Part shown: positions 1 through 64,000 of the stretch, piece by piece
Position numbering within the stretch: the stretch's first letter is position 1
Layout of the letters: every line of letters starts with the position of its first letter
Source: Candidatus Fimihabitans intestinipullorum
Lineage (GTDB): Bacteria; Bacillota_I; Bacilli_A; RF39; UBA660
Assembly: GCA_018714965.1 (NCBI GenBank)
Contig: DVML01000025.1
Coordinates: 14,207 to 78,206 of the forward strand
Direction: 5' to 3'
DNA: 64,000 nucleotides
Translations under genes and position numbers: made by a program
Notes under the pieces: generated by a model
Told to the model about the DNA's origin: nothing
Seen by the model: the letters and a program-made list of their open reading frames with translations, nothing else
The model's database searches: none

Positions 1-1983
1 AATATCCCCAAAAGTGAATCATTGAGCTCGCTTTTAGATACGCTGCAATTTGATGATAATAATGAAAATGATAGAATTTATGCGGCTATATTTACGAGTT
101 TATTAACACAACAATTAACAAAAATCATGGATGATATTGCAACGAAAGTGGTTGAAGTTGACATACAAAATAAAAATACTGCCGAATACGATCGTCGTGT
201 ACAAATGGAAAATGGAGATCTTTTAAAAATCTTTAAGGATCAATATGCGAAAGTCGCAAAAGAGCGAGCAGAAAAGATGGCGATGGAAGATGCTGAAAAG
301 GCAGCAAAAGCAGATTATGAAGCCGGAAATGAAGATCACAAGGAACCACAGCTATTAGACTCTATGAGTGATGTTTATCGTAGCGCATATGTCGGTAAGT
401 ATAGTAAAGCATATAAATTGGCAATCAACAAATTGAAACCACATGGACCGGCTGCAGATCCAGATGACGAATTAGAACAATTACGTCAACTGCAAGAGCA
501 AAATGAGAAAAAAGGCAAGAAGAAATCTAAGCCTGCTAAGTTAAAAAGTGCTGCACACAAATTAAAAGTAAATAAATTTGGTGTTAAATTCTTGAATAAA
601 GTAGGTAAGTGGGGACAAAGACAATTAAATGATGTAGAAGATGTTATAGAGGAATTTGGATCTGTTCGAGCTATTCATAATCCTTATAGAGAAAACTATT
701 ATTCAAAGGCTGAAAGAGAACGTTGTGAGAAGATTTTAATAGCGTATGAACGTTTGCAAGAACTTTTGGGAATCAGTCCTGCACGTAATCGAGATGGATC
801 TAAACCTTATATAAGTATTAAAGATGCTATGGCAGTGGCTGGTTTAACAAAAGCTCAGAAACAATCCCTTCAAGCATTGGAAGGAAAAGTGACAAAGGCC
901 TATCATACATTGGCTCATACAGCTAAGGATTCAACAGAGCTAGATGCGATTGTAAAAGAAGCGGATGAGTTACTGGATCAGTTTTTAGTGCGTGAAGATC
1001 AGATTATGATTCCTTCCATCGTGGGAAAAGTAACGACATTCCTTAAAGATGGAGAAAAGTTTGGATACATTGGTTCTTTATATCATATGCCAAAATTAAA
1101 GGAAGCTTATGATATATTGATGGACCAAAAGCCATTAACTCGTGCAAATTATGCTAAAGCACTTGATTTAACGGACAAAATGGAGAAATTCTATGAGTTA
1201 GAAAGAAAATTAGCGAAGAGCTTCATGGCGCATAAGTTAGAAAAACAAGAAACCGCAAAACCAGCTGAGAAGAAACCAACTGCAGCTCCTACACAAAAAC
1301 CGGAAGAAGCAACTGCGGCTAAGCCAACACCAGCTCCAACGTTTACTCCAGTTGCACAATCGAGTCCAAAGCCTAGCCAGGCAGAACCGGTCTTGACGCA
1401 AGCTGAATTACTTCGTCAACTACACGAAGCTCAACAAGAAACAATTGAATTGAGAGAAAAAAATAAAAAACTAAATGAAACGTTGAAAAAGAGAAGCAAG
1501 AGTTTGAAATCAGCTAAAAATGATAAGAGAAGATTGAAAACAGAAAATACTCAGTTGAAACAATCTATCGAGTTATTAACGAAGAATGTAAATGAATTAA
1601 GTAGACAAATGCAACAGATGACAAGTGATTTAAATATACTTAGAGATGCAGTTGCAAAAGAAGAACGCCAGAAGGAACAGTATAAACAAATGGTAGATGA
1701 AATGAGGAAAGCAATAAAGCATCAACCATCAGTAGAGTTGAATTCAGACGAAAAAGAAGTTGAAGAACTCGCATCTTACATGGATCGAATTGATAAGAAA
1801 CGCTTTTTTGAAAATGAGGCATCTCACGACGTTTTAAATGATCTTTATATGTTAAAAGCGAAAGGAAATTTACGACCTGAATATGCTGAAAAATTAAATA
1901 AAGCAATTCGTCAGATCGAGGAAGGTAGAAGTGTCGCAAAAGGTCAACCGGAACTTGATATTCCGTTTCAGAAACATTTATAA
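1..1983 (+). CDS. Large orphan coiled-coil protein with Pro/Thr/Ala linker (5'-truncated by window edge)
   Basis: Frame is open from base 1 (NIPKSESLSSLL...), so the true start is upstream; heptad-rich C-terminal third; PTAAPT/KPTPAPT linker; no family motif recognised. Confidence 0.75.
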   Translation, partial: NIPKSESLSSLLDTLQFDDNNENDRIYAAIFTSLLTQQLTKIMDDIATKVVEVDIQNKNTAEYDRRVQMENGDLLKIFKDQYAKVAKERAEKMAMEDAEKAAKADYEAGNEDHKEPQLLDSMSDVYRSAYVGKYSKAYKLAINKLKPHGPAADPDDELEQLRQLQEQNEKKGKKKSKPAKLKSAAHKLKVNKFGVKFLNKVGKWGQRQLNDVEDVIEEFGSVRAIHNPYRENYYSKAERERCEKILIAYERLQELLGISPARNRDGSKPYISIKDAMAVAGLTKAQKQSLQALEGKVTKAYHTLAHTAKDSTELDAIVKEADELLDQFLVREDQIMIPSIVGKVTTFLKDGEKFGYIGSLYHMPKLKEAYDILMDQKPLTRANYAKALDLTDKMEKFYELERKLAKSFMAHKLEKQETAKPAEKKPTAAPTQKPEEATAAKPTPAPTFTPVAQSSPKPSQAEPVLTQAELLRQLHEAQQETIELREKNKKLNETLKKRSKSLKSAKNDKRRLKTENTQLKQSIELLTKNVNELSRQMQQMTSDLNILRDAVAKEERQKEQYKQMVDEMRKAIKHQPSVELNSDEKEVEELASYMDRIDKKRFFENEASHDVLNDLYMLKAKGNLRPEYAEKLNKAIRQIEEGRSVAKGQPELDIPFQKHL

Positions 1984-1991
1984 GATTTACC

Positions 1992-2020
1992 AAAAAAGCG
2001 AAATAACATTTCGCTTTTTT
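1992..2020 (+). terminator. Rho-independent terminator
   Basis: AAAAAAGCGAAAT-aac-ATTTCGCTTTTTT hairpin right after the stop codon. Confidence 0.8.
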
Positions 2021-2080
2021 ACTACTTACGAACATTGTATTTTTGATCTATCTGTAGTATAATGAGAAATAGGTGATACT

Positions 2081-2506
2081 ATGTTTTACATATGGATAGG
2101 AATTATCATTTTATTAACGATTGTGGAGTTATTAACAGTAAAACTAACAACTGTGTATTTTGTTTTTTCTGGTATTGTCGCTTTGTTGCTTTCATTTCGA
2201 GTTGAAAGCTTTCCGATACAGTTTGCGGTGTTTGCAATTTTGGGAATTGTACTTTTGATTACGACGAAGCCAACTTTGGAAAGATTATTAAAACGAACAC
2301 CATCTAGCTTAGATCAAGAATCTATTTTGGGAATGCAGGGAGTTGTGATTGATGCGATGAAGAAAAATCACCCTGGAACAATTAAAGTAGATGGAAAAGT
2401 ATGGGCTGCAATCTCACAAAAGAAAATTAAAGTGGGAAGTACAGTGAAGATACTAGAAGTTGATGGTATGACGTTAAAGGTTGCACCGATTGAAGAAGAG
2501 GCATAA
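2081..2506 (+). CDS. NfeD family membrane protein (short form, C-terminal OB fold)
   Basis: Three N-terminal hydrophobic segments then ILGMQGVV...GTIKVDGKVWAA...KVGSTVKILEVDGMTLKV; RBS AGGTGA. Confidence 0.85.
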   Translation: MFYIWIGIIILLTIVELLTVKLTTVYFVFSGIVALLLSFRVESFPIQFAVFAILGIVLLITTKPTLERLLKRTPSSLDQESILGMQGVVIDAMKKNHPGTIKVDGKVWAAISQKKIKVGSTVKILEVDGMTLKVAPIEEEA

Positions 2507-2521
2507 TAAGCTGGTGGTTGT

Positions 2522-3367
2522 ATGAAAAAAAAGATGAGAAATATTTGGAATGCAATTCAGTGGCCACTTATTTTGGTTATATTTGAATTCTGCATTCTTT
2601 TTCTTTTGTTAGGATATTTTGAGTATCACGAGATACAAACGCAGTTGGACACACATCCTGAATGGTCGATGGCAGAAGCATCTAAGGTGGTAAATCAAAT
2701 TTTAGAGACGAAAGAAGGTACAAACGCAATAGCGCAATTTTTATTAGATCATTTATGGATTTTAGTTCTTTTGAATGCTTGTTTATTGTTACCGATTGTT
2801 TATCATTTTTACAAGAAACATCAACATCGTTTTCCTAGACATGTTTCTGATCGAAGTAAGATCCATATACTCTTCTGTTCTATTGCACTTGCGTTGTGTC
2901 TCAATCTTATATTGACTGGGATTTCCTCTCTCTTTGGGATATCTATAGAGACGGAATCTCAGCTTCGACGTCCTATTTTTTGGATGATTTGTAGTAGTGG
3001 TATAATAGGTCCGATCATCGAAGAGCTTGTATTCCGTGGGATCGTATACGATAGATTGCAAGCGTCTTGCCCCAAGTATCGTGCTTCTTTTTTCACGACA
3101 ATCTTGTTTGCTTTGTACCATGGAAATTTAGTGCAAATTATTTACGCTTTTGCGATGGGAAGTTATTTTATCTATTGTTATGATCATTACGAGAATATTA
3201 CGGCAAGTATTATCGCTCATATAAGTGCGAATGTTTCCACTTTAATTTTACTTCCATATCTTTTAAACTTACCATTTATATGGATCGTTTTATCATGTGT
3301 TATGCTAGCTTTCGTTGGTTATTATATGTTCCAGAAAATTAGAAAAGGGATTAGTATTTATTCCTAA
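2522..3367 (+). CDS. CPBP (CAAX/Abi) family intramembrane metalloprotease
   Basis: GPIIEELVFRG, FALYH and AHISAN motifs in a polytopic membrane protein. Confidence 0.85.
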   Translation: MKKKMRNIWNAIQWPLILVIFEFCILFLLLGYFEYHEIQTQLDTHPEWSMAEASKVVNQILETKEGTNAIAQFLLDHLWILVLLNACLLLPIVYHFYKKHQHRFPRHVSDRSKIHILFCSIALALCLNLILTGISSLFGISIETESQLRRPIFWMICSSGIIGPIIEELVFRGIVYDRLQASCPKYRASFFTTILFALYHGNLVQIIYAFAMGSYFIYCYDHYENITASIIAHISANVSTLILLPYLLNLPFIWIVLSCVMLAFVGYYMFQKIRKGISIYS

Positions 3368-3475
3368 TATTTGGAAATAATAAAAGAGAAGACAAAAAAT
3401 GCAAAAGTTTCTCTTTTTTTCTCTGAAAAATTTTTCTTACGCTGAAAAAAATGGTATAATGTTGATGGTGATGAT

Positions 3476-4216
3476 ATGATTAAAAAAGTAAAAGGAACAA
3501 ATGTTAATTATATCCGGTATGGCAATGAAAAAGGGAAAGAAATTGTACTACTACATGGATGGGGACAAAATATCGAGATGATGCGTCCGATCGGAGATAG
3601 TTTATGCAAAGATTATCATATCACGATTATTGATTTACCAGGATTTGGTGAGAGTGACGAATTAAAAACAGTGTGGTCACTATACGATTATGTAGAGTGC
3701 ATTCATGAATTATTGAAAGAATTAGGAATAAAAAAACCTGTTTTGATAGGGCATTCTTTTGGAGGAAAAATCAGTTTGCTTTATGGAAGTAAATATTCTG
3801 TGGAAAAGATGATTCTTTTTGGAAGCCCATTTAAAAAGGAGATTCAAAAAATTTCCATGAAGACAAAAGTTTTAAAACAATTAAAAAAGGTACCGGGATT
3901 GAATAAATTTGAAAATATCGTAAAAAAACATGTAGGTTCGACAGACTATCGAAATGCATCTCCAATTATGAGACAGGTGATGGTAGAACATGTCAATCTT
4001 GATATAACGGAAGAGGTTAAAAAGATTAAATGTCCTACATTGCTTGTGTGGGGTACATTGGATGAAGCAGTATCATTAGAACGTGCACATGAATTAGAGG
4101 AATTGATTCCAAACGCAGGATTAGTTGAGTATGAAGGATGTACACATTATGCTTATCTAGAACGGTTGGGACAAACAGTACGAGTGATTCGTAGTTTTCT
4201 AGAAAGCGAGGAGTAG
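3476..4216 (+). CDS. Alpha/beta hydrolase
   Basis: LLHGWG, IDLPGFG, GHSFGG nucleophile elbow, WGTLD, catalytic His in THY. Confidence 0.9.
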   Translation: MIKKVKGTNVNYIRYGNEKGKEIVLLHGWGQNIEMMRPIGDSLCKDYHITIIDLPGFGESDELKTVWSLYDYVECIHELLKELGIKKPVLIGHSFGGKISLLYGSKYSVEKMILFGSPFKKEIQKISMKTKVLKQLKKVPGLNKFENIVKKHVGSTDYRNASPIMRQVMVEHVNLDITEEVKKIKCPTLLVWGTLDEAVSLERAHELEELIPNAGLVEYEGCTHYAYLERLGQTVRVIRSFLESEE

Positions 4217-4219
4217 GTT

Positions 4220-5824
4220 ATGTCAGAATATTTTGTATTATCTTTTATTCCGTTTATATTATATGTAGTTTTAAAAACGAGAAAATCATTTCAAATGCTA
4301 CAACAAAATTGGTATAATTTAGATCAACGTTATTTGAAATGGATTTTAAAAAATCCATGGAAAGTATTTATAGAAATCGATATGTTCTTTATCGTATTCA
4401 TCGTAATGCTTGCGATGGATATGATGAGTGCTATGATTCTATTTGGAGTATTCTATATTGTTACATCTTTTTTATACTATCAATCAAATAAAAAAGAACA
4501 GGTAAAATTAAAATTAGCATTTACGAAAAGAGTGCGAAGATTATCTGTTACGACGATGATCTTATATTTAATTCCATTATTTTCTATTTGTTTTATGTTT
4601 GATGCAAACTATATTGCATATTACTACTTTATCATGGGAGCACTCGCATATCTTAACTATTTTGTCGTTCTTGTTGCCAATACAATTAATTTGCCAATTG
4701 AACATCAAGTATTCTTGTATTATAAGAGAAAAGCAACGAAAAAGTTATCTTCTATGTCACAGTTAGACGTAATTGGAATTACAGGAAGCTATGGTAAGAC
4801 GAGTAGTAAAAATATTTTATCGGATATTTTAAATGTGAAGTACAATGCATTTGCAACGCCGAAAAATTTTAATACGACTTATGGAATGATTCGTGCGATC
4901 AATGAATCACTCGATAAATTTAACGATTTATTTATTGCCGAAATGGGAGCTTTTAAGCAGGGAGAAATCAAAGAACTTTGCGATTTTGTTCATCCAAAGT
5001 ATGGAATTTTAACTAGAATAGGTACTGCCCATTTAGAGAGTTTTGGTAGTCAAAGTAACATTCAGAAGGGAAAATTCGAATTGATTGAATCTCTTCCGGA
5101 AGATGGTGTTGGAATCTTAAATAAAGATGATGCATTACAAGTATCGTATCATTTGAAAAATAAATGTCATATTATATGGATTGGAATTGAGCAAAAAGAT
5201 GTCGATGTCTATGCAGAAAATATTCATTTATCTGAGCAGGGGACTTCATTTGATGTCGTATGGAAGAGGGAAAATATAAAAGCAAACTTCCAAACGAGAC
5301 TACTTGGTAAGAATAATGTATATAATATTTTAGCAGCTGTCGCACTTGGAAAGTATTTAGGTATGACGATCGATCAATTAGTGACCGGAGTAAAACAAAT
5401 TCATCCAATCGAACATCGTTTGGAATTAAAACCATTTGGTAATGTTACTTTGATCGAGGATGATTATAATGCGAATCCAATCGGAGCAAAAGAAGCGATC
5501 GAGGTGCTATCGATGATGCCTGGAAAAAAAATTATCGTAACTCCGGGAATGATCGAGCTTGGACCAAAACAATATGAATTAAACTTAGAATTTGGAAAGC
5601 AGATTGGAGAAAGTTCTATCGATGAAGTAATTCTCATTGGAAAAGAGCAGACAAGACCAATTCAAGATGGGTTGAAAGTGGTTGATTATAATGAAAAACA
5701 CATTCATATATTAAATGATGTAAAGCTTGCCTTTCCACTGATTCAGAAGTTGAGTGGTGGCAAAAAAGCATATGCTTTGATTGAGAATGATTTACCAGAT
5801 ACTTTTAACGAGAAGACAAAATAA
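4220..5824 (+). CDS. murF: MurF-type Mur ligase with N-terminal transmembrane region
   Basis: GITGSYGKTSSK P-loop, NFNT, FIAEMGA, AHLESFG, HRLE, DDYNANP, VTPGMIELG; adjacent to ddl. Confidence 0.8.
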   Translation: MSEYFVLSFIPFILYVVLKTRKSFQMLQQNWYNLDQRYLKWILKNPWKVFIEIDMFFIVFIVMLAMDMMSAMILFGVFYIVTSFLYYQSNKKEQVKLKLAFTKRVRRLSVTTMILYLIPLFSICFMFDANYIAYYYFIMGALAYLNYFVVLVANTINLPIEHQVFLYYKRKATKKLSSMSQLDVIGITGSYGKTSSKNILSDILNVKYNAFATPKNFNTTYGMIRAINESLDKFNDLFIAEMGAFKQGEIKELCDFVHPKYGILTRIGTAHLESFGSQSNIQKGKFELIESLPEDGVGILNKDDALQVSYHLKNKCHIIWIGIEQKDVDVYAENIHLSEQGTSFDVVWKRENIKANFQTRLLGKNNVYNILAAVALGKYLGMTIDQLVTGVKQIHPIEHRLELKPFGNVTLIEDDYNANPIGAKEAIEVLSMMPGKKIIVTPGMIELGPKQYELNLEFGKQIGESSIDEVILIGKEQTRPIQDGLKVVDYNEKHIHILNDVKLAFPLIQKLSGGKKAYALIENDLPDTFNEKTK

Positions 5825-5836
5825 GGGAGTGATAAA

Positions 5837-7039
5837 ATGAAAATAAAAGTAGGAGTTATATTTGGAGGACCGACAGTAGAACACGAGATTAGTATTATTT
5901 CTGCTGTACAGGCAATGGGGTATATGGATACTTCAAAATACGATATTATCCCAATTTATATAACGAAAGATAGAGATTGGTATACAGGTAAAATGTTGAG
6001 CGATATGGAGGTATATCAAGATTTCGACGATTTAAAACGATATGCAAAGAAAGTGACACTCGTTCGTAAAGATGGAGGGTTCTATTTACAAACGCTAGGG
6101 TTCTGGAAGCGTTGCATCGAAGAGATCGATATCGCATTTCCGATTGTTCATGGAAACAATGTAGAAGATGGAACATTAGTTGGATACTTAGAAACATTAG
6201 GAATTCCATATGTGGGAAGTGGAGTTTTAGGTTCTGCACTTGGACAGGATAAAGTTGTTATGAAGCAAGTGCTTGAATCAGCTGAACTTCCAATTGTCGA
6301 TTATCGTTGGTTCTACGATTCAGAATTTTTAAATGCAACTGATAGTATTTTAAAATCGATTGAAAAGATGGGATATCCAGTGATTGTAAAACCAGCGACG
6401 CTTGGTAGTAGTGTTGGAATCACTTATGTAAAAGATAAGAAAGATATCTATGAAGCGATCGAGGAAGCTATGAAGTATGATAATAAAATTATCGTCGAAA
6501 AGGCAGTAGAGAATTTAGTAGAAGTCAACTGTAGCGTTCTCGGTAATTATGAATATCAAGAATTAAGTGAGATTGAAGAAGTCATGACAACTGAAGAGTT
6601 TTTAACTTATCAAGATAAATATATCGGAAATGGAAAAGGAACAAAAAATGGTGGAAGTAAAGGAATGGTAGCAACAGACCGTGTGATTCCAGCTCGTATT
6701 TCAGATGATTTGAAAAAGAAAGTGCAGGAAGTATCTCTTGCAACATTCCGCGCACTTAATTTAAGTAATATTTGTCGTATCGACTTTTTGATCGATAAGA
6801 AAGCAAAAAAGGTCTATGTAAACGAGTCTAATACGATTCCAGGATCTTTATCATTCTATTTATGGGAACCTATTGGAGTGCCATATGATAAATTATTAGA
6901 TCGTATGATTACGATTGCAATCAAAGATTTTAAGAGAAAACAAAAGAAAGTTTCAACATTCGAAACCAACGTCCTAAGCAACTTCGGTGGAGCAAAAGGA
7001 ATGAAAGGTTTGAAGGGAATGAAAACAAAATTAAAATAA
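5837..7039 (+). CDS. ddl: D-alanine--D-alanine ligase
   Basis: FGGPTVEHEISIISA, HGNNVEDGTL, VKPATLGSSVGI, TYQDKY, RIDF, NESNTIPG. Confidence 0.9.
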   Translation: MKIKVGVIFGGPTVEHEISIISAVQAMGYMDTSKYDIIPIYITKDRDWYTGKMLSDMEVYQDFDDLKRYAKKVTLVRKDGGFYLQTLGFWKRCIEEIDIAFPIVHGNNVEDGTLVGYLETLGIPYVGSGVLGSALGQDKVVMKQVLESAELPIVDYRWFYDSEFLNATDSILKSIEKMGYPVIVKPATLGSSVGITYVKDKKDIYEAIEEAMKYDNKIIVEKAVENLVEVNCSVLGNYEYQELSEIEEVMTTEEFLTYQDKYIGNGKGTKNGGSKGMVATDRVIPARISDDLKKKVQEVSLATFRALNLSNICRIDFLIDKKAKKVYVNESNTIPGSLSFYLWEPIGVPYDKLLDRMITIAIKDFKRKQKKVSTFETNVLSNFGGAKGMKGLKGMKTKLK

Positions 7040-7051
7040 CAGAGAAATCTG

Positions 7052-8521
7052 TTATTTTTTTTGATCGATATTGAGTACGCTAGGACCTTCTAATAAGTTA
7101 CCATCAATATCGAATCTAGAACCATGGCAAGGACAATCCCAAGTACAATCTACTTCGTTAAATAATAAATGACACTTCATATGTGGGCAGATGATAGAAA
7201 CGATGTGTTCACGTCCTTTAGGATCGATATAGATTCCGACACGTTTACCATCTCTTACTTCGATTTTTGCTTGTCCTTTTGGAGATTGGAAAGTCGATCT
7301 GATCATTGCACCAACACTATCGATACCATCTTTTACTGTTTGAATACATCTTTTTAAATTATAAGGTCGATAGGGGAGAAATAAACCTTCATATGGATGA
7401 TGTTTGTCGGTTGCTAATTCAGAGAGAATGATTCCAGCGATCGTACCATTTGTCATACCCCATTTTTGAAATCCTGTTGCAATCATCACATTCGGATGTT
7501 TTTTAGAAATTGGTCCAATGAGTGGTAAATGATCGTTTGGTATGATATCGTGTGTCGACCAGGCATAGGAAGGTTTCATGTGAAAGAAAGATTCGAAGCG
7601 CTCGCTTGTCTTTTCATAGTATTCTTTTTTTGATTTGCACTTTGTCGTCTTGTCGCTTTCACTTGCAAATAAAAGATAATTTTGCTGATCTTGATGATAT
7701 CGAATAGAATAGATTGGATTAGAAATCGTGATTGCAGAAAATGACTTCGTATCTTCTATAGGTGTTGCAACAACATAAGAGGATTCGATATGAGATTTGA
7801 ACGGAACCCAGCCAGGACGGATGAAAAAAGGATAGTGTGTACATATGAGTACCTTTTTCGATCTGATTTTTCCAGCATTCGTATGGGTAATATAAAAGGA
7901 ACCGTCTTGATCAATATCAGTAGCTCTTACGTTTTCCATAATTTTAACCCCTTTAGAAAGAGAAATACGAGCAAGTTCATATAAATACTTTACTGGATGA
8001 AAAACGGCTGTATGAGGTACTTTTAGTGCTTTTAACGATGGAATATCGATTGGAATATTATCCATTGACTCATACTTGACTTCAGTTAGATCTAAAAAGG
8101 ATTGTAGCGTATCTATTTTTTTGATTTGCTCTTCCTTGGTAGCAAATACGTAAGAATCTACTTCTTCAAAGTTGCAATCTATTTTTTCTCTTTGGACAGT
8201 TTGTTTTACAAAAGCAATCGCATCCCTTTGTGCCTGCAAGTAGGAGAGAGCTGTATTTGTATCGTGTGTATCGATAATTTGTTCGTAAATTTGATCTTGT
8301 AAATAAGTTAACTTTCCAGTCGTGTTGGATGTAACACCAAAGCCAATTTTATCTTTATCGATCAATAAAATATTTTTTTTCGTCTTCGATAATTGATATA
8401 ATGCGGTGATACCAGCAATTCCACCACCAATAATTAAAATATCTACGTCTTTTTCTTTGTAATCAATCTTTGTATCAGAGAGAGGTTCAATTCCTTCTTG
8501 CCATAATGTTTTTTTCTTCAT
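7052..8521 (-). CDS. FAD-dependent oxidoreductase with C-terminal Rieske [2Fe-2S] domain (YhfW-like)
   Basis: GGGIAG FAD motif, KWGMTNG, CPHMKC...WDCPCHGSRF; start moved to ATG at 8521 behind GGTGA RBS. Confidence 0.88.
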   Translation of the reverse strand: MKKKTLWQEGIEPLSDTKIDYKEKDVDILIIGGGIAGITALYQLSKTKKNILLIDKDKIGFGVTSNTTGKLTYLQDQIYEQIIDTHDTNTALSYLQAQRDAIAFVKQTVQREKIDCNFEEVDSYVFATKEEQIKKIDTLQSFLDLTEVKYESMDNIPIDIPSLKALKVPHTAVFHPVKYLYELARISLSKGVKIMENVRATDIDQDGSFYITHTNAGKIRSKKVLICTHYPFFIRPGWVPFKSHIESSYVVATPIEDTKSFSAITISNPIYSIRYHQDQQNYLLFASESDKTTKCKSKKEYYEKTSERFESFFHMKPSYAWSTHDIIPNDHLPLIGPISKKHPNVMIATGFQKWGMTNGTIAGIILSELATDKHHPYEGLFLPYRPYNLKRCIQTVKDGIDSVGAMIRSTFQSPKGQAKIEVRDGKRVGIYIDPKGREHIVSIICPHMKCHLLFNEVDCTWDCPCHGSRFDIDGNLLEGPSVLNIDQKK

Positions 8522-8642
8522 AGGATCACCACTATTATTATGAACAATTCCGAAAATATTATAAAAATTAGTGTCAAATATAGTAAAGATCACTTTCATG
8601 AAGTATGAAATGTGTTACACTGTATTTATAAGAGGTGATAAT

Positions 8643-9668
8643 ATGCGTGCAGCAACGTTAGTTGGAAAGAGAAAATTTGAAATCAACGAAATCGAAGAGC
8701 CAACTTCTAAAAATGGTGAGGTGTTAATACACGTTTTAAAATCAGGTATTTGTGGATCTGATTTACATTATTTTGAAACAGGAGAGCCAAAAGGACTAGT
8801 ACTTGGACACGAATTTTGTGGAACGGTCATCGATCCTGGAGATCGTACGGATTTAAAAGAAGGAGATGTCGTAACAGCGCTTCCAATTTCTCCTTGTGGT
8901 CATTGTAGTGCTTGTACTAGTGGAAATCCACAATATTGTAAAGAAACCTGGAAAGATGCGGTAGGATTATCTATGACACATCCAGGAGGACTCACAAGTA
9001 AAATCAGCGTAAGAGGAGACATGGTGTATAAGGTTCCAGATAATGTTCGTCCAGAAGAGATGGCAATGGTAGAACCGACTGCAGTCGCACTTCACGGTGT
9101 ACATTTAGCCGATATTAAACTAGGACAGAAAGTTCTTGTCATCGGTGGAGGAATCATTGGACTTATGAGTGCGATGTTAGCTAAGAAAGAAGGAGCTAGC
9201 TTTGTCGCTGTCAGCGAGACCAATCCAAACCGTGGAAAGAAAGCATTGGCACTCGGAGTTGCAGATAAGTATTATGATGCAACGAAGGAAGACATGATTA
9301 TGGAAGTAATGCAGGATACAGGTAGTGGTTTTGATGTCGTAATAGAGTGCTGCGGGAATGCTCCAGCAGTTACAAGTTCACTTTTGATGGTAAAACCTGG
9401 TGGAACTGTGACGCTTGTTGGAGTTGCAACAGGTCCGATTTCTATTCCAACCGTCATTGCAGTTATGAACGAATTGACAGTAAAAGGAGCAATTGCTTAT
9501 ACGAAAGATGAATTTGAAACTTGTATTCAAATGATCGCATCAAAACAAATTGAAGTTATGAAGTTTGTCGATGATATGATTCCATTATCTAAAGTACAAG
9601 AAGCATACGAGAGACTCACAAGTGGAACGGATGATGCAGTTAAGATATTAGTTGATCCAAATCAATAA
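8643..9668 (+). CDS. Zinc-dependent alcohol/polyol dehydrogenase (MDR family)
   Basis: GICGSDLH, GHEFCG, CGHCSAC...C structural Zn, GGGIIG; ATG at 8643 behind GAGGTGA. Confidence 0.9.
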   Translation: MRAATLVGKRKFEINEIEEPTSKNGEVLIHVLKSGICGSDLHYFETGEPKGLVLGHEFCGTVIDPGDRTDLKEGDVVTALPISPCGHCSACTSGNPQYCKETWKDAVGLSMTHPGGLTSKISVRGDMVYKVPDNVRPEEMAMVEPTAVALHGVHLADIKLGQKVLVIGGGIIGLMSAMLAKKEGASFVAVSETNPNRGKKALALGVADKYYDATKEDMIMEVMQDTGSGFDVVIECCGNAPAVTSSLLMVKPGGTVTLVGVATGPISIPTVIAVMNELTVKGAIAYTKDEFETCIQMIASKQIEVMKFVDDMIPLSKVQEAYERLTSGTDDAVKILVDPNQ

Positions 9669-9695
9669 AGGTATATGTCATTCATATACCTTTTT
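9667..9695 (+). terminator. Rho-independent terminator
   Basis: AAAGGTATATG-tcatt-CATATACCTTTTT. Confidence 0.8.
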
Positions 9696-9739
9696 GATAA
9701 AATAAAAAAGTTGGAATATTCCAACTTTTATTAACATTA

Positions 9740-9815
9740 TGGTGGGCTGTTAGGGACTCGAACCCTAGACCCACTGATTAAGAGTCAGTTGCTCTACCAA
9801 CTGAGCTAACAGCCC
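9740..9815 (-). tRNA. tRNA-Lys (CTT)
   Basis: Reverse complement folds as a cloverleaf: GGGCTGT acceptor, CT-CTT-AA anticodon loop, GTTCGAGTC T-arm, encoded CCA. Confidence 0.97.
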
Positions 9816-9921
9816 ATAAAATCGATTACTCATTAAGTATAACACAAAAATAATAAAAAAGGAATAGTAATTTTTATTTTATTGGTATTTTTATAACTTA
9901 AGTAATGAAAAACATTCAGAT

Positions 9922-11559
9922 TTATTTTCTGAATGTTTTTTTATAAGTAATCGCTGTTGCATTGTCGCTCCCAGCGTGAATTATTCTCTCTTTAACGTAA
10001 TGGTCCCCATCTCCGTAAGAGGCTGTATCTACAAGTTGATCTGCTTTTGGAAATTGTGGTAATATTTGATATAACTGTAATGTAGGAATCGGATTTGTAA
10101 CCCCGTCGCTACATAACATCATATAATCGTAATCATGATTTGAAATAATTTGCTCAGGTTTTAATAAATAGTTTTGATCTGTTCCAATCGCATTTGTAAT
10201 TGTATGAGCGTATGGATCGAATTTTCGAATTTCTTCTGCTTCGATTCCTTCGAGCGTTTGTCCATTCTTTTTAAAAAGCTCGTATGTAAGAGTTTGCTCA
10301 GTTGTCATTTTTTTAGCAACCCCATTTTTTGCAATATAGATGCTAGAATCTCCCACTTGGTAAATCAGCGTATGCTTTTTTGTAACGACTGCAAAAGATA
10401 GAGTGGTTTGTCCTAATCTTTGCCTAGAAACGTCTGCTTCTATTTGTGCGACAATAAGCGCAATTTCATTGATCAGGCTACTTTCTTCCATATTATGTTT
10501 TGGCATTTGATCTATTTCTTCGAAGTAGGATACTGGAATTTGTTGGAATGCAGAACTTAAGCGTTCTGTAACAAATTTACTACCTTGTTGTGAATTCTTA
10601 GAACTACTTACCCCATCACATACGGCAAATAATTTATAGTTTTTATTTAAACTATGTTCTACAAATACTGATGCATCATCTTGTCCATGTCTGTGCCGAC
10701 TTCCTTTATTTGTCGCAAGCTGGATTTCTTCTTGGCTTGTACAATACGAGATAGAGATTGTTTGGTGATCATATGGATTATCATTTTTTTTAAGTGTTTG
10801 ATTTTGAAATGCGCCTAAGTAATTTGTCTGTAATTGGATGTTGTGACTTTGGTGTTTCTTGTAATACGTTTCAAACTGTGTTTTTAAATCGTATTTACAA
10901 TTAGGTGTCATCATTCGGTATTCTCGTTCTGGATATTTAATTGCCACACTTACTAAAAGGTCGAAATATTCGAGCAGATATGTTAATAAAACATTTTGGT
11001 TTTCTGGTGAAAGCTGATGATAAGCTTGAAATACATTTGATTGTTCTAGTGCTATTTTAATGAATTGATCTGGGTGTAGTACAGTATCTAGTCCTAGTTC
11101 ACAAATTTGATCTAGTTTCTCTAATTCTAGACGGTTGAAACTCAAAGTGGCGGGTACGAGATAAGTTGCACCTGTATTGTATTTCATATGATATAGTTGA
11201 TCGAAATCATAGCATAAATAAATTTCTAATAAATGATAGATTAGATCTTCGTATGACATAGCTTCTATTTGTTTTCTCATATTACTCGTGCTGGTAATGT
11301 ATGCAGAATCGATTCCTTTTTGTATAAATTGATGTAATAAGGCTTTCGCATAGTGGTTTTCCCGTACTTTAGGTCGTTCCAACGTCAGTTTGATTTCTGT
11401 TTTACGTAGCGCTTCAGCGAGAATGTTTTCTAATTTTCTCTGATATAAACTTTTTTCTAAAATTAGAATTTCTTTTTTTCGCTTTAATGATCGTTCTTGT
11501 TCTTCGATTTCTTCTATTTGCAATTCTATTTTACTGATTTTCTTAGCTTCCGTTTCCAT
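9922..11559 (-). CDS. PP2C/PPM-family Ser/Thr phosphatase domain fused to ~270-aa unknown N-terminal region
   Basis: QDD, FAVCDGV, GQTT, VGDS, LCSDGV and GSDNAT motifs; start moved to ATG at 11559 behind GAAGGGGAG. Confidence 0.85.
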   Translation of the reverse strand: METEAKKISKIELQIEEIEEQERSLKRKKEILILEKSLYQRKLENILAEALRKTEIKLTLERPKVRENHYAKALLHQFIQKGIDSAYITSTSNMRKQIEAMSYEDLIYHLLEIYLCYDFDQLYHMKYNTGATYLVPATLSFNRLELEKLDQICELGLDTVLHPDQFIKIALEQSNVFQAYHQLSPENQNVLLTYLLEYFDLLVSVAIKYPEREYRMMTPNCKYDLKTQFETYYKKHQSHNIQLQTNYLGAFQNQTLKKNDNPYDHQTISISYCTSQEEIQLATNKGSRHRHGQDDASVFVEHSLNKNYKLFAVCDGVSSSKNSQQGSKFVTERLSSAFQQIPVSYFEEIDQMPKHNMEESSLINEIALIVAQIEADVSRQRLGQTTLSFAVVTKKHTLIYQVGDSSIYIAKNGVAKKMTTEQTLTYELFKKNGQTLEGIEAEEIRKFDPYAHTITNAIGTDQNYLLKPEQIISNHDYDYMMLCSDGVTNPIPTLQLYQILPQFPKADQLVDTASYGDGDHYVKERIIHAGSDNATAITYKKTFRK

Positions 11560-11665
11560 CTCAATCTCCCCTTCAAAAGTAGGTTTTACTTTAACAGAAT
11601 GGAATATATTTGTCAAATTTATGATGAAATGTGGTATACTAAAAAAGAAGTAAGGATGGACAAGT

Positions 11666-13072
11666 ATGAAGAAAAAGGGTTTATTGTTATTTGGATTTTT
11701 CTGTTTGATTTTAGTTGCTATTATGACTGGTGTTATTGCTGGATATCGAGAAATTCATTTTTCAGTAGATGGGAAAACAGTTTTAAATGTGGATGTGGGA
11801 AGTAAATATAATGCTCCTGAGGTAAATGCCTGCTATGGAAACTTTTTTCATTGTAAAGCACTAAAAGTAGATAAAATAGGGGATGTAGATACCAATCGAA
11901 TAGGAACTTATCACGTTTTCTATCAAGTTAAGAAAGATGGTAAAACGAAAAAGCTTGCGATTAAAGTAGTCGTAGAAGATAGAAAAAAGCCAGAATTGGT
12001 AGTGGAAGGGGAGAAATTACAAGTCTGCCCGAATGGAAAATTAAAACAATATCAGTATCGAGCAATCGATCAGTATGATGGAGATTTAACTAGTAAAGTG
12101 AAGATCGAAGAAAAAGAAGGAAATCTCGTATTTTCCGTTCGTGATTCGAGTGGAAATGAAACTTTAAAAAAAGTTCCATACGAGAAAGTAGACCAAGTGC
12201 CTCCATCTTTAACATATAAAGGAAATCCAACGATGTCTTTACTGGTTGGAAGTACTTATCGAGATCCTGGAATGAATGCAATGGATGATTGCGATGGAGA
12301 TCTTACTCCTAATATCGTTGTCAGTGGAAATGTAAATACTAAAGTACCAGGAACGTATAAAGTGATTTATACTGCGACAGATCAGTCTGGAAACCAAACA
12401 TCGGCAGCGCGAACTGTCAAAGTCTATAAAAAGAACGTTACGACGATTCCTGGAAAGAAGACGATCTATCTTACATTTGATGATGGTCCAGGACCTCATA
12501 CTGCACGTTTGTTAGATATTTTAGCTAAGTATAATGTAAAAGCGACTTTCTTTGTGACAGGTGTAAATCCAGCGTATGATCCAATGATTACACGTGCATA
12601 TAGAGAAGGTCATAGTATAGGACTTCATACTTATACACATCGATATCAAACGATATATGCTAGTAAAGAAGCTTATTATCAAGATTTAAATTTGATTTCT
12701 AATAAAGTAAAGAATTTAACAGGTGTTGAAACTAAGTTAATTCGATTCCCGGGTGGATCATCCAATACGGTAAGTAATCGCGTTCCAGGTCTTATGACAT
12801 ACCTTGCTCGCGATGTCGAAGCGAGAGGATATAAGTATTTTGATTGGAATATTACAAGTGGAGATGCTGGAGAAACAACATCGACACAAGTGGTTGCTAA
12901 CAATGTAATTCGCAATTTACGAAACGATTATAGTATCGTTTTACAACACGATAGTCAAGGATTTAGTGTCAATGCAGTAGAGACGATTATTCAATATGGG
13001 TTATCCCATGGATATACGTTCGCACCGCTTACGATGTCTAGTCCGACAGCACATCATAAAATTAATAATTAG
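11666..13072 (+). CDS. Membrane-anchored polysaccharide (peptidoglycan GlcNAc) deacetylase with Ig-like DUF5011-type repeats
   Basis: N-terminal TM; AxDxxDGDLT repeats; TFDDGP, HTYTH, RFPGGS, DWN and LQHD NodB motifs. Confidence 0.88.
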   Translation: MKKKGLLLFGFFCLILVAIMTGVIAGYREIHFSVDGKTVLNVDVGSKYNAPEVNACYGNFFHCKALKVDKIGDVDTNRIGTYHVFYQVKKDGKTKKLAIKVVVEDRKKPELVVEGEKLQVCPNGKLKQYQYRAIDQYDGDLTSKVKIEEKEGNLVFSVRDSSGNETLKKVPYEKVDQVPPSLTYKGNPTMSLLVGSTYRDPGMNAMDDCDGDLTPNIVVSGNVNTKVPGTYKVIYTATDQSGNQTSAARTVKVYKKNVTTIPGKKTIYLTFDDGPGPHTARLLDILAKYNVKATFFVTGVNPAYDPMITRAYREGHSIGLHTYTHRYQTIYASKEAYYQDLNLISNKVKNLTGVETKLIRFPGGSSNTVSNRVPGLMTYLARDVEARGYKYFDWNITSGDAGETTSTQVVANNVIRNLRNDYSIVLQHDSQGFSVNAVETIIQYGLSHGYTFAPLTMSSPTAHHKINN

Positions 13073-13081
13073 ACAAAAGAA

Positions 13082-13110
13082 AAACCTTACAAATGTAAGG
13101 TTTATTTTTT
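13082..13110. terminator. Bidirectional terminator between the deacetylase gene and the tRNA operon
   Basis: AAACCTTACA-aa-TGTAAGGTTT flanked by A and T runs. Confidence 0.7.
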
Positions 13111-13114
13111 AACT

Positions 13115-13191
13115 TGGTGACCTGTATGGGATTTGAACCCATGAATGCCGCCGTGAAAGGGCGGTGTGTTGAACCACTTCACCAACAGGCC
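13115..13191 (-). tRNA. tRNA-Glu (TTC)
   Basis: Cloverleaf with CCGCC-CT-TTC-AC-GGCGG anticodon arm, CCA end. Confidence 0.97.
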
Positions 13192-13198
13192 AACAAAA

Positions 13199-13275
13199 TG
13201 GCGCCTCTTGTAAGACTCGAACTTACGACCCCCTGATTAACAGTCAGATGCTCTAACCGACTGAGCTAAAGAGGC
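13199..13275 (-). tRNA. tRNA-Asn (GTT)
   Basis: Cloverleaf with CT-GTT-AA anticodon loop, CCA end. Confidence 0.97.
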
Positions 13276-13282
13276 ATTTAAA

Positions 13283-13359
<77 letters not shown>

Positions 13360-13383
13360 ACTTAAATGTCAAACGACTATTAC

Positions 13384-13412
13384 AGTATACATGATATTCT
13401 AAAGTTTTGCAA
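13384..13412 (-). promoter_or_regulatory. SigmaA promoter of the Ile-Asn-Glu tRNA operon
   Basis: TTGCAA-17 bp-TATACT on the minus strand. Confidence 0.7.
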
Positions 13413-13546
13413 TAGCTTTTTTACATTTTCTGTATATTTTTTGAAATCTAGCGTCAATCCGACGTCCTCACTGAATAATATACACAGAAATGAAAAGTAT
13501 GTCAATCTTTTTTGCGTTTCTTTTCACGATAAAGCAGTATAATTCG

Positions 13547-13575
13547 TTGACGACAAAAATAATTAAAAGTATAAT
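13547..13575 (+). promoter_or_regulatory. SigmaA promoter of the sufC-sufB/D pair
   Basis: TTGACG-17 bp-TATAAT. Confidence 0.75.
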
Positions 13576-13664
13576 GGATGTGAATATGAAAGAAATTTCA
13601 TATTCAGAAAACCATGGATAACATATAGATGTTATGACCATGTTAATATAGAAAGGATGAAGAT

Positions 13665-14381
13665 ATGTTAGAGTTACAAGACATCTCATTCAAACGAGAT
13701 GGTAAACATATACTAGATCACGTGAGCTTCAAATTTGAAGCAGAAAAATTTTACGTGATCACTGGACCCAACGGGAGTGGAAAATCGACACTCGCTAAAA
13801 TCATCATGGGAATCGAACAACCAGATAGTGGGAAGATTTTATTAGATGGAAAAGATATCACTCATAAAAAAATTGACGAAAGATCAAGGTTAGGAATTGG
13901 GTTTGCGTTTCAACAGCCGGTACAATTTAAAGGAATTACCGTATATGATTTATTAAAGCTTGCTTCTAAAAAAGAAATTGGAACGAAAGAAGCATGTCAA
14001 TTGTTATCAAAAGTTGGTCTTTGTGCAGGAGAATATATCGATCGTGAGATCAATGGTTCTCTATCAGGAGGAGAATTAAAACGAATTGAAATTGCCTCTG
14101 TTATGGCAAAGGATCCGAGTGTTTCTATCTTCGATGAACCAGAAGCAGGAATCGATTTGTGGAGCTTTCGAAATTTGATCGATGTGTTTAAACAAATGGA
14201 ATCTTATGCGAAAGGAGTTACGATTGTTATTTCACATCAAGAGAGAATTTTAGCGATTGCCGATCAAATTATTTGGATGGATCAAGGTAAGATAAAACAA
14301 GAAGGGAGTAAAAACGCGATGATGCATCAAATCTTGATGCCACAGAAAGATTGTCCGAAAGGAGTGATGACTTGTGAATAA
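13665..14381 (+). CDS. sufC: SufC-like Fe-S assembly ABC ATPase (SUF-like minimal system)
   Basis: GPNGSGKST, FAFQQP, LSGGELKRIE, FDEPEAGID, ISH; coupled to a SufB/D-family gene. Confidence 0.8.
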   Translation: MLELQDISFKRDGKHILDHVSFKFEAEKFYVITGPNGSGKSTLAKIIMGIEQPDSGKILLDGKDITHKKIDERSRLGIGFAFQQPVQFKGITVYDLLKLASKKEIGTKEACQLLSKVGLCAGEYIDREINGSLSGGELKRIEIASVMAKDPSVSIFDEPEAGIDLWSFRNLIDVFKQMESYAKGVTIVISHQERILAIADQIIWMDQGKIKQEGSKNAMMHQILMPQKDCPKGVMTCE

Positions 14382-15291
14382 AGTAGATGAATCACTTCTT
14401 CACGAAATATTAGATCAAGATGTAAGAAAAGCAGATGCTTACAATATTCGTAAGAATGGAAAAGGGATCGAGCGTAAATCAAATCCTAATATTGAGATTG
14501 TTCCGAAGGAGGATGGAACAGGACTTGATATTTACGTTAAAGAAAACACTCTATTTGGAATCATTCACATCCCTGTGATTATTACGGAAAGTGGACTTAC
14601 CGATGTCGTATATAACGATTTTCATATTGGTAAAAATGCGAATGTGATCATTATTGCCGGATGTGGAATTCATAATGGAAAACATAAAGATTCTAAACAT
14701 GATGGAATACATCGCTTCTATGTAGAAGAAAAAGCAAAAGTAAACTATGTTGAAAAACATTATGGAGAAGGTGAGGGAACTGGAAAGAAAGAACTCAATC
14801 CGGTGACTGAAGTTACATTAGAAAAAGATGCCTATTTATCGATGAGTACGACGCAGATCAAAGGAGTCGATACAACGTTACGTGTGACGAAAGCTAAATT
14901 AAAAGAAGGATCTACACTCATAATTAACGAAAAAATATTAACGACAGGAACACAACAAGCGAAAACTGATTTTGTCGTTTCCTTAGATGGAGAAGGTGCA
15001 AGTACGCATGTGACATCTCGTTCTGTAGCGGAAGAATCATCTTATCAAGAATTTACATCTCATATTACTGGAAATAAAAAATGTTATGCGCACGTGGAAT
15101 GTGATGCTATTATTAAAGATCATGGATCTGTAAAAGCAGTTCCAGAAATTTATGCCAAAGATGTAGATGCAAATCTGATTCACGAAGCAGCAATTGGTAA
15201 AATAGCAGGACAACAACTTATGAAATTGATGTCGCTCGGTCTTTCTGAAAAAGAGGCAGAGGAGACGATTATTAAGGGCTTCTTAAAGTAA
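14374..15291 (+). CDS. Short SufB/SufD-family Fe-S scaffold protein
   Basis: AHVECDAII, HEAAIGKIAGQQLMKLMSLGLSEKEAE C-terminal signature. Confidence 0.85.
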   Translation: MNKVDESLLHEILDQDVRKADAYNIRKNGKGIERKSNPNIEIVPKEDGTGLDIYVKENTLFGIIHIPVIITESGLTDVVYNDFHIGKNANVIIIAGCGIHNGKHKDSKHDGIHRFYVEEKAKVNYVEKHYGEGEGTGKKELNPVTEVTLEKDAYLSMSTTQIKGVDTTLRVTKAKLKEGSTLIINEKILTTGTQQAKTDFVVSLDGEGASTHVTSRSVAEESSYQEFTSHITGNKKCYAHVECDAIIKDHGSVKAVPEIYAKDVDANLIHEAAIGKIAGQQLMKLMSLGLSEKEAEETIIKGFLK

Positions 15292-15390
15292 AAATAAGAG
15301 TCAACGAAATGTATAAACACTGATTTTTCAGTGTTTTTCGTTGTGTTCTTTTTAAAATAAGTGTATCCTAGATAATAGGAGGGATAAAAA

Positions 15391-16275
15391 ATGGATTTAA
15401 AAAAATTATTTGGTTATGAAGGAAAAACTGTTGTAATTACGGGTGCAGCATCAGGAATGAGCCGTTCTGCTGCGGAATTATTAATCGAACTTGGAGCGAA
15501 AGTATATGCGATCGATATCAATCCGATCGACTTGCCAGTAGAAAAAGCATATCAAGCTGATTTGAGCGATAAAGAACAAATCGATCGTGTCATTGCTGAT
15601 TTACCACAAAAGATCGATGCATTATTCTTATGTCATGGAATTGCAGCATTTCCTGGAAGAGAATTATTAGTACAAAAAGTAAATTTCTATAGTCAAAAAT
15701 ATATGACAGAGCAATTACTCGATCGTATTTCTGATCATGGATCTATTACTTATATCGCATCTGTAGGAGGTTTCGGTTGGCAACAAGTATATCCAACTGC
15801 CGTAGAACTAATCAATTTACCTACTTGGGAAGATGCAATGAAGTTTTATGAAACACATCCAGAGTTAATTCAAAGTGCCTATGTTTTTGCAAAACAATGT
15901 TTACTTTCCTATGTTACTTATAAATGTATGGATCCAGCATTCATAGGACGTAAGATCAGAATCAATGCAATCAATCCAGGAGATACAACGACAGGTCTTA
16001 CAGATGACTTTAATAAATCAACAAGTCCTACGGGAAATGCAGAAGAGGGTGCGGCAATGATCGAGAACATCTTCTTGAAAAGCTGGAATGGATATGCAGC
16101 AGAGCCAAAAGATATGGGATATCCTATGGTTGTCGTTGGTAGTGCTATTTGTTCTTATATGTCAGGGCAACTTATTTATATCGATTATGGATTAACTTCT
16201 AATTGGACAAGCCAAGCATTGTTACATGCAAACGATAAGACAATAGAAGAAATCTCAAAAGATTCACAAGCTTAA
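15391..16275 (+). CDS. SDR family oxidoreductase (hydroxysteroid/coniferyl-alcohol dehydrogenase-like)
   Basis: TGAASGMS, YVFAK (YxxxK), IRINAINPG, IYIDYG. Confidence 0.85.
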   Translation: MDLKKLFGYEGKTVVITGAASGMSRSAAELLIELGAKVYAIDINPIDLPVEKAYQADLSDKEQIDRVIADLPQKIDALFLCHGIAAFPGRELLVQKVNFYSQKYMTEQLLDRISDHGSITYIASVGGFGWQQVYPTAVELINLPTWEDAMKFYETHPELIQSAYVFAKQCLLSYVTYKCMDPAFIGRKIRINAINPGDTTTGLTDDFNKSTSPTGNAEEGAAMIENIFLKSWNGYAAEPKDMGYPMVVVGSAICSYMSGQLIYIDYGLTSNWTSQALLHANDKTIEEISKDSQA

Positions 16276-16353
16276 AATGAATGTGCATAGGAAATATGCA
16301 CATTTTTATTGTCAAAAGAATTATTTTGTGTTAAAATGATAATGTTGTTAATT

Positions 16354-16430
16354 GGCCTGTTGGTGAAGCGGTTCAACACACTGCCCTCTCACGGCAGCAT
16401 TCATGGGTTCGAAACCCATACAGGTCACCA
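16354..16430 (+). tRNA. tRNA-Glu (CTC)
   Basis: Cloverleaf with CTGCC-CT-CTC-AC-GGCAG anticodon arm, CCA end. Confidence 0.97.
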
Positions 16431-16440
16431 TATGATAATT

Positions 16441-16466
16441 ACTAGATAGCAATATCTAGTTTTTTT
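16441..16466 (+). terminator. Rho-independent terminator after tRNA-Glu
   Basis: ACTAGATA-gcaa-TATCTAGT followed by a T run. Confidence 0.75.
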
Positions 16467-16540
16467 GTTTTCAACGTTACTATGTGATGATATAATAAGA
16501 TTGTGGAATCGTTCAGGAGAGTTGAAGGGAGATTTTATTT

Positions 16541-17008
16541 ATGTCTTTTTTAAAAGCGAAGGAAAATTTACAAAAATACGGATTAGAAAATAAAATTATG
16601 GAGTTTACTGTTTCTTCGGCAACGGTAAAAGAAGCTGCTAAGGCAATTGATTGCAAGGAAGAAGAGATCGCCAAAACTTTATCATTTATCGTTTCTGATC
16701 ACCCTATATTGATCGTAGTTGCAGGAGACTCTAAAATTGATAATAGTAAATTTAAAAGAGAATTTCATACCAAAGCAAAGATGATACCATTCGATCAAGT
16801 CGAAAATTTGATAGGGCATGCGGTCGGGGGAGTTTGTCCATTTGGAGTCAACGAAGGAGTGACTGTTTATTTGGATGATTCTTTAAAACGTTTTGAAGTT
16901 ATTTATCCGGCTTGTGGAAGTGCGAATAGTGCAGTGAAATTAACATTAGATGAATTAGAAAAAGCATCAAACTATCAAAAATGGGTAGATGTTTGTAAGA
17001 TAGTTTAA
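16541..17008 (+). CDS. YbaK/EbsC family aminoacyl-tRNA deacylase
   Basis: IAKTL, GHAVGGVCPFG, YPACGS motifs. Confidence 0.9.
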   Translation: MSFLKAKENLQKYGLENKIMEFTVSSATVKEAAKAIDCKEEEIAKTLSFIVSDHPILIVVAGDSKIDNSKFKREFHTKAKMIPFDQVENLIGHAVGGVCPFGVNEGVTVYLDDSLKRFEVIYPACGSANSAVKLTLDELEKASNYQKWVDVCKIV

Positions 17009-17067
17009 GAAATGAAAAAAAGGTGATTTTGTAACAAAATCACACAGTATTGAGATTGGAGAAAATT

Positions 17068-17637
17068 ATGGATATAGAACATAAGCATGAAGACTTAATT
17101 GCAATCGCAAAAAAATACATGAGTACTATTCAGGATAGTTGTCATAACATACATCATATGAATGATGTCGTTGCTTATACAAAAGAACTTTTAAATGAAC
17201 TAGAGACCAAGAAAAATCCGGAAGTATGTATGATCGGTGCTTATTGGCACGATGTTGGAAGGATAAAATTGGATGTAGGTCACGAAGAATTATCAGCAAA
17301 GATGTTACGGCAACACATGCTTGAAATGAATTATGATGATGAATTCATAGAAGCTTGTTGTGAAGCAATTCGATATCATAAATGGAATATGTCTCCTAAG
17401 ACGATAGAAGGGCTTATTATAAAAGATGCAGATAAATTAGCATTTCTTGGAAGCGAGAGATGGAGTGCTTGTTTAGAACAGGGACAAAGATTAGATGATA
17501 TCATACAGTTGCTTCCAAGATTAAGAAACGAACTTTTATATTTTGAAGTTTCCAGAAAAATATATGACCGAGAAATTGTACGTATCATGAGATTGTTATA
17601 TGATAGATATTATGGTGATAGGAGAGAAAAAGAATAA
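17068..17637 (+). CDS. HD domain phosphohydrolase
   Basis: HNIHH, WHDVG, HEELSA, YH, DADKL; ATG at 17068 behind GGAG. Confidence 0.85.
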   Translation: MDIEHKHEDLIAIAKKYMSTIQDSCHNIHHMNDVVAYTKELLNELETKKNPEVCMIGAYWHDVGRIKLDVGHEELSAKMLRQHMLEMNYDDEFIEACCEAIRYHKWNMSPKTIEGLIIKDADKLAFLGSERWSACLEQGQRLDDIIQLLPRLRNELLYFEVSRKIYDREIVRIMRLLYDRYYGDRREKE

Positions 17638-17675
17638 TAAAGAAGCAAGTATAGACTTGTTTTTTTTATGTGCAA

Positions 17676-17993
17676 AAAAAAGCGAACAAAAGAATGTGAA
17701 AAGGAATAGAAAATGTCAAAAATACACTTTAAATTTTTTTGAAAAAATGGCATCTAAAAAATAATTGAAAATGAAAAATATAAAAAAATCAAAAAAACAG
17801 ATATGATGCAAAAAGCCTAAAAATGCGACTTTCACTTTTAAAAATAATGCTTTTTCCGGTTTTTGAAAAAAACGGCGTTTTTTTAAAAAACGAAGTGTAA
17901 AGAAAAACACAAAAAAATAAAATGCGTTTTTGTTGAAAAATAAAGGCTCGTGAGCTGTGCTGAAAAAAAAGTTTAAAATTTGTTCGCTTTTTT
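17676..17993. repeat. 15-bp perfect inverted repeat enclosing an A-tract-rich ~290-bp intergenic segment
   Basis: AAAAAAGCGAACAAA (17676-17690) and TTTGTTCGCTTTTTT (17979-17993). Confidence 0.6.
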
Positions 17994-17995
17994 AC

Positions 17996-18024
17996 TTGAT
18001 TTTTTTATTTTGAGTTGCTATACT
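17996..18024 (+). promoter_or_regulatory. SigmaA promoter of nrdDG (extended -10)
   Basis: TTGATT-17 bp-TATACT with TGn extension. Confidence 0.7.
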
Positions 18025-18052
18025 GACAGTAGTTAAGGTAGGAGGAAATGTT

Positions 18053-20458
18053 ATGACAGGTGTTATGGAAGATACAGCATTAGAACTACAGGTAGTGAAG
18101 AGAAATGGAAAGAAAGTTGACTTTGATGGAACGAAAATAGCAATCGCTATTAAAAAGGGATTCGATAGTTTAATTCCATCAGAGGAGAATGCAACATTAC
18201 AAGATGTTGGCTATAGTGAAAAAGATGTAAACAAAGTTTATCATGCGGTGATGGAACGCATTAAAAAAGAATATAAAGATGAAGAGAAGATCAAGATTGA
18301 GACGATTCAGGATATGATCGAGGATGAACTTCAAAAGAAACATTATACAGATGTTTATGAATCATTTAAGGCATATCGTGAGCAGAGAAATCAATCACGT
18401 GAGTTATTCTCAGATAATAAAAGACTTCATAAGTTTTTAAAGAACATTGAAAGCTTAGGATTAAAGTCAGCACACGAAGAAAATACAAAGAGAGAAAATG
18501 CGAATGTCGATGGAGATACTGCAATGGGAACAATGCTTCAATATGGAGCTACGATTTCTAAAGAGTTTACGAAAGCATATCTTATGAAACGTAAATATGC
18601 AGATGCTCACGATTCAGGAGCGATCCACATTCACGATATGGACTTTATGGCAATGGGAACGACGACTTGTTGTCAAATCGATTTAAATCGTCTATTCAAA
18701 GGTGGATTCTCAACAGGGCATGGACATTTGAGAGAACCAAATGACATTATGTCTTACGCTGCACTTGCTGCTATTGCAATTCAAGCAAATCAAAATGATC
18801 AACATGGGGGACAAGCAATCCCAGCATTCGATTACTATTTAGCACCAGGAGTGTTAAAGACATTTAAAAAACAATTTAAACAAGTCGTAAATGACTATTT
18901 AGATTTAGAAGGTTTGAAACCTCTTGTTAATATGGAGCGTATCGCAAAGGATATTAGTAAATTAACTTCTATCGAAGTAGATATGGAAGCGTTTGATGTC
19001 TACTCAAAAGGAAGTGAAAAAGTACATCATATTCTTTGCTTAGGATATGAAAAAGCGGTTCAAAAGACAGATCGTATTACATATCAAGCGATGGAAGCGT
19101 TTATTCACAACTTAAATACAATGCATTCAAGAGCAGGGGCTCAAGTTCCATTTTCAAGTATTAACTTTGGAACAGATACTTCTCCAGAGGGAAGAATGGT
19201 GATGAAAGACTATTTACTTGCCTTAGATGCTGGACTAGGACATGGAGAAACTCCAATTTTCCCAATTTCAATTTTTAAAGTAAAAGAAGGAGTTAACTAT
19301 AATCCAGAAGATCCAAACTATGATTTGTTCCATTTATCATGCGAAGTTTCTGCGAAGAGATTATTCCCTAATTTCTCGTTTATCGATGCTCCATTCAATT
19401 TGCAATATTATAAAGAAGGAGATTACAGAACAGAAGTTGGATACATGGGATGTCGTACACGTGTCATGGGAGATGTAACCGATCCAGATAATCAAGTGAC
19501 ACCTGGACGTGGTAATTTATCATTTACGTCTATCAACCTTCCAAGACTTGGAATCAAACATGGTATTGTAACAAATGAAAAGGCTGATATGGATGGATTC
19601 TTCGAAGAACTTGGAGAATATATGGAAATGGTAAAAGATCAATTGTTGGAACGTTTTGAAATTCAATGTAGAAAACATGTTTATAATTTTCCATTCTTAC
19701 TTGGGCAAGGTGTTTGGACAGATGGAGAAAAGTTAAAGCCAAACGATCGTATTCGTAAGTTATTAAAACATGGTACGTTGACATTTGGATTTATCGGACT
19801 TGCAGAATGTTTAAAAGCTTTAACTGGTAAACATCATGGAGAAAGTGAAGAATCTCAAAAATTAGGACTTGAAATTATTGGATTCATGCGTAAGAAAGCA
19901 GACGAATATTCTGAAAAATACAACTTGAATTTCTCTGTTATCGCAACTCCAGCAGAAGGATTATCCGGAAGATTTGTCAATATCGACAAAGCAATCTATG
20001 GTAAGATCAAAGGTGTTACAGATCGTGAATACTATACAAACTCATTCCATATTCCAGTTTATTACAATATTTCAGCAGCTCGTAAGATCGAATTAGAAGC
20101 ACCATATCATGCGCTTACAAATGGTGGACATATTACTTATATCGAATTAGATGGAGATACTACAGAAAATGTAGAAGCATTTGAAAAAGTGATTCGTAAA
20201 ATGAAAGAGTCAGGAATTGGATATGGGGCAATTAATCACCCAGTTGATCGTGATCCAGTTTGTGGATTTAATGGTGTAATTAACGATACTTGTCCAGGAT
20301 GTGGTAGAAAAGAAGAAGATGACGATGTGCACTTTGAAAGAATTCGTCGTATTACGGGATACCTTGTTGGAACAGTAGATCGCTTTAACAACGGAAAAAG
20401 AGCGGAAGAAAGAGATCGTGTAAAACACACGTTGAATGCAAGAAATGCAAAAAATTAG
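18053..20458 (+). CDS. nrdD: Anaerobic (class III) ribonucleoside-triphosphate reductase with ATP cone
   Basis: VVKRNG ATP cone, ENAN, IHIHDMD, TTTCCQ, MGCRT, ATPAEG, YYTNS, RITGYL glycyl-radical motif. Confidence 0.97.
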   Translation: MTGVMEDTALELQVVKRNGKKVDFDGTKIAIAIKKGFDSLIPSEENATLQDVGYSEKDVNKVYHAVMERIKKEYKDEEKIKIETIQDMIEDELQKKHYTDVYESFKAYREQRNQSRELFSDNKRLHKFLKNIESLGLKSAHEENTKRENANVDGDTAMGTMLQYGATISKEFTKAYLMKRKYADAHDSGAIHIHDMDFMAMGTTTCCQIDLNRLFKGGFSTGHGHLREPNDIMSYAALAAIAIQANQNDQHGGQAIPAFDYYLAPGVLKTFKKQFKQVVNDYLDLEGLKPLVNMERIAKDISKLTSIEVDMEAFDVYSKGSEKVHHILCLGYEKAVQKTDRITYQAMEAFIHNLNTMHSRAGAQVPFSSINFGTDTSPEGRMVMKDYLLALDAGLGHGETPIFPISIFKVKEGVNYNPEDPNYDLFHLSCEVSAKRLFPNFSFIDAPFNLQYYKEGDYRTEVGYMGCRTRVMGDVTDPDNQVTPGRGNLSFTSINLPRLGIKHGIVTNEKADMDGFFEELGEYMEMVKDQLLERFEIQCRKHVYNFPFLLGQGVWTDGEKLKPNDRIRKLLKHGTLTFGFIGLAECLKALTGKHHGESEESQKLGLEIIGFMRKKADEYSEKYNLNFSVIATPAEGLSGRFVNIDKAIYGKIKGVTDREYYTNSFHIPVYYNISAARKIELEAPYHALTNGGHITYIELDGDTTENVEAFEKVIRKMKESGIGYGAINHPVDRDPVCGFNGVINDTCPGCGRKEEDDDVHFERIRRITGYLVGTVDRFNNGKRAEERDRVKHTLNARNAKN

Positions 20459-21011
20459 ATTAGCAGGCGAATTACAGACGGATAGTATCGTCGATGGTCC
20501 AGGCATTCGTGCGGTCGTATGGACACAAGGTTGTGGACATCACTGCAAAGGATGTCATAATCCAGAAACATGGGACTTTAAGGGCGGAATGGAATGTGAT
20601 GTCGATGATATCAAAAGACAACTAGAACAGTTAGAAGATCATGATGGAATCACTCTTTCCGGAGGAGATCCGATGTTCCAAGCAAAAGCATGTTACGAAA
20701 TTGCAAAATATGCAAAAGAACTCGGTTTTAATGTTTGGTGTTATACAGGATTTACTTATGAACAATTGATGGTGATGAATGGTCGTGATTCATATATATT
20801 GAAGTTACTAGAACAATTGGATGTTTTAGTAGATGGTAAATTCGAATTAGCGCAAAAGAGTCTTAATTTAAAATTTAAAGGATCTCGTAATCAGCGGATT
20901 ATTGATGTTCCTGCAAGTTTGGATGAAGGTAAAGTTGTTATTGTAGATAAGTACTGTGAAGAGAAGAAATGGTCACCAAAATACCAAAAACAAGAATTTT
21001 TATACATTTAA
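20436..21011 (+). CDS. nrdG: Anaerobic RNR activating protein (radical SAM)
   Basis: DSIVDGPGIR, GCGHHCKGCHNP, LSGGDP, LVDG, GSRNQR. Confidence 0.96.
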   Translation: MQEMQKIRLAGELQTDSIVDGPGIRAVVWTQGCGHHCKGCHNPETWDFKGGMECDVDDIKRQLEQLEDHDGITLSGGDPMFQAKACYEIAKYAKELGFNVWCYTGFTYEQLMVMNGRDSYILKLLEQLDVLVDGKFELAQKSLNLKFKGSRNQRIIDVPASLDEGKVVIVDKYCEEKKWSPKYQKQEFLYI

Positions 21012-21104
21012 GAATTATAGTTGTTTGCTATAATTCTTTTTGTTATCTATAATATTGTTGTATTGTAGACGATTGATTGGTTTGATATTCGAAAGAGAAA
21101 AAGC

Positions 21105-21135
21105 TTGACTTAAAGCTTGCTTTAGGGAGTAAAAT
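21105..21135 (+). promoter_or_regulatory. MerR (AdhR/NmlR)-type promoter with 19-bp spacer and internal palindrome
   Basis: TTGACT-19 bp-TAAAAT containing CTTAAAG-cttg-CTTTAGG. Confidence 0.7.
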
Positions 21136-21163
21136 AAAAATGTAATAAAGGAAAGGTGATAAA

Positions 21164-21487
21164 ATGGAAAAACAAACAGCGGGGAGAGATCAACTAGGAA
21201 CGTTTGCTCCGAAATTTGCAGAATTAAACGATGATGTTTTATTTGGAGAGGTATGGAGCAGGGAAGATAAATTATCTTTAAGAGATCGATCTTTAATAAC
21301 CGTCGTTGCCTTAATGAGCAAAGGAATCTTAGATTCTAGTTTAAAATATCATATTATGAATGCTAAGAAAAATGGAATTACAAAAGAAGAGATGGCAGAA
21401 GTTTTAACACATGTTGCATTCTATGCAGGCTGGCCAAATGCCTGGGCTGTTTTTAAGATAGCAAAGGAGGTTTATGAGAGTGAATAA
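21164..21487 (+). CDS. Carboxymuconolactone decarboxylase (CMD/AhpD-like) family protein
   Basis: LFGEVWSR...LSLRDRSLITV...NGIT...FYAGWPNA. Confidence 0.9.
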   Translation: MEKQTAGRDQLGTFAPKFAELNDDVLFGEVWSREDKLSLRDRSLITVVALMSKGILDSSLKYHIMNAKKNGITKEEMAEVLTHVAFYAGWPNAWAVFKIAKEVYESE

Positions 21488-21905
21488 AGAGTTATTTGAA
21501 AAAGAAAATGTATTTGGATTAGGAACTCCAAATGATGCTTTTGCACAATATTTTATAGGTCAAAGTTATTTAAATCCCTTGACAGATCCAAATAAAACAA
21601 ACGTGTTTTTAGCGAATGTTACATTTGAACCAGGATGTAGAAATAACTGGCATATTCATCATGCGAAAAGTGGTGGTGGACAACTTCTAATCTGCACTGC
21701 TGGATATGGTTGGTATCAAGAAGAAGGAAAAGAAGCACAAAGCTTAAAGCCAGGAGATGTCGTAACAATACCAGCAAATGTAAAACATTGGCATGGTGCA
21801 AAGAAAGATTCTTGGTTTAGTCATATTGCTGTGGAAGTACCAGGAGAAGATACAGAAAACGAATGGTGTGAAGCAATATCTGATGAAGAATATAATAAAT
21901 TATAA
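21474..21905 (+). CDS. Cupin domain protein
   Basis: VTFEPGCRNNWHIH...GQLL...PGDVVTIPANVKHWHGA. Confidence 0.9.
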   Translation: MRVNKELFEKENVFGLGTPNDAFAQYFIGQSYLNPLTDPNKTNVFLANVTFEPGCRNNWHIHHAKSGGGQLLICTAGYGWYQEEGKEAQSLKPGDVVTIPANVKHWHGAKKDSWFSHIAVEVPGEDTENEWCEAISDEEYNKL

Positions 21906-22022
21906 TTAAAAATTTTAAAATGAGATAGTCACAAAAAGCAAAACAAATGTTCGCTAAATTCGTTGACAATCAACTTTCTTTACTGTACAATTTAGTTGTA
22001 GAGAGTAAGAAAGGAAAAGACA

Positions 22023-22982
22023 TTGAATCAAAAAAATGAAATAATTTTATTTGAAAACCAAAAAGTCAAACTTGAAGTTAATATGCAAGATGAGACTGTG
22101 TGGCTAAATACAGAGCAAATGGCTCAATTATTTGATAGAGATTATAAAACTATTAGAAAGCATATCAATAATATCTTAGAAGAGGAATTGAAAGATGAAA
22201 AGGTTGTCGCAAAATTTGCGAATACCACTACACATGGTGCGATTGCAGGAAAAGTTCAAACACATATGATAGACTATTACAATCTTGACGTCATTATTAG
22301 TGTTGGTTATCGTGTAAAGTCGCAAAATGGTATCATTTTTAGAAAATGGGCAAACAAAATATTAAAAGATTACATGATAAAAGGTTATGCAGTCAATCAA
22401 AAAAGGTTGGAATATTTAGAAAAGACGATTAAGCTAATAGATATCGCGAATAGAATTGATGAAAAATTAGAAAATAATGATGCCAAAGAAATTTTGAGAG
22501 TGATAGGAAGTTATTCAAAAGCACTTGATTTATTAGATGATTATGATCACAGAACGCTATTGAAACCTAAAGGAAATAATAGTCAGAAACGAATAAAATA
22601 TGAAGATTGTTCAGAAATAATTAATAGGTTAAAATTCAATGAAGAAAGTGATATTTTTGCTATCGAACGAAATAAAGGATTAGAAGCGATTATAGGAAAT
22701 ATTTATCAAACATATGATGGTAAAGATGTTTATCAAAGTATAGAAGAAAAAGCTTCTAACTTTATATATATGATTGTTAAAAATCATGTTTTCATTGATG
22801 GAAATAAAAGGATTGCGGCAACATTGTTTATTTATTTTTTAAATTACTATAATATTTTGTATCAGGATGGTAAACAAGTCATTGATAATAACACTTTAAC
22901 GGCTTTAACATTATTGATTGCGGAGTCAAACCCAAAAGAAAAAGAGATTATCATCGATCTAGTTATGAATTTTCTTAGTTAA
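22023..22982 (+). CDS. RhuM-like domain fused to Fic/Doc domain
   Basis: ETVWL..QMAQLF, YNLDVIISVGYRVKS, FRKWA; HVFIDGNKR Fic/Doc motif. Confidence 0.9.
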   Translation: MNQKNEIILFENQKVKLEVNMQDETVWLNTEQMAQLFDRDYKTIRKHINNILEEELKDEKVVAKFANTTTHGAIAGKVQTHMIDYYNLDVIISVGYRVKSQNGIIFRKWANKILKDYMIKGYAVNQKRLEYLEKTIKLIDIANRIDEKLENNDAKEILRVIGSYSKALDLLDDYDHRTLLKPKGNNSQKRIKYEDCSEIINRLKFNEESDIFAIERNKGLEAIIGNIYQTYDGKDVYQSIEEKASNFIYMIVKNHVFIDGNKRIAATLFIYFLNYYNILYQDGKQVIDNNTLTALTLLIAESNPKEKEIIIDLVMNFLS

Positions 22983-23051
22983 ACAGGTTTCTATCAAAAA
23001 GATGGTATGGAGAAGATAATGATAAAGTTTGTAGTTAATTGGGGGTTTAAT

Positions 23052-23405
23052 ATGCAAGAAAATATGATTACTTATAAAATCTACAAAAATGTTTATGACG
23101 AGATGGCATCTGGAAAGAAAAATGTTGAAATTAGATTATTAAATGAAAAATCTCAAAAGATAAAAATTGGAGATAAGATTACATTTCAAGTGTTAGATAG
23201 TGACTTAACTTTGGTTGTGGAAGTGACAAATAAATATATTTATTCTAATGTTGATGAATTATGGGAAGAGAAAGCAATTGTTTCAAATAATACATTAAAT
23301 TATACGAAAGAAGAATTTGCTTGTGCTTTATATGAAATATTTGGTAAAGATAAAGTCGTTAGCTCAAAAATCGTCGGAATAGAATTTAAAATTTTAAAAA
23401 AATAA
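23052..23405 (+). CDS. ASCH domain protein
   Basis: SGKKNVEIRL...IKIGDKITF; start tentatively ATG at 23052 behind GGGGG. Confidence 0.8.
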   Translation: MQENMITYKIYKNVYDEMASGKKNVEIRLLNEKSQKIKIGDKITFQVLDSDLTLVVEVTNKYIYSNVDELWEEKAIVSNNTLNYTKEEFACALYEIFGKDKVVSSKIVGIEFKILKK

Positions 23406-23523
23406 TTTATTTCTAATGAAAACATTTCATGATATTAAGAGAGTGTGAAGAAATTATATTGCATGAAACTATGTGATCATAAGGTAAAATATCATTTCAT
23501 TATTATATAGAAAGGAAGATAAA

Positions 23524-24414
23524 ATGGAAAAATCAAAAGTATATTTTATTCGAGAGATCACTCCCGGAAATATTATTAAAGCATATGAAGCTTTAGGTAA
23601 AAATTTAGAAGGGAACGTCGCTGTTAAAATGCACTCTGGGGAACAGGGAAATCAAAATTATTTGAGACCAGAGTTCGTTCAAGATGTGATTCATCATGTG
23701 AATGGAACGGTCGTAGAGTGTAATACGGCATATGAAGGTGCTAGAAATTCTACAGAAAAACATAAAAAGTTAATCGAAGAACACGAATGGAATAAATATT
23801 TTCCGTTTGACTTATTGGACGCAGAGGGACCAGATATGGAACTTGAGATTCCAAATGGTAAAGTGTTAAAGAAAAATTATGTTGGAAAGAATTTAGCAAA
23901 CTACAATGCTTTACTTGTCTTATCCCATTTTAAGGGACACGCCATGGGTGGATATGGTGGAGCTTTAAAACAACTTTCTATCGGATGTGCATCTTCTCAT
24001 GGAAAAACGTTAATCCATACGGCAGGTGTGACAGATGATCAAAAGGTATTATTTCAAAATTTGCCAGAGCAGGATAGGTTTTTAGAAGCTATGGCAGATG
24101 CAGCAAAGTCTGTCGTAGATTATTTTAAAGGGAATGCAATTTATATCAATGTTATGAAAAATATTTCAGTCGATTGTGATTGTGATGCGCATGCATCCGC
24201 ACCATGTATGCAGGATATTGGAATTTTAGCGAGTCTCGATCCTGTTGCAGTCGATCAAGCTTGTCTAGATTTAGTTTATCAGTCAAATGATCCTGGAAAA
24301 GATAAATTGATCGAGAGAATTGAATCTCGTCACGGAGTACATACGATTGAAAGTGCCTACGATCTCGGTGTTGGAAATAGGGAATACGAACTTGTTCAAA
24401 TAGATGAAAAATAA
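23524..24414 (+). CDS. DUF362 family Fe-S protein
   Basis: VAVKMHSGE, SHFKGH, GGALKQL, DCDC, DPVAVDQA. Confidence 0.85.
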   Translation: MEKSKVYFIREITPGNIIKAYEALGKNLEGNVAVKMHSGEQGNQNYLRPEFVQDVIHHVNGTVVECNTAYEGARNSTEKHKKLIEEHEWNKYFPFDLLDAEGPDMELEIPNGKVLKKNYVGKNLANYNALLVLSHFKGHAMGGYGGALKQLSIGCASSHGKTLIHTAGVTDDQKVLFQNLPEQDRFLEAMADAAKSVVDYFKGNAIYINVMKNISVDCDCDAHASAPCMQDIGILASLDPVAVDQACLDLVYQSNDPGKDKLIERIESRHGVHTIESAYDLGVGNREYELVQIDEK

Positions 24415-24551
24415 GAAAGTTTTTACTTTCTTTTTTTCTTTTATATGGAACACATTTCTGACTTTTGATTGACTTCTCCCACAATTCATATTACAATGAT
24501 ATTAGGTGAAATCATAAGTATTTTACTTAGTATATATATTGGAGGGAAGAT

Positions 24552-26105
24552 ATGGAACAGATAGCGTTTTCCATTTTACTTGTCCTCCTTGGACTTTTTG
24601 TTGGAGTCATACTAGTGATTCTAATTAATTATCTTAAGGGTAATTTAGCTGCAAAAAAAGTAGAGGCTTTATTAGAACGTGCCAAGAAAGATGCCGATAA
24701 GGTCAAACGAGATTACTTATTAGAGGCAAAAGAAGAGGCACATCGTTTAAAAAGAGAAACTGAAAAAGAAATCAAAGAGAAAAAAAATGAAATGAAAGAA
24801 TCAGAAGATCGTTTGCTTGCACGTGAAAATAACATGGACCGTAGAGATCAGACATTACAAAATCGTGAGCAGATGTTAGAAGATAAAGAAAATCATTTAA
24901 TTCAAAAACAAAAAGATATCCAAGATGAACAAGCGAAAGTGGAAGAGATTAAGAAGGAACAAATTCAACTATTAGAAAGTATTGCAGGCTTTTCAAAGAA
25001 TCAAGCTCGTGAGCTTGTTCTTAAAAAAGTAGAGGATATGATGAGTTTAGAGATTGCAGCACTCATCAAGGATCGAGAAGCAGAAGCAAAATTAGAAGTT
25101 GATAAAAAATCGAAAGATATGTTAGTGTCTTGTATGCAAAAATATGCATCAGATGTAGCTAACGAACAGACTGTCACAGTCGTTAATTTACCAAGTGACG
25201 ATATGAAGGGACGAATCATTGGGCGTGAAGGAAGAAATATTCGTACGATCGAAGCAGTAACAGGAGTTGATCTCATTATCGACGACACTCCTGAGGCAAT
25301 AGTCCTTTCTAGTTTTGATCCACTACGTCGCGAAATTGCTCGCGTTACATTAGAAACATTAATCAAAGATGGAAGAATTCATCCTACGAGAATCGAAGAA
25401 GTGTACGATAAAGTGAGCAAGGATATGAATGCTAAGATTTTAGAATATGGAAACAATGCATTATTCGAACTTGGTATTACTAAAATGGATCCAGAATTGG
25501 TAGAATTAGTTGGTAAACTTCATTTTAGAACAAGCTACGGGCAAAATGCATTACAACATTCTATTGAAGTAGCTAGTTTATCAGGATTATTAGCTGCGGA
25601 GTTAGGAGAAAATGTTAATTTAGCAAAACGTGCTGGACTTCTTCACGATATCGGAAAGGCGATCGATCATGAAGTAGAGGGAAGCCACGTAGAATTAGGA
25701 GCAGATTTAGCACGTAAATTCCATGAGAATGATACTGTGTTAAATGCGATAGAATCACATCATGGTGATCATCCAGCAACGACGATCATCTCTGAAATCG
25801 TAGCGATAGCAGATACTCTTTCGGCATCGCGGCCTGGAGCTAGAAATGACTCGTTAGAAAATTACGTAAAACGTTTACAAGAATTAGAAGCGATAGCAAA
25901 TGATATGGATGGCATTGAAAAGACATTTGCTGTACAGGCAGGTAGAGAACTACGCGTTATCGTAAAACCTGAAGAGATCGATGATCTCGGAAGCTATAAG
26001 GTAGCACGCGATATTAAAAATAAAATTGAAGAACAGATGCAGTATCCGGGAACGATTAAGGTTACTGTCATTCGTGAAACGAGAGCGACAGAGGAAGCAA
26101 AATAA
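24552..26105 (+). CDS. rny: Ribonuclease Y
   Basis: N-terminal TM, coiled coil, KH domain ([13 protein letters not shown]), HD domain (LLHDIGK), RPGAR. Confidence 0.97.
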
Positions 26106-26221
26106 TTTGCTTCTTTTTGTATGAAATGTATTTGCGCCCAGTTTTTGTTACTTTTAAACAAAAGACGACTTTTTTCGATTGTTTAAATGCTATTCTAGAA
26201 GAGTGGATAAAGGGGGATTTT

Positions 26222-27028
26222 ATGCAAGAGCAACAAATGAGAGGGTTAATTGCGGAGTTTCAAACACAACTCGCTTCTATAGAGGGAAGATTAACTGCGT
26301 TTCAATATACTTCAGAATTAAGGGAGTATTTCAAGTCTTATATCGTGACAGAATTAGAGAAAGATAGAGTTTCGTTAGATCAGATGAAACAGGCATTCTT
26401 TTTTTCGAGTACGAACGAGGAAGATCTTTGTCGTCAATATTTTTTTTTAGAAAAACACGATTATCTTTTAAGTATTAGTGAAATTATCGATATGAATTAT
26501 CATATGAGAGAGATTAGAGAACAGATTCGACAACTGACAAAAATCGTGTTTGATCGATTGCGAAGGCAGATTGTAGTACACTTGAAAAGTGAAAGTCAGA
26601 GTAGAATCACTTTAGAAAGTCATGCGCTAACAGGATATGATCTATCCTATTTATTAAATGAAATTGGAATTCCTTCTAATTTAAAAGGTCGTCAATATAT
26701 CGAATATATTATGATTGAATTATTAGAGCGTAAGTTATCGATCAAAGATGGAATTACGACATCGATTTATCCGATGGTTGCAAGTTTCTTTCAGACGACA
26801 CCGAGTAAAGTGGAACGTTCAATTCGTCATGCGATCGAAGTTGCTTGGATGAGAGGAAATGAGCAACTGTTACACGAATTATGTGGATATACAGTATCTT
26901 TTTCGGCATCGAAACCGACAAATAGAGAATTTTTAGCAAATTTGTTTCATTATCTAGAACTAAAATTATGCCATAATGGAATTGATAAAGAGAGTTTTTC
27001 TTCATTACGACATTCTTTGTTATCATAA
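26222..27028 (+). CDS. Spo0A C-terminal DNA-binding domain protein lacking a receiver domain
   Basis: EIGIPSNLKG..Y...IT..IYP.VA..F.TTPSKVERSIRHAIEVAW.RG...GYTVS...KPTNREF matches the Spo0A_C signature; N-terminal ~140 aa helical with no REC motifs; ATG at 26222 behind AGGGGG. Confidence 0.85.
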   Translation: MQEQQMRGLIAEFQTQLASIEGRLTAFQYTSELREYFKSYIVTELEKDRVSLDQMKQAFFFSSTNEEDLCRQYFFLEKHDYLLSISEIIDMNYHMREIREQIRQLTKIVFDRLRRQIVVHLKSESQSRITLESHALTGYDLSYLLNEIGIPSNLKGRQYIEYIMIELLERKLSIKDGITTSIYPMVASFFQTTPSKVERSIRHAIEVAWMRGNEQLLHELCGYTVSFSASKPTNREFLANLFHYLELKLCHNGIDKESFSSLRHSLLS

Positions 27029-27054
27029 AAAGTACTTGAATATCAAGTACTTTT
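27028..27054. terminator. Bidirectional terminator
   Basis: AAAAGTACTTGA-ata-TCAAGTACTTTT between convergent genes. Confidence 0.8.
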
Positions 27055-27310
27055 AATAATTTCTGTAATATGGTCCATAATATGGATATGGGTAGTAATA
27101 ATAATTATTATAATATGGTCTAGGATAGAAATATGGAGCAACTAAACCACCGGTGACACCACCTAGTAAAAATGGGAATAGAAAACCACCGAGGCGATCA
27201 GAATTTGCTGCATTGACTGGTTGAATATTTCTTCTGTTGTTGTTTCCATATGCATATGGATAAAATTGGGCTGAAGGAACGTATCCGTTTCCTAACTGAT
27301 TTGAATACAT
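27053..27310 (-). CDS. Small Tyr/Pro/Gly-rich probable spore coat protein
   Basis: GGFLFPFLLGGVTGGLVAPYFYPRPYY...; strong RBS AAAGGAGAGG; sigmaK-like promoter. Confidence 0.7.
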   Translation of the reverse strand: MYSNQLGNGYVPSAQFYPYAYGNNNRRNIQPVNAANSDRLGGFLFPFLLGGVTGGLVAPYFYPRPYYNNYYYYPYPYYGPYYRNY

Positions 27311-27330
27311 ATTGCCTCTCCTTTCATAAT

Positions 27331-27356
27331 ATAGTATGATAATAATAGGAAAGAGT
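27331..27356 (-). promoter_or_regulatory. SigmaK-like sporulation promoter
   Basis: AC-16 bp-CATACTAT on the minus strand upstream of the Tyr-rich gene. Confidence 0.5.
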
Positions 27357-27362
27357 GAGAAA

Positions 27363-28469
27363 ATGAAAACAGGATTTGAAAAATTAAGTGAGACAATTGT
27401 ACACTATTCGTTAGATGTAAAACCAAACGATAAAGTATTGATTACTTGCACATCGGAGTGTAAGCCACTCGTGTTAAAATTAATCGATGCAATTACAGCG
27501 GCTGGAGCGGTTCCTATTGTTAAATTAGGAGACGATGAAATCGATGCGTATAGTTTGCAACATACGAGTGATGAGAGAATTCGTTTACTTGCTGACATGG
27601 CAGAGTTTGACGTGGATCATTTTGATTGTTTTATCCACATTCGATATACGAAGAACGAGTATGAAACGAAGAATGTACCTGCAGAGGTACGTCGTAAATT
27701 AGGAGAAGCTAAAGAACATGCAGACGACATTCGCATCAACGAGAGAAGATGGACGCTTTTGAACTATCCATCTGTTGTAGATGCTTATAAAGCGGGGATG
27801 CCAACAGAGGAGTTTTTCCAATATGCAGTGGATGTAATGAATGTCGATTATAAGCGCATGTACGATGCGATTTTACCTTTGAAAGAATTGATGGAGAAGA
27901 CAGATCAAGTACGTATCGTAGGGCCTAACACGGATATATCTTTTTCAATTAAAGGAATTCCAGCGATTCCATGTTGTGGAAAAGCCAATATTCCAGATGG
28001 GGAAATCTATACGGCACCAGTGAAAGAAAGTGTCAATGGTACAATAACTTATAATACACCTTGTCCATATCAGGGAAATATTTATACAAATGTATCCTTG
28101 ACGTTTGAAAATGGAAAAATCATCAAAGCAACATGTGATCAAGATAACGATAAATTAAATGAAATCTTCGATACAGATGAGGGAAGTCGCTATGTTGGAG
28201 AATTTTCTTTCGGTGTGAATCCAAAGATTTTAGATCCAATGGGAGATATTTTATACGACGAAAAGATTTTAGGAAGTATTCATTTTACACCAGGTAGAGC
28301 ATATAAAGATGCATTCAATGGAAATCTATCTTCAGTTCATTGGGATATGGTTTTAGTACAACGACCAGAATATGGTGGTGGAGAAATTTATTTCGATGGA
28401 AAGTTGATTCGCAAGGATGGAAAGTTTGTCTTGCCTGAATTGGAGGCATTGAACGGACTTCAAAAATAG
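27363..28469 (+). CDS. Aminopeptidase, M29 (AmpS-like) family
   Basis: NIPDGEIYTAP, GEF, DILYDEKI.GSIHFTPG, SSVHWDMV. Confidence 0.9.
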   Translation: MKTGFEKLSETIVHYSLDVKPNDKVLITCTSECKPLVLKLIDAITAAGAVPIVKLGDDEIDAYSLQHTSDERIRLLADMAEFDVDHFDCFIHIRYTKNEYETKNVPAEVRRKLGEAKEHADDIRINERRWTLLNYPSVVDAYKAGMPTEEFFQYAVDVMNVDYKRMYDAILPLKELMEKTDQVRIVGPNTDISFSIKGIPAIPCCGKANIPDGEIYTAPVKESVNGTITYNTPCPYQGNIYTNVSLTFENGKIIKATCDQDNDKLNEIFDTDEGSRYVGEFSFGVNPKILDPMGDILYDEKILGSIHFTPGRAYKDAFNGNLSSVHWDMVLVQRPEYGGGEIYFDGKLIRKDGKFVLPELEALNGLQK

Positions 28470-28496
28470 AATATATTTGAAACTTCTTCATATCAT
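28469..28496 (+). promoter_or_regulatory. SigmaE-like sporulation promoter
   Basis: GAATATA-13 bp-CATATCAT upstream of the YlxY-like gene. Confidence 0.45.
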
Positions 28497-28511
28497 GAAA
28501 TAGGTGATACT

Positions 28512-29357
28512 ATGAAGAAGTTTTTTCAGTTATTAGGACTATTTGCACTTGTTTGTGGAAGCTTTTTCTATACCGAGAAGACTGTGTCTGTCGTTCGTGA
28601 TATGGATGAAATTATGATACAGATTAAAGAACAGGCAGAGATAGATAAAACCGATGCGATCGATGCTAAGATCGATGGAGATATGGTCATTCCGGGTAAG
28701 AGTGGAAGAGAGATCGATATCGATCAAAGTTATCAGAAGATGAAACAATATGGGGCTTATACTCCGAAATTACTCGTGTACGAACAAGTAAAGCCTGCTC
28801 GTAGTATCGATCAATATTATCACAAGTATGTAGTAGGTGGAAATCCTTCAAAAAATCAAGCTACTATTATTTTTTTGGTGGATGAAAAAAGTGATCTTAC
28901 AAAGATAAAGAAAATTATGAATCAGGAAGAGGTGAAAGCCAATTATTTTGTCGATGGGATGTGGTTAGAACAGAACAACGAAGAGATGATTCACTTGATC
29001 GAAGAAGGAAATATCATTGGAAATTTAAGTTATCAAAGAGATTATACGAATAGTTCTTTCGTGTGGATGGATACGATTATTCGAAGAGTAGGGGAACAAA
29101 AACAAGGATATTGTTATGCGGAAAATAAAGATAAAAAAGTGATCGATAATTGCAAGTTACAGAAAAATTTTACGATTGTGCCAAACCTTATTACGAAAGA
29201 ACATCCTTTTTCAGAAGTAAAAGAGAAGTTACAACCAGGTAGTATAATTTCTCTTGCAATTAATCAGACGACAGAAGAACAGTTGCTATCGATTGTTCGA
29301 TATATTAAATCAAGAGGATATGCTATCGTTACTTTGGATGAGTTGTTGCATGAGTAA
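28512..29357 (+). CDS. YlxY/SwsB-like sporulation polysaccharide-deacetylase-fold protein (catalytic motifs degenerate)
   Basis: N-terminal TM, DAKID...IPGKSGREIDIDQSY.KMK, GNPSK, FVDG.W.E.N, IGNLSY, PGSII, GY.IVTLDELL. Confidence 0.75.
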   Translation: MKKFFQLLGLFALVCGSFFYTEKTVSVVRDMDEIMIQIKEQAEIDKTDAIDAKIDGDMVIPGKSGREIDIDQSYQKMKQYGAYTPKLLVYEQVKPARSIDQYYHKYVVGGNPSKNQATIIFLVDEKSDLTKIKKIMNQEEVKANYFVDGMWLEQNNEEMIHLIEEGNIIGNLSYQRDYTNSSFVWMDTIIRRVGEQKQGYCYAENKDKKVIDNCKLQKNFTIVPNLITKEHPFSEVKEKLQPGSIISLAINQTTEEQLLSIVRYIKSRGYAIVTLDELLHE

Positions 29358-29437
29358 ATAAGATTGCATTAAGAAAATTTTAGTTGACAATTGCATCTTC
29401 TGTTTGATATATTACAAATAGAGGAGGAGTGTGTTGT

Positions 29438-29683
29438 ATGAACGAGAGAAATAATATTCCAATGGAATATCAACCTATTTCGATGTGGGGATATTTTGGA
29501 TACGAAATTTTATTTGCAATTCCTTGCATTGGATGGATTCTTTTACTCGTGTTTGCATTTGGTGGAACTAGAAATATCAACGTACGTAATTTTGCTAGGT
29601 CTTATTTTTGCTTACTTATTATCGTTGCAGTGTTGTTTGGTATTTTTATGCTTCTTTCAGGTGTATATGCAGCAAATGTATAG
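29438..29683 (+). CDS. Small conserved membrane protein
   Basis: Two TM segments, IPCIG...NVRNFARS; RBS GAGGAGGAG. Confidence 0.7.
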   Translation: MNERNNIPMEYQPISMWGYFGYEILFAIPCIGWILLLVFAFGGTRNINVRNFARSYFCLLIIVAVLFGIFMLLSGVYAANV

Positions 29684-29710
29684 GAGAAGAAATAGGAGAC
29701 TATTTCTTTT

Positions 29711-30061
29711 TTGATGATGCAGCAGTTAAAAGAAGATTTAAAACAGATGAAATTTGCACTCCTCGCTATTTTTATCTATGTTTGTTTTATGCAAGTGATA
29801 TTTGAAACGGTTTGTCCGATGAAAGTTTTTTTCGGCATCGATTGTCCAGCGTGTGGGTTAACTCATGCAGGTATTTGTGTTCTTTTAGGAAAATGGGAAG
29901 AAGCTTGCATGTGGAATCCGACAATCTTTTTGTGGATGTGGTGTATTTTTTGGTTTGTGATCGACCGTTATTGCTATCATTGGAAAGTTAAAATATTTCC
30001 ATATGGATTTATCATAGTTGGAATTTTGACGTTTGTATGGTATTGTTTTAAACTTGTATAA
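29711..30061 (+). CDS. DUF2752 domain membrane protein
   Basis: CP....GIDCPACGLTHA......G....A...NP motif. Confidence 0.8.
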   Translation: MMMQQLKEDLKQMKFALLAIFIYVCFMQVIFETVCPMKVFFGIDCPACGLTHAGICVLLGKWEEACMWNPTIFLWMWCIFWFVIDRYCYHWKVKIFPYGFIIVGILTFVWYCFKLV

Positions 30062-30127
30062 AAAGCTTAGGGAAGAAGCTTTTTATAATTGATTATCTAT
30101 GTTAGAATAGATGCGAGAGGTGGTTTT

Positions 30128-32335
30128 ATGAAAAAGCCAGAATTACTTGCTCCTGCGGGAAACATGGAATCTCTTTATGCCGCAATCGAAGCAGGATGTG
30201 ATGCGGTTTATTTAGGGGGATATACATTTGGAGCTCGTGCTTACGCGGGGAATTTTTCTTTAGATGAAATGAAGGAAGCTGTACGATATGCTCATTTATA
30301 TGGGGTAAAAGTTTATGTCACAGTGAATACTGTAATCTACGAGTCTGAAATTGAAATGTTACTTGATTACGTAGATGAATTAGTAAAGATTCACATAGAT
30401 GCTCTCATCATTCAGGATTTAGGAGCTTTTGATCTCATTCATCAAATTTATCCTGATTTGGAGTTGCATGCTTCTACACAGATGCACATTCATAATGTGA
30501 GCGGTGCTTTGATGATGGAAAAATTAGGTGCAAAGAGAGTGGTGCTAGCGAGAGAAACTCCGATAGAAGTAGTACGAGAAGTAAAGAAAAAGACGAAAAT
30601 CGAAGTTGAAATTTTTGTACATGGTGCACTTTGTGTGAGTTACTCTGGACAATGTTTGATGAGTAGTTTGATCGGAGGAAGAAGTGGAAATCGTGGAAGC
30701 TGTGCGGGAAGTTGCCGTCAAAAATACACAATGGTAGAACTAGTTCAAGGAAAAGAAAAAGTAGTAAAAGAAGAAAGCTACTTGTTATCGATGAAAGATC
30801 TAAATACACTAGAACATTTATCAGAATTGATCGATGCGGGAGTGGAAAGTTTTAAAATCGAAGGTAGAATGAAGAGTCCAAGTTATGTTTATTGTGTCGT
30901 TTCTCTATATCGTGAGGCGATTGATTCCTATCTACAAAAGGGAAAGGTATCGATCAATCAAAAAATGCTTGAAAATTTATCGTATATCTTTCATCGTCGA
31001 TTTACGAAAGGATTTTTATTTCACGAAGACAATGATCGAATTACAAATCCGTTTCGACCAAATCATCTTGGAGTTCCTATTGGCAAAGTAGCACAGGTAA
31101 AAGGAAACAGAGCGTTTGTAACATTATCTTTACCAGTTATTCAAAAAGACGGTGTTCGCATCATCAGAAAAGAAGATACAGGTTGTTTTTTAAATGTATT
31201 TTATAAAAATGGCAAAAGAATTAGTGAAGCGAATGCAGGTGATACAATTTCTTTCGATGTGAAAGGAAAAGTAGAAAAAGGAGCAACAGTCGTAAAAACC
31301 TACGATGAGAAATTGGTGTGTTCGATTCAAGATGAAATCGATGCGCGAAAAAGAAAAGTTCCTATTTGGATGCATGTTATATTACGTGCAGGAGATCCGA
31401 TGATATTAAACGTAACAGATGGAAAGAATGAAGTTAAAGTTGAAAGTTCGCAATTATTAGAAGAAGCAAAAAAGACACCGACATCAAAAGATAGAATTCG
31501 CGAACAATTAGAACGATTAGGAAATACTGTATATCGTTGCGAAGAAATTACATTCGAACAACAAGAGGATATATTTTTACCGATCTCTGTTATCAATGAA
31601 GTACGTAGACTTGCGATTTCTAAGTTAGATGACCTTCGATTAGAACGTCCAAAATTAACGAAAAAAGGATATCGTGCTACACCTATTTCTATAGAACGTA
31701 CAGAAAATATCGAAGTTTACTTTTCTACGCAAACACAATATGAAAGATTAAAAGATTGTGGATTAAAGCTAATTACTGATATTGAAAATAAAGAGAAGTA
31801 TCAGGAAAATATGATATGGAAATTACCTAATGTGATAGAGAAATATCCAAAAGAAAACGCAACTGTCATGGTAGAAGAAGTAGGTGGGTTAGAAAGTTAC
31901 TCCGATTTCGTAACTGGGGTAGGATTCAATGTATGTAATTCTTATACGGTTCATTTGCTTCATAAGTTAGGGGCAAAAGAAGTAACACTTTCTTACGAGT
32001 GTAATGATATTCAAATAGAAGAATTGATGGAAGCTTATTTCGAACGGTATCAAACACTTCCGAATGTCGCTTTGATCGTTCGAAGTGTTCCTCGTATGAT
32101 GACGACGAAGTATCGATTATTGGAACATGGAAATCCACAGAAGCAATACTTTTTGAAGGACCGATTCCATAATTTGTATCCGATTTACACAAACCGAGAC
32201 GGAATGCATTTGTATTTTGATCATGTTGTGGAAAGAGGACCGATTCAAAATTATCGCGAGATGGGAATTCAAAATTTTCGATATGAATACTTACCGCCAG
32301 AACGAGTGGATGGGGTTTTAAAAATACCAAGATAA
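30128..32335 (+). CDS. U32 family protein with DUF3656-type C-terminus (RlhA-like rRNA hydroxylase)
   Basis: PELLAPAG, HASTQM, FVHGALCVSYSGQC, RSGNRGSCAGSCR, KIEGRMK. Confidence 0.85.
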   Translation: MKKPELLAPAGNMESLYAAIEAGCDAVYLGGYTFGARAYAGNFSLDEMKEAVRYAHLYGVKVYVTVNTVIYESEIEMLLDYVDELVKIHIDALIIQDLGAFDLIHQIYPDLELHASTQMHIHNVSGALMMEKLGAKRVVLARETPIEVVREVKKKTKIEVEIFVHGALCVSYSGQCLMSSLIGGRSGNRGSCAGSCRQKYTMVELVQGKEKVVKEESYLLSMKDLNTLEHLSELIDAGVESFKIEGRMKSPSYVYCVVSLYREAIDSYLQKGKVSINQKMLENLSYIFHRRFTKGFLFHEDNDRITNPFRPNHLGVPIGKVAQVKGNRAFVTLSLPVIQKDGVRIIRKEDTGCFLNVFYKNGKRISEANAGDTISFDVKGKVEKGATVVKTYDEKLVCSIQDEIDARKRKVPIWMHVILRAGDPMILNVTDGKNEVKVESSQLLEEAKKTPTSKDRIREQLERLGNTVYRCEEITFEQQEDIFLPISVINEVRRLAISKLDDLRLERPKLTKKGYRATPISIERTENIEVYFSTQTQYERLKDCGLKLITDIENKEKYQENMIWKLPNVIEKYPKENATVMVEEVGGLESYSDFVTGVGFNVCNSYTVHLLHKLGAKEVTLSYECNDIQIEELMEAYFERYQTLPNVALIVRSVPRMMTTKYRLLEHGNPQKQYFLKDRFHNLYPIYTNRDGMHLYFDHVVERGPIQNYREMGIQNFRYEYLPPERVDGVLKIPR

Positions 32336-32405
32336 ATCAATAGAAAAGCGTAGACTTTTCTATTTTTTTGTATTATAATAAATGACAATTTTAGGAGGTG
32401 ATCAC

Positions 32406-34754
32406 GTGATAAAAACTAACTTGCCAGTCATTTTATTACGTAATATGTTATTACTTCCTAATAACGAGTTAAGATTCGAGTTCGATCAAGACGAAACAAA
32501 AAATATATTAGATGTCGCGGAACTATTTCACGAAAATAAATTACTTGTTGTAAGTAGTGAAGATTCATTAGAAGAAATGCCAGATTTAGAAGGACTACCT
32601 AATGTTGGAGTGATTGCAGTCATCGAAAGTAAAATGGAATTGCCTAATGACAAAACGCGAGTCGTGATTCGTGGACTAGAACGAGCTCACATTATAGAGT
32701 ACTTAAATATTACGCGTACGAAAGAAGTATTAGAAGCAATTGTTCAAAAAGAAGAAGAAGAGGAAATTTCGGAGGATAAGAACCGTATTTTAGTACATAA
32801 ATTACTTACGGAATTAGAAAGCTACCTAAAAAAAATTCCTTATATGAGCAATAGTATGATGGCGTCGATTCGCAAAGAAAAACAACTGCCTATCGTTACA
32901 GATATGATTGCTCCTCATCTCCCTATTTCGACGGAGAGATACTATGAATATTTAGGAGAATTTAAAGCTGTCATTCGTGCAGAGATGATCTTAAAAGATC
33001 TATATGAACAAGAGCATATATTCGAGGTTGAAAAAGAGATTGATCAACGAGTAAGAAAAGAAGTAGATCAACATCAAAAAGAGTTTTTATTACGTGAACG
33101 CATGAAAGTGATTCAAGAAGAGTTAGGAGAAGAAGAGTTTTCTAAAACAGAGGTAGATCGCTTTTTAGAAAAAGAAAAGAAATTACGTTTGCCCAAAAAA
33201 GTAAAAGAACGTTTAGATAGTGAGATACACCGTTACAAGTCTTTGCCACCGATGTCCCCTGAAGTGAATATGATTCATACATATATCGATTGGATTTTAG
33301 ATTTGCCTTGGAGAAAATATTCTGAAGATTGTAAGGACTTCTCTTTCGTTCAAGATAAACTAAATGAATCCCATGCGGGATTATCTAAAATTAAAGAACG
33401 TATTATAGAATTTTTAGCGGTTCGACAGATGGCAGGTAAAATGTCAGGTTCGATTATCTGTTTTGTCGGACCTCCAGGTGTAGGAAAGACGTCACTTGCT
33501 TTTTCTATCGCAAAGGCGATGAAACGAGAATTTGTGAAAATTTCAGTCGGAGGAGTTTCCGACGAATCAGAGATTATGGGACACCGTCGCACTTATATCG
33601 GAGCAATGCCCGGACGTATTATTCAAGCGATGAAGCGATCTCACACCAATAACCCAGTTTTCTTGATCGACGAAATCGATAAAATGACAAAATCGATTCA
33701 TGGGGATCCGGCAAGTTGTTTTTTGGAAATTTTAGATCCGGAGCAAAATAAAATGTTTCGTGATAACTATATCGAGGAAGCGTATGATTTATCGAATGTC
33801 TTATTTATTTTGACAGCGAACGATATCGATGAAATTCCAGATCCGCTTCGCGATCGACTTGAAATTATCATGTTGGATGGTTATACGGAATATGAAAAAC
33901 TCGATATAGCTAAAAATTATTTAATTCCAAAATTATGTCGTACTCACGGGTTAAAACAAAAGCAAGTGGAAATAAGTGATCGAGAGATTCTATACATGAT
34001 TCGATATTATACAAAAGAAGCAGGAGTACGTGAATTAGAAAGACAATTGGAAAAAGTGCTAAGAAAGATCGTGACAAAAATCGTAGTGGCACATGAAAAA
34101 AAGAGAGTATACCACATCTCTCATCAGGATTTGTTATATTATTTAGGAAAAGAAAAATTTCAATATATGAAACGAGGAAAAAACGTTCCCGGGGTGGTCA
34201 ATGGGCTTGCATATACTTCCTATGGTGGAGATACATTGCCGATTGAAGTGAATTATTATAAAGGAAATGGAAATCTTGTATTAACAGGGTGTTTGGGAGA
34301 TGTGATGAAAGAGAGTGCTACGATTGCACTTTCCTATATTAAATCAAATGCTGAAATGTTACATATTCCATATAATATGTTAGTAGAAAACGATATTCAC
34401 ATTCACGTTCCGGAAGGAGCGATTCCAAAAGATGGACCTAGTGCGGGAATTACGTTAGTAACAGCTCTTTATAGTGCATTTCAAAAGTTAAAGGTAGAAC
34501 GAACGATAGCGATGACTGGAGAAATCACATTACAAGGGCAGGTATTACCTGTTGGAGGAATTAAAGAAAAAAGTCTTGGAGCAGCACGGCAAGGGATTAG
34601 AACAATTTTGCTTCCTCATGAGAACTTAAAAGATTTAGATGAGGTTCCAGAGGAGATCAAAAAGAAAATTCGTTATATTCCAGTAAAATACTATGTGGAT
34701 GTATTAAAGTATTTGAAAGAAGGAAAAGAATATGATTTTGCGAGAAATAGATGA
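32406..34754 (+). CDS. lon: ATP-dependent Lon protease
   Basis: Lon N domain, GPPGVGKTS, IDEIDK, EAGVRELER, PKDGPSAG, MTGEI, GGIKEK; GTG start behind AGGAGG. Confidence 0.96.
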   Translation: MIKTNLPVILLRNMLLLPNNELRFEFDQDETKNILDVAELFHENKLLVVSSEDSLEEMPDLEGLPNVGVIAVIESKMELPNDKTRVVIRGLERAHIIEYLNITRTKEVLEAIVQKEEEEEISEDKNRILVHKLLTELESYLKKIPYMSNSMMASIRKEKQLPIVTDMIAPHLPISTERYYEYLGEFKAVIRAEMILKDLYEQEHIFEVEKEIDQRVRKEVDQHQKEFLLRERMKVIQEELGEEEFSKTEVDRFLEKEKKLRLPKKVKERLDSEIHRYKSLPPMSPEVNMIHTYIDWILDLPWRKYSEDCKDFSFVQDKLNESHAGLSKIKERIIEFLAVRQMAGKMSGSIICFVGPPGVGKTSLAFSIAKAMKREFVKISVGGVSDESEIMGHRRTYIGAMPGRIIQAMKRSHTNNPVFLIDEIDKMTKSIHGDPASCFLEILDPEQNKMFRDNYIEEAYDLSNVLFILTANDIDEIPDPLRDRLEIIMLDGYTEYEKLDIAKNYLIPKLCRTHGLKQKQVEISDREILYMIRYYTKEAGVRELERQLEKVLRKIVTKIVVAHEKKRVYHISHQDLLYYLGKEKFQYMKRGKNVPGVVNGLAYTSYGGDTLPIEVNYYKGNGNLVLTGCLGDVMKESATIALSYIKSNAEMLHIPYNMLVENDIHIHVPEGAIPKDGPSAGITLVTALYSAFQKLKVERTIAMTGEITLQGQVLPVGGIKEKSLGAARQGIRTILLPHENLKDLDEVPEEIKKKIRYIPVKYYVDVLKYLKEGKEYDFARNR

Positions 34755-35556
34755 ATTATGGATCGATCAAATTGAGGCGGAATTATACGTCGATTACTTA
34801 TGTTATGCAGAAGATAGTCAACTCTCTAAAGAGATGTTATTGCGACTCAAGAATCCGGATTATTCAGAGGCGTTATATTATTTGTTATTAACGGTCGTAC
34901 CAGAAGGTGTAGATATTTCTGAGAAGATTCGTCACAGAATGCTGTTGTTACTTGAATTGATAGAGATTTATTTTCCGCAGGACGTATTATTTTCTGATGC
35001 TATCATGACTTATTGGAAAGAAGCACTATTTCAAAAGCAAGGGGTAAAAGAAACCAAAATAGAAGCAAGAGAAAAACTACAATTTTTAAGTTGTATCGAT
35101 GTAAAAAAAACTGACGAGCAAGAGAGAAGATATGATGAGAAAAGGGCGAGAGAATATGCTTTTTTCCGATTTCTCTGCCAAATAGATGTAACCGAGAGGG
35201 GAAAGAATGGAGTTTATCTATATGCGGATTACATTCTTGATCCTTATCTACCATCAATTATCGATGATTGGTATAACCGATTTCCCGCAATATTTAGAAT
35301 CGATGAAATGACTGAAAAGATCGTATTTTTACTATCATCTCGCAGTGCTCTTACGAGGGCGGAGATAGAAGATTCTATTGATTTCGAGGTAGAGATAGAA
35401 GATGGGATCTTTCAGCATCAATATTCAAAGGAAGAAATAAAAAAGGTTCAATCACTAGATCCACACGGATTCGTGGATGATTTATTAAATGATATACAAA
35501 CAATGCTGGCATCATATGATCAAAACAATATGCCACGGAAAAAGTTAATGGCTTAG
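34732..35556 (+). CDS. Orphan ~270-aa acidic helical protein, tandem paralog 1 of 4
   Basis: Overlaps the lon 3' end; shares motifs with the next three ORFs. Confidence 0.75.
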   Translation: MILREIDELWIDQIEAELYVDYLCYAEDSQLSKEMLLRLKNPDYSEALYYLLLTVVPEGVDISEKIRHRMLLLLELIEIYFPQDVLFSDAIMTYWKEALFQKQGVKETKIEAREKLQFLSCIDVKKTDEQERRYDEKRAREYAFFRFLCQIDVTERGKNGVYLYADYILDPYLPSIIDDWYNRFPAIFRIDEMTEKIVFLLSSRSALTRAEIEDSIDFEVEIEDGIFQHQYSKEEIKKVQSLDPHGFVDDLLNDIQTMLASYDQNNMPRKKLMA

Positions 35557-35566
35557 GAGGTATAAT

Positions 35567-36385
35567 ATGGCACGACATACAAAAGAAGAAATAGATTATG
35601 CATACGACCAAGCAAATATTGAAAATATTTTACAATACTTTTGCTATGCAAATCCTATTCAATATAGAATCGAAGAGGATCCGTTATTATTATCGGTTGA
35701 TTTCGTAATGGAACTAATGGATTTAATATTATCGTATTCTGAGAATAAAAACATCTCAAAGTCGATTCGCAATAACTTAATTGGCTTGATCAATTATATG
35801 GGAAGAATTGCTCCACACTATGAGACGATCGCACAACCAGGGCTTTTAGAAGAGTTAAAACACGTATTAAGACAAAGTTCTGAAGAAAATAAAGAATCAA
35901 GTGAATACATGCTTTTTTGCGATACGAGAGAAGACATGGTTAGTAAGGAAGAGTATAAAATTCATAAGGAACAATATCGAGAAGAATTATATGCTTTTTT
36001 ATTAGATGAGACTTATTTTTTTGATCATTGTTGTATACCCGATTTGGACGTTAATAATTTGATTTCGCTCGCACGTAGACCGGATGTTTTGTCAATGGTC
36101 TATCGTTTTATCGATAAACATAAAATCCTGATAGAAGCCCCTTTATGTCACGATCGATTACAGTTGTTACTTTTTGTACGTGATGCTATGGAGCAAGCTA
36201 CAACGTCTCTTGAATTTCGATTTACAGAACAAAGCGGTCATGAAACGAGAGTTCAAGTAGATCATGAATTATTTTCACATTTATATCATTATCATGAAGC
36301 GTCAGAGCTAAAGGAACTCAAACACAATTTAGAAAGTTATCATAAAGGAGAAGTTCCAATAAGAAGAAAATTGGATTTAAACTAG
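35567..36385 (+). CDS. Orphan ~270-aa acidic helical protein, tandem paralog 2 of 4
   Basis: RBS AGGAGG; similar size and motifs to neighbours. Confidence 0.75.
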   Translation: MARHTKEEIDYAYDQANIENILQYFCYANPIQYRIEEDPLLLSVDFVMELMDLILSYSENKNISKSIRNNLIGLINYMGRIAPHYETIAQPGLLEELKHVLRQSSEENKESSEYMLFCDTREDMVSKEEYKIHKEQYREELYAFLLDETYFFDHCCIPDLDVNNLISLARRPDVLSMVYRFIDKHKILIEAPLCHDRLQLLLFVRDAMEQATTSLEFRFTEQSGHETRVQVDHELFSHLYHYHEASELKELKHNLESYHKGEVPIRRKLDLN

Positions 36386-36399
36386 AAAAGAAGGATTTT

Positions 36400-37212
36400 A
36401 TGAAAAGTCAAGAATATGAAGAATATAAGGAAGTAGTTGTAGATTGCTATGTAGAATATCTGATATGTATACCAGAACTTTCAGAATTGAATATGCTTGG
36501 GAACTTTTTGTGTACTGATTTGGTTGCTCAGAAAAAGCTTCAAAAGATCGTTGATGAAATGGACGAGCATAAAAATTGTGGGCTAGAAAAAAGAAAGCGT
36601 TTGAGGGAGTTATGCGCTGTTGCGTATCATTACGCAAAAGAAAAAAAGTGGATTGCGGAACAAGAAAAGTATGAATCATTATCTTGTAAGATTGCTACAT
36701 TGTCAAGTGAAAATTACGACACTTTTTATCGTCGACAATTTTTAGATATTTTAGATGTTTCTATGCAGGAGAATGTCTTAGAAAGTCATACAACAAGAGA
36801 GTTAGAATTTACATTAGATCAAATCAAATGTTTACAATATATCTGTTTGGTAGATTTATCGAAAGTAGAAAACATTCTTCCACAGATTGAGTATTATGTA
36901 AAATATCCTTTTACAAGTTATATGGCTGATATGTTATTAGATCAGTATCCAATACTTGTTACAAATGATGCTTTTTATTACTTTATGAAGCATGTATATA
37001 TGGTACGACTTGCTTTTTTAACGACGATGCAGCAGTCTATCGATGTGGAATGGATGGGACAGAGTTCAACCATTACGTGTACAGATGAAGAATATGATGA
37101 TTTGTATTATTTTGATCCACTTGAACATCAAGAGAATTCTTTTCAAACGTTAGAAGAACTTCGCGATCAATGGACAAAACCACATAGTGGAAAATCTATG
37201 TTGATAAGTTAA
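36400..37212 (+). CDS. Orphan ~270-aa acidic helical protein, tandem paralog 3 of 4
   Basis: RBS GAAGGA; similar size and motifs to neighbours. Confidence 0.75.
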   Translation: MKSQEYEEYKEVVVDCYVEYLICIPELSELNMLGNFLCTDLVAQKKLQKIVDEMDEHKNCGLEKRKRLRELCAVAYHYAKEKKWIAEQEKYESLSCKIATLSSENYDTFYRRQFLDILDVSMQENVLESHTTRELEFTLDQIKCLQYICLVDLSKVENILPQIEYYVKYPFTSYMADMLLDQYPILVTNDAFYYFMKHVYMVRLAFLTTMQQSIDVEWMGQSSTITCTDEEYDDLYYFDPLEHQENSFQTLEELRDQWTKPHSGKSMLIS

Positions 37213-37222
37213 GGAGAGTAGT

Positions 37223-38038
37223 ATGTTAGAAGATAGAGAGTATATGACGCAAGATAGATTTGATGTATGGTTGAATGCAAAATTATATCAACCGGATTTT
37301 CAGATTGACGAGGCTTTTTTAAGAGATCTTTTTCAGTTTGAGACGGACGAGTTTCTCATAGATTTTCTATATCATGTGTTTGTTGGAAAATATATGGGAG
37401 GGTATCCAAAGGAACATCTAATAGACTTACTTTGTGAAATTCAGTCGGTCCCACATTTGATAGATCATGAGAGAACGTTATATCAAACAGATCGATTAGT
37501 AGAGATGATCGAGCATGCTGATGATCATAATAGGTACTGGTATTATAAAAATTGGAAATATACACATCTTTTAAACGATTCTTACAATTATAGTTTATTA
37601 GAAGAAGATATTTATGAGTTGATTATTTTGGAAAATGAGGTTCTCCATTATCTAGATGAGAAAGTTTTATATGATCTAGAAGAAGAAAAAGATTTTCAAA
37701 AAGGGCAAAGACTGGAGCGCACATTTCAAAGGTTGCTACATTCCACGCATACGACGTGTGCGATTCAAGCTTTGATTTACGATGTTGAAGAATTGATTGT
37801 AGATAATGATTATTATACTGAAATCATGAAATTACTAGAAGGAAGAAAACAAATTTTAACTTCTTTGCACGAAGATAAAATCGAAAGAAGATCACTATCT
37901 CTTTTTCATGATGGAAGATTGATTACTGTAGACTATGGAGATACAGAGTCTAATATAGATAAAACTGTACGATATATGGATCAAGTATATAAGGAAGATT
38001 ATGGAAGCGAAAGATATCAAAATACATTATTTCATTAA
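37223..38038 (+). CDS. Orphan ~270-aa acidic helical protein, tandem paralog 4 of 4 (most diverged)
   Basis: RBS AAGGAG; same length class; weak motif similarity. Confidence 0.7.
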   Translation: MLEDREYMTQDRFDVWLNAKLYQPDFQIDEAFLRDLFQFETDEFLIDFLYHVFVGKYMGGYPKEHLIDLLCEIQSVPHLIDHERTLYQTDRLVEMIEHADDHNRYWYYKNWKYTHLLNDSYNYSLLEEDIYELIILENEVLHYLDEKVLYDLEEEKDFQKGQRLERTFQRLLHSTHTTCAIQALIYDVEELIVDNDYYTEIMKLLEGRKQILTSLHEDKIERRSLSLFHDGRLITVDYGDTESNIDKTVRYMDQVYKEDYGSERYQNTLFH

Positions 38039-38075
38039 ATAGATAGTTCTAGGCTATCTATTTTTTTCATATATT
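38037..38075 (+). terminator. Terminator of the lon-paralog operon, overlapping a sigmaE-like promoter of spoVID-ysxE
   Basis: AAATAGATAG...CTATCTATTTTTTT hairpin; TTCTA...CATATATT (38068-38075). Confidence 0.65.
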
Positions 38076-38100
38076 GTAGTAAATGTGGAGGGAGAGAATT

Positions 38101-38829
38101 ATGAAAAAGATAATACCATTTAAAAAGGAGATCGTATTTAAGACGAATTTAGCAGAAGTTACGAGTATTTCTCTAGAACATTCCCTGCATGTAGAGAATG
38201 ATCAATTGATTACAGGATCTTTCGAAGTCAGTGGGGAATATAAAATATCGGATAATAGCGCAACGACAGATGTATTTTCATTTGAGTTGCCATTTGATAT
38301 CGAAATGGATGATCGTTATGATTTATCTGGGTGCTCGGTAGATATTCATGATTTTTATTATGAGATTATCAATAATAGTATTTTGGCTGTCAATATAGAA
38401 GTAAGTGTTTCTAATTTCAAAGAAAAACCATTGATAGAAGAGGAGGAAGAAGAATTGCAAGAGGTAACACGTACGATTACACCGTTAGAGGCAGATTTGG
38501 TAAGAGAAGAAACAGAACCTACATCAGAAGGATCAGAAAAGATAGAAGAACCAGAAGAAATTTTTAACAAGGGAAGGTGTGTCGAGGAAGAAACTCCAGA
38601 GGATTTACCAAAGGAGAGAATTGGAACTTTATTTGATTCTTTTGATGAGACGAAAGAAACGTATGCGACATATAAAGTATATATCGTAAGAGAAGGCGAT
38701 ACGTTAGAATCTATTTTAGAAAAGTATAGTACGACAAAAGAAATTCTAGAACCGTACAACCAATTATCAGAACTACAACTCGGAATGAAGTTAATCATTC
38801 CACAGACGGAGCATGCGACAAATATTTAA
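38101..38829 (+). CDS. spoVID: SpoVID-like spore coat assembly protein with C-terminal LysM domain
   Basis: SISLE...ITGSFEVSGEY...DFYYEI N-domain, acidic linker, YIVREGDTLESILEKY...G.KLIIP LysM; synteny with ysxE. Confidence 0.7.
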   Translation: MKKIIPFKKEIVFKTNLAEVTSISLEHSLHVENDQLITGSFEVSGEYKISDNSATTDVFSFELPFDIEMDDRYDLSGCSVDIHDFYYEIINNSILAVNIEVSVSNFKEKPLIEEEEEELQEVTRTITPLEADLVREETEPTSEGSEKIEEPEEIFNKGRCVEEETPEDLPKERIGTLFDSFDETKETYATYKVYIVREGDTLESILEKYSTTKEILEPYNQLSELQLGMKLIIPQTEHATNI

Positions 38830-39706
38830 CGTACTTGAGCGTTATCAGATCAAACCTAAAAAGTATGTGATGAAAGGAAAAGCGACCTTGATCGAAACAT
38901 CGGAAGGTCGCTTTGCAATCAAAGAGAAAAATCGTTCTGAAAATGGGAAAATTTTGCAGTATTTGAATTCTAGAAATTTCGATTATTATCCCAAGGTAAA
39001 GATCGAAGATGATAGTTATGAAATTAGAGAATACATCGAAGATATCAATATGCCAAGGGATCAAAAGATTGCTGATCTTATCGATCTCGTTAGTTTATTA
39101 CATAATAAGACGACACATTACAAGGAAGTAGATGAAGATGACTATAAAATCATTTTCGAAGATATCAAAAATAACATTGCGTATTTAACAGAGTATTATA
39201 ACGATATCATTTCTATTATCGAGACGAAAGTTTTTATGAGTCCGAGTGAATATTTATTTGCACGCAATGTAAGTAAAATTTACTCTTGTCTTCACTACTG
39301 TGATGTGGAACTAGATCGTTGGTATGATTTGATGAAAGAAAAAAGAAAACAACGTGTCGTTGTTTTGCATAACAATTTATCTTTAGATCATTTTTTAAGA
39401 AATCAAAGCTCGTATTTGATTAGTTGGGAGAAAGCCAAAATTGGAATTCCTATTTTTGATTTATACAAGCTTTATAAAAGACATGGTTTAGAATTTGAAT
39501 TTGGAGAGCTCTTAAAACAGTATGAGAGAAATTACCCATTACAAAAAGAAGAGAGAATGTTATTTTTTATTTTAATCTCTCTTCCAGATAAAATAGAATT
39601 TACAGCGTCAGAGTATAAAATGTGCCATATCGTGAGTGATTTTATCGATTCGTTATATAAGACAGAACAATTGATTTCACCATATTATGTGGAACAAGGA
39701 AAATAA
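38813..39706 (+). CDS. ysxE: YsxE/CotS-family spore coat kinase-like protein
   Basis: DL..LVSLLH.KT.HYK, SPSEYLF, R.VVLH.NL.LDH, LISWEKA, P..DL..LY; directly after spoVID. Confidence 0.75.
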   Translation: MRQIFNVLERYQIKPKKYVMKGKATLIETSEGRFAIKEKNRSENGKILQYLNSRNFDYYPKVKIEDDSYEIREYIEDINMPRDQKIADLIDLVSLLHNKTTHYKEVDEDDYKIIFEDIKNNIAYLTEYYNDIISIIETKVFMSPSEYLFARNVSKIYSCLHYCDVELDRWYDLMKEKRKQRVVVLHNNLSLDHFLRNQSSYLISWEKAKIGIPIFDLYKLYKRHGLEFEFGELLKQYERNYPLQKEERMLFFILISLPDKIEFTASEYKMCHIVSDFIDSLYKTEQLISPYYVEQGK

Positions 39707-39853
39707 GAAGAAGATGAAGAATAATAAAAATAAAAATAGATTAAAACGAGTAATTAGAATAAAGCATAATAGGAATTGATATACGAGTAATACAAAACAC
39801 GCACCACAGCACAGACACCATTTTGTACGTCCACACCACCAATGATTTCTCAT
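39677..39853 (-). CDS. 58-aa Cys/Trp-rich hydrophobic small protein (not in ORF track)
   Basis: MRNHWWCGRTKWCLCCGACFVLLVYQFLLCFILITRFNLFLFLLFFIFFLFSLFHIIW; RBS AGGTGA; CATACTCT sporulation-type -10. Confidence 0.55.
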   Translation of the reverse strand: MRNHWWCGRTKWCLCCGACFVLLVYQFLLCFILITRFNLFLFLLFFIFFLFSLFHIIW

Positions 39854-39945
39854 GATATCACCTAATCATAGAGTATGCATACTTTCAAGATTGGTATATG
39901 ACAAGGCCTAGAAAATGTTTTCAAACATTTTCTTTTTCTATGCAA

Positions 39946-39959
39946 CGAACGAATGTTTG
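39946..39959 (+). promoter_or_regulatory. LexA (Cheo/SOS) box in the dinB promoter
   Basis: CGAAC-GAAT-GTTTG immediately upstream of TGgTATAAT. Confidence 0.8.
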
Positions 39960-39983
39960 TGGTATAATATGATTGGTGGTAAT

Positions 39984-41198
39984 ATGGAACGAATTATCTT
40001 TCATATCGATGTCAATAATGCGTTTTTATCGTGGAGTGCAATCGATCTACTCAATCATGGTTCTAAATTAGATATTCGTGATTCTTATGCCGTGATTGGG
40101 GGAGATGAAAAATCTCGTCATGGGATCGTTCTTGCAAAGTCGATGCCTGCGAAAAAGCGTGGTGTAAAAACAGGAGAGTCTTTATATCAAGCGAGGAAGA
40201 AAGTTCCTGCACTTAAGATGTATCCTCCAAATTATCTTTGGTATCAGAAAATGTCCAAGTCATTATTTGAACTGTTGAGTAAGTATACAGATGATATCGA
40301 AGTTGCTAGTATCGATGAATGTTATCTAGATTATGGAAAAGTAAAAAAGTTATATGGTGATGAAATCGAATTTGCCTATCGGTTGAAAGAGGAAGTTTAT
40401 AATACACTTGGGTTTACTGTCAATATTGGCATTGCCAATAATAAATTGTGTGCGAAAATGGCAAGTGATTTTTCAAAGCCGAATAAAGTACATACGCTTT
40501 ATCAATACGAAGTAGAAAAGAAGATGTATCCACTTCCGATAGGAGATTTGTTTGGAGTTGGAAGACGTACGTGTGAGAAGTTATTAAAGTTAGGAATTCA
40601 TACCATTGGCGATTTAGCACACGCGGATCCAAAACGATTGAATCCATATCTAAAGAATCAAAGTATCGATTTTATAAGAAGAGCACAAGGATATGACGAT
40701 TCACCGGTTGTAAAAAATGAGGGAGATCCGAAAGGGATTAGTAACTCTATTACACTTCCTAGAGATTTGAATGATTTAGAAGAGATGAATTTTATCATTC
40801 ATGGGATTGTCGAAAATGTGACGAGAAGTCTTAGAAAACAAAAAAAGTATGCATCCGTCGTTGCTGTTATGATCAAAGACAAATTTTTTAAGTCATATTC
40901 CCATCAACGTAAACTCAAAAATGCAACGGACTTGAGTGAGGAAATTTATCAAGTTGCAAAAGAGTTATTAAAAGAATGTTGGAACCATGAACCAGTGCGA
41001 TTATTAGGGGTGCGATTAGATCAATTAACAGAAGAAAATCATCATCAAGTATCTCTTTTTGAAAGTGTCAACAATCGAGAACGCGATACGAAATTAGAGC
41101 ATTTGATCGATGCGATACAGGATAAATATGGAGATCGAGCAATTAAGAAGGCAACTTTAATCGATCATCCAGTAAAGAAAAAATATTTAAATCATTAG
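39984..41198 (+). CDS. dinB: DNA polymerase IV
   Basis: HIDVNNAF, SIDECYLD, AKMASDFSKPN, GVG, PVRLLGV. Confidence 0.93.
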   Translation: MERIIFHIDVNNAFLSWSAIDLLNHGSKLDIRDSYAVIGGDEKSRHGIVLAKSMPAKKRGVKTGESLYQARKKVPALKMYPPNYLWYQKMSKSLFELLSKYTDDIEVASIDECYLDYGKVKKLYGDEIEFAYRLKEEVYNTLGFTVNIGIANNKLCAKMASDFSKPNKVHTLYQYEVEKKMYPLPIGDLFGVGRRTCEKLLKLGIHTIGDLAHADPKRLNPYLKNQSIDFIRRAQGYDDSPVVKNEGDPKGISNSITLPRDLNDLEEMNFIIHGIVENVTRSLRKQKKYASVVAVMIKDKFFKSYSHQRKLKNATDLSEEIYQVAKELLKECWNHEPVRLLGVRLDQLTEENHHQVSLFESVNNRERDTKLEHLIDAIQDKYGDRAIKKATLIDHPVKKKYLNH

Positions 41199-41214
41199 TT
41201 AGTTAGGTGGTAAC

Positions 41215-42321
41215 ATGCCAAAAGCAATCTATATTCATATTCCATTTTGTAAACATATTTGTTCCTATTGTGATTTTTGCAAGTTTTTTTATCGTAGTGA
41301 TTGGGTAGAAGAGTATCTCATCGCATTAGAAAAAGAACTCGAGAGTTATCACATCAAGGATAAAGTTAGGACAATCTACATTGGTGGAGGGACACCAAGC
41401 GTTTTATCTGTACAACAATTAAAGAAATTGTTTGAAATGATCGCTACGATTCCAAGAGAAGACGATTATGAGTATACGATCGAATGTAATGTCGAAACGA
41501 TGAGTATGGAAAAGTTGGAACTTATGAAACAATGTGGAATTAATCGCATTAGTTATGGAGTGGAGACGACACATGAAAGGCATTTAAAAAACTTGGAACG
41601 ATCGCATACGTTTGACATGGTGAAAGAATGGATCGATAAGACCAAAGAGATTGGAATTCAAAATATTAGTGTCGATCTCATATATGCACTTCCAACGGAA
41701 ACACTAGAAGAAGTGAAAGAAGACGTCGATCGTATTTTATCTTTAGATGTTCCTCATGTATCGATGTATTCATTGATCATTGAAGAACATACAAAATTTA
41801 GTGCTAAGAATGTACAAGCGATCTCTGAAGATCTAGATTATGAGATGTATCAGTATATTTGTAATACATTAAAACAACATGGATATGAAAACTATGAGGT
41901 CAGTAATTTTGCTCGTCCTCATTTCTCCTCAAGGCACAATCTCGTCTATTGGAATAACGAAGAATATTATGGCATAGGGCTAGGTGCGAGTGGATATATT
42001 GGAAATGTGCGATATACGAATACGCGAAGTTTGAATCAATATTTTAATGGAGTATATCGAAAAGAAGAGGAAGTACTTTCTTTACAAGAGACGATGGAAA
42101 ATGAAATGATGCTTGGACTTCGTAAGATGGAAGGCGTATCACAACATCGCTTTTTTGAAAAGTATCAAAGAAAGATGGAAGATGTTTTTCCTATTGAGAC
42201 GTTGTTAAAACAAAGAAAGTTAGAGAAGAAAGAAGATTATATTTCGATTCCAAAAGATAAGATATATGTATCAAATGAAATTTTGTTGGAATTGTTTGAC
42301 GATACTATTAAAGATGAGTGA
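41215..42321 (+). CDS. hemW: Radical SAM heme chaperone HemW
   Basis: YIHIPFCKHICSYCDF, GGGTPS, YEVSNFA, HNLVYW, GLGASG. Confidence 0.92.
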   Translation: MPKAIYIHIPFCKHICSYCDFCKFFYRSDWVEEYLIALEKELESYHIKDKVRTIYIGGGTPSVLSVQQLKKLFEMIATIPREDDYEYTIECNVETMSMEKLELMKQCGINRISYGVETTHERHLKNLERSHTFDMVKEWIDKTKEIGIQNISVDLIYALPTETLEEVKEDVDRILSLDVPHVSMYSLIIEEHTKFSAKNVQAISEDLDYEMYQYICNTLKQHGYENYEVSNFARPHFSSRHNLVYWNNEEYYGIGLGASGYIGNVRYTNTRSLNQYFNGVYRKEEEVLSLQETMENEMMLGLRKMEGVSQHRFFEKYQRKMEDVFPIETLLKQRKLEKKEDYISIPKDKIYVSNEILLELFDDTIKDE

Positions 42322-42357
42322 AATATGATACACTAAACTTTAGGAAGGTAGTTATAT

Positions 42358-42942
42358 ATGAATGAAGATAAGATAAAAATATTTCAAAGAGAAATCGGGT
42401 ATATTAAAAGCGATCGATATCGCGAGAATATTAAAAAATTAATTTCTTGGTTACCTGATTATTTTTTCGAAGTTCCAGCAAGTTCTACGGGAAAATATCA
42501 TCCTAAATATGCCTTAGGGGAAGGTGGACTTGTTCGTCATACAAAGGCGGCAGTCAGAATTGCCTATGAGCTTTTGAACGACGAAAGCATTGGATATCAA
42601 TTTAAGGAGGAAGAAAAAGATGTCATTTTGATGGCCCTTCTTCTACACGATGGACTAAAGCATGGAGAACCGAAAGAGAGATATGTTCGATTTGACCATC
42701 CATTACTTATTTGTCATATGATCGAAAGTCATGCAGAAGATTTAACACTTACGGAAAATGAGATCAAGGCGATTGTGAATATGATTTCTAGTCATATGGG
42801 ACCTTGGAATAAAGATTACGACGGAAACGAAGTTTTACCTGAGCCTTCGAATCGTTATCAAAGATTTGTACACATGTGTGATTTCTTAGCAAGTCGAAAA
42901 TTTTTAGAAGTTCCATTTCAAGAAAATGAAATTGTCGATTGA
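42358..42942 (+). CDS. HD domain protein
   Basis: PASSTGKYHP...GGLVRHT, LLHD, SHMG.W, HMCD. Confidence 0.8.
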   Translation: MNEDKIKIFQREIGYIKSDRYRENIKKLISWLPDYFFEVPASSTGKYHPKYALGEGGLVRHTKAAVRIAYELLNDESIGYQFKEEEKDVILMALLLHDGLKHGEPKERYVRFDHPLLICHMIESHAEDLTLTENEIKAIVNMISSHMGPWNKDYDGNEVLPEPSNRYQRFVHMCDFLASRKFLEVPFQENEIVD

Positions 42943-42967
42943 CACGAACACTTGTTCTATGTATAAT
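42939..42967 (+). promoter_or_regulatory. Consensus sigmaA promoter of thyX-tmk with a LexA-box-like palindrome in the spacer
   Basis: TTGACA-CGAACACTTGTTCT-atg-TATAAT (17-bp spacer). Confidence 0.7.
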
Positions 42968-42989
42968 GAGATTGAAGGTAGGTGTAACG

Positions 42990-43826
42990 ATGGAAAAAAG
43001 AAAATTAGAAGGAACCACTCCTAGAGTTGTATTAATGGGGTATACCCAAACAGTAAATCATCAAGGACCAGATGCGATTGTCGCTGCTGCAGGAAAGTTA
43101 TGTTATTCAAAAGTAGGAAGCGATACGATTTTGGATTCTTTATCAGAGACAGATATTACGAAGTTTGTAAGTAATTTAGCTCGGATGGGACATGAAAGTC
43201 CGTTTGAGCACGCATCGTTTAATTTTTATATCGAAGGAATTAGTAGAGCATGTTCTCACCAAATCGTAAGACATAGAATTGCTAGTTATTCTCAGCAGAG
43301 TCAACGCTATGTCGATTTAAATGAGACGTTTCGCGTCATTATTCCTCCGGCAATTCAAGAGAATGAGAAAGCAACAGAACTTTATCTTGATTCAATAGAA
43401 AAGGACTATAATGCCTATATCGATATTACGGAGGCTTTGCTGGAAGATTATGTAAAGAAAGCTTTGGCAGAAGGAAAAACACTTACATCGAGAGAAAAGA
43501 ATCAATTGAAAAAGAAAGCTTTAGAAGATGCACGTTTCGCACTTCCGAATGCATGTGAAACTAAGATTATGATGACGATGAATGCGCGAAGTTTATTTAA
43601 CTTTTTTAAAGAACGTTTATGTACACGTGCACAGTGGGAAATTCGTGAGGTGGCAAATCAAATGTTGGATCAAGTGTTAGAAGTTGCTCCTAATATTTTC
43701 ATGAATGCAGGTGCTCCATGTGTGTTTGGAAAATGTCCGGAAGGTAAAATGAGTTGTGGACATCCACAAGAGATGAAAGAAAAACAAAAAACGATTCATA
43801 AACAGATGGAGTTGTTGCAAAAATGA
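42990..43826 (+). CDS. thyX: Flavin-dependent thymidylate synthase
   Basis: GHESPFEH, SRACSHQIVRHRIASYSQQSQRY, EDAR, MNAR, AQWEIR. Confidence 0.96.
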   Translation: MEKRKLEGTTPRVVLMGYTQTVNHQGPDAIVAAAGKLCYSKVGSDTILDSLSETDITKFVSNLARMGHESPFEHASFNFYIEGISRACSHQIVRHRIASYSQQSQRYVDLNETFRVIIPPAIQENEKATELYLDSIEKDYNAYIDITEALLEDYVKKALAEGKTLTSREKNQLKKKALEDARFALPNACETKIMMTMNARSLFNFFKERLCTRAQWEIREVANQMLDQVLEVAPNIFMNAGAPCVFGKCPEGKMSCGHPQEMKEKQKTIHKQMELLQK

Positions 43827-44503
43827 AGGGAAAGTTAATTGTAATTGAAGGAACTGATTGTTCTGGAAAAGAAACACAATCAAAGATGTTAATTGAAAAG
43901 TTGAAACAGGATGGATATCCGGTAGAAAAGTTCAGCTTTCCAATGTATGATACACCGACAGGAAAAATGATAGGAGGACCTTATCTTGGAAAATCTTATA
44001 TCTGTGATGGTTGGTTTAAAGAAGGAGCAGATAAAGTGGATCCGAAAGTAGCTGCTTTATATTATGCAGCAGATAGAAGATATAATATGGATAAGATTGT
44101 CTCTTTATTGAATACTGGTGTTCATGTGATATTAGATCGTTATACATATTCTAATATGGCACATCAAGGTGGAAAAATAAAGGATACTGATGAAAGATTA
44201 AACATGTATGCTTGGCTCGATGTATTAGAGTTTAAACTTCTAGAATTACCAAAGCCAGATATTGCTATTTTTCTTCATATGCCTTACGAGGCAGCAGAGG
44301 AATTACGTAAATGTCGTTTTGAAAAACCGGATCAACTTGAAATGAACCCAGAACATTTAAAACATGCGGAACAAGCATATCAAGAATTAGCGCAGACATA
44401 TCATTGGAAGACTATCGAATGTGCAGAAGATGGTCATGCACGACCGATCGATGAAATCGGGGAAGAGATCTATCGATATATGAAAGAACAATTGTCACAA
44501 TAG
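43823..44503 (+). CDS. tmk: Thymidylate kinase
   Basis: IEGTDCSGKETQ, FP.Y, YAADR, LDRY..SNMAHQ, PD. Confidence 0.88.
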   Translation: MKGKLIVIEGTDCSGKETQSKMLIEKLKQDGYPVEKFSFPMYDTPTGKMIGGPYLGKSYICDGWFKEGADKVDPKVAALYYAADRRYNMDKIVSLLNTGVHVILDRYTYSNMAHQGGKIKDTDERLNMYAWLDVLEFKLLELPKPDIAIFLHMPYEAAEELRKCRFEKPDQLEMNPEHLKHAEQAYQELAQTYHWKTIECAEDGHARPIDEIGEEIYRYMKEQLSQ

Positions 44504-44549
44504 AAAGGTATAAAACCTTTCTATTTTCATATGATGAAGTGGTGATAGT

Positions 44550-45239
44550 ATGATAAAGTGGATCGCACATCGAGGAAATGGTGTGACGAAGTATCCTGAA
44601 AATTCGAGTGAAGCACTGATACAAGCATTATCACATCCACTCATTGATGGAGTAGAATTGGATGTGCGTTTGACCAAGGATAACGAAGTTGTTATTTTTC
44701 ACGATGCAACTTTAGAAAGAACGACGAATGCGATTGGGTTTGTAAGGGATAAAACATGGAACCAATTGAAAGAGCTTACTTTGATTTCAGAAAAATACCA
44801 TACGAAAATTTCAAAATTATCTAGTTTTTTAAAACGAGTTCACACTTCTAAAATTATATTGATCGAATTGAAAGAAGAAACAGGGGATTATAAAATTCTC
44901 GCTGATCAAGTATGTCGCATATTGGATCGTTATTCTAATTTAAATTTATATCTTGTGTCGTTTCGCGTCGATTTGATCAAATATATCGAAAAGAAATATC
45001 CAAAGTATCGTGTTAGTGTATTTGTGAATCATTTTATCAATTATAAATATGTACATAGTTCATTGTCGTTTCAAGCAATAACACCTGCACTTGTCGATGA
45101 TGTCAAACATACAAAAGAGACATTCGTCTATGCGATTTATCATCTTAGTACGGTAAAATTAGTACAGAAAAAGATAGGAAATCATCCGGTCGGAATGATT
45201 ACAGATCAAGCATTAAAGTTTGCAAAAGCACTAAAATAG
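44550..45239 (+). CDS. Glycerophosphodiester phosphodiesterase family protein
   Basis: IAHRG, PENS, ELDVRLTKD...VIFHD.TLERTT, IELK, ITD. Confidence 0.9.
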   Translation: MIKWIAHRGNGVTKYPENSSEALIQALSHPLIDGVELDVRLTKDNEVVIFHDATLERTTNAIGFVRDKTWNQLKELTLISEKYHTKISKLSSFLKRVHTSKIILIELKEETGDYKILADQVCRILDRYSNLNLYLVSFRVDLIKYIEKKYPKYRVSVFVNHFINYKYVHSSLSFQAITPALVDDVKHTKETFVYAIYHLSTVKLVQKKIGNHPVGMITDQALKFAKALK

Positions 45240-45323
45240 AAATAATTCTATCCTTTTTTCGACAAATTCTTTTCAATTCTTCTAATTCGTGATAAAATAA
45301 AAGTAACATAGGAGAGTGAGAAA

Positions 45324-46493
45324 ATGAGCAAGAAAACTGAATTTTTAGAACATCTTGATATTCCATTTGATTCACTCCCAAATACGAAAGATTATATCAA
45401 TTTAACAGAATTGTTCGATAAACTATATGGATACAAATTTTCAATTAAGAGAAAAGATAAGCGAAAAAAAGAGATCGTATTAAAAGTGACGTTAGGTAAA
45501 GACACTTACGATGTGCCTGATATAGAAACTTATCAATCTTTGTTCCAAGAACAATTTTCTTTTGCACATATTGAAACGAAAGAGGCACTAGAAGATCTAT
45601 GTTGGCGATATGTTCATCTAAAGATGAAGTGGATGAATACAGATAACAAGAATTTAATTTTAGCGATGTTTCCAGGCATAGAAGAATTTTATTTTTTATT
45701 CCGTGCTTTGCAAAAAACACCATATAAAAAAGATCCGTTTGCAACGTTTGACCTTTCCGATATTTCATTTCATACGATCAATGAATATCTATTTCATTTG
45801 GTATCTGGTGCACAACAGGAAAAGATTGAACTAGAAGAAAAGAGAGTAGATGAGTTAAAACATCAACGCGATCTTTACGAGCAAGAGTTGAAAGAACAAC
45901 AAATGCGTGAAAAGTTATTGCAAGCGGAACCAACTTATTTAGAAGCAAAGAAAGAGATCGACGAATTAAAAGAACAAGAAACTTATAATCAAGATCGTAT
46001 AGATAATTTGAGAGAAGAAGAAATCGAATATGTAACTTCGAAGGAGATCGCAGAACGATCTTTATACGATCTATTACAACGTAATTTCTTCATTCGCCTC
46101 TTTAAATATCGTGCTAGAAAAAGATGGGAAGAGATGATTGCACGCGCAACATTAGAAATCGCAAGAGTAAAAGAAGAGATCAAGACGTTACGAATCGAAA
46201 ATAAAGAATTACGGAAGCAATTAGATCAAAAGATTAGAGAGATTGAACGTGAAATCGAAGTATGCAAATATCATGAGTTTGAAGAGAATCTATCTTATTA
46301 TAAAGCGATTGATCCAAAGGATGTGACGCCACAACTAGAAGAGATCAATCAGATGTTAGCATCTTCTAAGTTAAGTCAATTACTCAATGATTTAAAAGTA
46401 TTGTACGAAAAAAATAAACAATATTTAAACTTAGAACCAGAGGTCAATGCAAAAGAAGTAGGATATCAATATCAGTTAAAAGAGAATGTATAA
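45324..46493 (+). CDS. Orphan coiled-coil protein
   Basis: Long ORF with RBS GGAG, own promoter region and terminator; long E/K/Q heptad region; no family motif. Confidence 0.75.
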   Translation: MSKKTEFLEHLDIPFDSLPNTKDYINLTELFDKLYGYKFSIKRKDKRKKEIVLKVTLGKDTYDVPDIETYQSLFQEQFSFAHIETKEALEDLCWRYVHLKMKWMNTDNKNLILAMFPGIEEFYFLFRALQKTPYKKDPFATFDLSDISFHTINEYLFHLVSGAQQEKIELEEKRVDELKHQRDLYEQELKEQQMREKLLQAEPTYLEAKKEIDELKEQETYNQDRIDNLREEEIEYVTSKEIAERSLYDLLQRNFFIRLFKYRARKRWEEMIARATLEIARVKEEIKTLRIENKELRKQLDQKIREIEREIEVCKYHEFEENLSYYKAIDPKDVTPQLEEINQMLASSKLSQLLNDLKVLYEKNKQYLNLEPEVNAKEVGYQYQLKENV

Positions 46494-46603
46494 AAGGGAA
46501 GTCAATTTCCTTTTTTTGTGACATTGACAGAGGATATGTGTTGTGCTATGATTCTTATGCAGTGTGTTGTAAGCTTTGTGTTTTATATGGAAAGGAAAGG
46601 TTT

Positions 46604-47188
46604 ATGACACAAGAGGATTTAAATCAGTTTTTAGCAGTATTGATGTACGGTTTAGCGCATAATAGTGCACATTATCATGAGTGTTGTTATGGAACGAAAC
46701 AGACGAAGGAGCAAACATATCAAGTTGCACGTATTCCAGTCTTTAAAGTAGATGGTTTTGACACATTACAACAGTTATTTGCAACAAATATGGAAGAGTA
46801 TCCAATGTTAAATTATTACTTTCATTGCGATCAATTGATGGAGTCGAGAAAGCAATATGAAAACGGACTCAACCAGTTTGCACGAAATTATCATTTAGAA
46901 TTTAAACCAGATCGAAAATATAGTAATTTATACTTTAAAATTACAAGTAATATCAAACATAAAATCCAATCTGATTTATTGAATGAGATGATTCAAAAGC
47001 AAGATTCTATGCAGTATCCAATCGATGAAATGATGGTAGGAATCGAACGCGAAATGATTCGTTTTGCCAATGATTTTTATCTAGCTAATTTCTTTTCTAG
47101 ATTGAAAGATCGTGACATAGAACAAAGAAATGTATATCAAAAAGGAAAAGCATATCAAAAGAGATTACAACCAAAAATAGGATCGTAG
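46604..47188 (+). CDS. Orphan hypothetical protein
   Basis: ATG at 46604 behind GGAAAGGAAAGG; TTGACA-17-TATGAT upstream. Confidence 0.7.
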   Translation: MTQEDLNQFLAVLMYGLAHNSAHYHECCYGTKQTKEQTYQVARIPVFKVDGFDTLQQLFATNMEEYPMLNYYFHCDQLMESRKQYENGLNQFARNYHLEFKPDRKYSNLYFKITSNIKHKIQSDLLNEMIQKQDSMQYPIDEMMVGIEREMIRFANDFYLANFFSRLKDRDIEQRNVYQKGKAYQKRLQPKIGS

Positions 47189-47193
47189 AGATC

Positions 47194-47706
47194 CTATTTT
47201 TTTGTGTATCCACCATGTACGATTCCTATTTTTTCTGTTACGATCATCGACTTATGATCTATATTTTTGATCATCCGAACGACTGTATTACGTTTTTTTC
47301 TGGGAACGACAATCATGAGCACAGATGAAGTTTGTTCTAACCCATTGCCTTCTAAGACAGTGACTGCATAGCCTTCGTCACGGATTGCAGAAGTTAAAAT
47401 ATCTTCGTTATCTTTCTTTGTAATACCAATTAACATACTATCTCCCATGGCAAGTTTTTCCTCTATTAAGCTTCCGCAGTAAGATCCAACGAAGGAACCT
47501 AGGGCAAAGAAGACAATTTTGAGAGGATCTTTTGTAAGGTTTACGACAACCATTCCTGTTACGATCACCCAGACGAGTGCGATGGCAAATTGTAAGAAAG
47601 CACCTAATAGTTTTTTTCCATTTGCAACGACGATAAGTCGCAAAGTTGCAAGAGAATTTTCTATGACTTTCGATATGAAGATAGTAAAGTAGATTACAAT
47701 TTGCAT
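47194..47706 (-). CDS. DUF5698/DUF2179 (UPF0316) membrane protein
   Basis: K..EN.LATLR, FALG...G.Y.G..IEEKLAMG, R..GYAVT...G.G, ID. Confidence 0.85.
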   Translation of the reverse strand: MQIVIYFTIFISKVIENSLATLRLIVVANGKKLLGAFLQFAIALVWVIVTGMVVVNLTKDPLKIVFFALGSFVGSYCGSLIEEKLAMGDSMLIGITKKDNEDILTSAIRDEGYAVTVLEGNGLEQTSSVLMIVVPRKKRNTVVRMIKNIDHKSMIVTEKIGIVHGGYTKK

Positions 47707-47721
47707 AGTATCACCTAGCTT

Positions 47722-47751
47722 TATTATGCGCGAGTTTTACTTTTTCGATTC
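47722..47751 (-). promoter_or_regulatory. SigmaG-like sporulation promoter
   Basis: GAATC-18 bp-CATAATA on the minus strand. Confidence 0.5.
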
Positions 47752-47813
47752 ATGATCGCACTTTTCTATGACTTTCTTTCATATAACAAAATGTATTAGA
47801 AAGGAGTATGTAT

Positions 47814-47903
47814 ATGAATAATACAGAAGATCTTTATTTTAAAGATGTATTTACAGAAACAGAAAATGGAATTGATATGAAGAAGAGGCCGTATAAAATA
47901 TAA
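47814..47903 (+). CDS. Putative 29-aa small protein (not in ORF track)
   Basis: MNNTEDLYFKDVFTETENGIDMKKRPYKI behind strong RBS GAAAGGAG; fills the gap between flanking genes. Confidence 0.45.
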   Translation: MNNTEDLYFKDVFTETENGIDMKKRPYKI

Positions 47904-47911
47904 AAAAGGCA

Positions 47912-48721
47912 CTACATTTTTTTCTGTAGTGTCTTTTCAGATTGGTTTAATTGTCTTTCGATTGCGCATATGATTGGGCCAATTCTAGGGATGTTCTCTT
48001 CTGCTTGAAAGTTAAAAATACGGTCAATATTACTTTGAATAGCAATGTCATCTTCTAAATTTAACATCTGATAAATTTGATTTAGTTGAACTTGTATATT
48101 TTCTTTTTGAAATAAATCGATCTTTGTAAGTGCATATAAAAATTGTTGCAATAATAAGAGGCGATCGAAGTTTTTTGTATATAATCCGTTTACTTTAAAT
48201 CTTGGATTAGAACGGATTTCTTCGTTATATTCTGGTAAATTAGAACTTGTTCCAGCTGGAATATTTTTAATTTGCCATCCATCGAAATCTAAGAATGTCA
48301 CTTGATGGTTTTCTTTTTGGTAGGAGATATTACCATGAGAGAAAATATCTGGAAATATGATTCCTTCTTGATGTCCAAATTCCATTACATTTTCTACTGT
48401 TTTAAAATAATTACAAATTTCTTTTGGATCTGCTTCATAAGAGAATGTAGTTGGTACGACTTCATCCATTAAGTAACCACGATATCCATTTTCATCTAGT
48501 ACCACAGCTTCTGGATATAAAAGACTTGAATGTGGATTTAATTGATCTACTTTGTGGATTTTATGAGATTCTAATTTTTGTAATATCGTTTCTTGTTCGA
48601 TCCCGTAACGAATGATTTTGATCACTTTATTATTTTTGTAACGATATAAATTGTGTAAGTCTTTTTCTAACATTAATTCTTGATTTAAAATATCGGTAGA
48701 GTGTAAGACTAACTTTTTCAT
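47912..48721 (-). CDS. Protein kinase-like fold orphan protein
   Basis: VIK (beta3 Lys), LLYPEAVV..GYLM hinge, H..GIIFPD...GNI catalytic loop, FLDFDGWQI, FD; ATG at 48721 behind GAAAGGAG. Confidence 0.75.
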   Translation of the reverse strand: MKKLVLHSTDILNQELMLEKDLHNLYRYKNNKVIKIIRYGIEQETILQKLESHKIHKVDQLNPHSSLLYPEAVVLDENGYRGYLMDEVVPTTFSYEADPKEICNYFKTVENVMEFGHQEGIIFPDIFSHGNISYQKENHQVTFLDFDGWQIKNIPAGTSSNLPEYNEEIRSNPRFKVNGLYTKNFDRLLLLQQFLYALTKIDLFQKENIQVQLNQIYQMLNLEDDIAIQSNIDRIFNFQAEENIPRIGPIICAIERQLNQSEKTLQKKM

Positions 48722-48788
48722 GGAAATTCTCCTTTCAAACGGTAACATATTATAGTAAAAATAAGGAATTTGTCAAATTTTTATGTTT

Positions 48789-48815
48789 TTAGCACTCATA
48801 TGTTGACAATGCTAA
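48789..48815 (+). promoter_or_regulatory. CIRCE element 1 (HrcA operator) overlapping the -35
   Basis: TTAGCACTC-N9-CAATGCTAA; promoter TTGACA(48803)-17-TATAAT(48826). Confidence 0.85.
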
Positions 48816-48835
48816 CATATAATAGTATAATGAAG

Positions 48836-48862
48836 TCAGCACTAAGGATTGAAGAGTGCTAA
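48836..48862 (+). promoter_or_regulatory. CIRCE element 2 (HrcA operator)
   Basis: TCAGCACTA-N9-GAGTGCTAA. Confidence 0.85.
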
Positions 48863-48868
48863 AAGAAG

Positions 48869-49867
48869 GTGATAACTTTGATAAATGAAAGGCAAACAGA
48901 GTTACTAAAGAAGATTGTAGAGGACTATATTAAGACAGCTCGTCCAGTTAGTTCAAAATCATTGTGTGAGTGGATGGATTGTTCTTCAGCGACCATTCGA
49001 AACGAAATGAGTTACTTAGAAGAGATTGGATTACTTGAAAAGACACATACGTCTTCTGGTAGAATTCCATCGCAAGCAGGATACAGGTATTATGTCGATC
49101 ATATTATGGAGGCAAAGAAATTAACTGGAGAAGATATGTTAAAACTTCAGACAATTTTCCATAATCATTCTCTGATGTTATCAGATACGATTATAAAGAG
49201 TATGGAGATCATATCAGAGCTTACGAGTTGTACGACGGTCGTACTTGGAACATCTTCAAAGGAAAATCGTGTGACGAAAGTAGAAGTAGTTCCATTAGAT
49301 GATCAACACATGATCGCTATGTTAATTACAGATAAAGGTCATGTAGAACATAGGAATGTTATGACAGATGCTCCTTATGAAATGGAAGAGTTGAGACAGA
49401 CTGTCGATATTATTAACAAGTTGATCGTTGGTACGCCAATCGATGAGGTAAGTGAAAAACTTGAGTTTGAAATTAAACCGGTCATTGGAAAATACGTCAA
49501 ACAACACGAAGTTATTTACAATGCTTTATATAATGCTTTTCACGAGGCAACCAATAAGATGGATATCAAAGTCACTGGAGCTAGCAACATTTTAAATCAA
49601 CCTGAATTCAATAGCACGGAAAAGATTCGAGAGATCTTGTCGAAGTTCGATGATAAAGACTTTGTTTCTAATATCAAAGAAGAAGATAGCGGAATCAATG
49701 TCTATATTGGAAGTGAAAATGAATTCGACGACGATGTCACAGTGATCAAGACGAAGTATTCGGTTGGTGGAGAAGAAGGAACGATCGCTTTGATCGGACC
49801 AAAACGCATGGAATATGATCGTGTGTTAGCACTTTTAGATTTCATCAAACAGAATATCGATGAGTGA
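48869..49867 (+). CDS. hrcA: Heat-inducible transcription repressor HrcA
   Basis: SSATIRNEM..LE..GLLEKTHTSSGRIPS..GYRYYVD; IGPKRMEY. Confidence 0.96.
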   Translation: MITLINERQTELLKKIVEDYIKTARPVSSKSLCEWMDCSSATIRNEMSYLEEIGLLEKTHTSSGRIPSQAGYRYYVDHIMEAKKLTGEDMLKLQTIFHNHSLMLSDTIIKSMEIISELTSCTTVVLGTSSKENRVTKVEVVPLDDQHMIAMLITDKGHVEHRNVMTDAPYEMEELRQTVDIINKLIVGTPIDEVSEKLEFEIKPVIGKYVKQHEVIYNALYNAFHEATNKMDIKVTGASNILNQPEFNSTEKIREILSKFDDKDFVSNIKEEDSGINVYIGSENEFDDDVTVIKTKYSVGGEEGTIALIGPKRMEYDRVLALLDFIKQNIDE

Positions 49868-49875
49868 TTGGAGGG

Positions 49876-50517
49876 ATGAAAGTGACAGAAGAAAAAAATG
49901 AAAAAACAACTCCTGCGGAAGAAGTGAAGGAAGAAAAATCAACTTCGGAAGTTGTGGAAGAACAACCAGAGGTAATTCCAGAAGAAGAGTTCCACGATGA
50001 GAAAACAGAGAAGAAAAAGATAAAGTTAAAGAAAAAAGAGACAAAGGAAGAATCAAAGTCTCGTGAGATTATCGCTGATTTGAAAGCGACGATCGATGAA
50101 TTAGAACAAAAGAGTTTGAGAGATAAGGCAGAACTCATTAACTATCGTAAGAGAAAAGATGAGGAAGTTGCCCGCATGATGAAATATTGCAACGAAGATC
50201 TTGTGAAAGAGTTACTAGGAGTGATCGATAACTTTGAACGTGCGATCGATATGGATGATGATAACTTAGAAGATGAGGTATCAAAGTTCTTAGCAGGTTT
50301 CAAAATGATCTATTGTAACTTGGATCAAATCCTAACAAAGTTTGGTGTCGTTGAAATCGAAGCCAAAGGAAAAGAATTTGATCCAGCATTCCATCAAGCA
50401 GTGTTAACAGAGCATGTCGATGGAGTAGAACCTGGTATGATTATTGAAGTCATGCAAAAAGGTTATATGTTGAAAGATAAAGTTATAAGACCATCTATGG
50501 TCAAAGTAAGTGAATAA
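49876..50517 (+). CDS. grpE: Nucleotide exchange factor GrpE
   Basis: AE..NYRKR, IDNFERA, FDPAFHQA, QKGY.L.DKVIRPSMVKV. Confidence 0.95.
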   Translation: MKVTEEKNEKTTPAEEVKEEKSTSEVVEEQPEVIPEEEFHDEKTEKKKIKLKKKETKEESKSREIIADLKATIDELEQKSLRDKAELINYRKRKDEEVARMMKYCNEDLVKELLGVIDNFERAIDMDDDNLEDEVSKFLAGFKMIYCNLDQILTKFGVVEIEAKGKEFDPAFHQAVLTEHVDGVEPGMIIEVMQKGYMLKDKVIRPSMVKVSE

Positions 50518-50520
50518 TAA

Positions 50521-52353
<1,833 letters not shown>

Positions 52354-52414
52354 AGTTTAGAAGTGCTACCAAGTAGTACTTCTTACTTTGTATATAAAAG
52401 AATAGGAGAAAAAT

Positions 52415-54205
52415 ATGAGAAATAGAACGGACGTAGATGTGAAAGATACTTGGGATTTAACACTCATCTATAAAGATGACGATGCGTGGTATGAGGAGTA
52501 TGAAAGCTTAAAAAAAGAAATTGATACTTACGATCAATTTCAAAGTACGATGATGAATTCAGCACAAGATTTGCTTGAACTTCTCGTATTTGATCAAAAG
52601 ATATCTAGAACATTAGATAAGTTATATGTCTATGCGAATATGAAGAGCGATGAAGATAAACGAAATCAGACGTATTTAAAAATGCTTGGAGAAATTACAA
52701 GTTTATTTACGATGATCTCGAAAAAAACAGCATACATTGTTCCAACTTTGATGAAGTATCAATATGCTAAAATTGAAGAATGGATGAAAGAGGAACCGAA
52801 GTTACTCGAATTTGAACATTCTTTAAAAGATATCTATCGCTATCAGCCATATACTTTAAGTGAGACAGAGGAAAAATTGATCGCAACGTATTCAAGTGCA
52901 TTATCTAAAATAGGAGATACTTACGATTTGCTTACGACGAGTGATATGAATCTTGGAACGATTCAAGATGAAGATGGAAACGATGTCGAATTACGTGAAG
53001 GAAACTATACACTTTATATTCGTTCGAAAGATCGTCGTGTTCGTAAACAGGCATTTGAGACACTTTTGGGTGGATATGCAAAATTTCAAAATACGATCGC
53101 ATCGACGTTTACTGGAATGTTAGAACTTGCAAAAGCAAATGCAGAAGCTCATCACTACGAAAGCACGATAGGATCATATTTATTCGCAGATGACTTAGAT
53201 GAGACAGTGTATACGAATCTTATCAATGTTGTAAATAATCATATGGACACTTTGATGAGATACTATCATCTCAAGAAGAAAGTTCTCGGATTAGATGAGA
53301 TGCATATCTACGATATCTATGTCGATCTTACGGAAAAGGCAAGTAAAACTTATTCTTTTGAAGAGGGAAAAAACATAGTGATCGATGCATTAAATGTTCT
53401 TGGAGACGATTATATTACGAATTTAAAACGTGCATTTATGGAACGTTGGATCGATATTTATCCGACAGCGAGAAAGACGAGTGGTGCTTATTCTGGTGGA
53501 TCGTACGATACGCTTCCATACGTACTTTTAAACTACAATGGAACTTTGAATGACGTATCTACGATCGCTCATGAATTGGGACATTCTATGCATAGTTACT
53601 ATACGAGAAGCAACAATGGATATGAAACTGGAGATTATTCTATCTTCGTGGCAGAGATTGCAAGTACAGTGAATGAACTATTACTAAGCCATTATTTACT
53701 CGAACATTCAAAAGAAAAGGACGAGAAACGTCAAATTTTATCTGAAATGATGGACTTATTTAAATCTACGATTTATCGTCAGACGATGTTTGCAGAATTT
53801 GAAAGAAAGATGCATGGAGATACTGAGGAAGGAAAAACACTTACGAGTGAGCAAATTAATAAAGCATACTACGATTTAAATTTACGTTATTTCGAACCAG
53901 AGATTATCGTCGACGAGAAGATTCAATACGAATGGGAAAGAATTCCTCATTTCTATACGCCATTTTATGTCTATAAATATGCGACGGGACTTTCTTGTGC
54001 ATGCAAGATCGTAACTGATATTTTGAGTGGAAAAGAACATGCGGTAGAAAATTATATTGCCTTTTTGAAAAATGGAAGTAAAGATTATCCGAAAGAACAT
54101 TTGAAGATGGTTGGTATCGATATTACAAAGACAGATTATATCGAAAGTGCGATTGCAATGTTCGACGATACAATTACGAAGATGGAGAAGCTATTAGAAT
54201 CATAA
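52415..54205 (+). CDS. pepF: Oligoendopeptidase F (M3B)
   Basis: TWDL, SGAYS, PYVLLNY, HELGH, IFVAEIAS, W.RIPHFY..FYVYKYATG. Confidence 0.93.
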   Translation: MRNRTDVDVKDTWDLTLIYKDDDAWYEEYESLKKEIDTYDQFQSTMMNSAQDLLELLVFDQKISRTLDKLYVYANMKSDEDKRNQTYLKMLGEITSLFTMISKKTAYIVPTLMKYQYAKIEEWMKEEPKLLEFEHSLKDIYRYQPYTLSETEEKLIATYSSALSKIGDTYDLLTTSDMNLGTIQDEDGNDVELREGNYTLYIRSKDRRVRKQAFETLLGGYAKFQNTIASTFTGMLELAKANAEAHHYESTIGSYLFADDLDETVYTNLINVVNNHMDTLMRYYHLKKKVLGLDEMHIYDIYVDLTEKASKTYSFEEGKNIVIDALNVLGDDYITNLKRAFMERWIDIYPTARKTSGAYSGGSYDTLPYVLLNYNGTLNDVSTIAHELGHSMHSYYTRSNNGYETGDYSIFVAEIASTVNELLLSHYLLEHSKEKDEKRQILSEMMDLFKSTIYRQTMFAEFERKMHGDTEEGKTLTSEQINKAYYDLNLRYFEPEIIVDEKIQYEWERIPHFYTPFYVYKYATGLSCACKIVTDILSGKEHAVENYIAFLKNGSKDYPKEHLKMVGIDITKTDYIESAIAMFDDTITKMEKLLES

Positions 54206-54224
54206 ATTGTGAGGAAGTGATGTT

Positions 54225-55334
54225 ATGAATAAAAGAGATTATTACGAAATATTGGGTGTTTCGAAAGATGCGAGTGAATCTGAAATCAAAAGTGCGTTTC
54301 GAAAACTTGCTAAAAAATATCACCCAGACGTTTCCAAAGAACCAGATGCAGCAGAAAAGTTTAAAGAGGCGCAAGAAGCATATGCTGTTTTAAGCGATGC
54401 TGAAAAACGTCGTCAATACGATCAGTTCGGTCATGCTGCCTTCGAACAAGGCGGACCTGGTGGAGCCGGAGGATTCGACTTTTCTGGATTCGATTTTTCC
54501 GATATCTTTGGAGATCTTTTCGGGGGTGGATGCGGTTTTGACTTTGGTGGAGGAAGAGGAACTTCTAACCGTCCTCGCAAAGGGAGAGATTCTTTATTAC
54601 AAGTAGATCTAACATTCGAAGAAGCTGTCTTTGGATGTAAGAAAGATATCGCACTCAATGTAACGGAAGATTGTCATGAATGTCATGGCGCTGGTGGGTT
54701 TGGAGAGAAAACTTGTTCTCATTGTCATGGAAGTGGGCAAGTAACTTCTGAACAACGTACGATGTTTGGCGTGTTCATGAATAAGACGACATGTTCTGTC
54801 TGTGGTGGTAAGGGAAAAACTTACGATCGTACGTGTCAGAAATGCCATGGTTCTGGAAAGGTAAAGACGAAAAAGACACTCGAAGTCAAAGTGCCTGCTG
54901 GAGTTGATACAGGACATCAACTTCGCCTTGCTGGAAAAGGAGAAGCTGGAATCAATGGAGGACCTTCAGGAGATGTATACTTGGAATTCCATGTTGCAGA
55001 ACATCCAATTTACATTCGTGATGAAAATGATATTTATTTAAAAGTACCTGTTTCTATTACGGAAGCTGTACTTGGATGTAAGAAGGAAATTCCAACTCTC
55101 TATGGACCTGTTACACTTACGATCCCTGCAGGAACGAATACGAACGATAAACATCGTTTGAAAGGAAAAGGTATTGCGGATCCAAATAGTGGGCGCAAGG
55201 GAGATATGTACGTTCTTATGAACGTCATCGTACCAGAAAAGATTAGCCGTGACCAGAAGAAGTTATTCGAAAAGCTTGCAACGACGAAATTAAAGGACAG
55301 CAAAGAATTTAAAACATTTGAAAAATATTTATAA
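54225..55334 (+). CDS. dnaJ: Chaperone DnaJ
   Basis: J domain with HPD, G/F-rich region, four CxxCxGxG repeats. Confidence 0.97.
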
Positions 55335-55356
55335 AATACACGTGAGTGTATTTTTT
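55333..55356 (+). terminator. Rho-independent terminator after dnaJ
   Basis: AAAATACAC-gtga-GTGTATTTTTT. Confidence 0.75.
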
Positions 55357-55406
55357 CTTTTATTGTGTTTTTTACAAAAATTGGTTATAATATGAGTGGT
55401 GATGCT

Positions 55407-56381
55407 ATGAAAGATGAATTTAATTTAGATGAGATAGAAGTAGAAAAAGAATTGTGTATTTTATTCATGGGAACGCCTGAATTTAGTGTTCCAATCTTAG
55501 AAGGATTAATCGAAAATTATAAGATCCGTGCAGTGGTGACACAACCGGATCGCAAGGTAGGAAGAGATCAAGTAGTTCGCTTTACTCCAGTTAAACAAGT
55601 TGCTCAAGATCATACGATACTAGTATTACAACCAGAGAAGATCAAGGAAAGCATCGAAGATATTTTAGCGTTAGAACCGGATTTGATCGTAACGTGTGCT
55701 TACGGACAGATTTTACCGAAGGCAATTTTAAATGCGCCGAAATATGGATGTATTAATGTCCATGCATCATTACTTCCAAAACTTCGTGGAGGAGCTCCAA
55801 TTCATCATGCGATTATCGATGGTTATCAGAAGACGGGAATTACGATCATGTATATGAACGAAAAAATGGATGAGGGAGATATCATCGCTCAACGGGAACT
55901 AGAAATTTCCGAAACGGAAACAGCGAGTACGCTTCATGATAAGTTAAGTATCATGGGAAGAGATTTATTATTGGATACACTCCCTAGCATATTAGATGGT
56001 ACAAATACGCGTACACCACAAGATGATAGCAAGGCAACTTATGGATTTGTGATCACCAGAGCAGATGAGAAGATCGATTTTAATAAGACGCAAAGAGAAA
56101 TATATAATCAAGTAAGAGGATTGGACTCATTTCCAGGTGCTTATGCGAGATTAGATGGAAAGATCATGAAGATTTGGGCATGTGAAAAAAGTAATGAATA
56201 TCCAGGGGGATTTAATGGTCAGATTACAGATCTCTATCCAAATGGAATTGGTGTAAAGGTAGGAAATGGAGAAATTATTATTACCGAATTACAGCCAGAG
56301 GGTAAAAAGAGAATGAAAGCAATAGATTATATCAACGGTGTTAGCAATCATACGACGTTGATCGGAAAAATATTTGAATAA
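55407..56381 (+). CDS. fmt: Methionyl-tRNA formyltransferase
   Basis: FMGTPEFS, VTQPDR, INVHASLLPKLRGGAPI, MDEGDI. Confidence 0.95.
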   Translation: MKDEFNLDEIEVEKELCILFMGTPEFSVPILEGLIENYKIRAVVTQPDRKVGRDQVVRFTPVKQVAQDHTILVLQPEKIKESIEDILALEPDLIVTCAYGQILPKAILNAPKYGCINVHASLLPKLRGGAPIHHAIIDGYQKTGITIMYMNEKMDEGDIIAQRELEISETETASTLHDKLSIMGRDLLLDTLPSILDGTNTRTPQDDSKATYGFVITRADEKIDFNKTQREIYNQVRGLDSFPGAYARLDGKIMKIWACEKSNEYPGGFNGQITDLYPNGIGVKVGNGEIIITELQPEGKKRMKAIDYINGVSNHTTLIGKIFE

Positions 56382-56393
56382 AAGAGGGATGTT

Positions 56394-57131
56394 ATGAAGA
56401 AGTTTATAGAGAGTTTAAGAACGGCGAAGAATACGTTTCAGGTGTTGTGGTCAAATCGTAGAGTGAGAGCAGCGATTATTTTAACGCTCTATTTCTTCTT
56501 CTTTTTGTTTATTATCGTATCCCTTCGTATGAGACCGGATCGACCTCTTTCCACTCAAGCAAAAGAAGATCAAAACGAGGTTTCGTTTGAGACGATGGAT
56601 AATTACGAATATGATATGACGATTACTTATCGGTCTAATACAGTTACGAATACGTTTACTCTATCGGGAACGAGATATCAAGAGAAACATAGACTTCAGA
56701 CGAAGGATAGTTTGCAGCCGTACTATGTCAAAGATGATGGAATCTATACGGTGATCAATGGGGTAGAAAGCTTAACGTCACTCAATTATGGAATCAATTT
56801 ATATCGTTTGAATCCAACGTTATTTTCTTCGATGATCGAAGAAGCAGACTTACAATCGACGATAGAATATGAAAATGGAACTGAGTATTTATATCAGTTA
56901 CCTCTTTCTAAATTCTTCTCTTTCTACGATCCTAATAATCTTCTGTTATCTACGAATTTAACGAGTTATATTTTATTTCAAGTAACAGAGAAAGATGGAA
57001 CGATCGAAAGAGTCAATCTCGATTTAACATCGTATTATCAATTGGTCGATGTAAATGCGACATCGTATATGATCGATATTACATATCACGATATTGGAAA
57101 AGTAAAAGACTTTAAAGTCGGTACAGAATAG
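56394..57131 (+). CDS. Single-pass membrane-anchored hypothetical protein with beta-rich external domain
   Basis: One N-terminal TM then a Thr/Tyr-rich region; RBS GAGGG. Confidence 0.7.
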   Translation: MKKFIESLRTAKNTFQVLWSNRRVRAAIILTLYFFFFLFIIVSLRMRPDRPLSTQAKEDQNEVSFETMDNYEYDMTITYRSNTVTNTFTLSGTRYQEKHRLQTKDSLQPYYVKDDGIYTVINGVESLTSLNYGINLYRLNPTLFSSMIEEADLQSTIEYENGTEYLYQLPLSKFFSFYDPNNLLLSTNLTSYILFQVTEKDGTIERVNLDLTSYYQLVDVNATSYMIDITYHDIGKVKDFKVGTE

Positions 57132-57133
57132 AA

Positions 57134-57162
57134 TAATATTTTTAGAAGTCCTCGCATACCAT
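57134..57162 (+). promoter_or_regulatory. SigmaE-like sporulation promoter
   Basis: TAATATT-14 bp-CATACCAT. Confidence 0.55.
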
Positions 57163-57177
57163 AGTAGGGGTGAGCAC

Positions 57178-58029
57178 ATGCTAAAAATATTATTTTTTTG
57201 TGTATTGCTTTCATTTTCCATATGTTATACGAAGAGTTTAATGTATTTGATAGATAGACGACGATGGATCTTTCAACTGATGTTTTCTCTTTTGTGGATA
57301 CTACCAGAGCTTTTGATTCTTTGGGTGTGCTACCACATGAAGATGCCAGAAGCGGTCGTTTTTTCTATGATAGAGTCGTTTTTGGTTCTTATGATATGTT
57401 TCGGACTCTTTCAGTTTCTATTTTCTCTTTCGTTTGAGAAAAGTACGAGTCGGGTCTATCTTATCTCACTCTTTTTATATATGATGGTCGTTTTAAATCT
57501 CTCTCTTACTAACGTGGAAGAGGAAATGTTATTTGGAATATGTGTTCCAAGTTTGTTGTTTTTGGTGTTATACATGGTTTCTCTTTTATTTGAACATGAG
57601 AAAGTTGAGATTCCCGATATTGTCAAATCATCTCGGTGGGTGCTTCCTTCTTGTATTTTCCTTTTGATTGTGCTTGCGTTTTTACTTCAAACGGGAGCTT
57701 GTACAAAAAAAATGTTACTTCTTACGATCGTCATTCCAAAAGGAATCACATATTATGCTTTTGCACGCCGAAAGATAAATTTAACATCTTCTTTTTTCTA
57801 CGATGGTATGGTACGATTTTACTTAGTGGGATTATTTGATATTATCTATGCGAGCGGGGTTATATACCACGTAGTAGGAAAGGGAACATTAAAGGTCGCA
57901 CAGGGTATGATCTATCTCATTTTAATGTTATATTTATATTGCTTCCCACTAGTGAAACAAGATAGATGGGTTTCCTTATTGGTCTCATTTAGCGCATCTC
58001 TTCTATTCTTATGGAAGGTATTTCAATAG
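57178..58029 (+). CDS. Polytopic membrane protein of unknown function
   Basis: Many hydrophobic segments; RBS GGGGTGA. Confidence 0.65.
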   Translation: MLKILFFCVLLSFSICYTKSLMYLIDRRRWIFQLMFSLLWILPELLILWVCYHMKMPEAVVFSMIESFLVLMICFGLFQFLFSLSFEKSTSRVYLISLFLYMMVVLNLSLTNVEEEMLFGICVPSLLFLVLYMVSLLFEHEKVEIPDIVKSSRWVLPSCIFLLIVLAFLLQTGACTKKMLLLTIVIPKGITYYAFARRKINLTSSFFYDGMVRFYLVGLFDIIYASGVIYHVVGKGTLKVAQGMIYLILMLYLYCFPLVKQDRWVSLLVSFSASLLFLWKVFQ

Positions 58030-58090
58030 TTCTTGCCAAAATACACGATATGTGATAAATTAGTATGTAGTGAAAAAGGAGGGAACGCAC

Positions 58091-58303
58091 GTGGAAATTG
58101 CTTTAATCGTGATCTCGATTTTATTAATTGCTATCGCACTTTTACAAAGTGGAAAAGCAGAGAGTGCTTCACAAGCTTTAACAGGTGGTAGTGATGCATT
58201 ATTCGCAAACCGTAAAGAGCGTGGTGGAGAGTTATTTATTACTAGACTTACAATGGTTTTAGGTGTTGCTTTCTTTGTGATTTGTATCATCCTTGGAATG
58301 TAG
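58091..58303 (+). CDS. secG: Preprotein translocase subunit SecG
   Basis: LLQSGK......GG...LF...KERG....ITRLT; GTG behind AAGGAGG. Confidence 0.92.
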   Translation: MEIALIVISILLIAIALLQSGKAESASQALTGGSDALFANRKERGGELFITRLTMVLGVAFFVICIILGM

Positions 58304-58404
58304 AAAGAATAGAAGTGGTCGTTGCCACTTTTTATTTTTGCGTCGACTTGCAAAATATTTAAAATGGTGTATAATATGTATCCCATGCGAAAAAAACGCA
58401 TAGG

Positions 58405-58971
58405 ATGAAGAAAGGGGAAAGTTGTATGAAAAAGACAAAAATTGATGTAAAACCGTGGGAAGCATATGATACGATCGATCACCAACATGCCGATATGTGG
58501 GATGAGAAGATATATGAGCAGAATGAAAAGATAAAGGAAATTTATGAGGAATTGAAGTTACTTCAACTTCAAAATAAATCACGTTTAGACCGTGGTATTC
58601 ACATGATGAGGGATGATGAGATTACTACTGATTTTCCTTATTTATATCAAGCATATCACAACGAGAAAAAGGGAGAATTTCAATTTTTCGATTATATGCC
58701 GCAAATTCCAAAGTATGTTAATATGTCATTTATTTTAAGGGCATATGAAAGAATGCTTTTAGATTGCCGTATGTTGCAAGATTTGTATCGTGTAATGCAA
58801 AAGAAATCTGAGGGACAATTACTAGAAGATAGTATGGAAGATAGAATTGTGATTCCTCAAGGTCAGTTGGTATCAGTTACATGTTATGAAGAGGCAAAGA
58901 TTCAGAAGCCTGTCGTACCAAGTGTACCGAGACAATCATATGAAAAACCGGTTCAAAAAGTCAGAAAATAA
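58405..58971 (+). CDS. Orphan hypothetical protein
   Basis: Own sigmaA-like promoter (TTGCAA...TATAAT) and terminator; no family motif; start may be the second ATG. Confidence 0.7.
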   Translation: MKKGESCMKKTKIDVKPWEAYDTIDHQHADMWDEKIYEQNEKIKEIYEELKLLQLQNKSRLDRGIHMMRDDEITTDFPYLYQAYHNEKKGEFQFFDYMPQIPKYVNMSFILRAYERMLLDCRMLQDLYRVMQKKSEGQLLEDSMEDRIVIPQGQLVSVTCYEEAKIQKPVVPSVPRQSYEKPVQKVRK

Positions 58972-59077
58972 AGAAATTGTACGAGATCGTGCAATTTTTT
59001 TATTGAAATTAGCAATCTCTTGCGTTTTTCTTTTGCCTTTTTTCTAAACTTTGATATAATGGTTTTAGGGTGTAAGT

Positions 59078-60103
59078 ATGAAGAGTATCTATGACAAAAC
59101 ATTAGAACAATTAGAAGAATATTTTGAGTCGATCGGTGAGAAAAAGTTTAAGGCAAGACAACTTTACGATTGGTTATATAAAAAGAGAGTGACTTCTTTC
59201 GATGAGATGACAAATATCAAAAAGGAGTTACGTACTTTTATCGCTTCGACTTATACGATGGAACCTTTAAAAATATTGGAACGTCAAAAGGGAGATGACG
59301 TTGTCAAATATTTATTTGAATTGAAGGATGGAAATAAGATCGAAGCTGTTTTAATGTTACATGATTACGGCAATAGTTTATGTGTATCTAGTCAAGTTGG
59401 ATGTAATATGAGTTGCACGTTTTGTGAGAGTGGGCGACTCAAAAAAGTTCGCAACTTAGATCCTTCTGAGATGGTATTACAAATTATGATGATCGAAAAA
59501 GATTTAGATCTTACGATCACTCATCTCGTTTTAATGGGAATCGGTGAGCCTTTTGATAATTACGATAATGTGATGAATTTTGTCGATATTATCAATTGTC
59601 CATATGGTATCGGACTGGGTTCAAGACATATCACGATTTCCACTTGCGGAATTATTCCTAAGATTAAAGAGTTTATGCACCATGGAAAACAGGTGAACTT
59701 GGCAATCTCTCTTCATGCACCAAACGATACGTTACGTAGTAAGATTATGCCGATAAATCGTGCATACCCACTAGAGGAATTGATGAGGACGGTTCGTAAG
59801 TATATTTCGGTTACGAATCGTCGTGTTACATTTGAATATATTTTATTGCGTGATGTAAATGATACAGAAAAATGCGCATTAGAACTATGCTCTTTATTAA
59901 AAGGAATGAATTGCTACGTTAATCTCATACCATATAATGAGACAAGTCATATCATTTATAAAAAGAGTGAAAAGGACCAAATTATGAAATTTTACGATGT
60001 ATTAAAGAAACATCATATTCAAGTGACGATTCGCAAGGAATTTGGAACGAAAGTGAGTGCGGCTTGTGGCCAATTAAGATCAAATTATGAGGAGGGCGCC
60101 TAA
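59078..60103 (+). CDS. rlmN: 23S rRNA/tRNA m2A methyltransferase RlmN
   Basis: CVSSQVGCNMSCTFC, MGIGEP, ISLHA, FEY, NLIPYN, AACGQL. Confidence 0.96.
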   Translation: MKSIYDKTLEQLEEYFESIGEKKFKARQLYDWLYKKRVTSFDEMTNIKKELRTFIASTYTMEPLKILERQKGDDVVKYLFELKDGNKIEAVLMLHDYGNSLCVSSQVGCNMSCTFCESGRLKKVRNLDPSEMVLQIMMIEKDLDLTITHLVLMGIGEPFDNYDNVMNFVDIINCPYGIGLGSRHITISTCGIIPKIKEFMHHGKQVNLAISLHAPNDTLRSKIMPINRAYPLEELMRTVRKYISVTNRRVTFEYILLRDVNDTEKCALELCSLLKGMNCYVNLIPYNETSHIIYKKSEKDQIMKFYDVLKKHHIQVTIRKEFGTKVSAACGQLRSNYEEGA

Positions 60104-60837
60104 TGGAATATTATTATCAGACGGATCCAGGAAAAGTAAGAGATCACAATGAAGATAGTGTAACGATTGTAAAAAATCAAAGTGGTGAATATTTGCTCGC
60201 TGTTGCAGACGGTATGGGTGGACACCGCGCAGGAGAGATCGCATCTAGTATCGTGATCGGAAATATCGGAACACATTTCAAAGAAATGGGGAAGATTGGA
60301 ACGAAGGAAGATGCAGTTCGTTGGCTGAAAGATGCGGTAAGTGAAGCGAATGTAGAAATTTATAAATATACAGCAGAACATCCGGAAAGTGAAGGAATGG
60401 GAACGACGATCGTAACAGCGATTTTAACGGACGACTTTCTTCTTTTCGGAAATTTAGGAGATAGCAGAGGATATGTTTTAAAAGGAGGTAAGTTACACCA
60501 GATTACGACGGATCATACGCTTGTTAATTTGCTTGTAAAAAGCGGTGAACTTACCGAGGAAGAGGCAGAGCATCATCCTCGTAAAAACGTTTTAATGAAA
60601 GCTCTTGGAGCAAATACGAAAGTAGAGATGGATATCATCGATGTCGAGACAGATGTGGATGGAATTTTACTATGTAGTGACGGACTTACAAACATGTTAG
60701 ATCACGATCAGATTGAAAAAGTACTAAACGAAGATTTGGAAATCGAAAAGATGGTACAGAAGTTAATTTATAAAAGTAATAATAGGGGTGGAAATGATAA
60801 CATTTCTATTGCTTATTTAAAGAAAGAGGTGGCGTAG
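60103..60837 (+). CDS. stp: Stp1/PrpC PP2C Ser/Thr phosphatase
   Basis: RDHNED, VADGMGGH, GMGTT, GDSR, LCSDGL, GGNDNIS. Confidence 0.93.
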   Translation: MEYYYQTDPGKVRDHNEDSVTIVKNQSGEYLLAVADGMGGHRAGEIASSIVIGNIGTHFKEMGKIGTKEDAVRWLKDAVSEANVEIYKYTAEHPESEGMGTTIVTAILTDDFLLFGNLGDSRGYVLKGGKLHQITTDHTLVNLLVKSGELTEEEAEHHPRKNVLMKALGANTKVEMDIIDVETDVDGILLCSDGLTNMLDHDQIEKVLNEDLEIEKMVQKLIYKSNNRGGNDNISIAYLKKEVA

Positions 60838-60838
60838 T

Positions 60839-62620
60839 GTGATTGTGAAAGGACAAAAGATAAACGACCGTTATCAGATTATTCGTAGTATCGGTGAAGG
60901 TGGGATGGCCAATGTATATCTTGCTTACGATACGATTTTAGATAGAAATGTAGCTGTTAAGATCTTACGAGGAGATCTTGCAGATGACGAGAAATTTGTT
61001 CGTAAATTTCAAAGAGAGGCAATTAGTGCAAGTAGTTTGAGTCATCCGAATATCGTCGAAGTTTACGATGTCGGAGAGGACGATGGAAAATACTTTATCG
61101 TTATGGAGTATGTCGATGGACGTACGCTTAAAAGTTTGATTAAAAAGCGTGGAGCTTTAACGTTACCAGAAGTGATCGATATCATGTTACAACTTACGAG
61201 TGCGATCGCACATGCACATGATAGCTATATTATCCATCGTGATATCAAGCCACAAAATGTCTTGATTCTAGACGATGGAATGGTAAAGATTACGGACTTT
61301 GGAATTGCGATGGCTTTAAATAGCAACGAACTTACACAGACGAATTCTGTGATGGGATCTGTTCACTATTTACCACCAGAACAAGCAAATGGTAGTGGAT
61401 CGACGATTAAAAGCGATATTTACTCACTTGGAGTTTTAATGTTTGAACTTTTAACTGGAAAAGTACCATTTAAGGGAGATAACGCAGTTGAAATAGCAAT
61501 CAAACAAATGAAAGAACCAATCCCAAGTGTGTGCAAGATCAATCCTGAAATTCCGCAGAGTGTTGAAAATATCATTTTGAAAGCGTGTGCCAAAAATCCA
61601 AAGAATCGTTACGAAAATGTACGGGAGATGCATGAGGATTTAAAAACATGTCTTTCTAAGGAGCGATTAAATGAAGCTCGTAGTACGTATCAATATGCAG
61701 AGCAAGAGGTAGATGAAGGGACGAAACGACTTCCAAACTTAAGTCGACTCGATCATAGCAAAGCACTTGACGAATTAGAAGAAGAGGAAAAGAAGGATAA
61801 AAAGACAAATCGAGCGCTTATTATTACAGGAGCAATTTGTGCAGGGCTTGCAGCACTTCTTATTGCGTTCTTCTTTGTCATTCCAAAACTGACAAATAGT
61901 AAAGAGGTTGAAGTTCCAGATGTGACAGAGATGACAGAGGCGCAAGCAGAACAAGCATTAGAAGCTGCTGGATTAGAAGTAGCAACGAAGACTAAGAGTG
62001 AATATAGCGATGATGTCGAAGAAGATAAGGTTATTAAAACGGAGCCTTCTAAAAACAGAAGTGTAAAAAAAGGAACGAAAGTAACGCTTGTCTTATCGAA
62101 AGGAAAGAAGACATTTAAAGCAGAAAACTACGTTGGAAAGAATTATTATGAAGTCAAAGCTCAATTAGAAGCAAAAGGGGTTAACGTTTTAACAGAAACG
62201 AAAGAAGTGTCGAATGAAGAGGGTGCTCAGGAAAATATTATTTTAGAACAGAAGACGGCATCTGGTGCACAGCTCGAAGTAGGAACGAAGTTATCGAAGG
62301 GAGACACGGTAACGTTAGTCATTCCTGATATTTATACGCAGTATCCTGACTTTGTCAACGATCACTGGAATTTAAGTAATGTTCAAACTTTCTGTAACGA
62401 ACACAATATCGTATTAAATATCGAATATAAAGAGACGAATGATTATATAGAGGGAACGATCATTTCACAATCTCGTGTTGCAGGAAGTAAGGTAGTTGCA
62501 AATACCGCATTGAAGGTTGTCGTTGCAAAGGCAAAACCAACGCCTACACCGACACCTACACCAAGCCCAACACCAACAGCGACAGTACCTGATTCAGGTT
62601 CTTCTAATACAGGAGCGTAA
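60839..62620 (+). CDS. pknB: PASTA-domain Ser/Thr kinase (PknB/PrkC)
   Basis: GEGGMANVY, HRDIKPQN, DFG, GSVHYLPPEQ; TM; PASTA repeats; Pro-Thr tail. Confidence 0.95.
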   Translation: MIVKGQKINDRYQIIRSIGEGGMANVYLAYDTILDRNVAVKILRGDLADDEKFVRKFQREAISASSLSHPNIVEVYDVGEDDGKYFIVMEYVDGRTLKSLIKKRGALTLPEVIDIMLQLTSAIAHAHDSYIIHRDIKPQNVLILDDGMVKITDFGIAMALNSNELTQTNSVMGSVHYLPPEQANGSGSTIKSDIYSLGVLMFELLTGKVPFKGDNAVEIAIKQMKEPIPSVCKINPEIPQSVENIILKACAKNPKNRYENVREMHEDLKTCLSKERLNEARSTYQYAEQEVDEGTKRLPNLSRLDHSKALDELEEEEKKDKKTNRALIITGAICAGLAALLIAFFFVIPKLTNSKEVEVPDVTEMTEAQAEQALEAAGLEVATKTKSEYSDDVEEDKVIKTEPSKNRSVKKGTKVTLVLSKGKKTFKAENYVGKNYYEVKAQLEAKGVNVLTETKEVSNEEGAQENIILEQKTASGAQLEVGTKLSKGDTVTLVIPDIYTQYPDFVNDHWNLSNVQTFCNEHNIVLNIEYKETNDYIEGTIISQSRVAGSKVVANTALKVVVAKAKPTPTPTPTPSPTPTATVPDSGSSNTGA

Positions 62621-62621
62621 G

Positions 62622-63479
62622 ATGGAACAAGGTAGAATTATTAAGCTTGTAAGCAATGATTATACTGTACTCAAAGATGGAAAAGAATATGTCTGCAAAT
62701 CGAGGGGAAAGTTTCGCAAGATGAAGCTTTCTCCTCTTGTTGGAGATATCGTAAAATTCGATCAAGAACAACGTTATATTTTAGAGGTATGTCCACGTAA
62801 AAACGAACTTGTAAGACCTCCTGTTAGCAATGTCGATCAAGTTGTTATTATTACGAGTGTGAAAGAACCTGATTTGCAGACAAATTTACTCGATAAGTTA
62901 CTTTTGACGGTTTCTTATCATCGAATGAAACCGATTATTTGCTTTACAAAGCTAGATTTACTGACAGAAGAAGAATGTGAAAAAATAAAACCAATTTTAC
63001 AATATTATGAAAAAATAGGATACGAAGTTTATTTTAATACGGAACTTGAAGAGATCGCATCGTTGTTCGAAGAAAAGGTCACTGTTTTTACAGGGCAGAG
63101 TGGAGCTGGGAAATCGACTTTACTCAATCGTTTGGATACTAAATTACATCTTGCAACAGGTGAGATTTCTCTTGCCTTAGGTAGAGGTAGACATACGACG
63201 AGGCATGTCGAACTTTTACCAGTCGGAAATGGTCTTGTTGCAGATACCCCTGGATTTTCTTCGATATCTTTTCGTGGTATGAAAAAGCAAGAGTTAAAAG
63301 ATCACTTTATCGAATTTGAAAAGTATCAATCTGAGTGTAAATATAAAGATTGTATGCACGATAAAGACGATCATTGTAAAATTAAAGAACTTGTAAAAGA
63401 GGGGACGATTTTAAAGAGTCGATATGAGAATTACATTAAATTTTTAAGAGAGAAAGAAATGGAAAAAGAAAGTTGGTGA
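62622..63479 (+). CDS. rsgA: Ribosome small subunit-dependent GTPase A
   Basis: TKLD, GQSGAGKST, GRHTT, DTPGF, C-terminal Cys/His Zn motif. Confidence 0.95.
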   Translation: MEQGRIIKLVSNDYTVLKDGKEYVCKSRGKFRKMKLSPLVGDIVKFDQEQRYILEVCPRKNELVRPPVSNVDQVVIITSVKEPDLQTNLLDKLLLTVSYHRMKPIICFTKLDLLTEEECEKIKPILQYYEKIGYEVYFNTELEEIASLFEEKVTVFTGQSGAGKSTLLNRLDTKLHLATGEISLALGRGRHTTRHVELLPVGNGLVADTPGFSSISFRGMKKQELKDHFIEFEKYQSECKYKDCMHDKDDHCKIKELVKEGTILKSRYENYIKFLREKEMEKESW

Positions 63480-63482
63480 TGT

Positions 63483-64000
63483 ATGAAAGTATCTGCTTCC
63501 TTTTTGTCAATAGAGGATCAGTTAGAAGATAAGATCCAAACATTAGCGCACGCGAATCCTGATTACTTACATCTCGATATTATGGATGGTAACTTTGTTC
63601 CACGTAAGACGTGGTCAAAGGATGAGATGAAAACACTTTTAAAAGATATTGATACACCATTGGATGTCCATTTGATGGTAGAAGATATCGAGATGTATGC
63701 AAAAGAGTTTTCAGAGTTGCATCCTGAATTTATCACATTTCACATTGAAGCGACACGTCGCCCTGAAGAGATCATTCGATTTATTCATCATTTGGGATGC
63801 AGAGTTGGAATCACGTTAAACCCAAATACTTCACTTGAGAACATCATTCCTTATTTAGGAAAAGTAGATCTCGTTTTAGTGATGAGTGTTGAAGCAGGGG
63901 CGGGCGGACAAGAGTTTCTTCAAAACAGTATCGATCGTATTCATCGTTTAGAAGATATTCGAAAGCAAAATGGATATGAATATTTGATCGAAGTTGATGG
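63483..64000 (+). CDS. rpe: Ribulose-phosphate 3-epimerase (3'-truncated by window edge)
   Basis: SASFLS, HLDIMDGNFVP, DVHLMV, ITFH.E, LVMSV..G.GGQ.F, IEVDG. Confidence 0.95.
   Translation, partial: MKVSASFLSIEDQLEDKIQTLAHANPDYLHLDIMDGNFVPRKTWSKDEMKTLLKDIDTPLDVHLMVEDIEMYAKEFSELHPEFITFHIEATRRPEEIIRFIHHLGCRVGITLNPNTSLENIIPYLGKVDLVLVMSVEAGAGGQEFLQNSIDRIHRLEDIRKQNGYEYLIEVD

Follow-up and report, generated by a model that had tools for sequence, protein, structure and literature searches.

A receiver-less Spo0A paralog with a predicted four-helix N-terminal domain in Candidatus Fimihabitans intestinipullorum

The paralog gene and its surroundings

The window, i.e. the whole stretch of 64,000 nucleotides analysed here, contains a 268 aa ORF (P0001) that starts with an ATG at 26222, ends with the stop codon at 27026-27028 and encodes a paralog of Spo0A. 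An in-frame TTG at 26117 is the alternative start; the ATG is preferred because it follows a purine-rich ribosome-binding site and because the same start codon is found both in the corresponding ORF of genome G001 and in P0077, the sole distant full-length relative. The upstream neighbour is rny, and a convergent gene of 85 aa (27053-27310, reverse strand) lies directly downstream; genes for a DUF362 protein, an M29 peptidase and a ylxY-like protein are also found nearby, and no phage or mobile genes were identified beside the paralog in this genome (G000). The product of the 85 aa ORF is rich in Tyr, Gly, Pro and Asn, has no Pfam match and is conserved in G001, G002 and G003; its composition resembles that of small spore-coat proteins.

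Terminator-like hairpins flank the paralog (Table 1), and it therefore likely forms its own transcription unit, closed by these two structures, the first of which would separate it from rny. The RNA-labelled run X1 has a flat depth of 12-20 over the region, in genes and intergenic DNA alike, as DNA would give, and the other runs consist of patchy contigs.

Table 1. Features at the paralog locus, in window coordinates
Feature	Position	Strand	Basis
rny (RNase Y), upstream neighbour	24552-26105	+	
Terminator-like hairpin at the end of rny	26094..26118	+	MFE -13.1 kcal/mol, z -4.1; kept in 3/3 aligned genomes; absent from consensus scan
Three degenerate 0A-box-like heptamers with 10 bp phasing in the expected -35 region (weak lead)	26154..26180	+	triple rank 27/648
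Candidate extended -10 (sigma-A type), found by eye	26188..26196	+	TG-n-TAT start kept in 3/3 genomes; not called by promoter scan
Ribosome-binding site	26209..26216	+	G-rich run kept in 3/3 genomes
Receiver-less Spo0A paralog gene (P0001)	26222..27028	+	268 aa ORF; Spo0A_C match; dN/dS 0.054 against G001
Predicted four-helix bundle at the N-terminus (residues 1-122), not assigned to a known family	26222..26587	+	AlphaFold2; generic structural matches only; dN/dS 0.068
Spo0A effector (DNA-binding) domain (residues 138-250)	26633..26971	+	PF08769, 102 bits; 1FC3/1LQ1, E 4e-24; top match 1FC3 in Foldseek and VIA
Recognition helix; E213/R214/R217/H218 equivalents (residues 198, 199, 202, 203) kept	26801..26851	+	alignment to Spo0As; 16/16 variants unchanged
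Phe-His-Tyr (residues 242-244) in place of A257-D258-K259	26945..26953	+	comparison with 39 canonical Spo0As
Terminator-like hairpin, likely bidirectional, common to the convergent 85 aa gene	27028..27054	.	z -6.6 on +, -5.7 on -

Upstream of the start codon, neither a single 0A box nor a pair of boxes reaches significance (rank 612 and rank 136, respectively, among 648 upstream regions); the test for a phased triple, picked after these two had failed, places the paralog at rank 27 and its counterpart in G001 at rank 7. The core positions of the heptamers are conserved among three genomes at 11 of 12 sites, against 49 of 76 for the remaining intergenic positions. Together these observations are a weak hint of feedback.

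Elsewhere in the window, a SPOCS/LysM (spoVID-like) gene and, behind it, one of the APH family (38083-39706) are likely to be a spore-coat pair, and four tandem orphan ORFs of 270-274 aa lie behind lon (34732-38038) with no pairwise similarity at phmmer E<=0.01. A low-GC RhuM/Fic gene (22023-22982) is present in G000 and absent from the equivalent locus of G001.

Domain architecture and residue changes

The Pfam model Spo0A_C (PF08769) matches residues 144-245 well above its cut-off of 25 bits, while a Pfam search for the receiver domain (PF00072, Response_reg) gave no match at E<=0.1. Against a receiver (REC) profile made from 25 Spo0As of related genomes, the paralog scores 1.6 bits, compared with 78-194 bits for the REC-bearing Spo0As (loci L001, L003-L032). 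The acidic pocket, phospho-Asp and Lys of a receiver are absent, and the whole protein reaches 105 bits on the Spo0A equivalog model TIGR02875, below its 200-bit cut-off. By membership this is therefore not a Spo0A, yet it uses the DNA-binding domain of one. The original prediction, made from the sequence alone, of an N-terminus that is not a receiver and a C-terminus retaining the Spo0A recognition region is thus borne out, both motifs that it quoted being present at residues 192-209 and 231-237. Its description of the gene as a paralog also holds, since a canonical, REC-bearing spo0A (258 aa; 258 bits on TIGR02875) lies after tpiA on contig C41, and the paralog is on C15.

AlphaFold2, run on a four-row alignment, places helices at residues 2-25, 30-61, 66-90 and 95-122 and no strand; pLDDT in blocks of 10 residues is 48-83 across the bundle and 54.8 for the whole model. 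A model built from the single sequence is likewise all-helical, and is unreliable (pLDDT 43). The N-terminus does not, then, resemble a divergent receiver, and it follows that the proposed independence of phosphorylation holds in the two-component sense. Among the best 50 VIA matches, a structure search with the bundle retrieved only generic four-helix bundles, with no specific fold family, phosphatase or HPt domain. These matches all lie at Z<=11.1, below a caution level of about 13 for helical bundles, and single out none of the HPt, hemerythrin, ferritin-like and WXG100/LXG bundles. In the ESM Atlas, no usable match to the N-terminus could be found, and a query with P0077 retrieved only Spo0A_C clusters (0.85-0.86); PHROGs gave only weak matches to the N-terminus (E>=0.006).

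The most conserved part of the bundle is helix 3 (residues 66-90), in which 13 of 25 residues are identical between the paralog and P0077. These residues occupy two faces of the helix, as would be expected for an interface or binding surface. No His or Asp in residues 1-122 is conserved between these two sequences, so the pair shares no candidate for the phospho-His of an HPt domain, which argues against a role in phosphotransfer. Helix 3 also carries a conserved CheZ-like D/E-x-x-x-Q motif, discarded as too common: 1174 of 2543 windows of 122 aa from the proteome contain it.

Residues of the DNA-binding domain are numbered according to the 1LQ1 sequence, which is consistent with H162, L174 and A257 in PMC9195935. 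Columns at least 90% invariant among 39 canonical Spo0As were regarded as near-invariant; there are 43, and in the paralog 32 of them are unchanged and 11 differ (H162N, Y173R, R177E, I180M, K195T, L197I, R211K, F236C, S250R, I253L and D258H). Kept residues include T194, Y198, P199, K246-N249 and the set E213, R214, R217 and H218; the first three of this set are base contacts in Spo0A. The equivalent residues in P0077 are E, K, R and S. The claim of an 'intact' DNA-binding domain is hence only partly right, in that the recognition helix is kept but 11 of the 43 near-invariant columns differ and A257 is replaced by Phe. Position 257 is Ala, Ser or Thr, and position 258 Asp or Glu, in all 39 canonical proteins; the paralog has Phe and His at these sites and P0077 has Tyr at 257, while position 162 is Asn in both. 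The activation and dimer surface made up of H162, a small residue at 257 and D258 is accordingly N, F and H in the paralog. Position 229 is also changed; D258, F236 and I229 are assumed to act in activation, and S250 to have a role too. The changed residues R177, K195, Y173 and S250 are conserved in 37-39 of the 39 canonical proteins, and the C-terminal domain as a whole is only 39-46% identical to any canonical one compared. At position 174 the paralog has Gln, as do 30 of the 39.

In having a bulky residue at 257, the paralog resembles the A257V mutant of B. subtilis Spo0A (allele spo0A9V), but it is natural and receiver-less, has Phe rather than Val, and is also changed at the suppressor position H162. 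According to PMC9195935, A257V abolishes sporulation in B. subtilis while repression of abrB is kept, so that repression and activation come apart, the substitution is proposed to weaken dimerisation or a sigma contact, and H162R and L174F are suppressors. The same paper reports that A257V does not abolish spores in P. polymyxa, where Q174 is suggested to act as a suppressor.

Distribution, selection and origin

Of 401 genomes of the family, 383 contain Spo0A_C, and on a reading of the match table 25 have two or more matches. The bundle profile matches 3 of the 401, all belonging to the genus of G000 (one of 214 in the family) and all with the gene behind rny. In the sister genus represented by G003, the genes for the 85 aa protein and the M29 peptidase come straight after rny, and the site is empty; the paralog is likewise absent from the 27 loci of other genera, within the stretch of up to 1.5 kb examined (97 bases at one locus). 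Its 90% protein cluster has 81 member sequences, two entries being at 87% identity. The distant relative P0077 (272 aa, on one 6.7 kb contig) is 34% identical and collinear; as it shares both domains, the fusion of bundle and effector is older or wider than the genus. Searches for relatives of the bundle led no further than the genus and P0077, both in the 90% protein set and, marginal matches aside, in the other collections. Three matches were found among the 50% representatives, two loci among species genomes, three loci (all 99-100% identical) on metagenome contigs and none on viral contigs. The search of 401 order genomes returned the bundle itself plus four marginal matches (E about 1e-4 to 1e-3), and that of 399 class genomes the bundle itself only.

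Both domains are under purifying selection by these sequence comparisons, the dN/dS against G001 being 0.055 for the C-terminal domain (Table 1 gives the bundle and the whole gene), with 0.031 for spo0A and 0.009 for rny. In quick trees, from some of which long-branch rows were dropped, the C-terminal domain falls outside the spo0A clade of the family, near Spo0A of the C. innocuum type. Descent by local duplication from the spo0A of the family survives AU tests (p 0.34 and 0.06), and no donor is therefore proposed. Between G000 and G002, the paralog (26238-27053; locus L034) is 98-99% identical, against mostly 80-96% for neighbouring DNA, and its dS is 0.064 against 0.475 for rny, which suggests a recent exchange of alleles between species. 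A second patch of high identity at 24241-24641 means that this one is not unique. G002 also has an insert of about 3.5 kb right behind the paralog terminator.

Loss of the receiver is not in itself new. Truncated spo0A homologs of gut phages, which have the effector domain and no receiver, are proposed by Schwartz et al. 2023 (PMC10294663) to act independently of host signals, and 34 of 50 distinct spo0A copies recovered from viral contigs lack REC, some of them being frameshifted fragments. The paralog shares this arrangement with the phage genes; it differs in being chromosomal, at one site in all three genomes of the genus, and in carrying a full domain of 122 aa that was not found on viral contigs. 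Its neighbours and its GC3 (0.27, with rny and spo0A at 0.26-0.29) likewise give no sign of phage origin. An aromatic residue at 257 is also rare in the receiver-less viral copies (one Phe among 33 with a residue there), and hence is not the generic outcome of receiver loss; H162 is kept in just 3 of the 25 with a residue at that position. Counts of E213, R214 and R217 in this viral set are biased, as these residues were part of the search pattern.

Receiver loss also recurs within the family. A second copy without a REC match is present in 5 of 19 other multi-match genomes (G224, G348, G096, G320 and, with three repeats, G176), a comparison that left out G063 and G413 and in which short contigs may be mis-binned. 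The receiver-less Spo0A_C proteins L055, L056, L057, L059, L062 and L044 resemble the paralog in lacking a REC match, and L055, L056 and repeat 3 of L057 further carry Tyr at 257 and 259. They differ from it in what is attached at the N- or C-terminus, in having as many as three repeats and in their loci, and none matches the bundle profile. The L057 protein of G176 (1850-3457) has 535 aa with three receiver-less Spo0A_C repeats; a one-repeat version (L056, 1904-2638) lies at the same site in G348, of the same genus. Tandem Spo0A_C pairs behind tpiA were also observed, in G003 (L035, 2712-4367), G240, G264, G063 and G413; in the first three of these genomes both copies bear receivers and one is more diverged. 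Spo0A is single-copy in 107 of 118 genomes in bioRxiv 2022.02.25.481979, which also mentions paralogous spo0A genes in Clostridiales. Literature searches outside subscription journals listed no account of the fusion of bundle and effector or of the bundle domain. What is new is the replacement of the receiver by a conserved, predicted four-helix domain, together with a remodelled surface at 162, 257 and 258.

Sporulation genes of the host and the possible role of the paralog

The genome of 1.3 Mb is 94% complete. Its best NCBIfam matches include sigH, sigF, sigE, sigG, sigK, spoIIGA, spoIIAA, spoVAD and spoIVA, several being under cut-off; no SpoIIAB match over cut-off was found in the genome, and SpoIIE was found in none of five genomes. 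One locus (L050, contig C5, 119-2631) has the order spoIIAA, sigF, spoVAC-like, spoVAD, with no spoIIAB between the first two. This gene set fits the pattern given for RF39 in PMC10868615, in which sporulation is predicted, spoIIGA is present, and spoIIAB and spoIIE are reduced or absent. No Spo0E-like gene was detected, and the sole AbrB-fold match is a 219 aa frame, so that two usual brakes, Spo0E and AbrB, have no identified gene in a genome that is 94% complete.

Boxes of the TTCGACA type, phased, lie upstream of most canonical spo0A genes listed for the family, and the promoter of this genome's own spo0A ranks second of 648 for tandem 0A boxes; targets for a 0A-box-binding protein therefore exist, within a system that is conserved, and by that measure active, in the family. 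Rank one belongs to a histidine kinase gene (L051, contig C22, 10181-11419) with no response regulator in the adjacent listed ORFs, a candidate sporulation kinase under the control of Spo0A.

The reading preferred here, with confidence a little short of even, is that the paralog needs no phosphorylation to bind 0A boxes and works there as a competitor or a repressor, raising the threshold of Spo0A~P for sporulation. In its favour are the kept recognition helix, purifying selection on both domains and the two brakes that were not found. The isolated DNA-binding domain of Spo0A is described in PMC3485338 as binding its legitimate targets and bypassing phosphorylation. The paralog would occupy 0A boxes with no signal from a kinase and, by analogy with A257V, may activate poorly; it would then be likely to raise the level of Spo0A~P needed for sporulation to start, dampening rather than triggering entry. 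The bundle may supply dimerisation, or an input from a protein or ligand, in place of the receiver, and Spo0A or the paralog itself may control the paralog promoter via the weak phased boxes. Competition or repression is considered likelier than mimicry because A257 is Phe and, in PMC9195935, A257V blocks sporulation of B. subtilis but keeps abrB repression. Of the two outcomes first proposed, competing with or mimicking Spo0A, competition is the better fit, since the paralog is altered at positions linked with activation and with dimer contacts. Several observations count against this role as a brake. DNA binding could be weakened or redirected by R177E, K195T, Y173R and S250R, the pair H162N and A257F could compensate for each other and so restore a functional self-interface, and the promoter part suffers from weak boxes and a triple chosen post hoc. 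The spores of P. polymyxa A257V and the Q174 of the paralog weigh in the same direction (PMC9195935). With the bundle in only one of 214 genera, the paralog is not the family's general replacement for Spo0E. A bolder version, in which a four-helix sensor or partner domain gates a 0A-box repressor that replaces the missing Spo0E and AbrB brakes, giving a kinase-free second input to sporulation passed between species of the genus, is doubtful.

The alternative that the paralog is a new regulator with its own regulon, reading a drifted box or responding to a bundle ligand or partner and controlling genes unrelated to sporulation entry, is possible if on balance unlikely. The 11 changed columns, the divergence of the C-terminal domain, upstream boxes that are variant but have conserved cores, the lack of a sporulation operon around the gene and the two conserved faces of helix 3 all agree with it, and the residues presumed to read bases are nonetheless unchanged and under purifying selection. 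It is unlikely, by comparison, that the paralog is a constitutive mimic of Spo0A whose bundle dimerises in place of the receiver, so that early sporulation promoters are activated and the kinase bypassed. Removal of the receiver does free DNA binding (PMC3485338), phage copies without it may activate or repress without host signals (PMC10294663), and A257V P. polymyxa still sporulates, with the suggested suppressor Q174 shared by the paralog (PMC9195935). The joint occurrence of H162N with Phe or Tyr at 257 in the paralog and P0077 may also be compensatory. Against such a mimic, a canonical spo0A and an orphan kinase behind the best tandem 0A boxes of the genome are present. It is further opposed by the changes at A257, whose role is the published one given above, and at D258, F236 and position 229, whose roles are assumed.

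In Rap, Spo0E and CheZ, receivers are the targets of helical domains, and the bundle could in principle dock on the Spo0A receiver and inhibit or dephosphorylate it, the DNA-binding domain bringing the paralog to promoters where Spo0A is bound. The conserved motif of helix 3 and the missing Spo0E are in keeping with this, but the motif is commonplace, the paralog and P0077 share no His or Asp in the bundle, and the best 50 structural matches include no phosphatase or HPt, all of which makes docking very unlikely. Export, raised in the original prediction and here as delivery of an effector to other bacteria whose sporulation it would block or trigger, found no support and is highly improbable. 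The genome does have a type VII locus (C41, 53621-62300), separated by a few genes from the canonical spo0A upstream of it; this locus includes EssC (978 bits, above the cut-off), WXG100 and several small ORFs, and type VII substrates have helical N-termini. Yet it is unlinked to the paralog on C15, which has no LXG or WXG100 Pfam match, lacks signal and membrane segments (the highest Kyte-Doolittle mean over 19 residues being 0.86), has no adjacent immunity-like gene inside its two-hairpin unit and does not resemble the remaining orphan ORFs in the window. A degenerate receiver at the N-terminus, or a duplicate gene in decay, is scarcely credible: the length is close to that of canonical Spo0A and the AU tests are compatible with descent from the family's spo0A, but the model is all-helical, the REC profile score is negligible, dN/dS is about 0.06 and P0077 has remained collinear at 34% identity.

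The general weight of the paralog is limited by its narrow distribution, and receiver loss is recurrent and already published. Spo0A is commonly viewed as a single-copy switch gated by phosphorylation, and against this background a chromosomal paralog with another folded domain in place of the receiver offers a natural test of whether an input other than phosphorylation can govern 0A boxes. It equally lets one ask whether, in nature, repression and activation are separated by the A257 surface.

Follow-up and report, generated by a model that had tools for sequence, protein, structure and literature searches.

A fast-evolving, previously undescribed family of helical proteins encoded directly behind lon provides candidate Lon accessory proteins in spore-forming Bacillota

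In the 64,000-nucleotide stretch of DNA from Candidatus Fimihabitans intestinipullorum analyzed here (the window), lon is followed by four ORFs, A to D, the first three of which belong to a fast-evolving, unannotated and previously undescribed family of helical proteins. In many genera a gene of this family is kept at the 3' end of lon, despite near-complete sequence change and varying copy number, and its place directly behind lon suggests an unrecognized Lon partner. We tentatively propose, at a little short of an even chance, that A, B and C are Lon accessory proteins: adaptors, regulators or dedicated substrates of the protease. Genomics here yields a concrete candidate for a new class of proteins that partner with Lon. 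The locus comprises the following features, with positions given in the window.

32351..32379, + strand: candidate sigma-70-like promoter before lon, TAGACT-17-TATAAT (consensus scan, 10/12 matches)
32382..34754, + strand: lon, LonA type, a 790-aa ORF (Pfam LON_substr_bdg, AAA, Lon_lid and Lon_C)
34732..35556, + strand: A, 274 aa, paralog 1 (full-length collinear alignment with B)
35567..36385, + strand: B, 272 aa, paralog 2 (grouped by iterative searches with orphans found downstream of lon in other genera)
36400..37212, + strand: C, 270 aa, paralog 3 (collinear with B; in the family by jackhmmer)
37223..38038, + strand: D, 271 aa, genus-restricted orphan (from the ORF list; A to D all lie on the same strand)
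38037..38068, + strand: intrinsic-terminator-like hairpin and U-run, end of the lon-A-B-C-D unit (fold and shuffles)
38101..38829, + strand: spoVID-like gene, outside the unit (Pfam LysM and SPOCS_spoVID-N; TIGR02907 at E 2.5e-12, below its cut-off)
38813..39706, + strand: ysxE-like spore-coat kinase-fold gene, context (TIGR02904 at E 4.7e-33, below its cut-off)

An earlier note on this DNA had described four consecutive ORFs of these lengths, the first overlapping the lon stop, spaced by 10 to 14 nt and closed by one terminator, and we found each of these elements in place. The overlap between the lon stop and the ATG of A is 23 nt, and the spacers within A-B-C-D measure 10, 14 and 10 nt. Every spacer contains a Shine-Dalgarno motif that is conserved in three species; the lengths of the four ORFs are also identical in three species. 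The hairpin after D has a 12-bp stem (-10.3 kcal/mol, z -5.1, with none of 200 shuffles folding equally well) and is identical across three species (G000, G001 and G002); a consensus scan overlooked it because its stem is A+T-rich. At the other end of the unit, the lon promoter is a candidate only, since the region's total of such sites does not exceed that in shuffles. The assignment of lon is best supported by Lon_C (E 1.9e-80 in the Pfam scan), and its true start is probably the GTG at 32406, which lies downstream of an AGGAGG and ahead of the IKTNLPV stretch at which the ortholog consensus N terminus of Lon opens. A search upstream of lon detected no CIRCE operator within three mismatches, with the two CIRCE sites that the window has ahead of hrcA serving as a positive control; the lack of this heat-shock operator ahead of lon is a counterpoint to a Lon-partner reading.

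RNA-library contigs from one study cover A to D and span the lon-A, A-B and B-C junctions. Stretches of the region that runs X6-X8 left uncovered were excluded from this reading. The contigs are weakly consistent with expression of all four genes, given that DNA carry-over is possible and that contigs are no proof of a single transcript.

The four ORFs had been taken for paralogs sharing collinear motifs, a description that holds for A, B and C. The A-B and B-C pairs gave Smith-Waterman scores of 92 where shuffles averaged about 40 (z 7.4; 0/300 shuffles equaled the score), and the alignments are collinear, pairing residues 5-272 of A with 8-269 of B, and 42-262 of B with 37-265 of C, such that the motifs of the three proteins share alignment columns. 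A profile comparison with hhalign, one of the checks that had been suggested, matched A with B at E 0.0018 over 239 columns. B is the copy nearest to family members in other genera; B and C enter the family by jackhmmer directly, while A enters it through B, by its shuffle score and by hhalign. The tree shows A, B and C as a genus-specific triplication, and their divergence is old and came after that triplication. An internal duplication within each protein, hinted at by similar N-terminal and mid-protein 'QY.C' motifs, was considered and dropped (N-half versus C-half z -0.4 to 1.4). Between species, dN/dS was 0.13-0.18 for A, 0.13-0.17 for B, 0.15-0.26 for C and 0.02-0.07 for D. These values indicate purifying selection and give no support to diversifying selection, so that of the old, lon-coupled and diversifying family that had been postulated, age and coupling to lon stand for A to C and diversification does not.

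The case of D is different. Shuffle tests of D against A, B and C gave z values of 0.20, 0.07 and -0.14, hhalign of B against D gave E 0.15, and iterative family searches never drew D in (jackhmmer E about 0.1). The best result for D came from a 30-row family profile, which it matches at P 0.011 over 78 in-register columns. In an empirical ranking, three D orthologs placed 1st, 3rd and 4th of 186 background ORFs, with the unrelated YsxE 2nd. D resembles A to C in position, size, charge and strand. It is known only from its own genus, and a D profile run over 401 genomes of the bacterial family recovered the genus orthologs and three chance-level matches only. Two further leads were rejected. 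A one-to-one correspondence of B and D secondary structure, drawn by eye, scored 0.646 at zero shift against a maximum of 0.673 when shifted, and a relationship of D to the lon-downstream ORF of G055 gave z 3.9 and 3.1 (6/500 shuffles), yet unrelated ORFs reach 3.8; a profile comparison of the latter pair gave E 0.18. As the relatedness of D is not significant, we describe the array as three paralogs plus D rather than as four shown paralogs. We regard the question of whether D is a hyper-diverged fourth copy or an unrelated gene as evenly balanced.

These observations on D also bear on another explanation, raised by the earlier note, namely that the four genes are all true paralogs whose products assemble into a hetero-oligomer, with D diverged past sequence recognition. 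In length D departs from its neighbors by no more than 4 aa, and it matches them in strand, spacing and acidic charge; it tops the empirical background, and its weak profile match lies across the region of the LLEGR motif. In addition, another genome (G384) carries an array of four genes, every one of them a detectable member, and A, whose membership is proven via B, scores worse than D against an out-of-genus profile (E 0.82 versus 0.1). Against this, no test of D reaches significance, the order of secondary-structure elements in the B and D models agrees no better in register than when shifted, the model of D is unreliable (pLDDT 42, unusable), and D is far more tightly constrained than A to C. 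We consider the hetero-oligomer highly unlikely.

We found the family well beyond this genus. A genome-wide profile search of the host's bacterial family, which consists of spore-forming Bacillota with genomes of roughly 1 Mb and was sampled at 401 genomes, placed members in 26/401 genomes and at least 17 of 214 genera. A jackhmmer search of 285 local ORFs, started from the lon-downstream ORF of G077, converged on 12 proteins and no background ORF: six lon-downstream orphans from five genera, together with B and C from three genomes each. Extended to 353 ORFs, jackhmmer gathered 32 proteins, among them all four genes of the G384 array. Linkage to lon was evident among newly detected members (those in G216 and in the 14 examined of 18 genomes outside the training alignment), as 13 of these 15 lie directly 3' of lon, including all seven new genera. 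The distance from lon stop to gene start was -44 to +4 nt in 19/20 genomes. Members that do not adjoin lon occur in G412 (E 1e-14) and G057 (a weak match), and a class-wide profile search (399 scored genomes) gave one marginal match outside the bacterial family (G522, E 4.5e-5), not beside lon. Physical interaction is poorly predicted by gene adjacency alone, which is another counterpoint to a Lon-partner reading. Copy number at the slot behind lon varies by genus, as the earlier note had thought worth checking: none, one, two separate, two fused, four (G384), or three plus D (here). The proteins are about 200-270 aa in size. In 11/40 loci examined, including that of G042, the closest genus with data, lon abuts spoVID directly without a family gene, which implies that Lon works without the family.

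Sequence conservation within the family is minimal. No column is invariant among 30 members, branch lengths in the family tree are 1-3 changes per site, and no conserved motif, degron or residue that could anchor a mechanism was found across the family, including at the C terminus. An exhaustive phmmer search with B against 1.84 billion representatives retrieved close orthologs only, as did word-index searches with A, B and D. Keyword searches of the literature, which are not proof of absence, found no publication on an accessory gene family adjacent to lon.

Such rapid evolution and patchy distribution would also be expected of hitch-hiking orphans, that is, of a useful family that persists in a lon read-through slot tolerant of inserted or new genes and whose function is unrelated to Lon. 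Consistent with this, the slot is also occupied by ORFs without demonstrable kinship, namely those of G014 (231 aa), G055 (277 aa) and G078 (187 aa) as well as D, and in G048 by a Mur ligase. However, a single family keeps both its position and its tight junction with lon while Lon itself has diverged to 50-60% identity, the gene remains with lon where the downstream neighbor changes, and purifying selection acts on it. We judge hitch-hiking to be unlikely; were the family indeed unrelated to Lon, it would present a clean case of how orphan genes arise, duplicate and fuse at a single fixed place on the chromosome.

The genes downstream raise a further alternative, that the proteins act with SpoVID and YsxE in sporulation, for example as lineage-specific components of the spore coat or its encasement. 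In most genomes the family gene lies directly upstream of spoVID-ysxE, and SpoIVA (372 bits), a Spo0A-like gene and factors resembling sigma-E and sigma-K are all present in the organism; a ysxE-like gene is present in 52/61 genomes of the bacterial family. Lineage specificity is common among coat proteins, and A to D are acidic and rich in tyrosine (6.2-8.5% Tyr), but the unrelated neighbors YsxE (8.4%) and HemW (7.1%) have comparable tyrosine contents. NCBIfam sporulation models matched the neighbors (spore_VI_D and spore_ysxE) and returned no family for A to D at E up to 1. The conserved terminator also separates D from the spoVID-like gene, for which the ORF caller's start is at 38083 and which carries a GGAGGGAGAG ribosome-binding site of its own, with a possible promoter motif, CATATATT, immediately past the terminator. 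(A sigma-E or sigma-K promoter was considered there and rejected, as no convincing -35 element could be placed.) Moreover, in G053, G086 and G164 the family gene stays beside lon, while spoVID lies elsewhere or is absent from the stretch. A spore-coat function thus appears distinctly unlikely to us. The B. subtilis gene order is lonA-ysxC-hem-spoVID-ysxE, into which the adjacency of lon and spoVID fits as a relic of synteny, and the nearness of the family to spoVID-ysxE is probably such a relic of ancestral gene order with no functional link.

The predicted structure of B (pLDDT 83.8, pTM 0.80) consists of a helical bundle, with twelve helices up to residue 210, followed by a beta-hairpin (215-231) and a helix (245-259); this C-terminal hairpin and helix of A to C are missing from the approximately 215-aa members of other genera. 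The bundle has no significant structural match. The best structural neighbors of B residues 3-108 are ENTH/VHS/ANTH/CID-like helical domains, a likeness that covers only the first 100 residues, at 5-17% identity and with scores in the range of unrelated helical proteins. An ESM Atlas lead for B was rejected, as its top score of 0.81 lies in a range that shuffled proteins attain a third of the time, as was a DUF6553 lead that had no Pfam confirmation; the Atlas held no usable match for D. PDB sequence-profile searches reached E 0.41 at best for the family and 0.11 for D, and Pfam and NCBIfam scans of A to D yielded no family above its cut-off. A complex prediction for full-length Lon with B 1-205, run with an alignment per chain, scored 0.00 against a mark of 0.32 and counts neither way.

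Further searches speak to the proposal that the array is a variable defense, toxin-antitoxin or effector-immunity set at a hot spot, the last of which the earlier note had entertained. Variable copy number, orphan genes and patchy distribution are compatible with such a set. However, PADLOC had no family for A to C and one match for D that we take as chance (E 0.0022, 15.5 bits, sub-significant), PHROGs had no family for any of the four, and none shows a signal peptide or a TM segment. Values of dN/dS stay well below 1, and the base-composition profile of the region has no step at the array. There is thus no sign of diversifying selection, defense or secretion for A to D; the effector or immunity idea has no support, and we give a defense set very little credence. 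Among the functions that had been suggested, we infer that Lon adaptor or substrate is the best supported.

As Lon accessory proteins, A to C could work as follows. A to D would be co-transcribed and translationally coupled with lon, and the products would be helical, scaffold-like binders of Lon or of its clients; the lack of any invariant column and the model of B, all-helical but for a short hairpin, suit a binding or scaffold protein rather than an enzyme. They might serve as specificity adaptors, as activity regulators or as dedicated Lon substrates with a regulatory role, and duplication followed by divergence may have produced a small panel of factors, each with different partners. A bolder version, possible and on balance doubtful, is that the array constitutes a protease-encoded 'adaptor cassette', the first of its kind, made up of fast-evolving Lon specificity or regulatory factors in zero to four copies, D included. 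As the copy number of such a cassette grows and shrinks between genera (0, 1, 2, fused 2, 3-4), each lineage would retune the targets of its single LonA. In that case, the targets in these minimal-genome spore formers could include sporulation regulators, D would be a further member diverged past sequence recognition, and reduced-genome gut bacteria would be seen to diversify regulated proteolysis.

Among known systems, the arrangement proposed here for A to C is reminiscent of ClpS-ClpA, in which the adaptor gene shares an operon with the gene for its AAA+ protease: in both, an accessory factor is encoded beside, and co-expressed with, the unfoldase that it modulates. ClpS-ClpA differs in its protease, its fold and its single conserved copy, whereas the A-C family is unconserved in sequence and variable in copy number. 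Known adaptors and regulators of Lon itself are very few, each discovered singly by genetics. The gene smiA of B. subtilis is, to our knowledge, neither encoded behind lonA nor an expanding gene family. Lon adaptors and allosteric regulators on record include SmiA (PMC9204741) and LarA (PMC10665427), and HspQ is the sole other Lon specificity factor that the SmiA paper names (PMC9204741). As described there, SmiA, an adaptor of B. subtilis LonA, is a small accessory protein that hands Lon a specific client, and the role that we propose is alike; for SmiA the client (SwrA) and the effect are demonstrated (PMC9204741), whereas for A to C the role is a proposal. LarA is described as a small Caulobacter protein whose gene shares a sigma-32-dependent operon with a small heat-shock gene and which acts by way of a five-residue C-terminal degron (PMC10665427). 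In contrast, the A-C genes follow lon itself, the family has no shared C-terminal motif, and heat-shock regulation of the LarA type was not detected in a search confined to CIRCE before lon. LarA is both an allosteric activator of Lon and itself a Lon substrate (PMC10665427), and such a dual mechanism would be plausible for A, B and C.

Between lon and a spoVID-like gene lie four consecutive open reading frames (ORFs), A to D, on one strand; their coordinates are exactly those reported for them in an earlier note made from sequence alone:

34732-35556, + strand: A, ORF of 274 aa
35567-36385, + strand: B, ORF of 272 aa
36400-37212, + strand: C, ORF of 270 aa
37223-38038, + strand: D, ORF of 271 aa

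The upstream lon encodes a LonA-type protein of 790 aa (Pfam LON_substr_bdg, AAA, Lon_lid and Lon_C), and the start codon of A lies 23 nt inside its 3' end. Every spacer (A-B 10 nt, B-C 14 nt, C-D 10 nt) carries a Shine-Dalgarno motif (GAGG, AAGGA, GGAG) that is kept in three species of the genus. Beyond D lies an A+T-rich hairpin with a 12-bp stem and a U-run (-10.3 kcal/mol, z -5.1, equalled by 0 of 200 shuffles), identical across the three species. The spoVID-like gene, which has a ribosome-binding site of its own, and a ysxE-like gene come next. The lon-A-B-C-D layout is operon-like and ends before spoVID. Upstream of lon we found a sigma-70-like promoter candidate but no CIRCE operator, in a search that recovered both CIRCE sites before hrcA (a tandem HrcA operator pair at 48789-48862, just 5' of hrcA-grpE-dnaK-dnaJ; both copies depart from the consensus by 2 mismatches). 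The lon ORF was called from ATG 32382; an alternative GTG at 32406, with AGGAGG seven nt upstream, better fits the ortholog N-terminus (window 32382-32408). One full-length Lon is encoded in the genome, and a short ORF of 344 aa elsewhere matches Lon_C weakly. Short proteins (330-344 aa) whose Lon-like match is only weak were seen on contig C37 of this genome (6954-7295) and in genome G019 (L055, oriented 8278-9270), where the gene stands directly 5' of spoVID, the place of full-length lon in other genera.

Metatranscriptome contigs from four runs of one study (X2, X6, X7, X8) cover A-D and run across the junctions lon-A, A-B and B-C. This fits expression together with lon, weakly, because such contigs neither prove a single transcript nor exclude DNA. 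In three RNA-library runs, one high-depth contig each (depth up to 160) shares 26 nt and 21 nt with D (37383-37408 and 37624-37644); in the contig about 960 different letters separate the two stretches, versus 215 in D, and it probably comes from an unrelated organism. A-D encode acidic, soluble proteins (pI 4.6-5.1; 6.2-8.5% tyrosine) that have no hydrophobic segment long enough to span a membrane.

G001 and G002, the only other species of the genus in the genome collection, carry all four genes at unchanged lengths. Nei-Gojobori dN/dS was 0.13-0.26 for A-C and 0.02-0.07 for D (Lon 0.03-0.04; U32 peptidase and HemW about 0.1), indicating purifying selection on all four. A-D are real genes, and A-C, although relaxed relative to Lon, are not "diversifying" in the selective sense. 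Between the source genome (G000) and G002, protein identity is 72%, 74% and 76% for A, B and C, 85-98% for six flanking genes and 99.6% for D. The near-identity of D arises in part because synonymous divergence drops sharply at the C/D border. Lon, A, B and C have dS values of 0.85-1.03; the value is 0.076 in D and 0.19 in SpoVID, then climbs to 0.31-0.54 across ysxE, dinB and hemW. Such a pattern points to a tract exchanged recently by homologous recombination between the two lineages, one end of it lying at the C/D junction. The drop was noted in a comparison of 37212-38829, from that border to spoVID, with locus L005.

Pairwise BLASTP and phmmer matches among the ORFs were weak. In shuffle tests, A-B and B-C each scored 92, where shuffled sequences averaged about 40 (z 7.4, reached by 0 of 300; 5.7 and 7.9 with window-wise shuffles), in collinear and nearly full-length alignments (A 5-272 with B 8-269; B 42-262 with C 37-265). 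As A and C compared directly gave only z 1.5, they are joined via B. Profile-profile comparison of thin ortholog alignments matched A with B (E 0.0018, 239 columns), while B-C (E 0.049) and A-C (E 0.15) matches were short and non-collinear. The motif series listed in the earlier note for A, B and C fall in the same alignment columns, and no protein of the four has an internal duplication. The claim of four paralogs is thus supported for A-B and B-C but not for D, which gave z 0.20 with A, 0.07 with B and -0.14 with C, and an hhalign E of 0.15 against B. A hetero-oligomer of four paralogs, also proposed there, we consider improbable.

None of A-D matched Pfam or NCBIfam above cut-off, or PADLOC or PHROGs convincingly, and a defence or effector set is the least credible reading of all. 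PDB sequence-profile searches found nothing; exhaustive phmmer with B against 1.84 billion representative proteins, and word-index searches with A, B and D, returned close orthologs only. Synteny gave access to the family. Of 61 genomes sampled from the bacterial family, 52 have YsxE, and we read the DNA upstream of it in 40 genera. There, lon directly abuts spoVID in 11, including G042, the closest genus with data; one or two ORFs intervene in 9, being orphans apart from one Mur ligase; and the fetched stretch lacks lon in 20. A jackhmmer search of all 285 ORFs of these loci, seeded with a 217-aa orphan of G077, converged on 12 proteins with no background ORF included: six lon-downstream orphans from five genera, and B and C from all three species. 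An enlarged ORF set raised the family to 32 proteins; no Pfam family recurred across 30 members, and we conclude that A-C belong to an undescribed protein family. Slot orphans not tied to it occur at L043:8589-9284 (G014), L070:5552-6115 (G078) and L050:2479-3312 (G055), the last related (z 6.4) to a 393-aa ORF just 5' of spoVID in G052 (L063:4188-5369).

Genome-wide, the family profile matched 26 of 401 genomes and 17 of 214 genera of the bacterial family, with three matches per genome in this genus only; in 399 scored genomes of the class there was one marginal match outside the bacterial family, not adjoining lon. Because the profile search is blind to position, position is an independent test. 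We examined 14 of the 18 matching genomes outside the training alignment (leaving out G408 and the three weakest matches) and added G216. In 13 of these 15 newly detected members, including all seven new genera, the family gene or the array holding it starts directly 3' of lon; the exceptions are G412 (1.2 kb available, no lon within) and G057 (a weak match). Of 20 genomes, 19 place the start of the family gene between -44 and +4 nt relative to the lon stop. In G053, G086 and G164, spoVID does not follow lon and the family gene remains with lon. Position behind lon is thus fixed and tightly coupled, bearing out for A-C the idea of a lon-coupled gene family. The lon-spoVID adjacency fits the B. 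subtilis order of lonA, ysxC, the hem genes and spoVID-ysxE, minus lost intervening genes.

Copy number is variable, with independent expansions and fusions. In one other genus, arrays of the family arose independently in the same lon-spoVID slot, with four members in G384 (L082, oriented 1835-4912; 247, 248, 254 and 236 aa), all in the family, two plus a 110-aa fragment in G233 (L083), and two in G004 (L048). Several genera have long members, of 420-461 aa (L052:4531-5847, L038:7956-9218, L084:2871-4148, L086:3449-4822, L091:2794-4107, and a 461-aa ORF in L087). Two ~210-aa units fused in tandem make up the 420-438-aa forms, as in G008 and G058. From a maximum-likelihood tree of 30 units we read only supported groups, as long branches and open forks are numerous. 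It unites A, B and C in a single clade (99/98) that excludes all other genera, with A and B sisters (93/72), so the array is a genus-specific triplication. Long divergence came after it, the stem branches of the three copies measuring about 1.3 to 3.4 changes per site. The G004, G233 and G384 arrays fall in two other supported groups, the four-gene G384 array being of independent origin, and the C-terminal halves of the two fused proteins cluster together.

Whether D is a fourth, hyper-diverged copy is close to an even call. It was excluded from every iterative family search and fell within background against an earlier, thinner profile. Against the final 30-row profile it gave P 0.011 and probability 3.8% over 78 in-register columns that take in the LLEGR motif of the earlier note, and in a ranking with 186 unrelated ORFs of similar length its orthologs came 1st, 3rd and 4th, an unrelated YsxE 2nd. 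A, a proven member, scores below D against the out-of-genus profile. A helix-by-helix correspondence between the B and D models was rejected, as arbitrary shifts match equally well and the D model (pLDDT 42) is unreliable.

The model of B, from a 17-row alignment (pLDDT 83.8, pTM 0.80), comprises about 12 helices as far as residue 210; a hairpin (215-231) and a final helix (245-259) follow. The beta-hairpin and last helix form a C-terminal extension of ~50 aa found in members from this genus and absent from the ~215-aa members of other genera. No column of the family alignment is invariant, which makes a binding or scaffold protein likelier than an enzyme.

We tentatively favor Lon accessory proteins (adaptors, regulators or dedicated regulatory substrates), at slightly under even probability: the lon junction alone survived the change of nearly every residue, and the family gene goes with lon, not spoVID, when both separate. 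The products of A-C would then act with Lon. Hitch-hiker genes unrelated to Lon could hold the same position in a permissive transcribed slot, a possible but doubtful account. A sporulation or coat function is less probable still. The genome measures 1.3 Mb and is 94% complete; with SpoIVA, factors resembling sigma-E and sigma-K, and a Spo0A-like gene, it is probably that of a reduced-genome spore former. The Spo0A (26117-27028) is divergent, its match confined to the C-terminal part of TIGR02875 (residues 93-282; 104.7 bits, cut-off 200); a YlxY-like deacetylase lies at 28512-29357. For Lon accessory proteins there is precedent: SmiA (PMC9204741) and LarA (PMC10665427) have no demonstrated feature in common with the A-C family, but they establish that Lon partners of the accessory kind exist.
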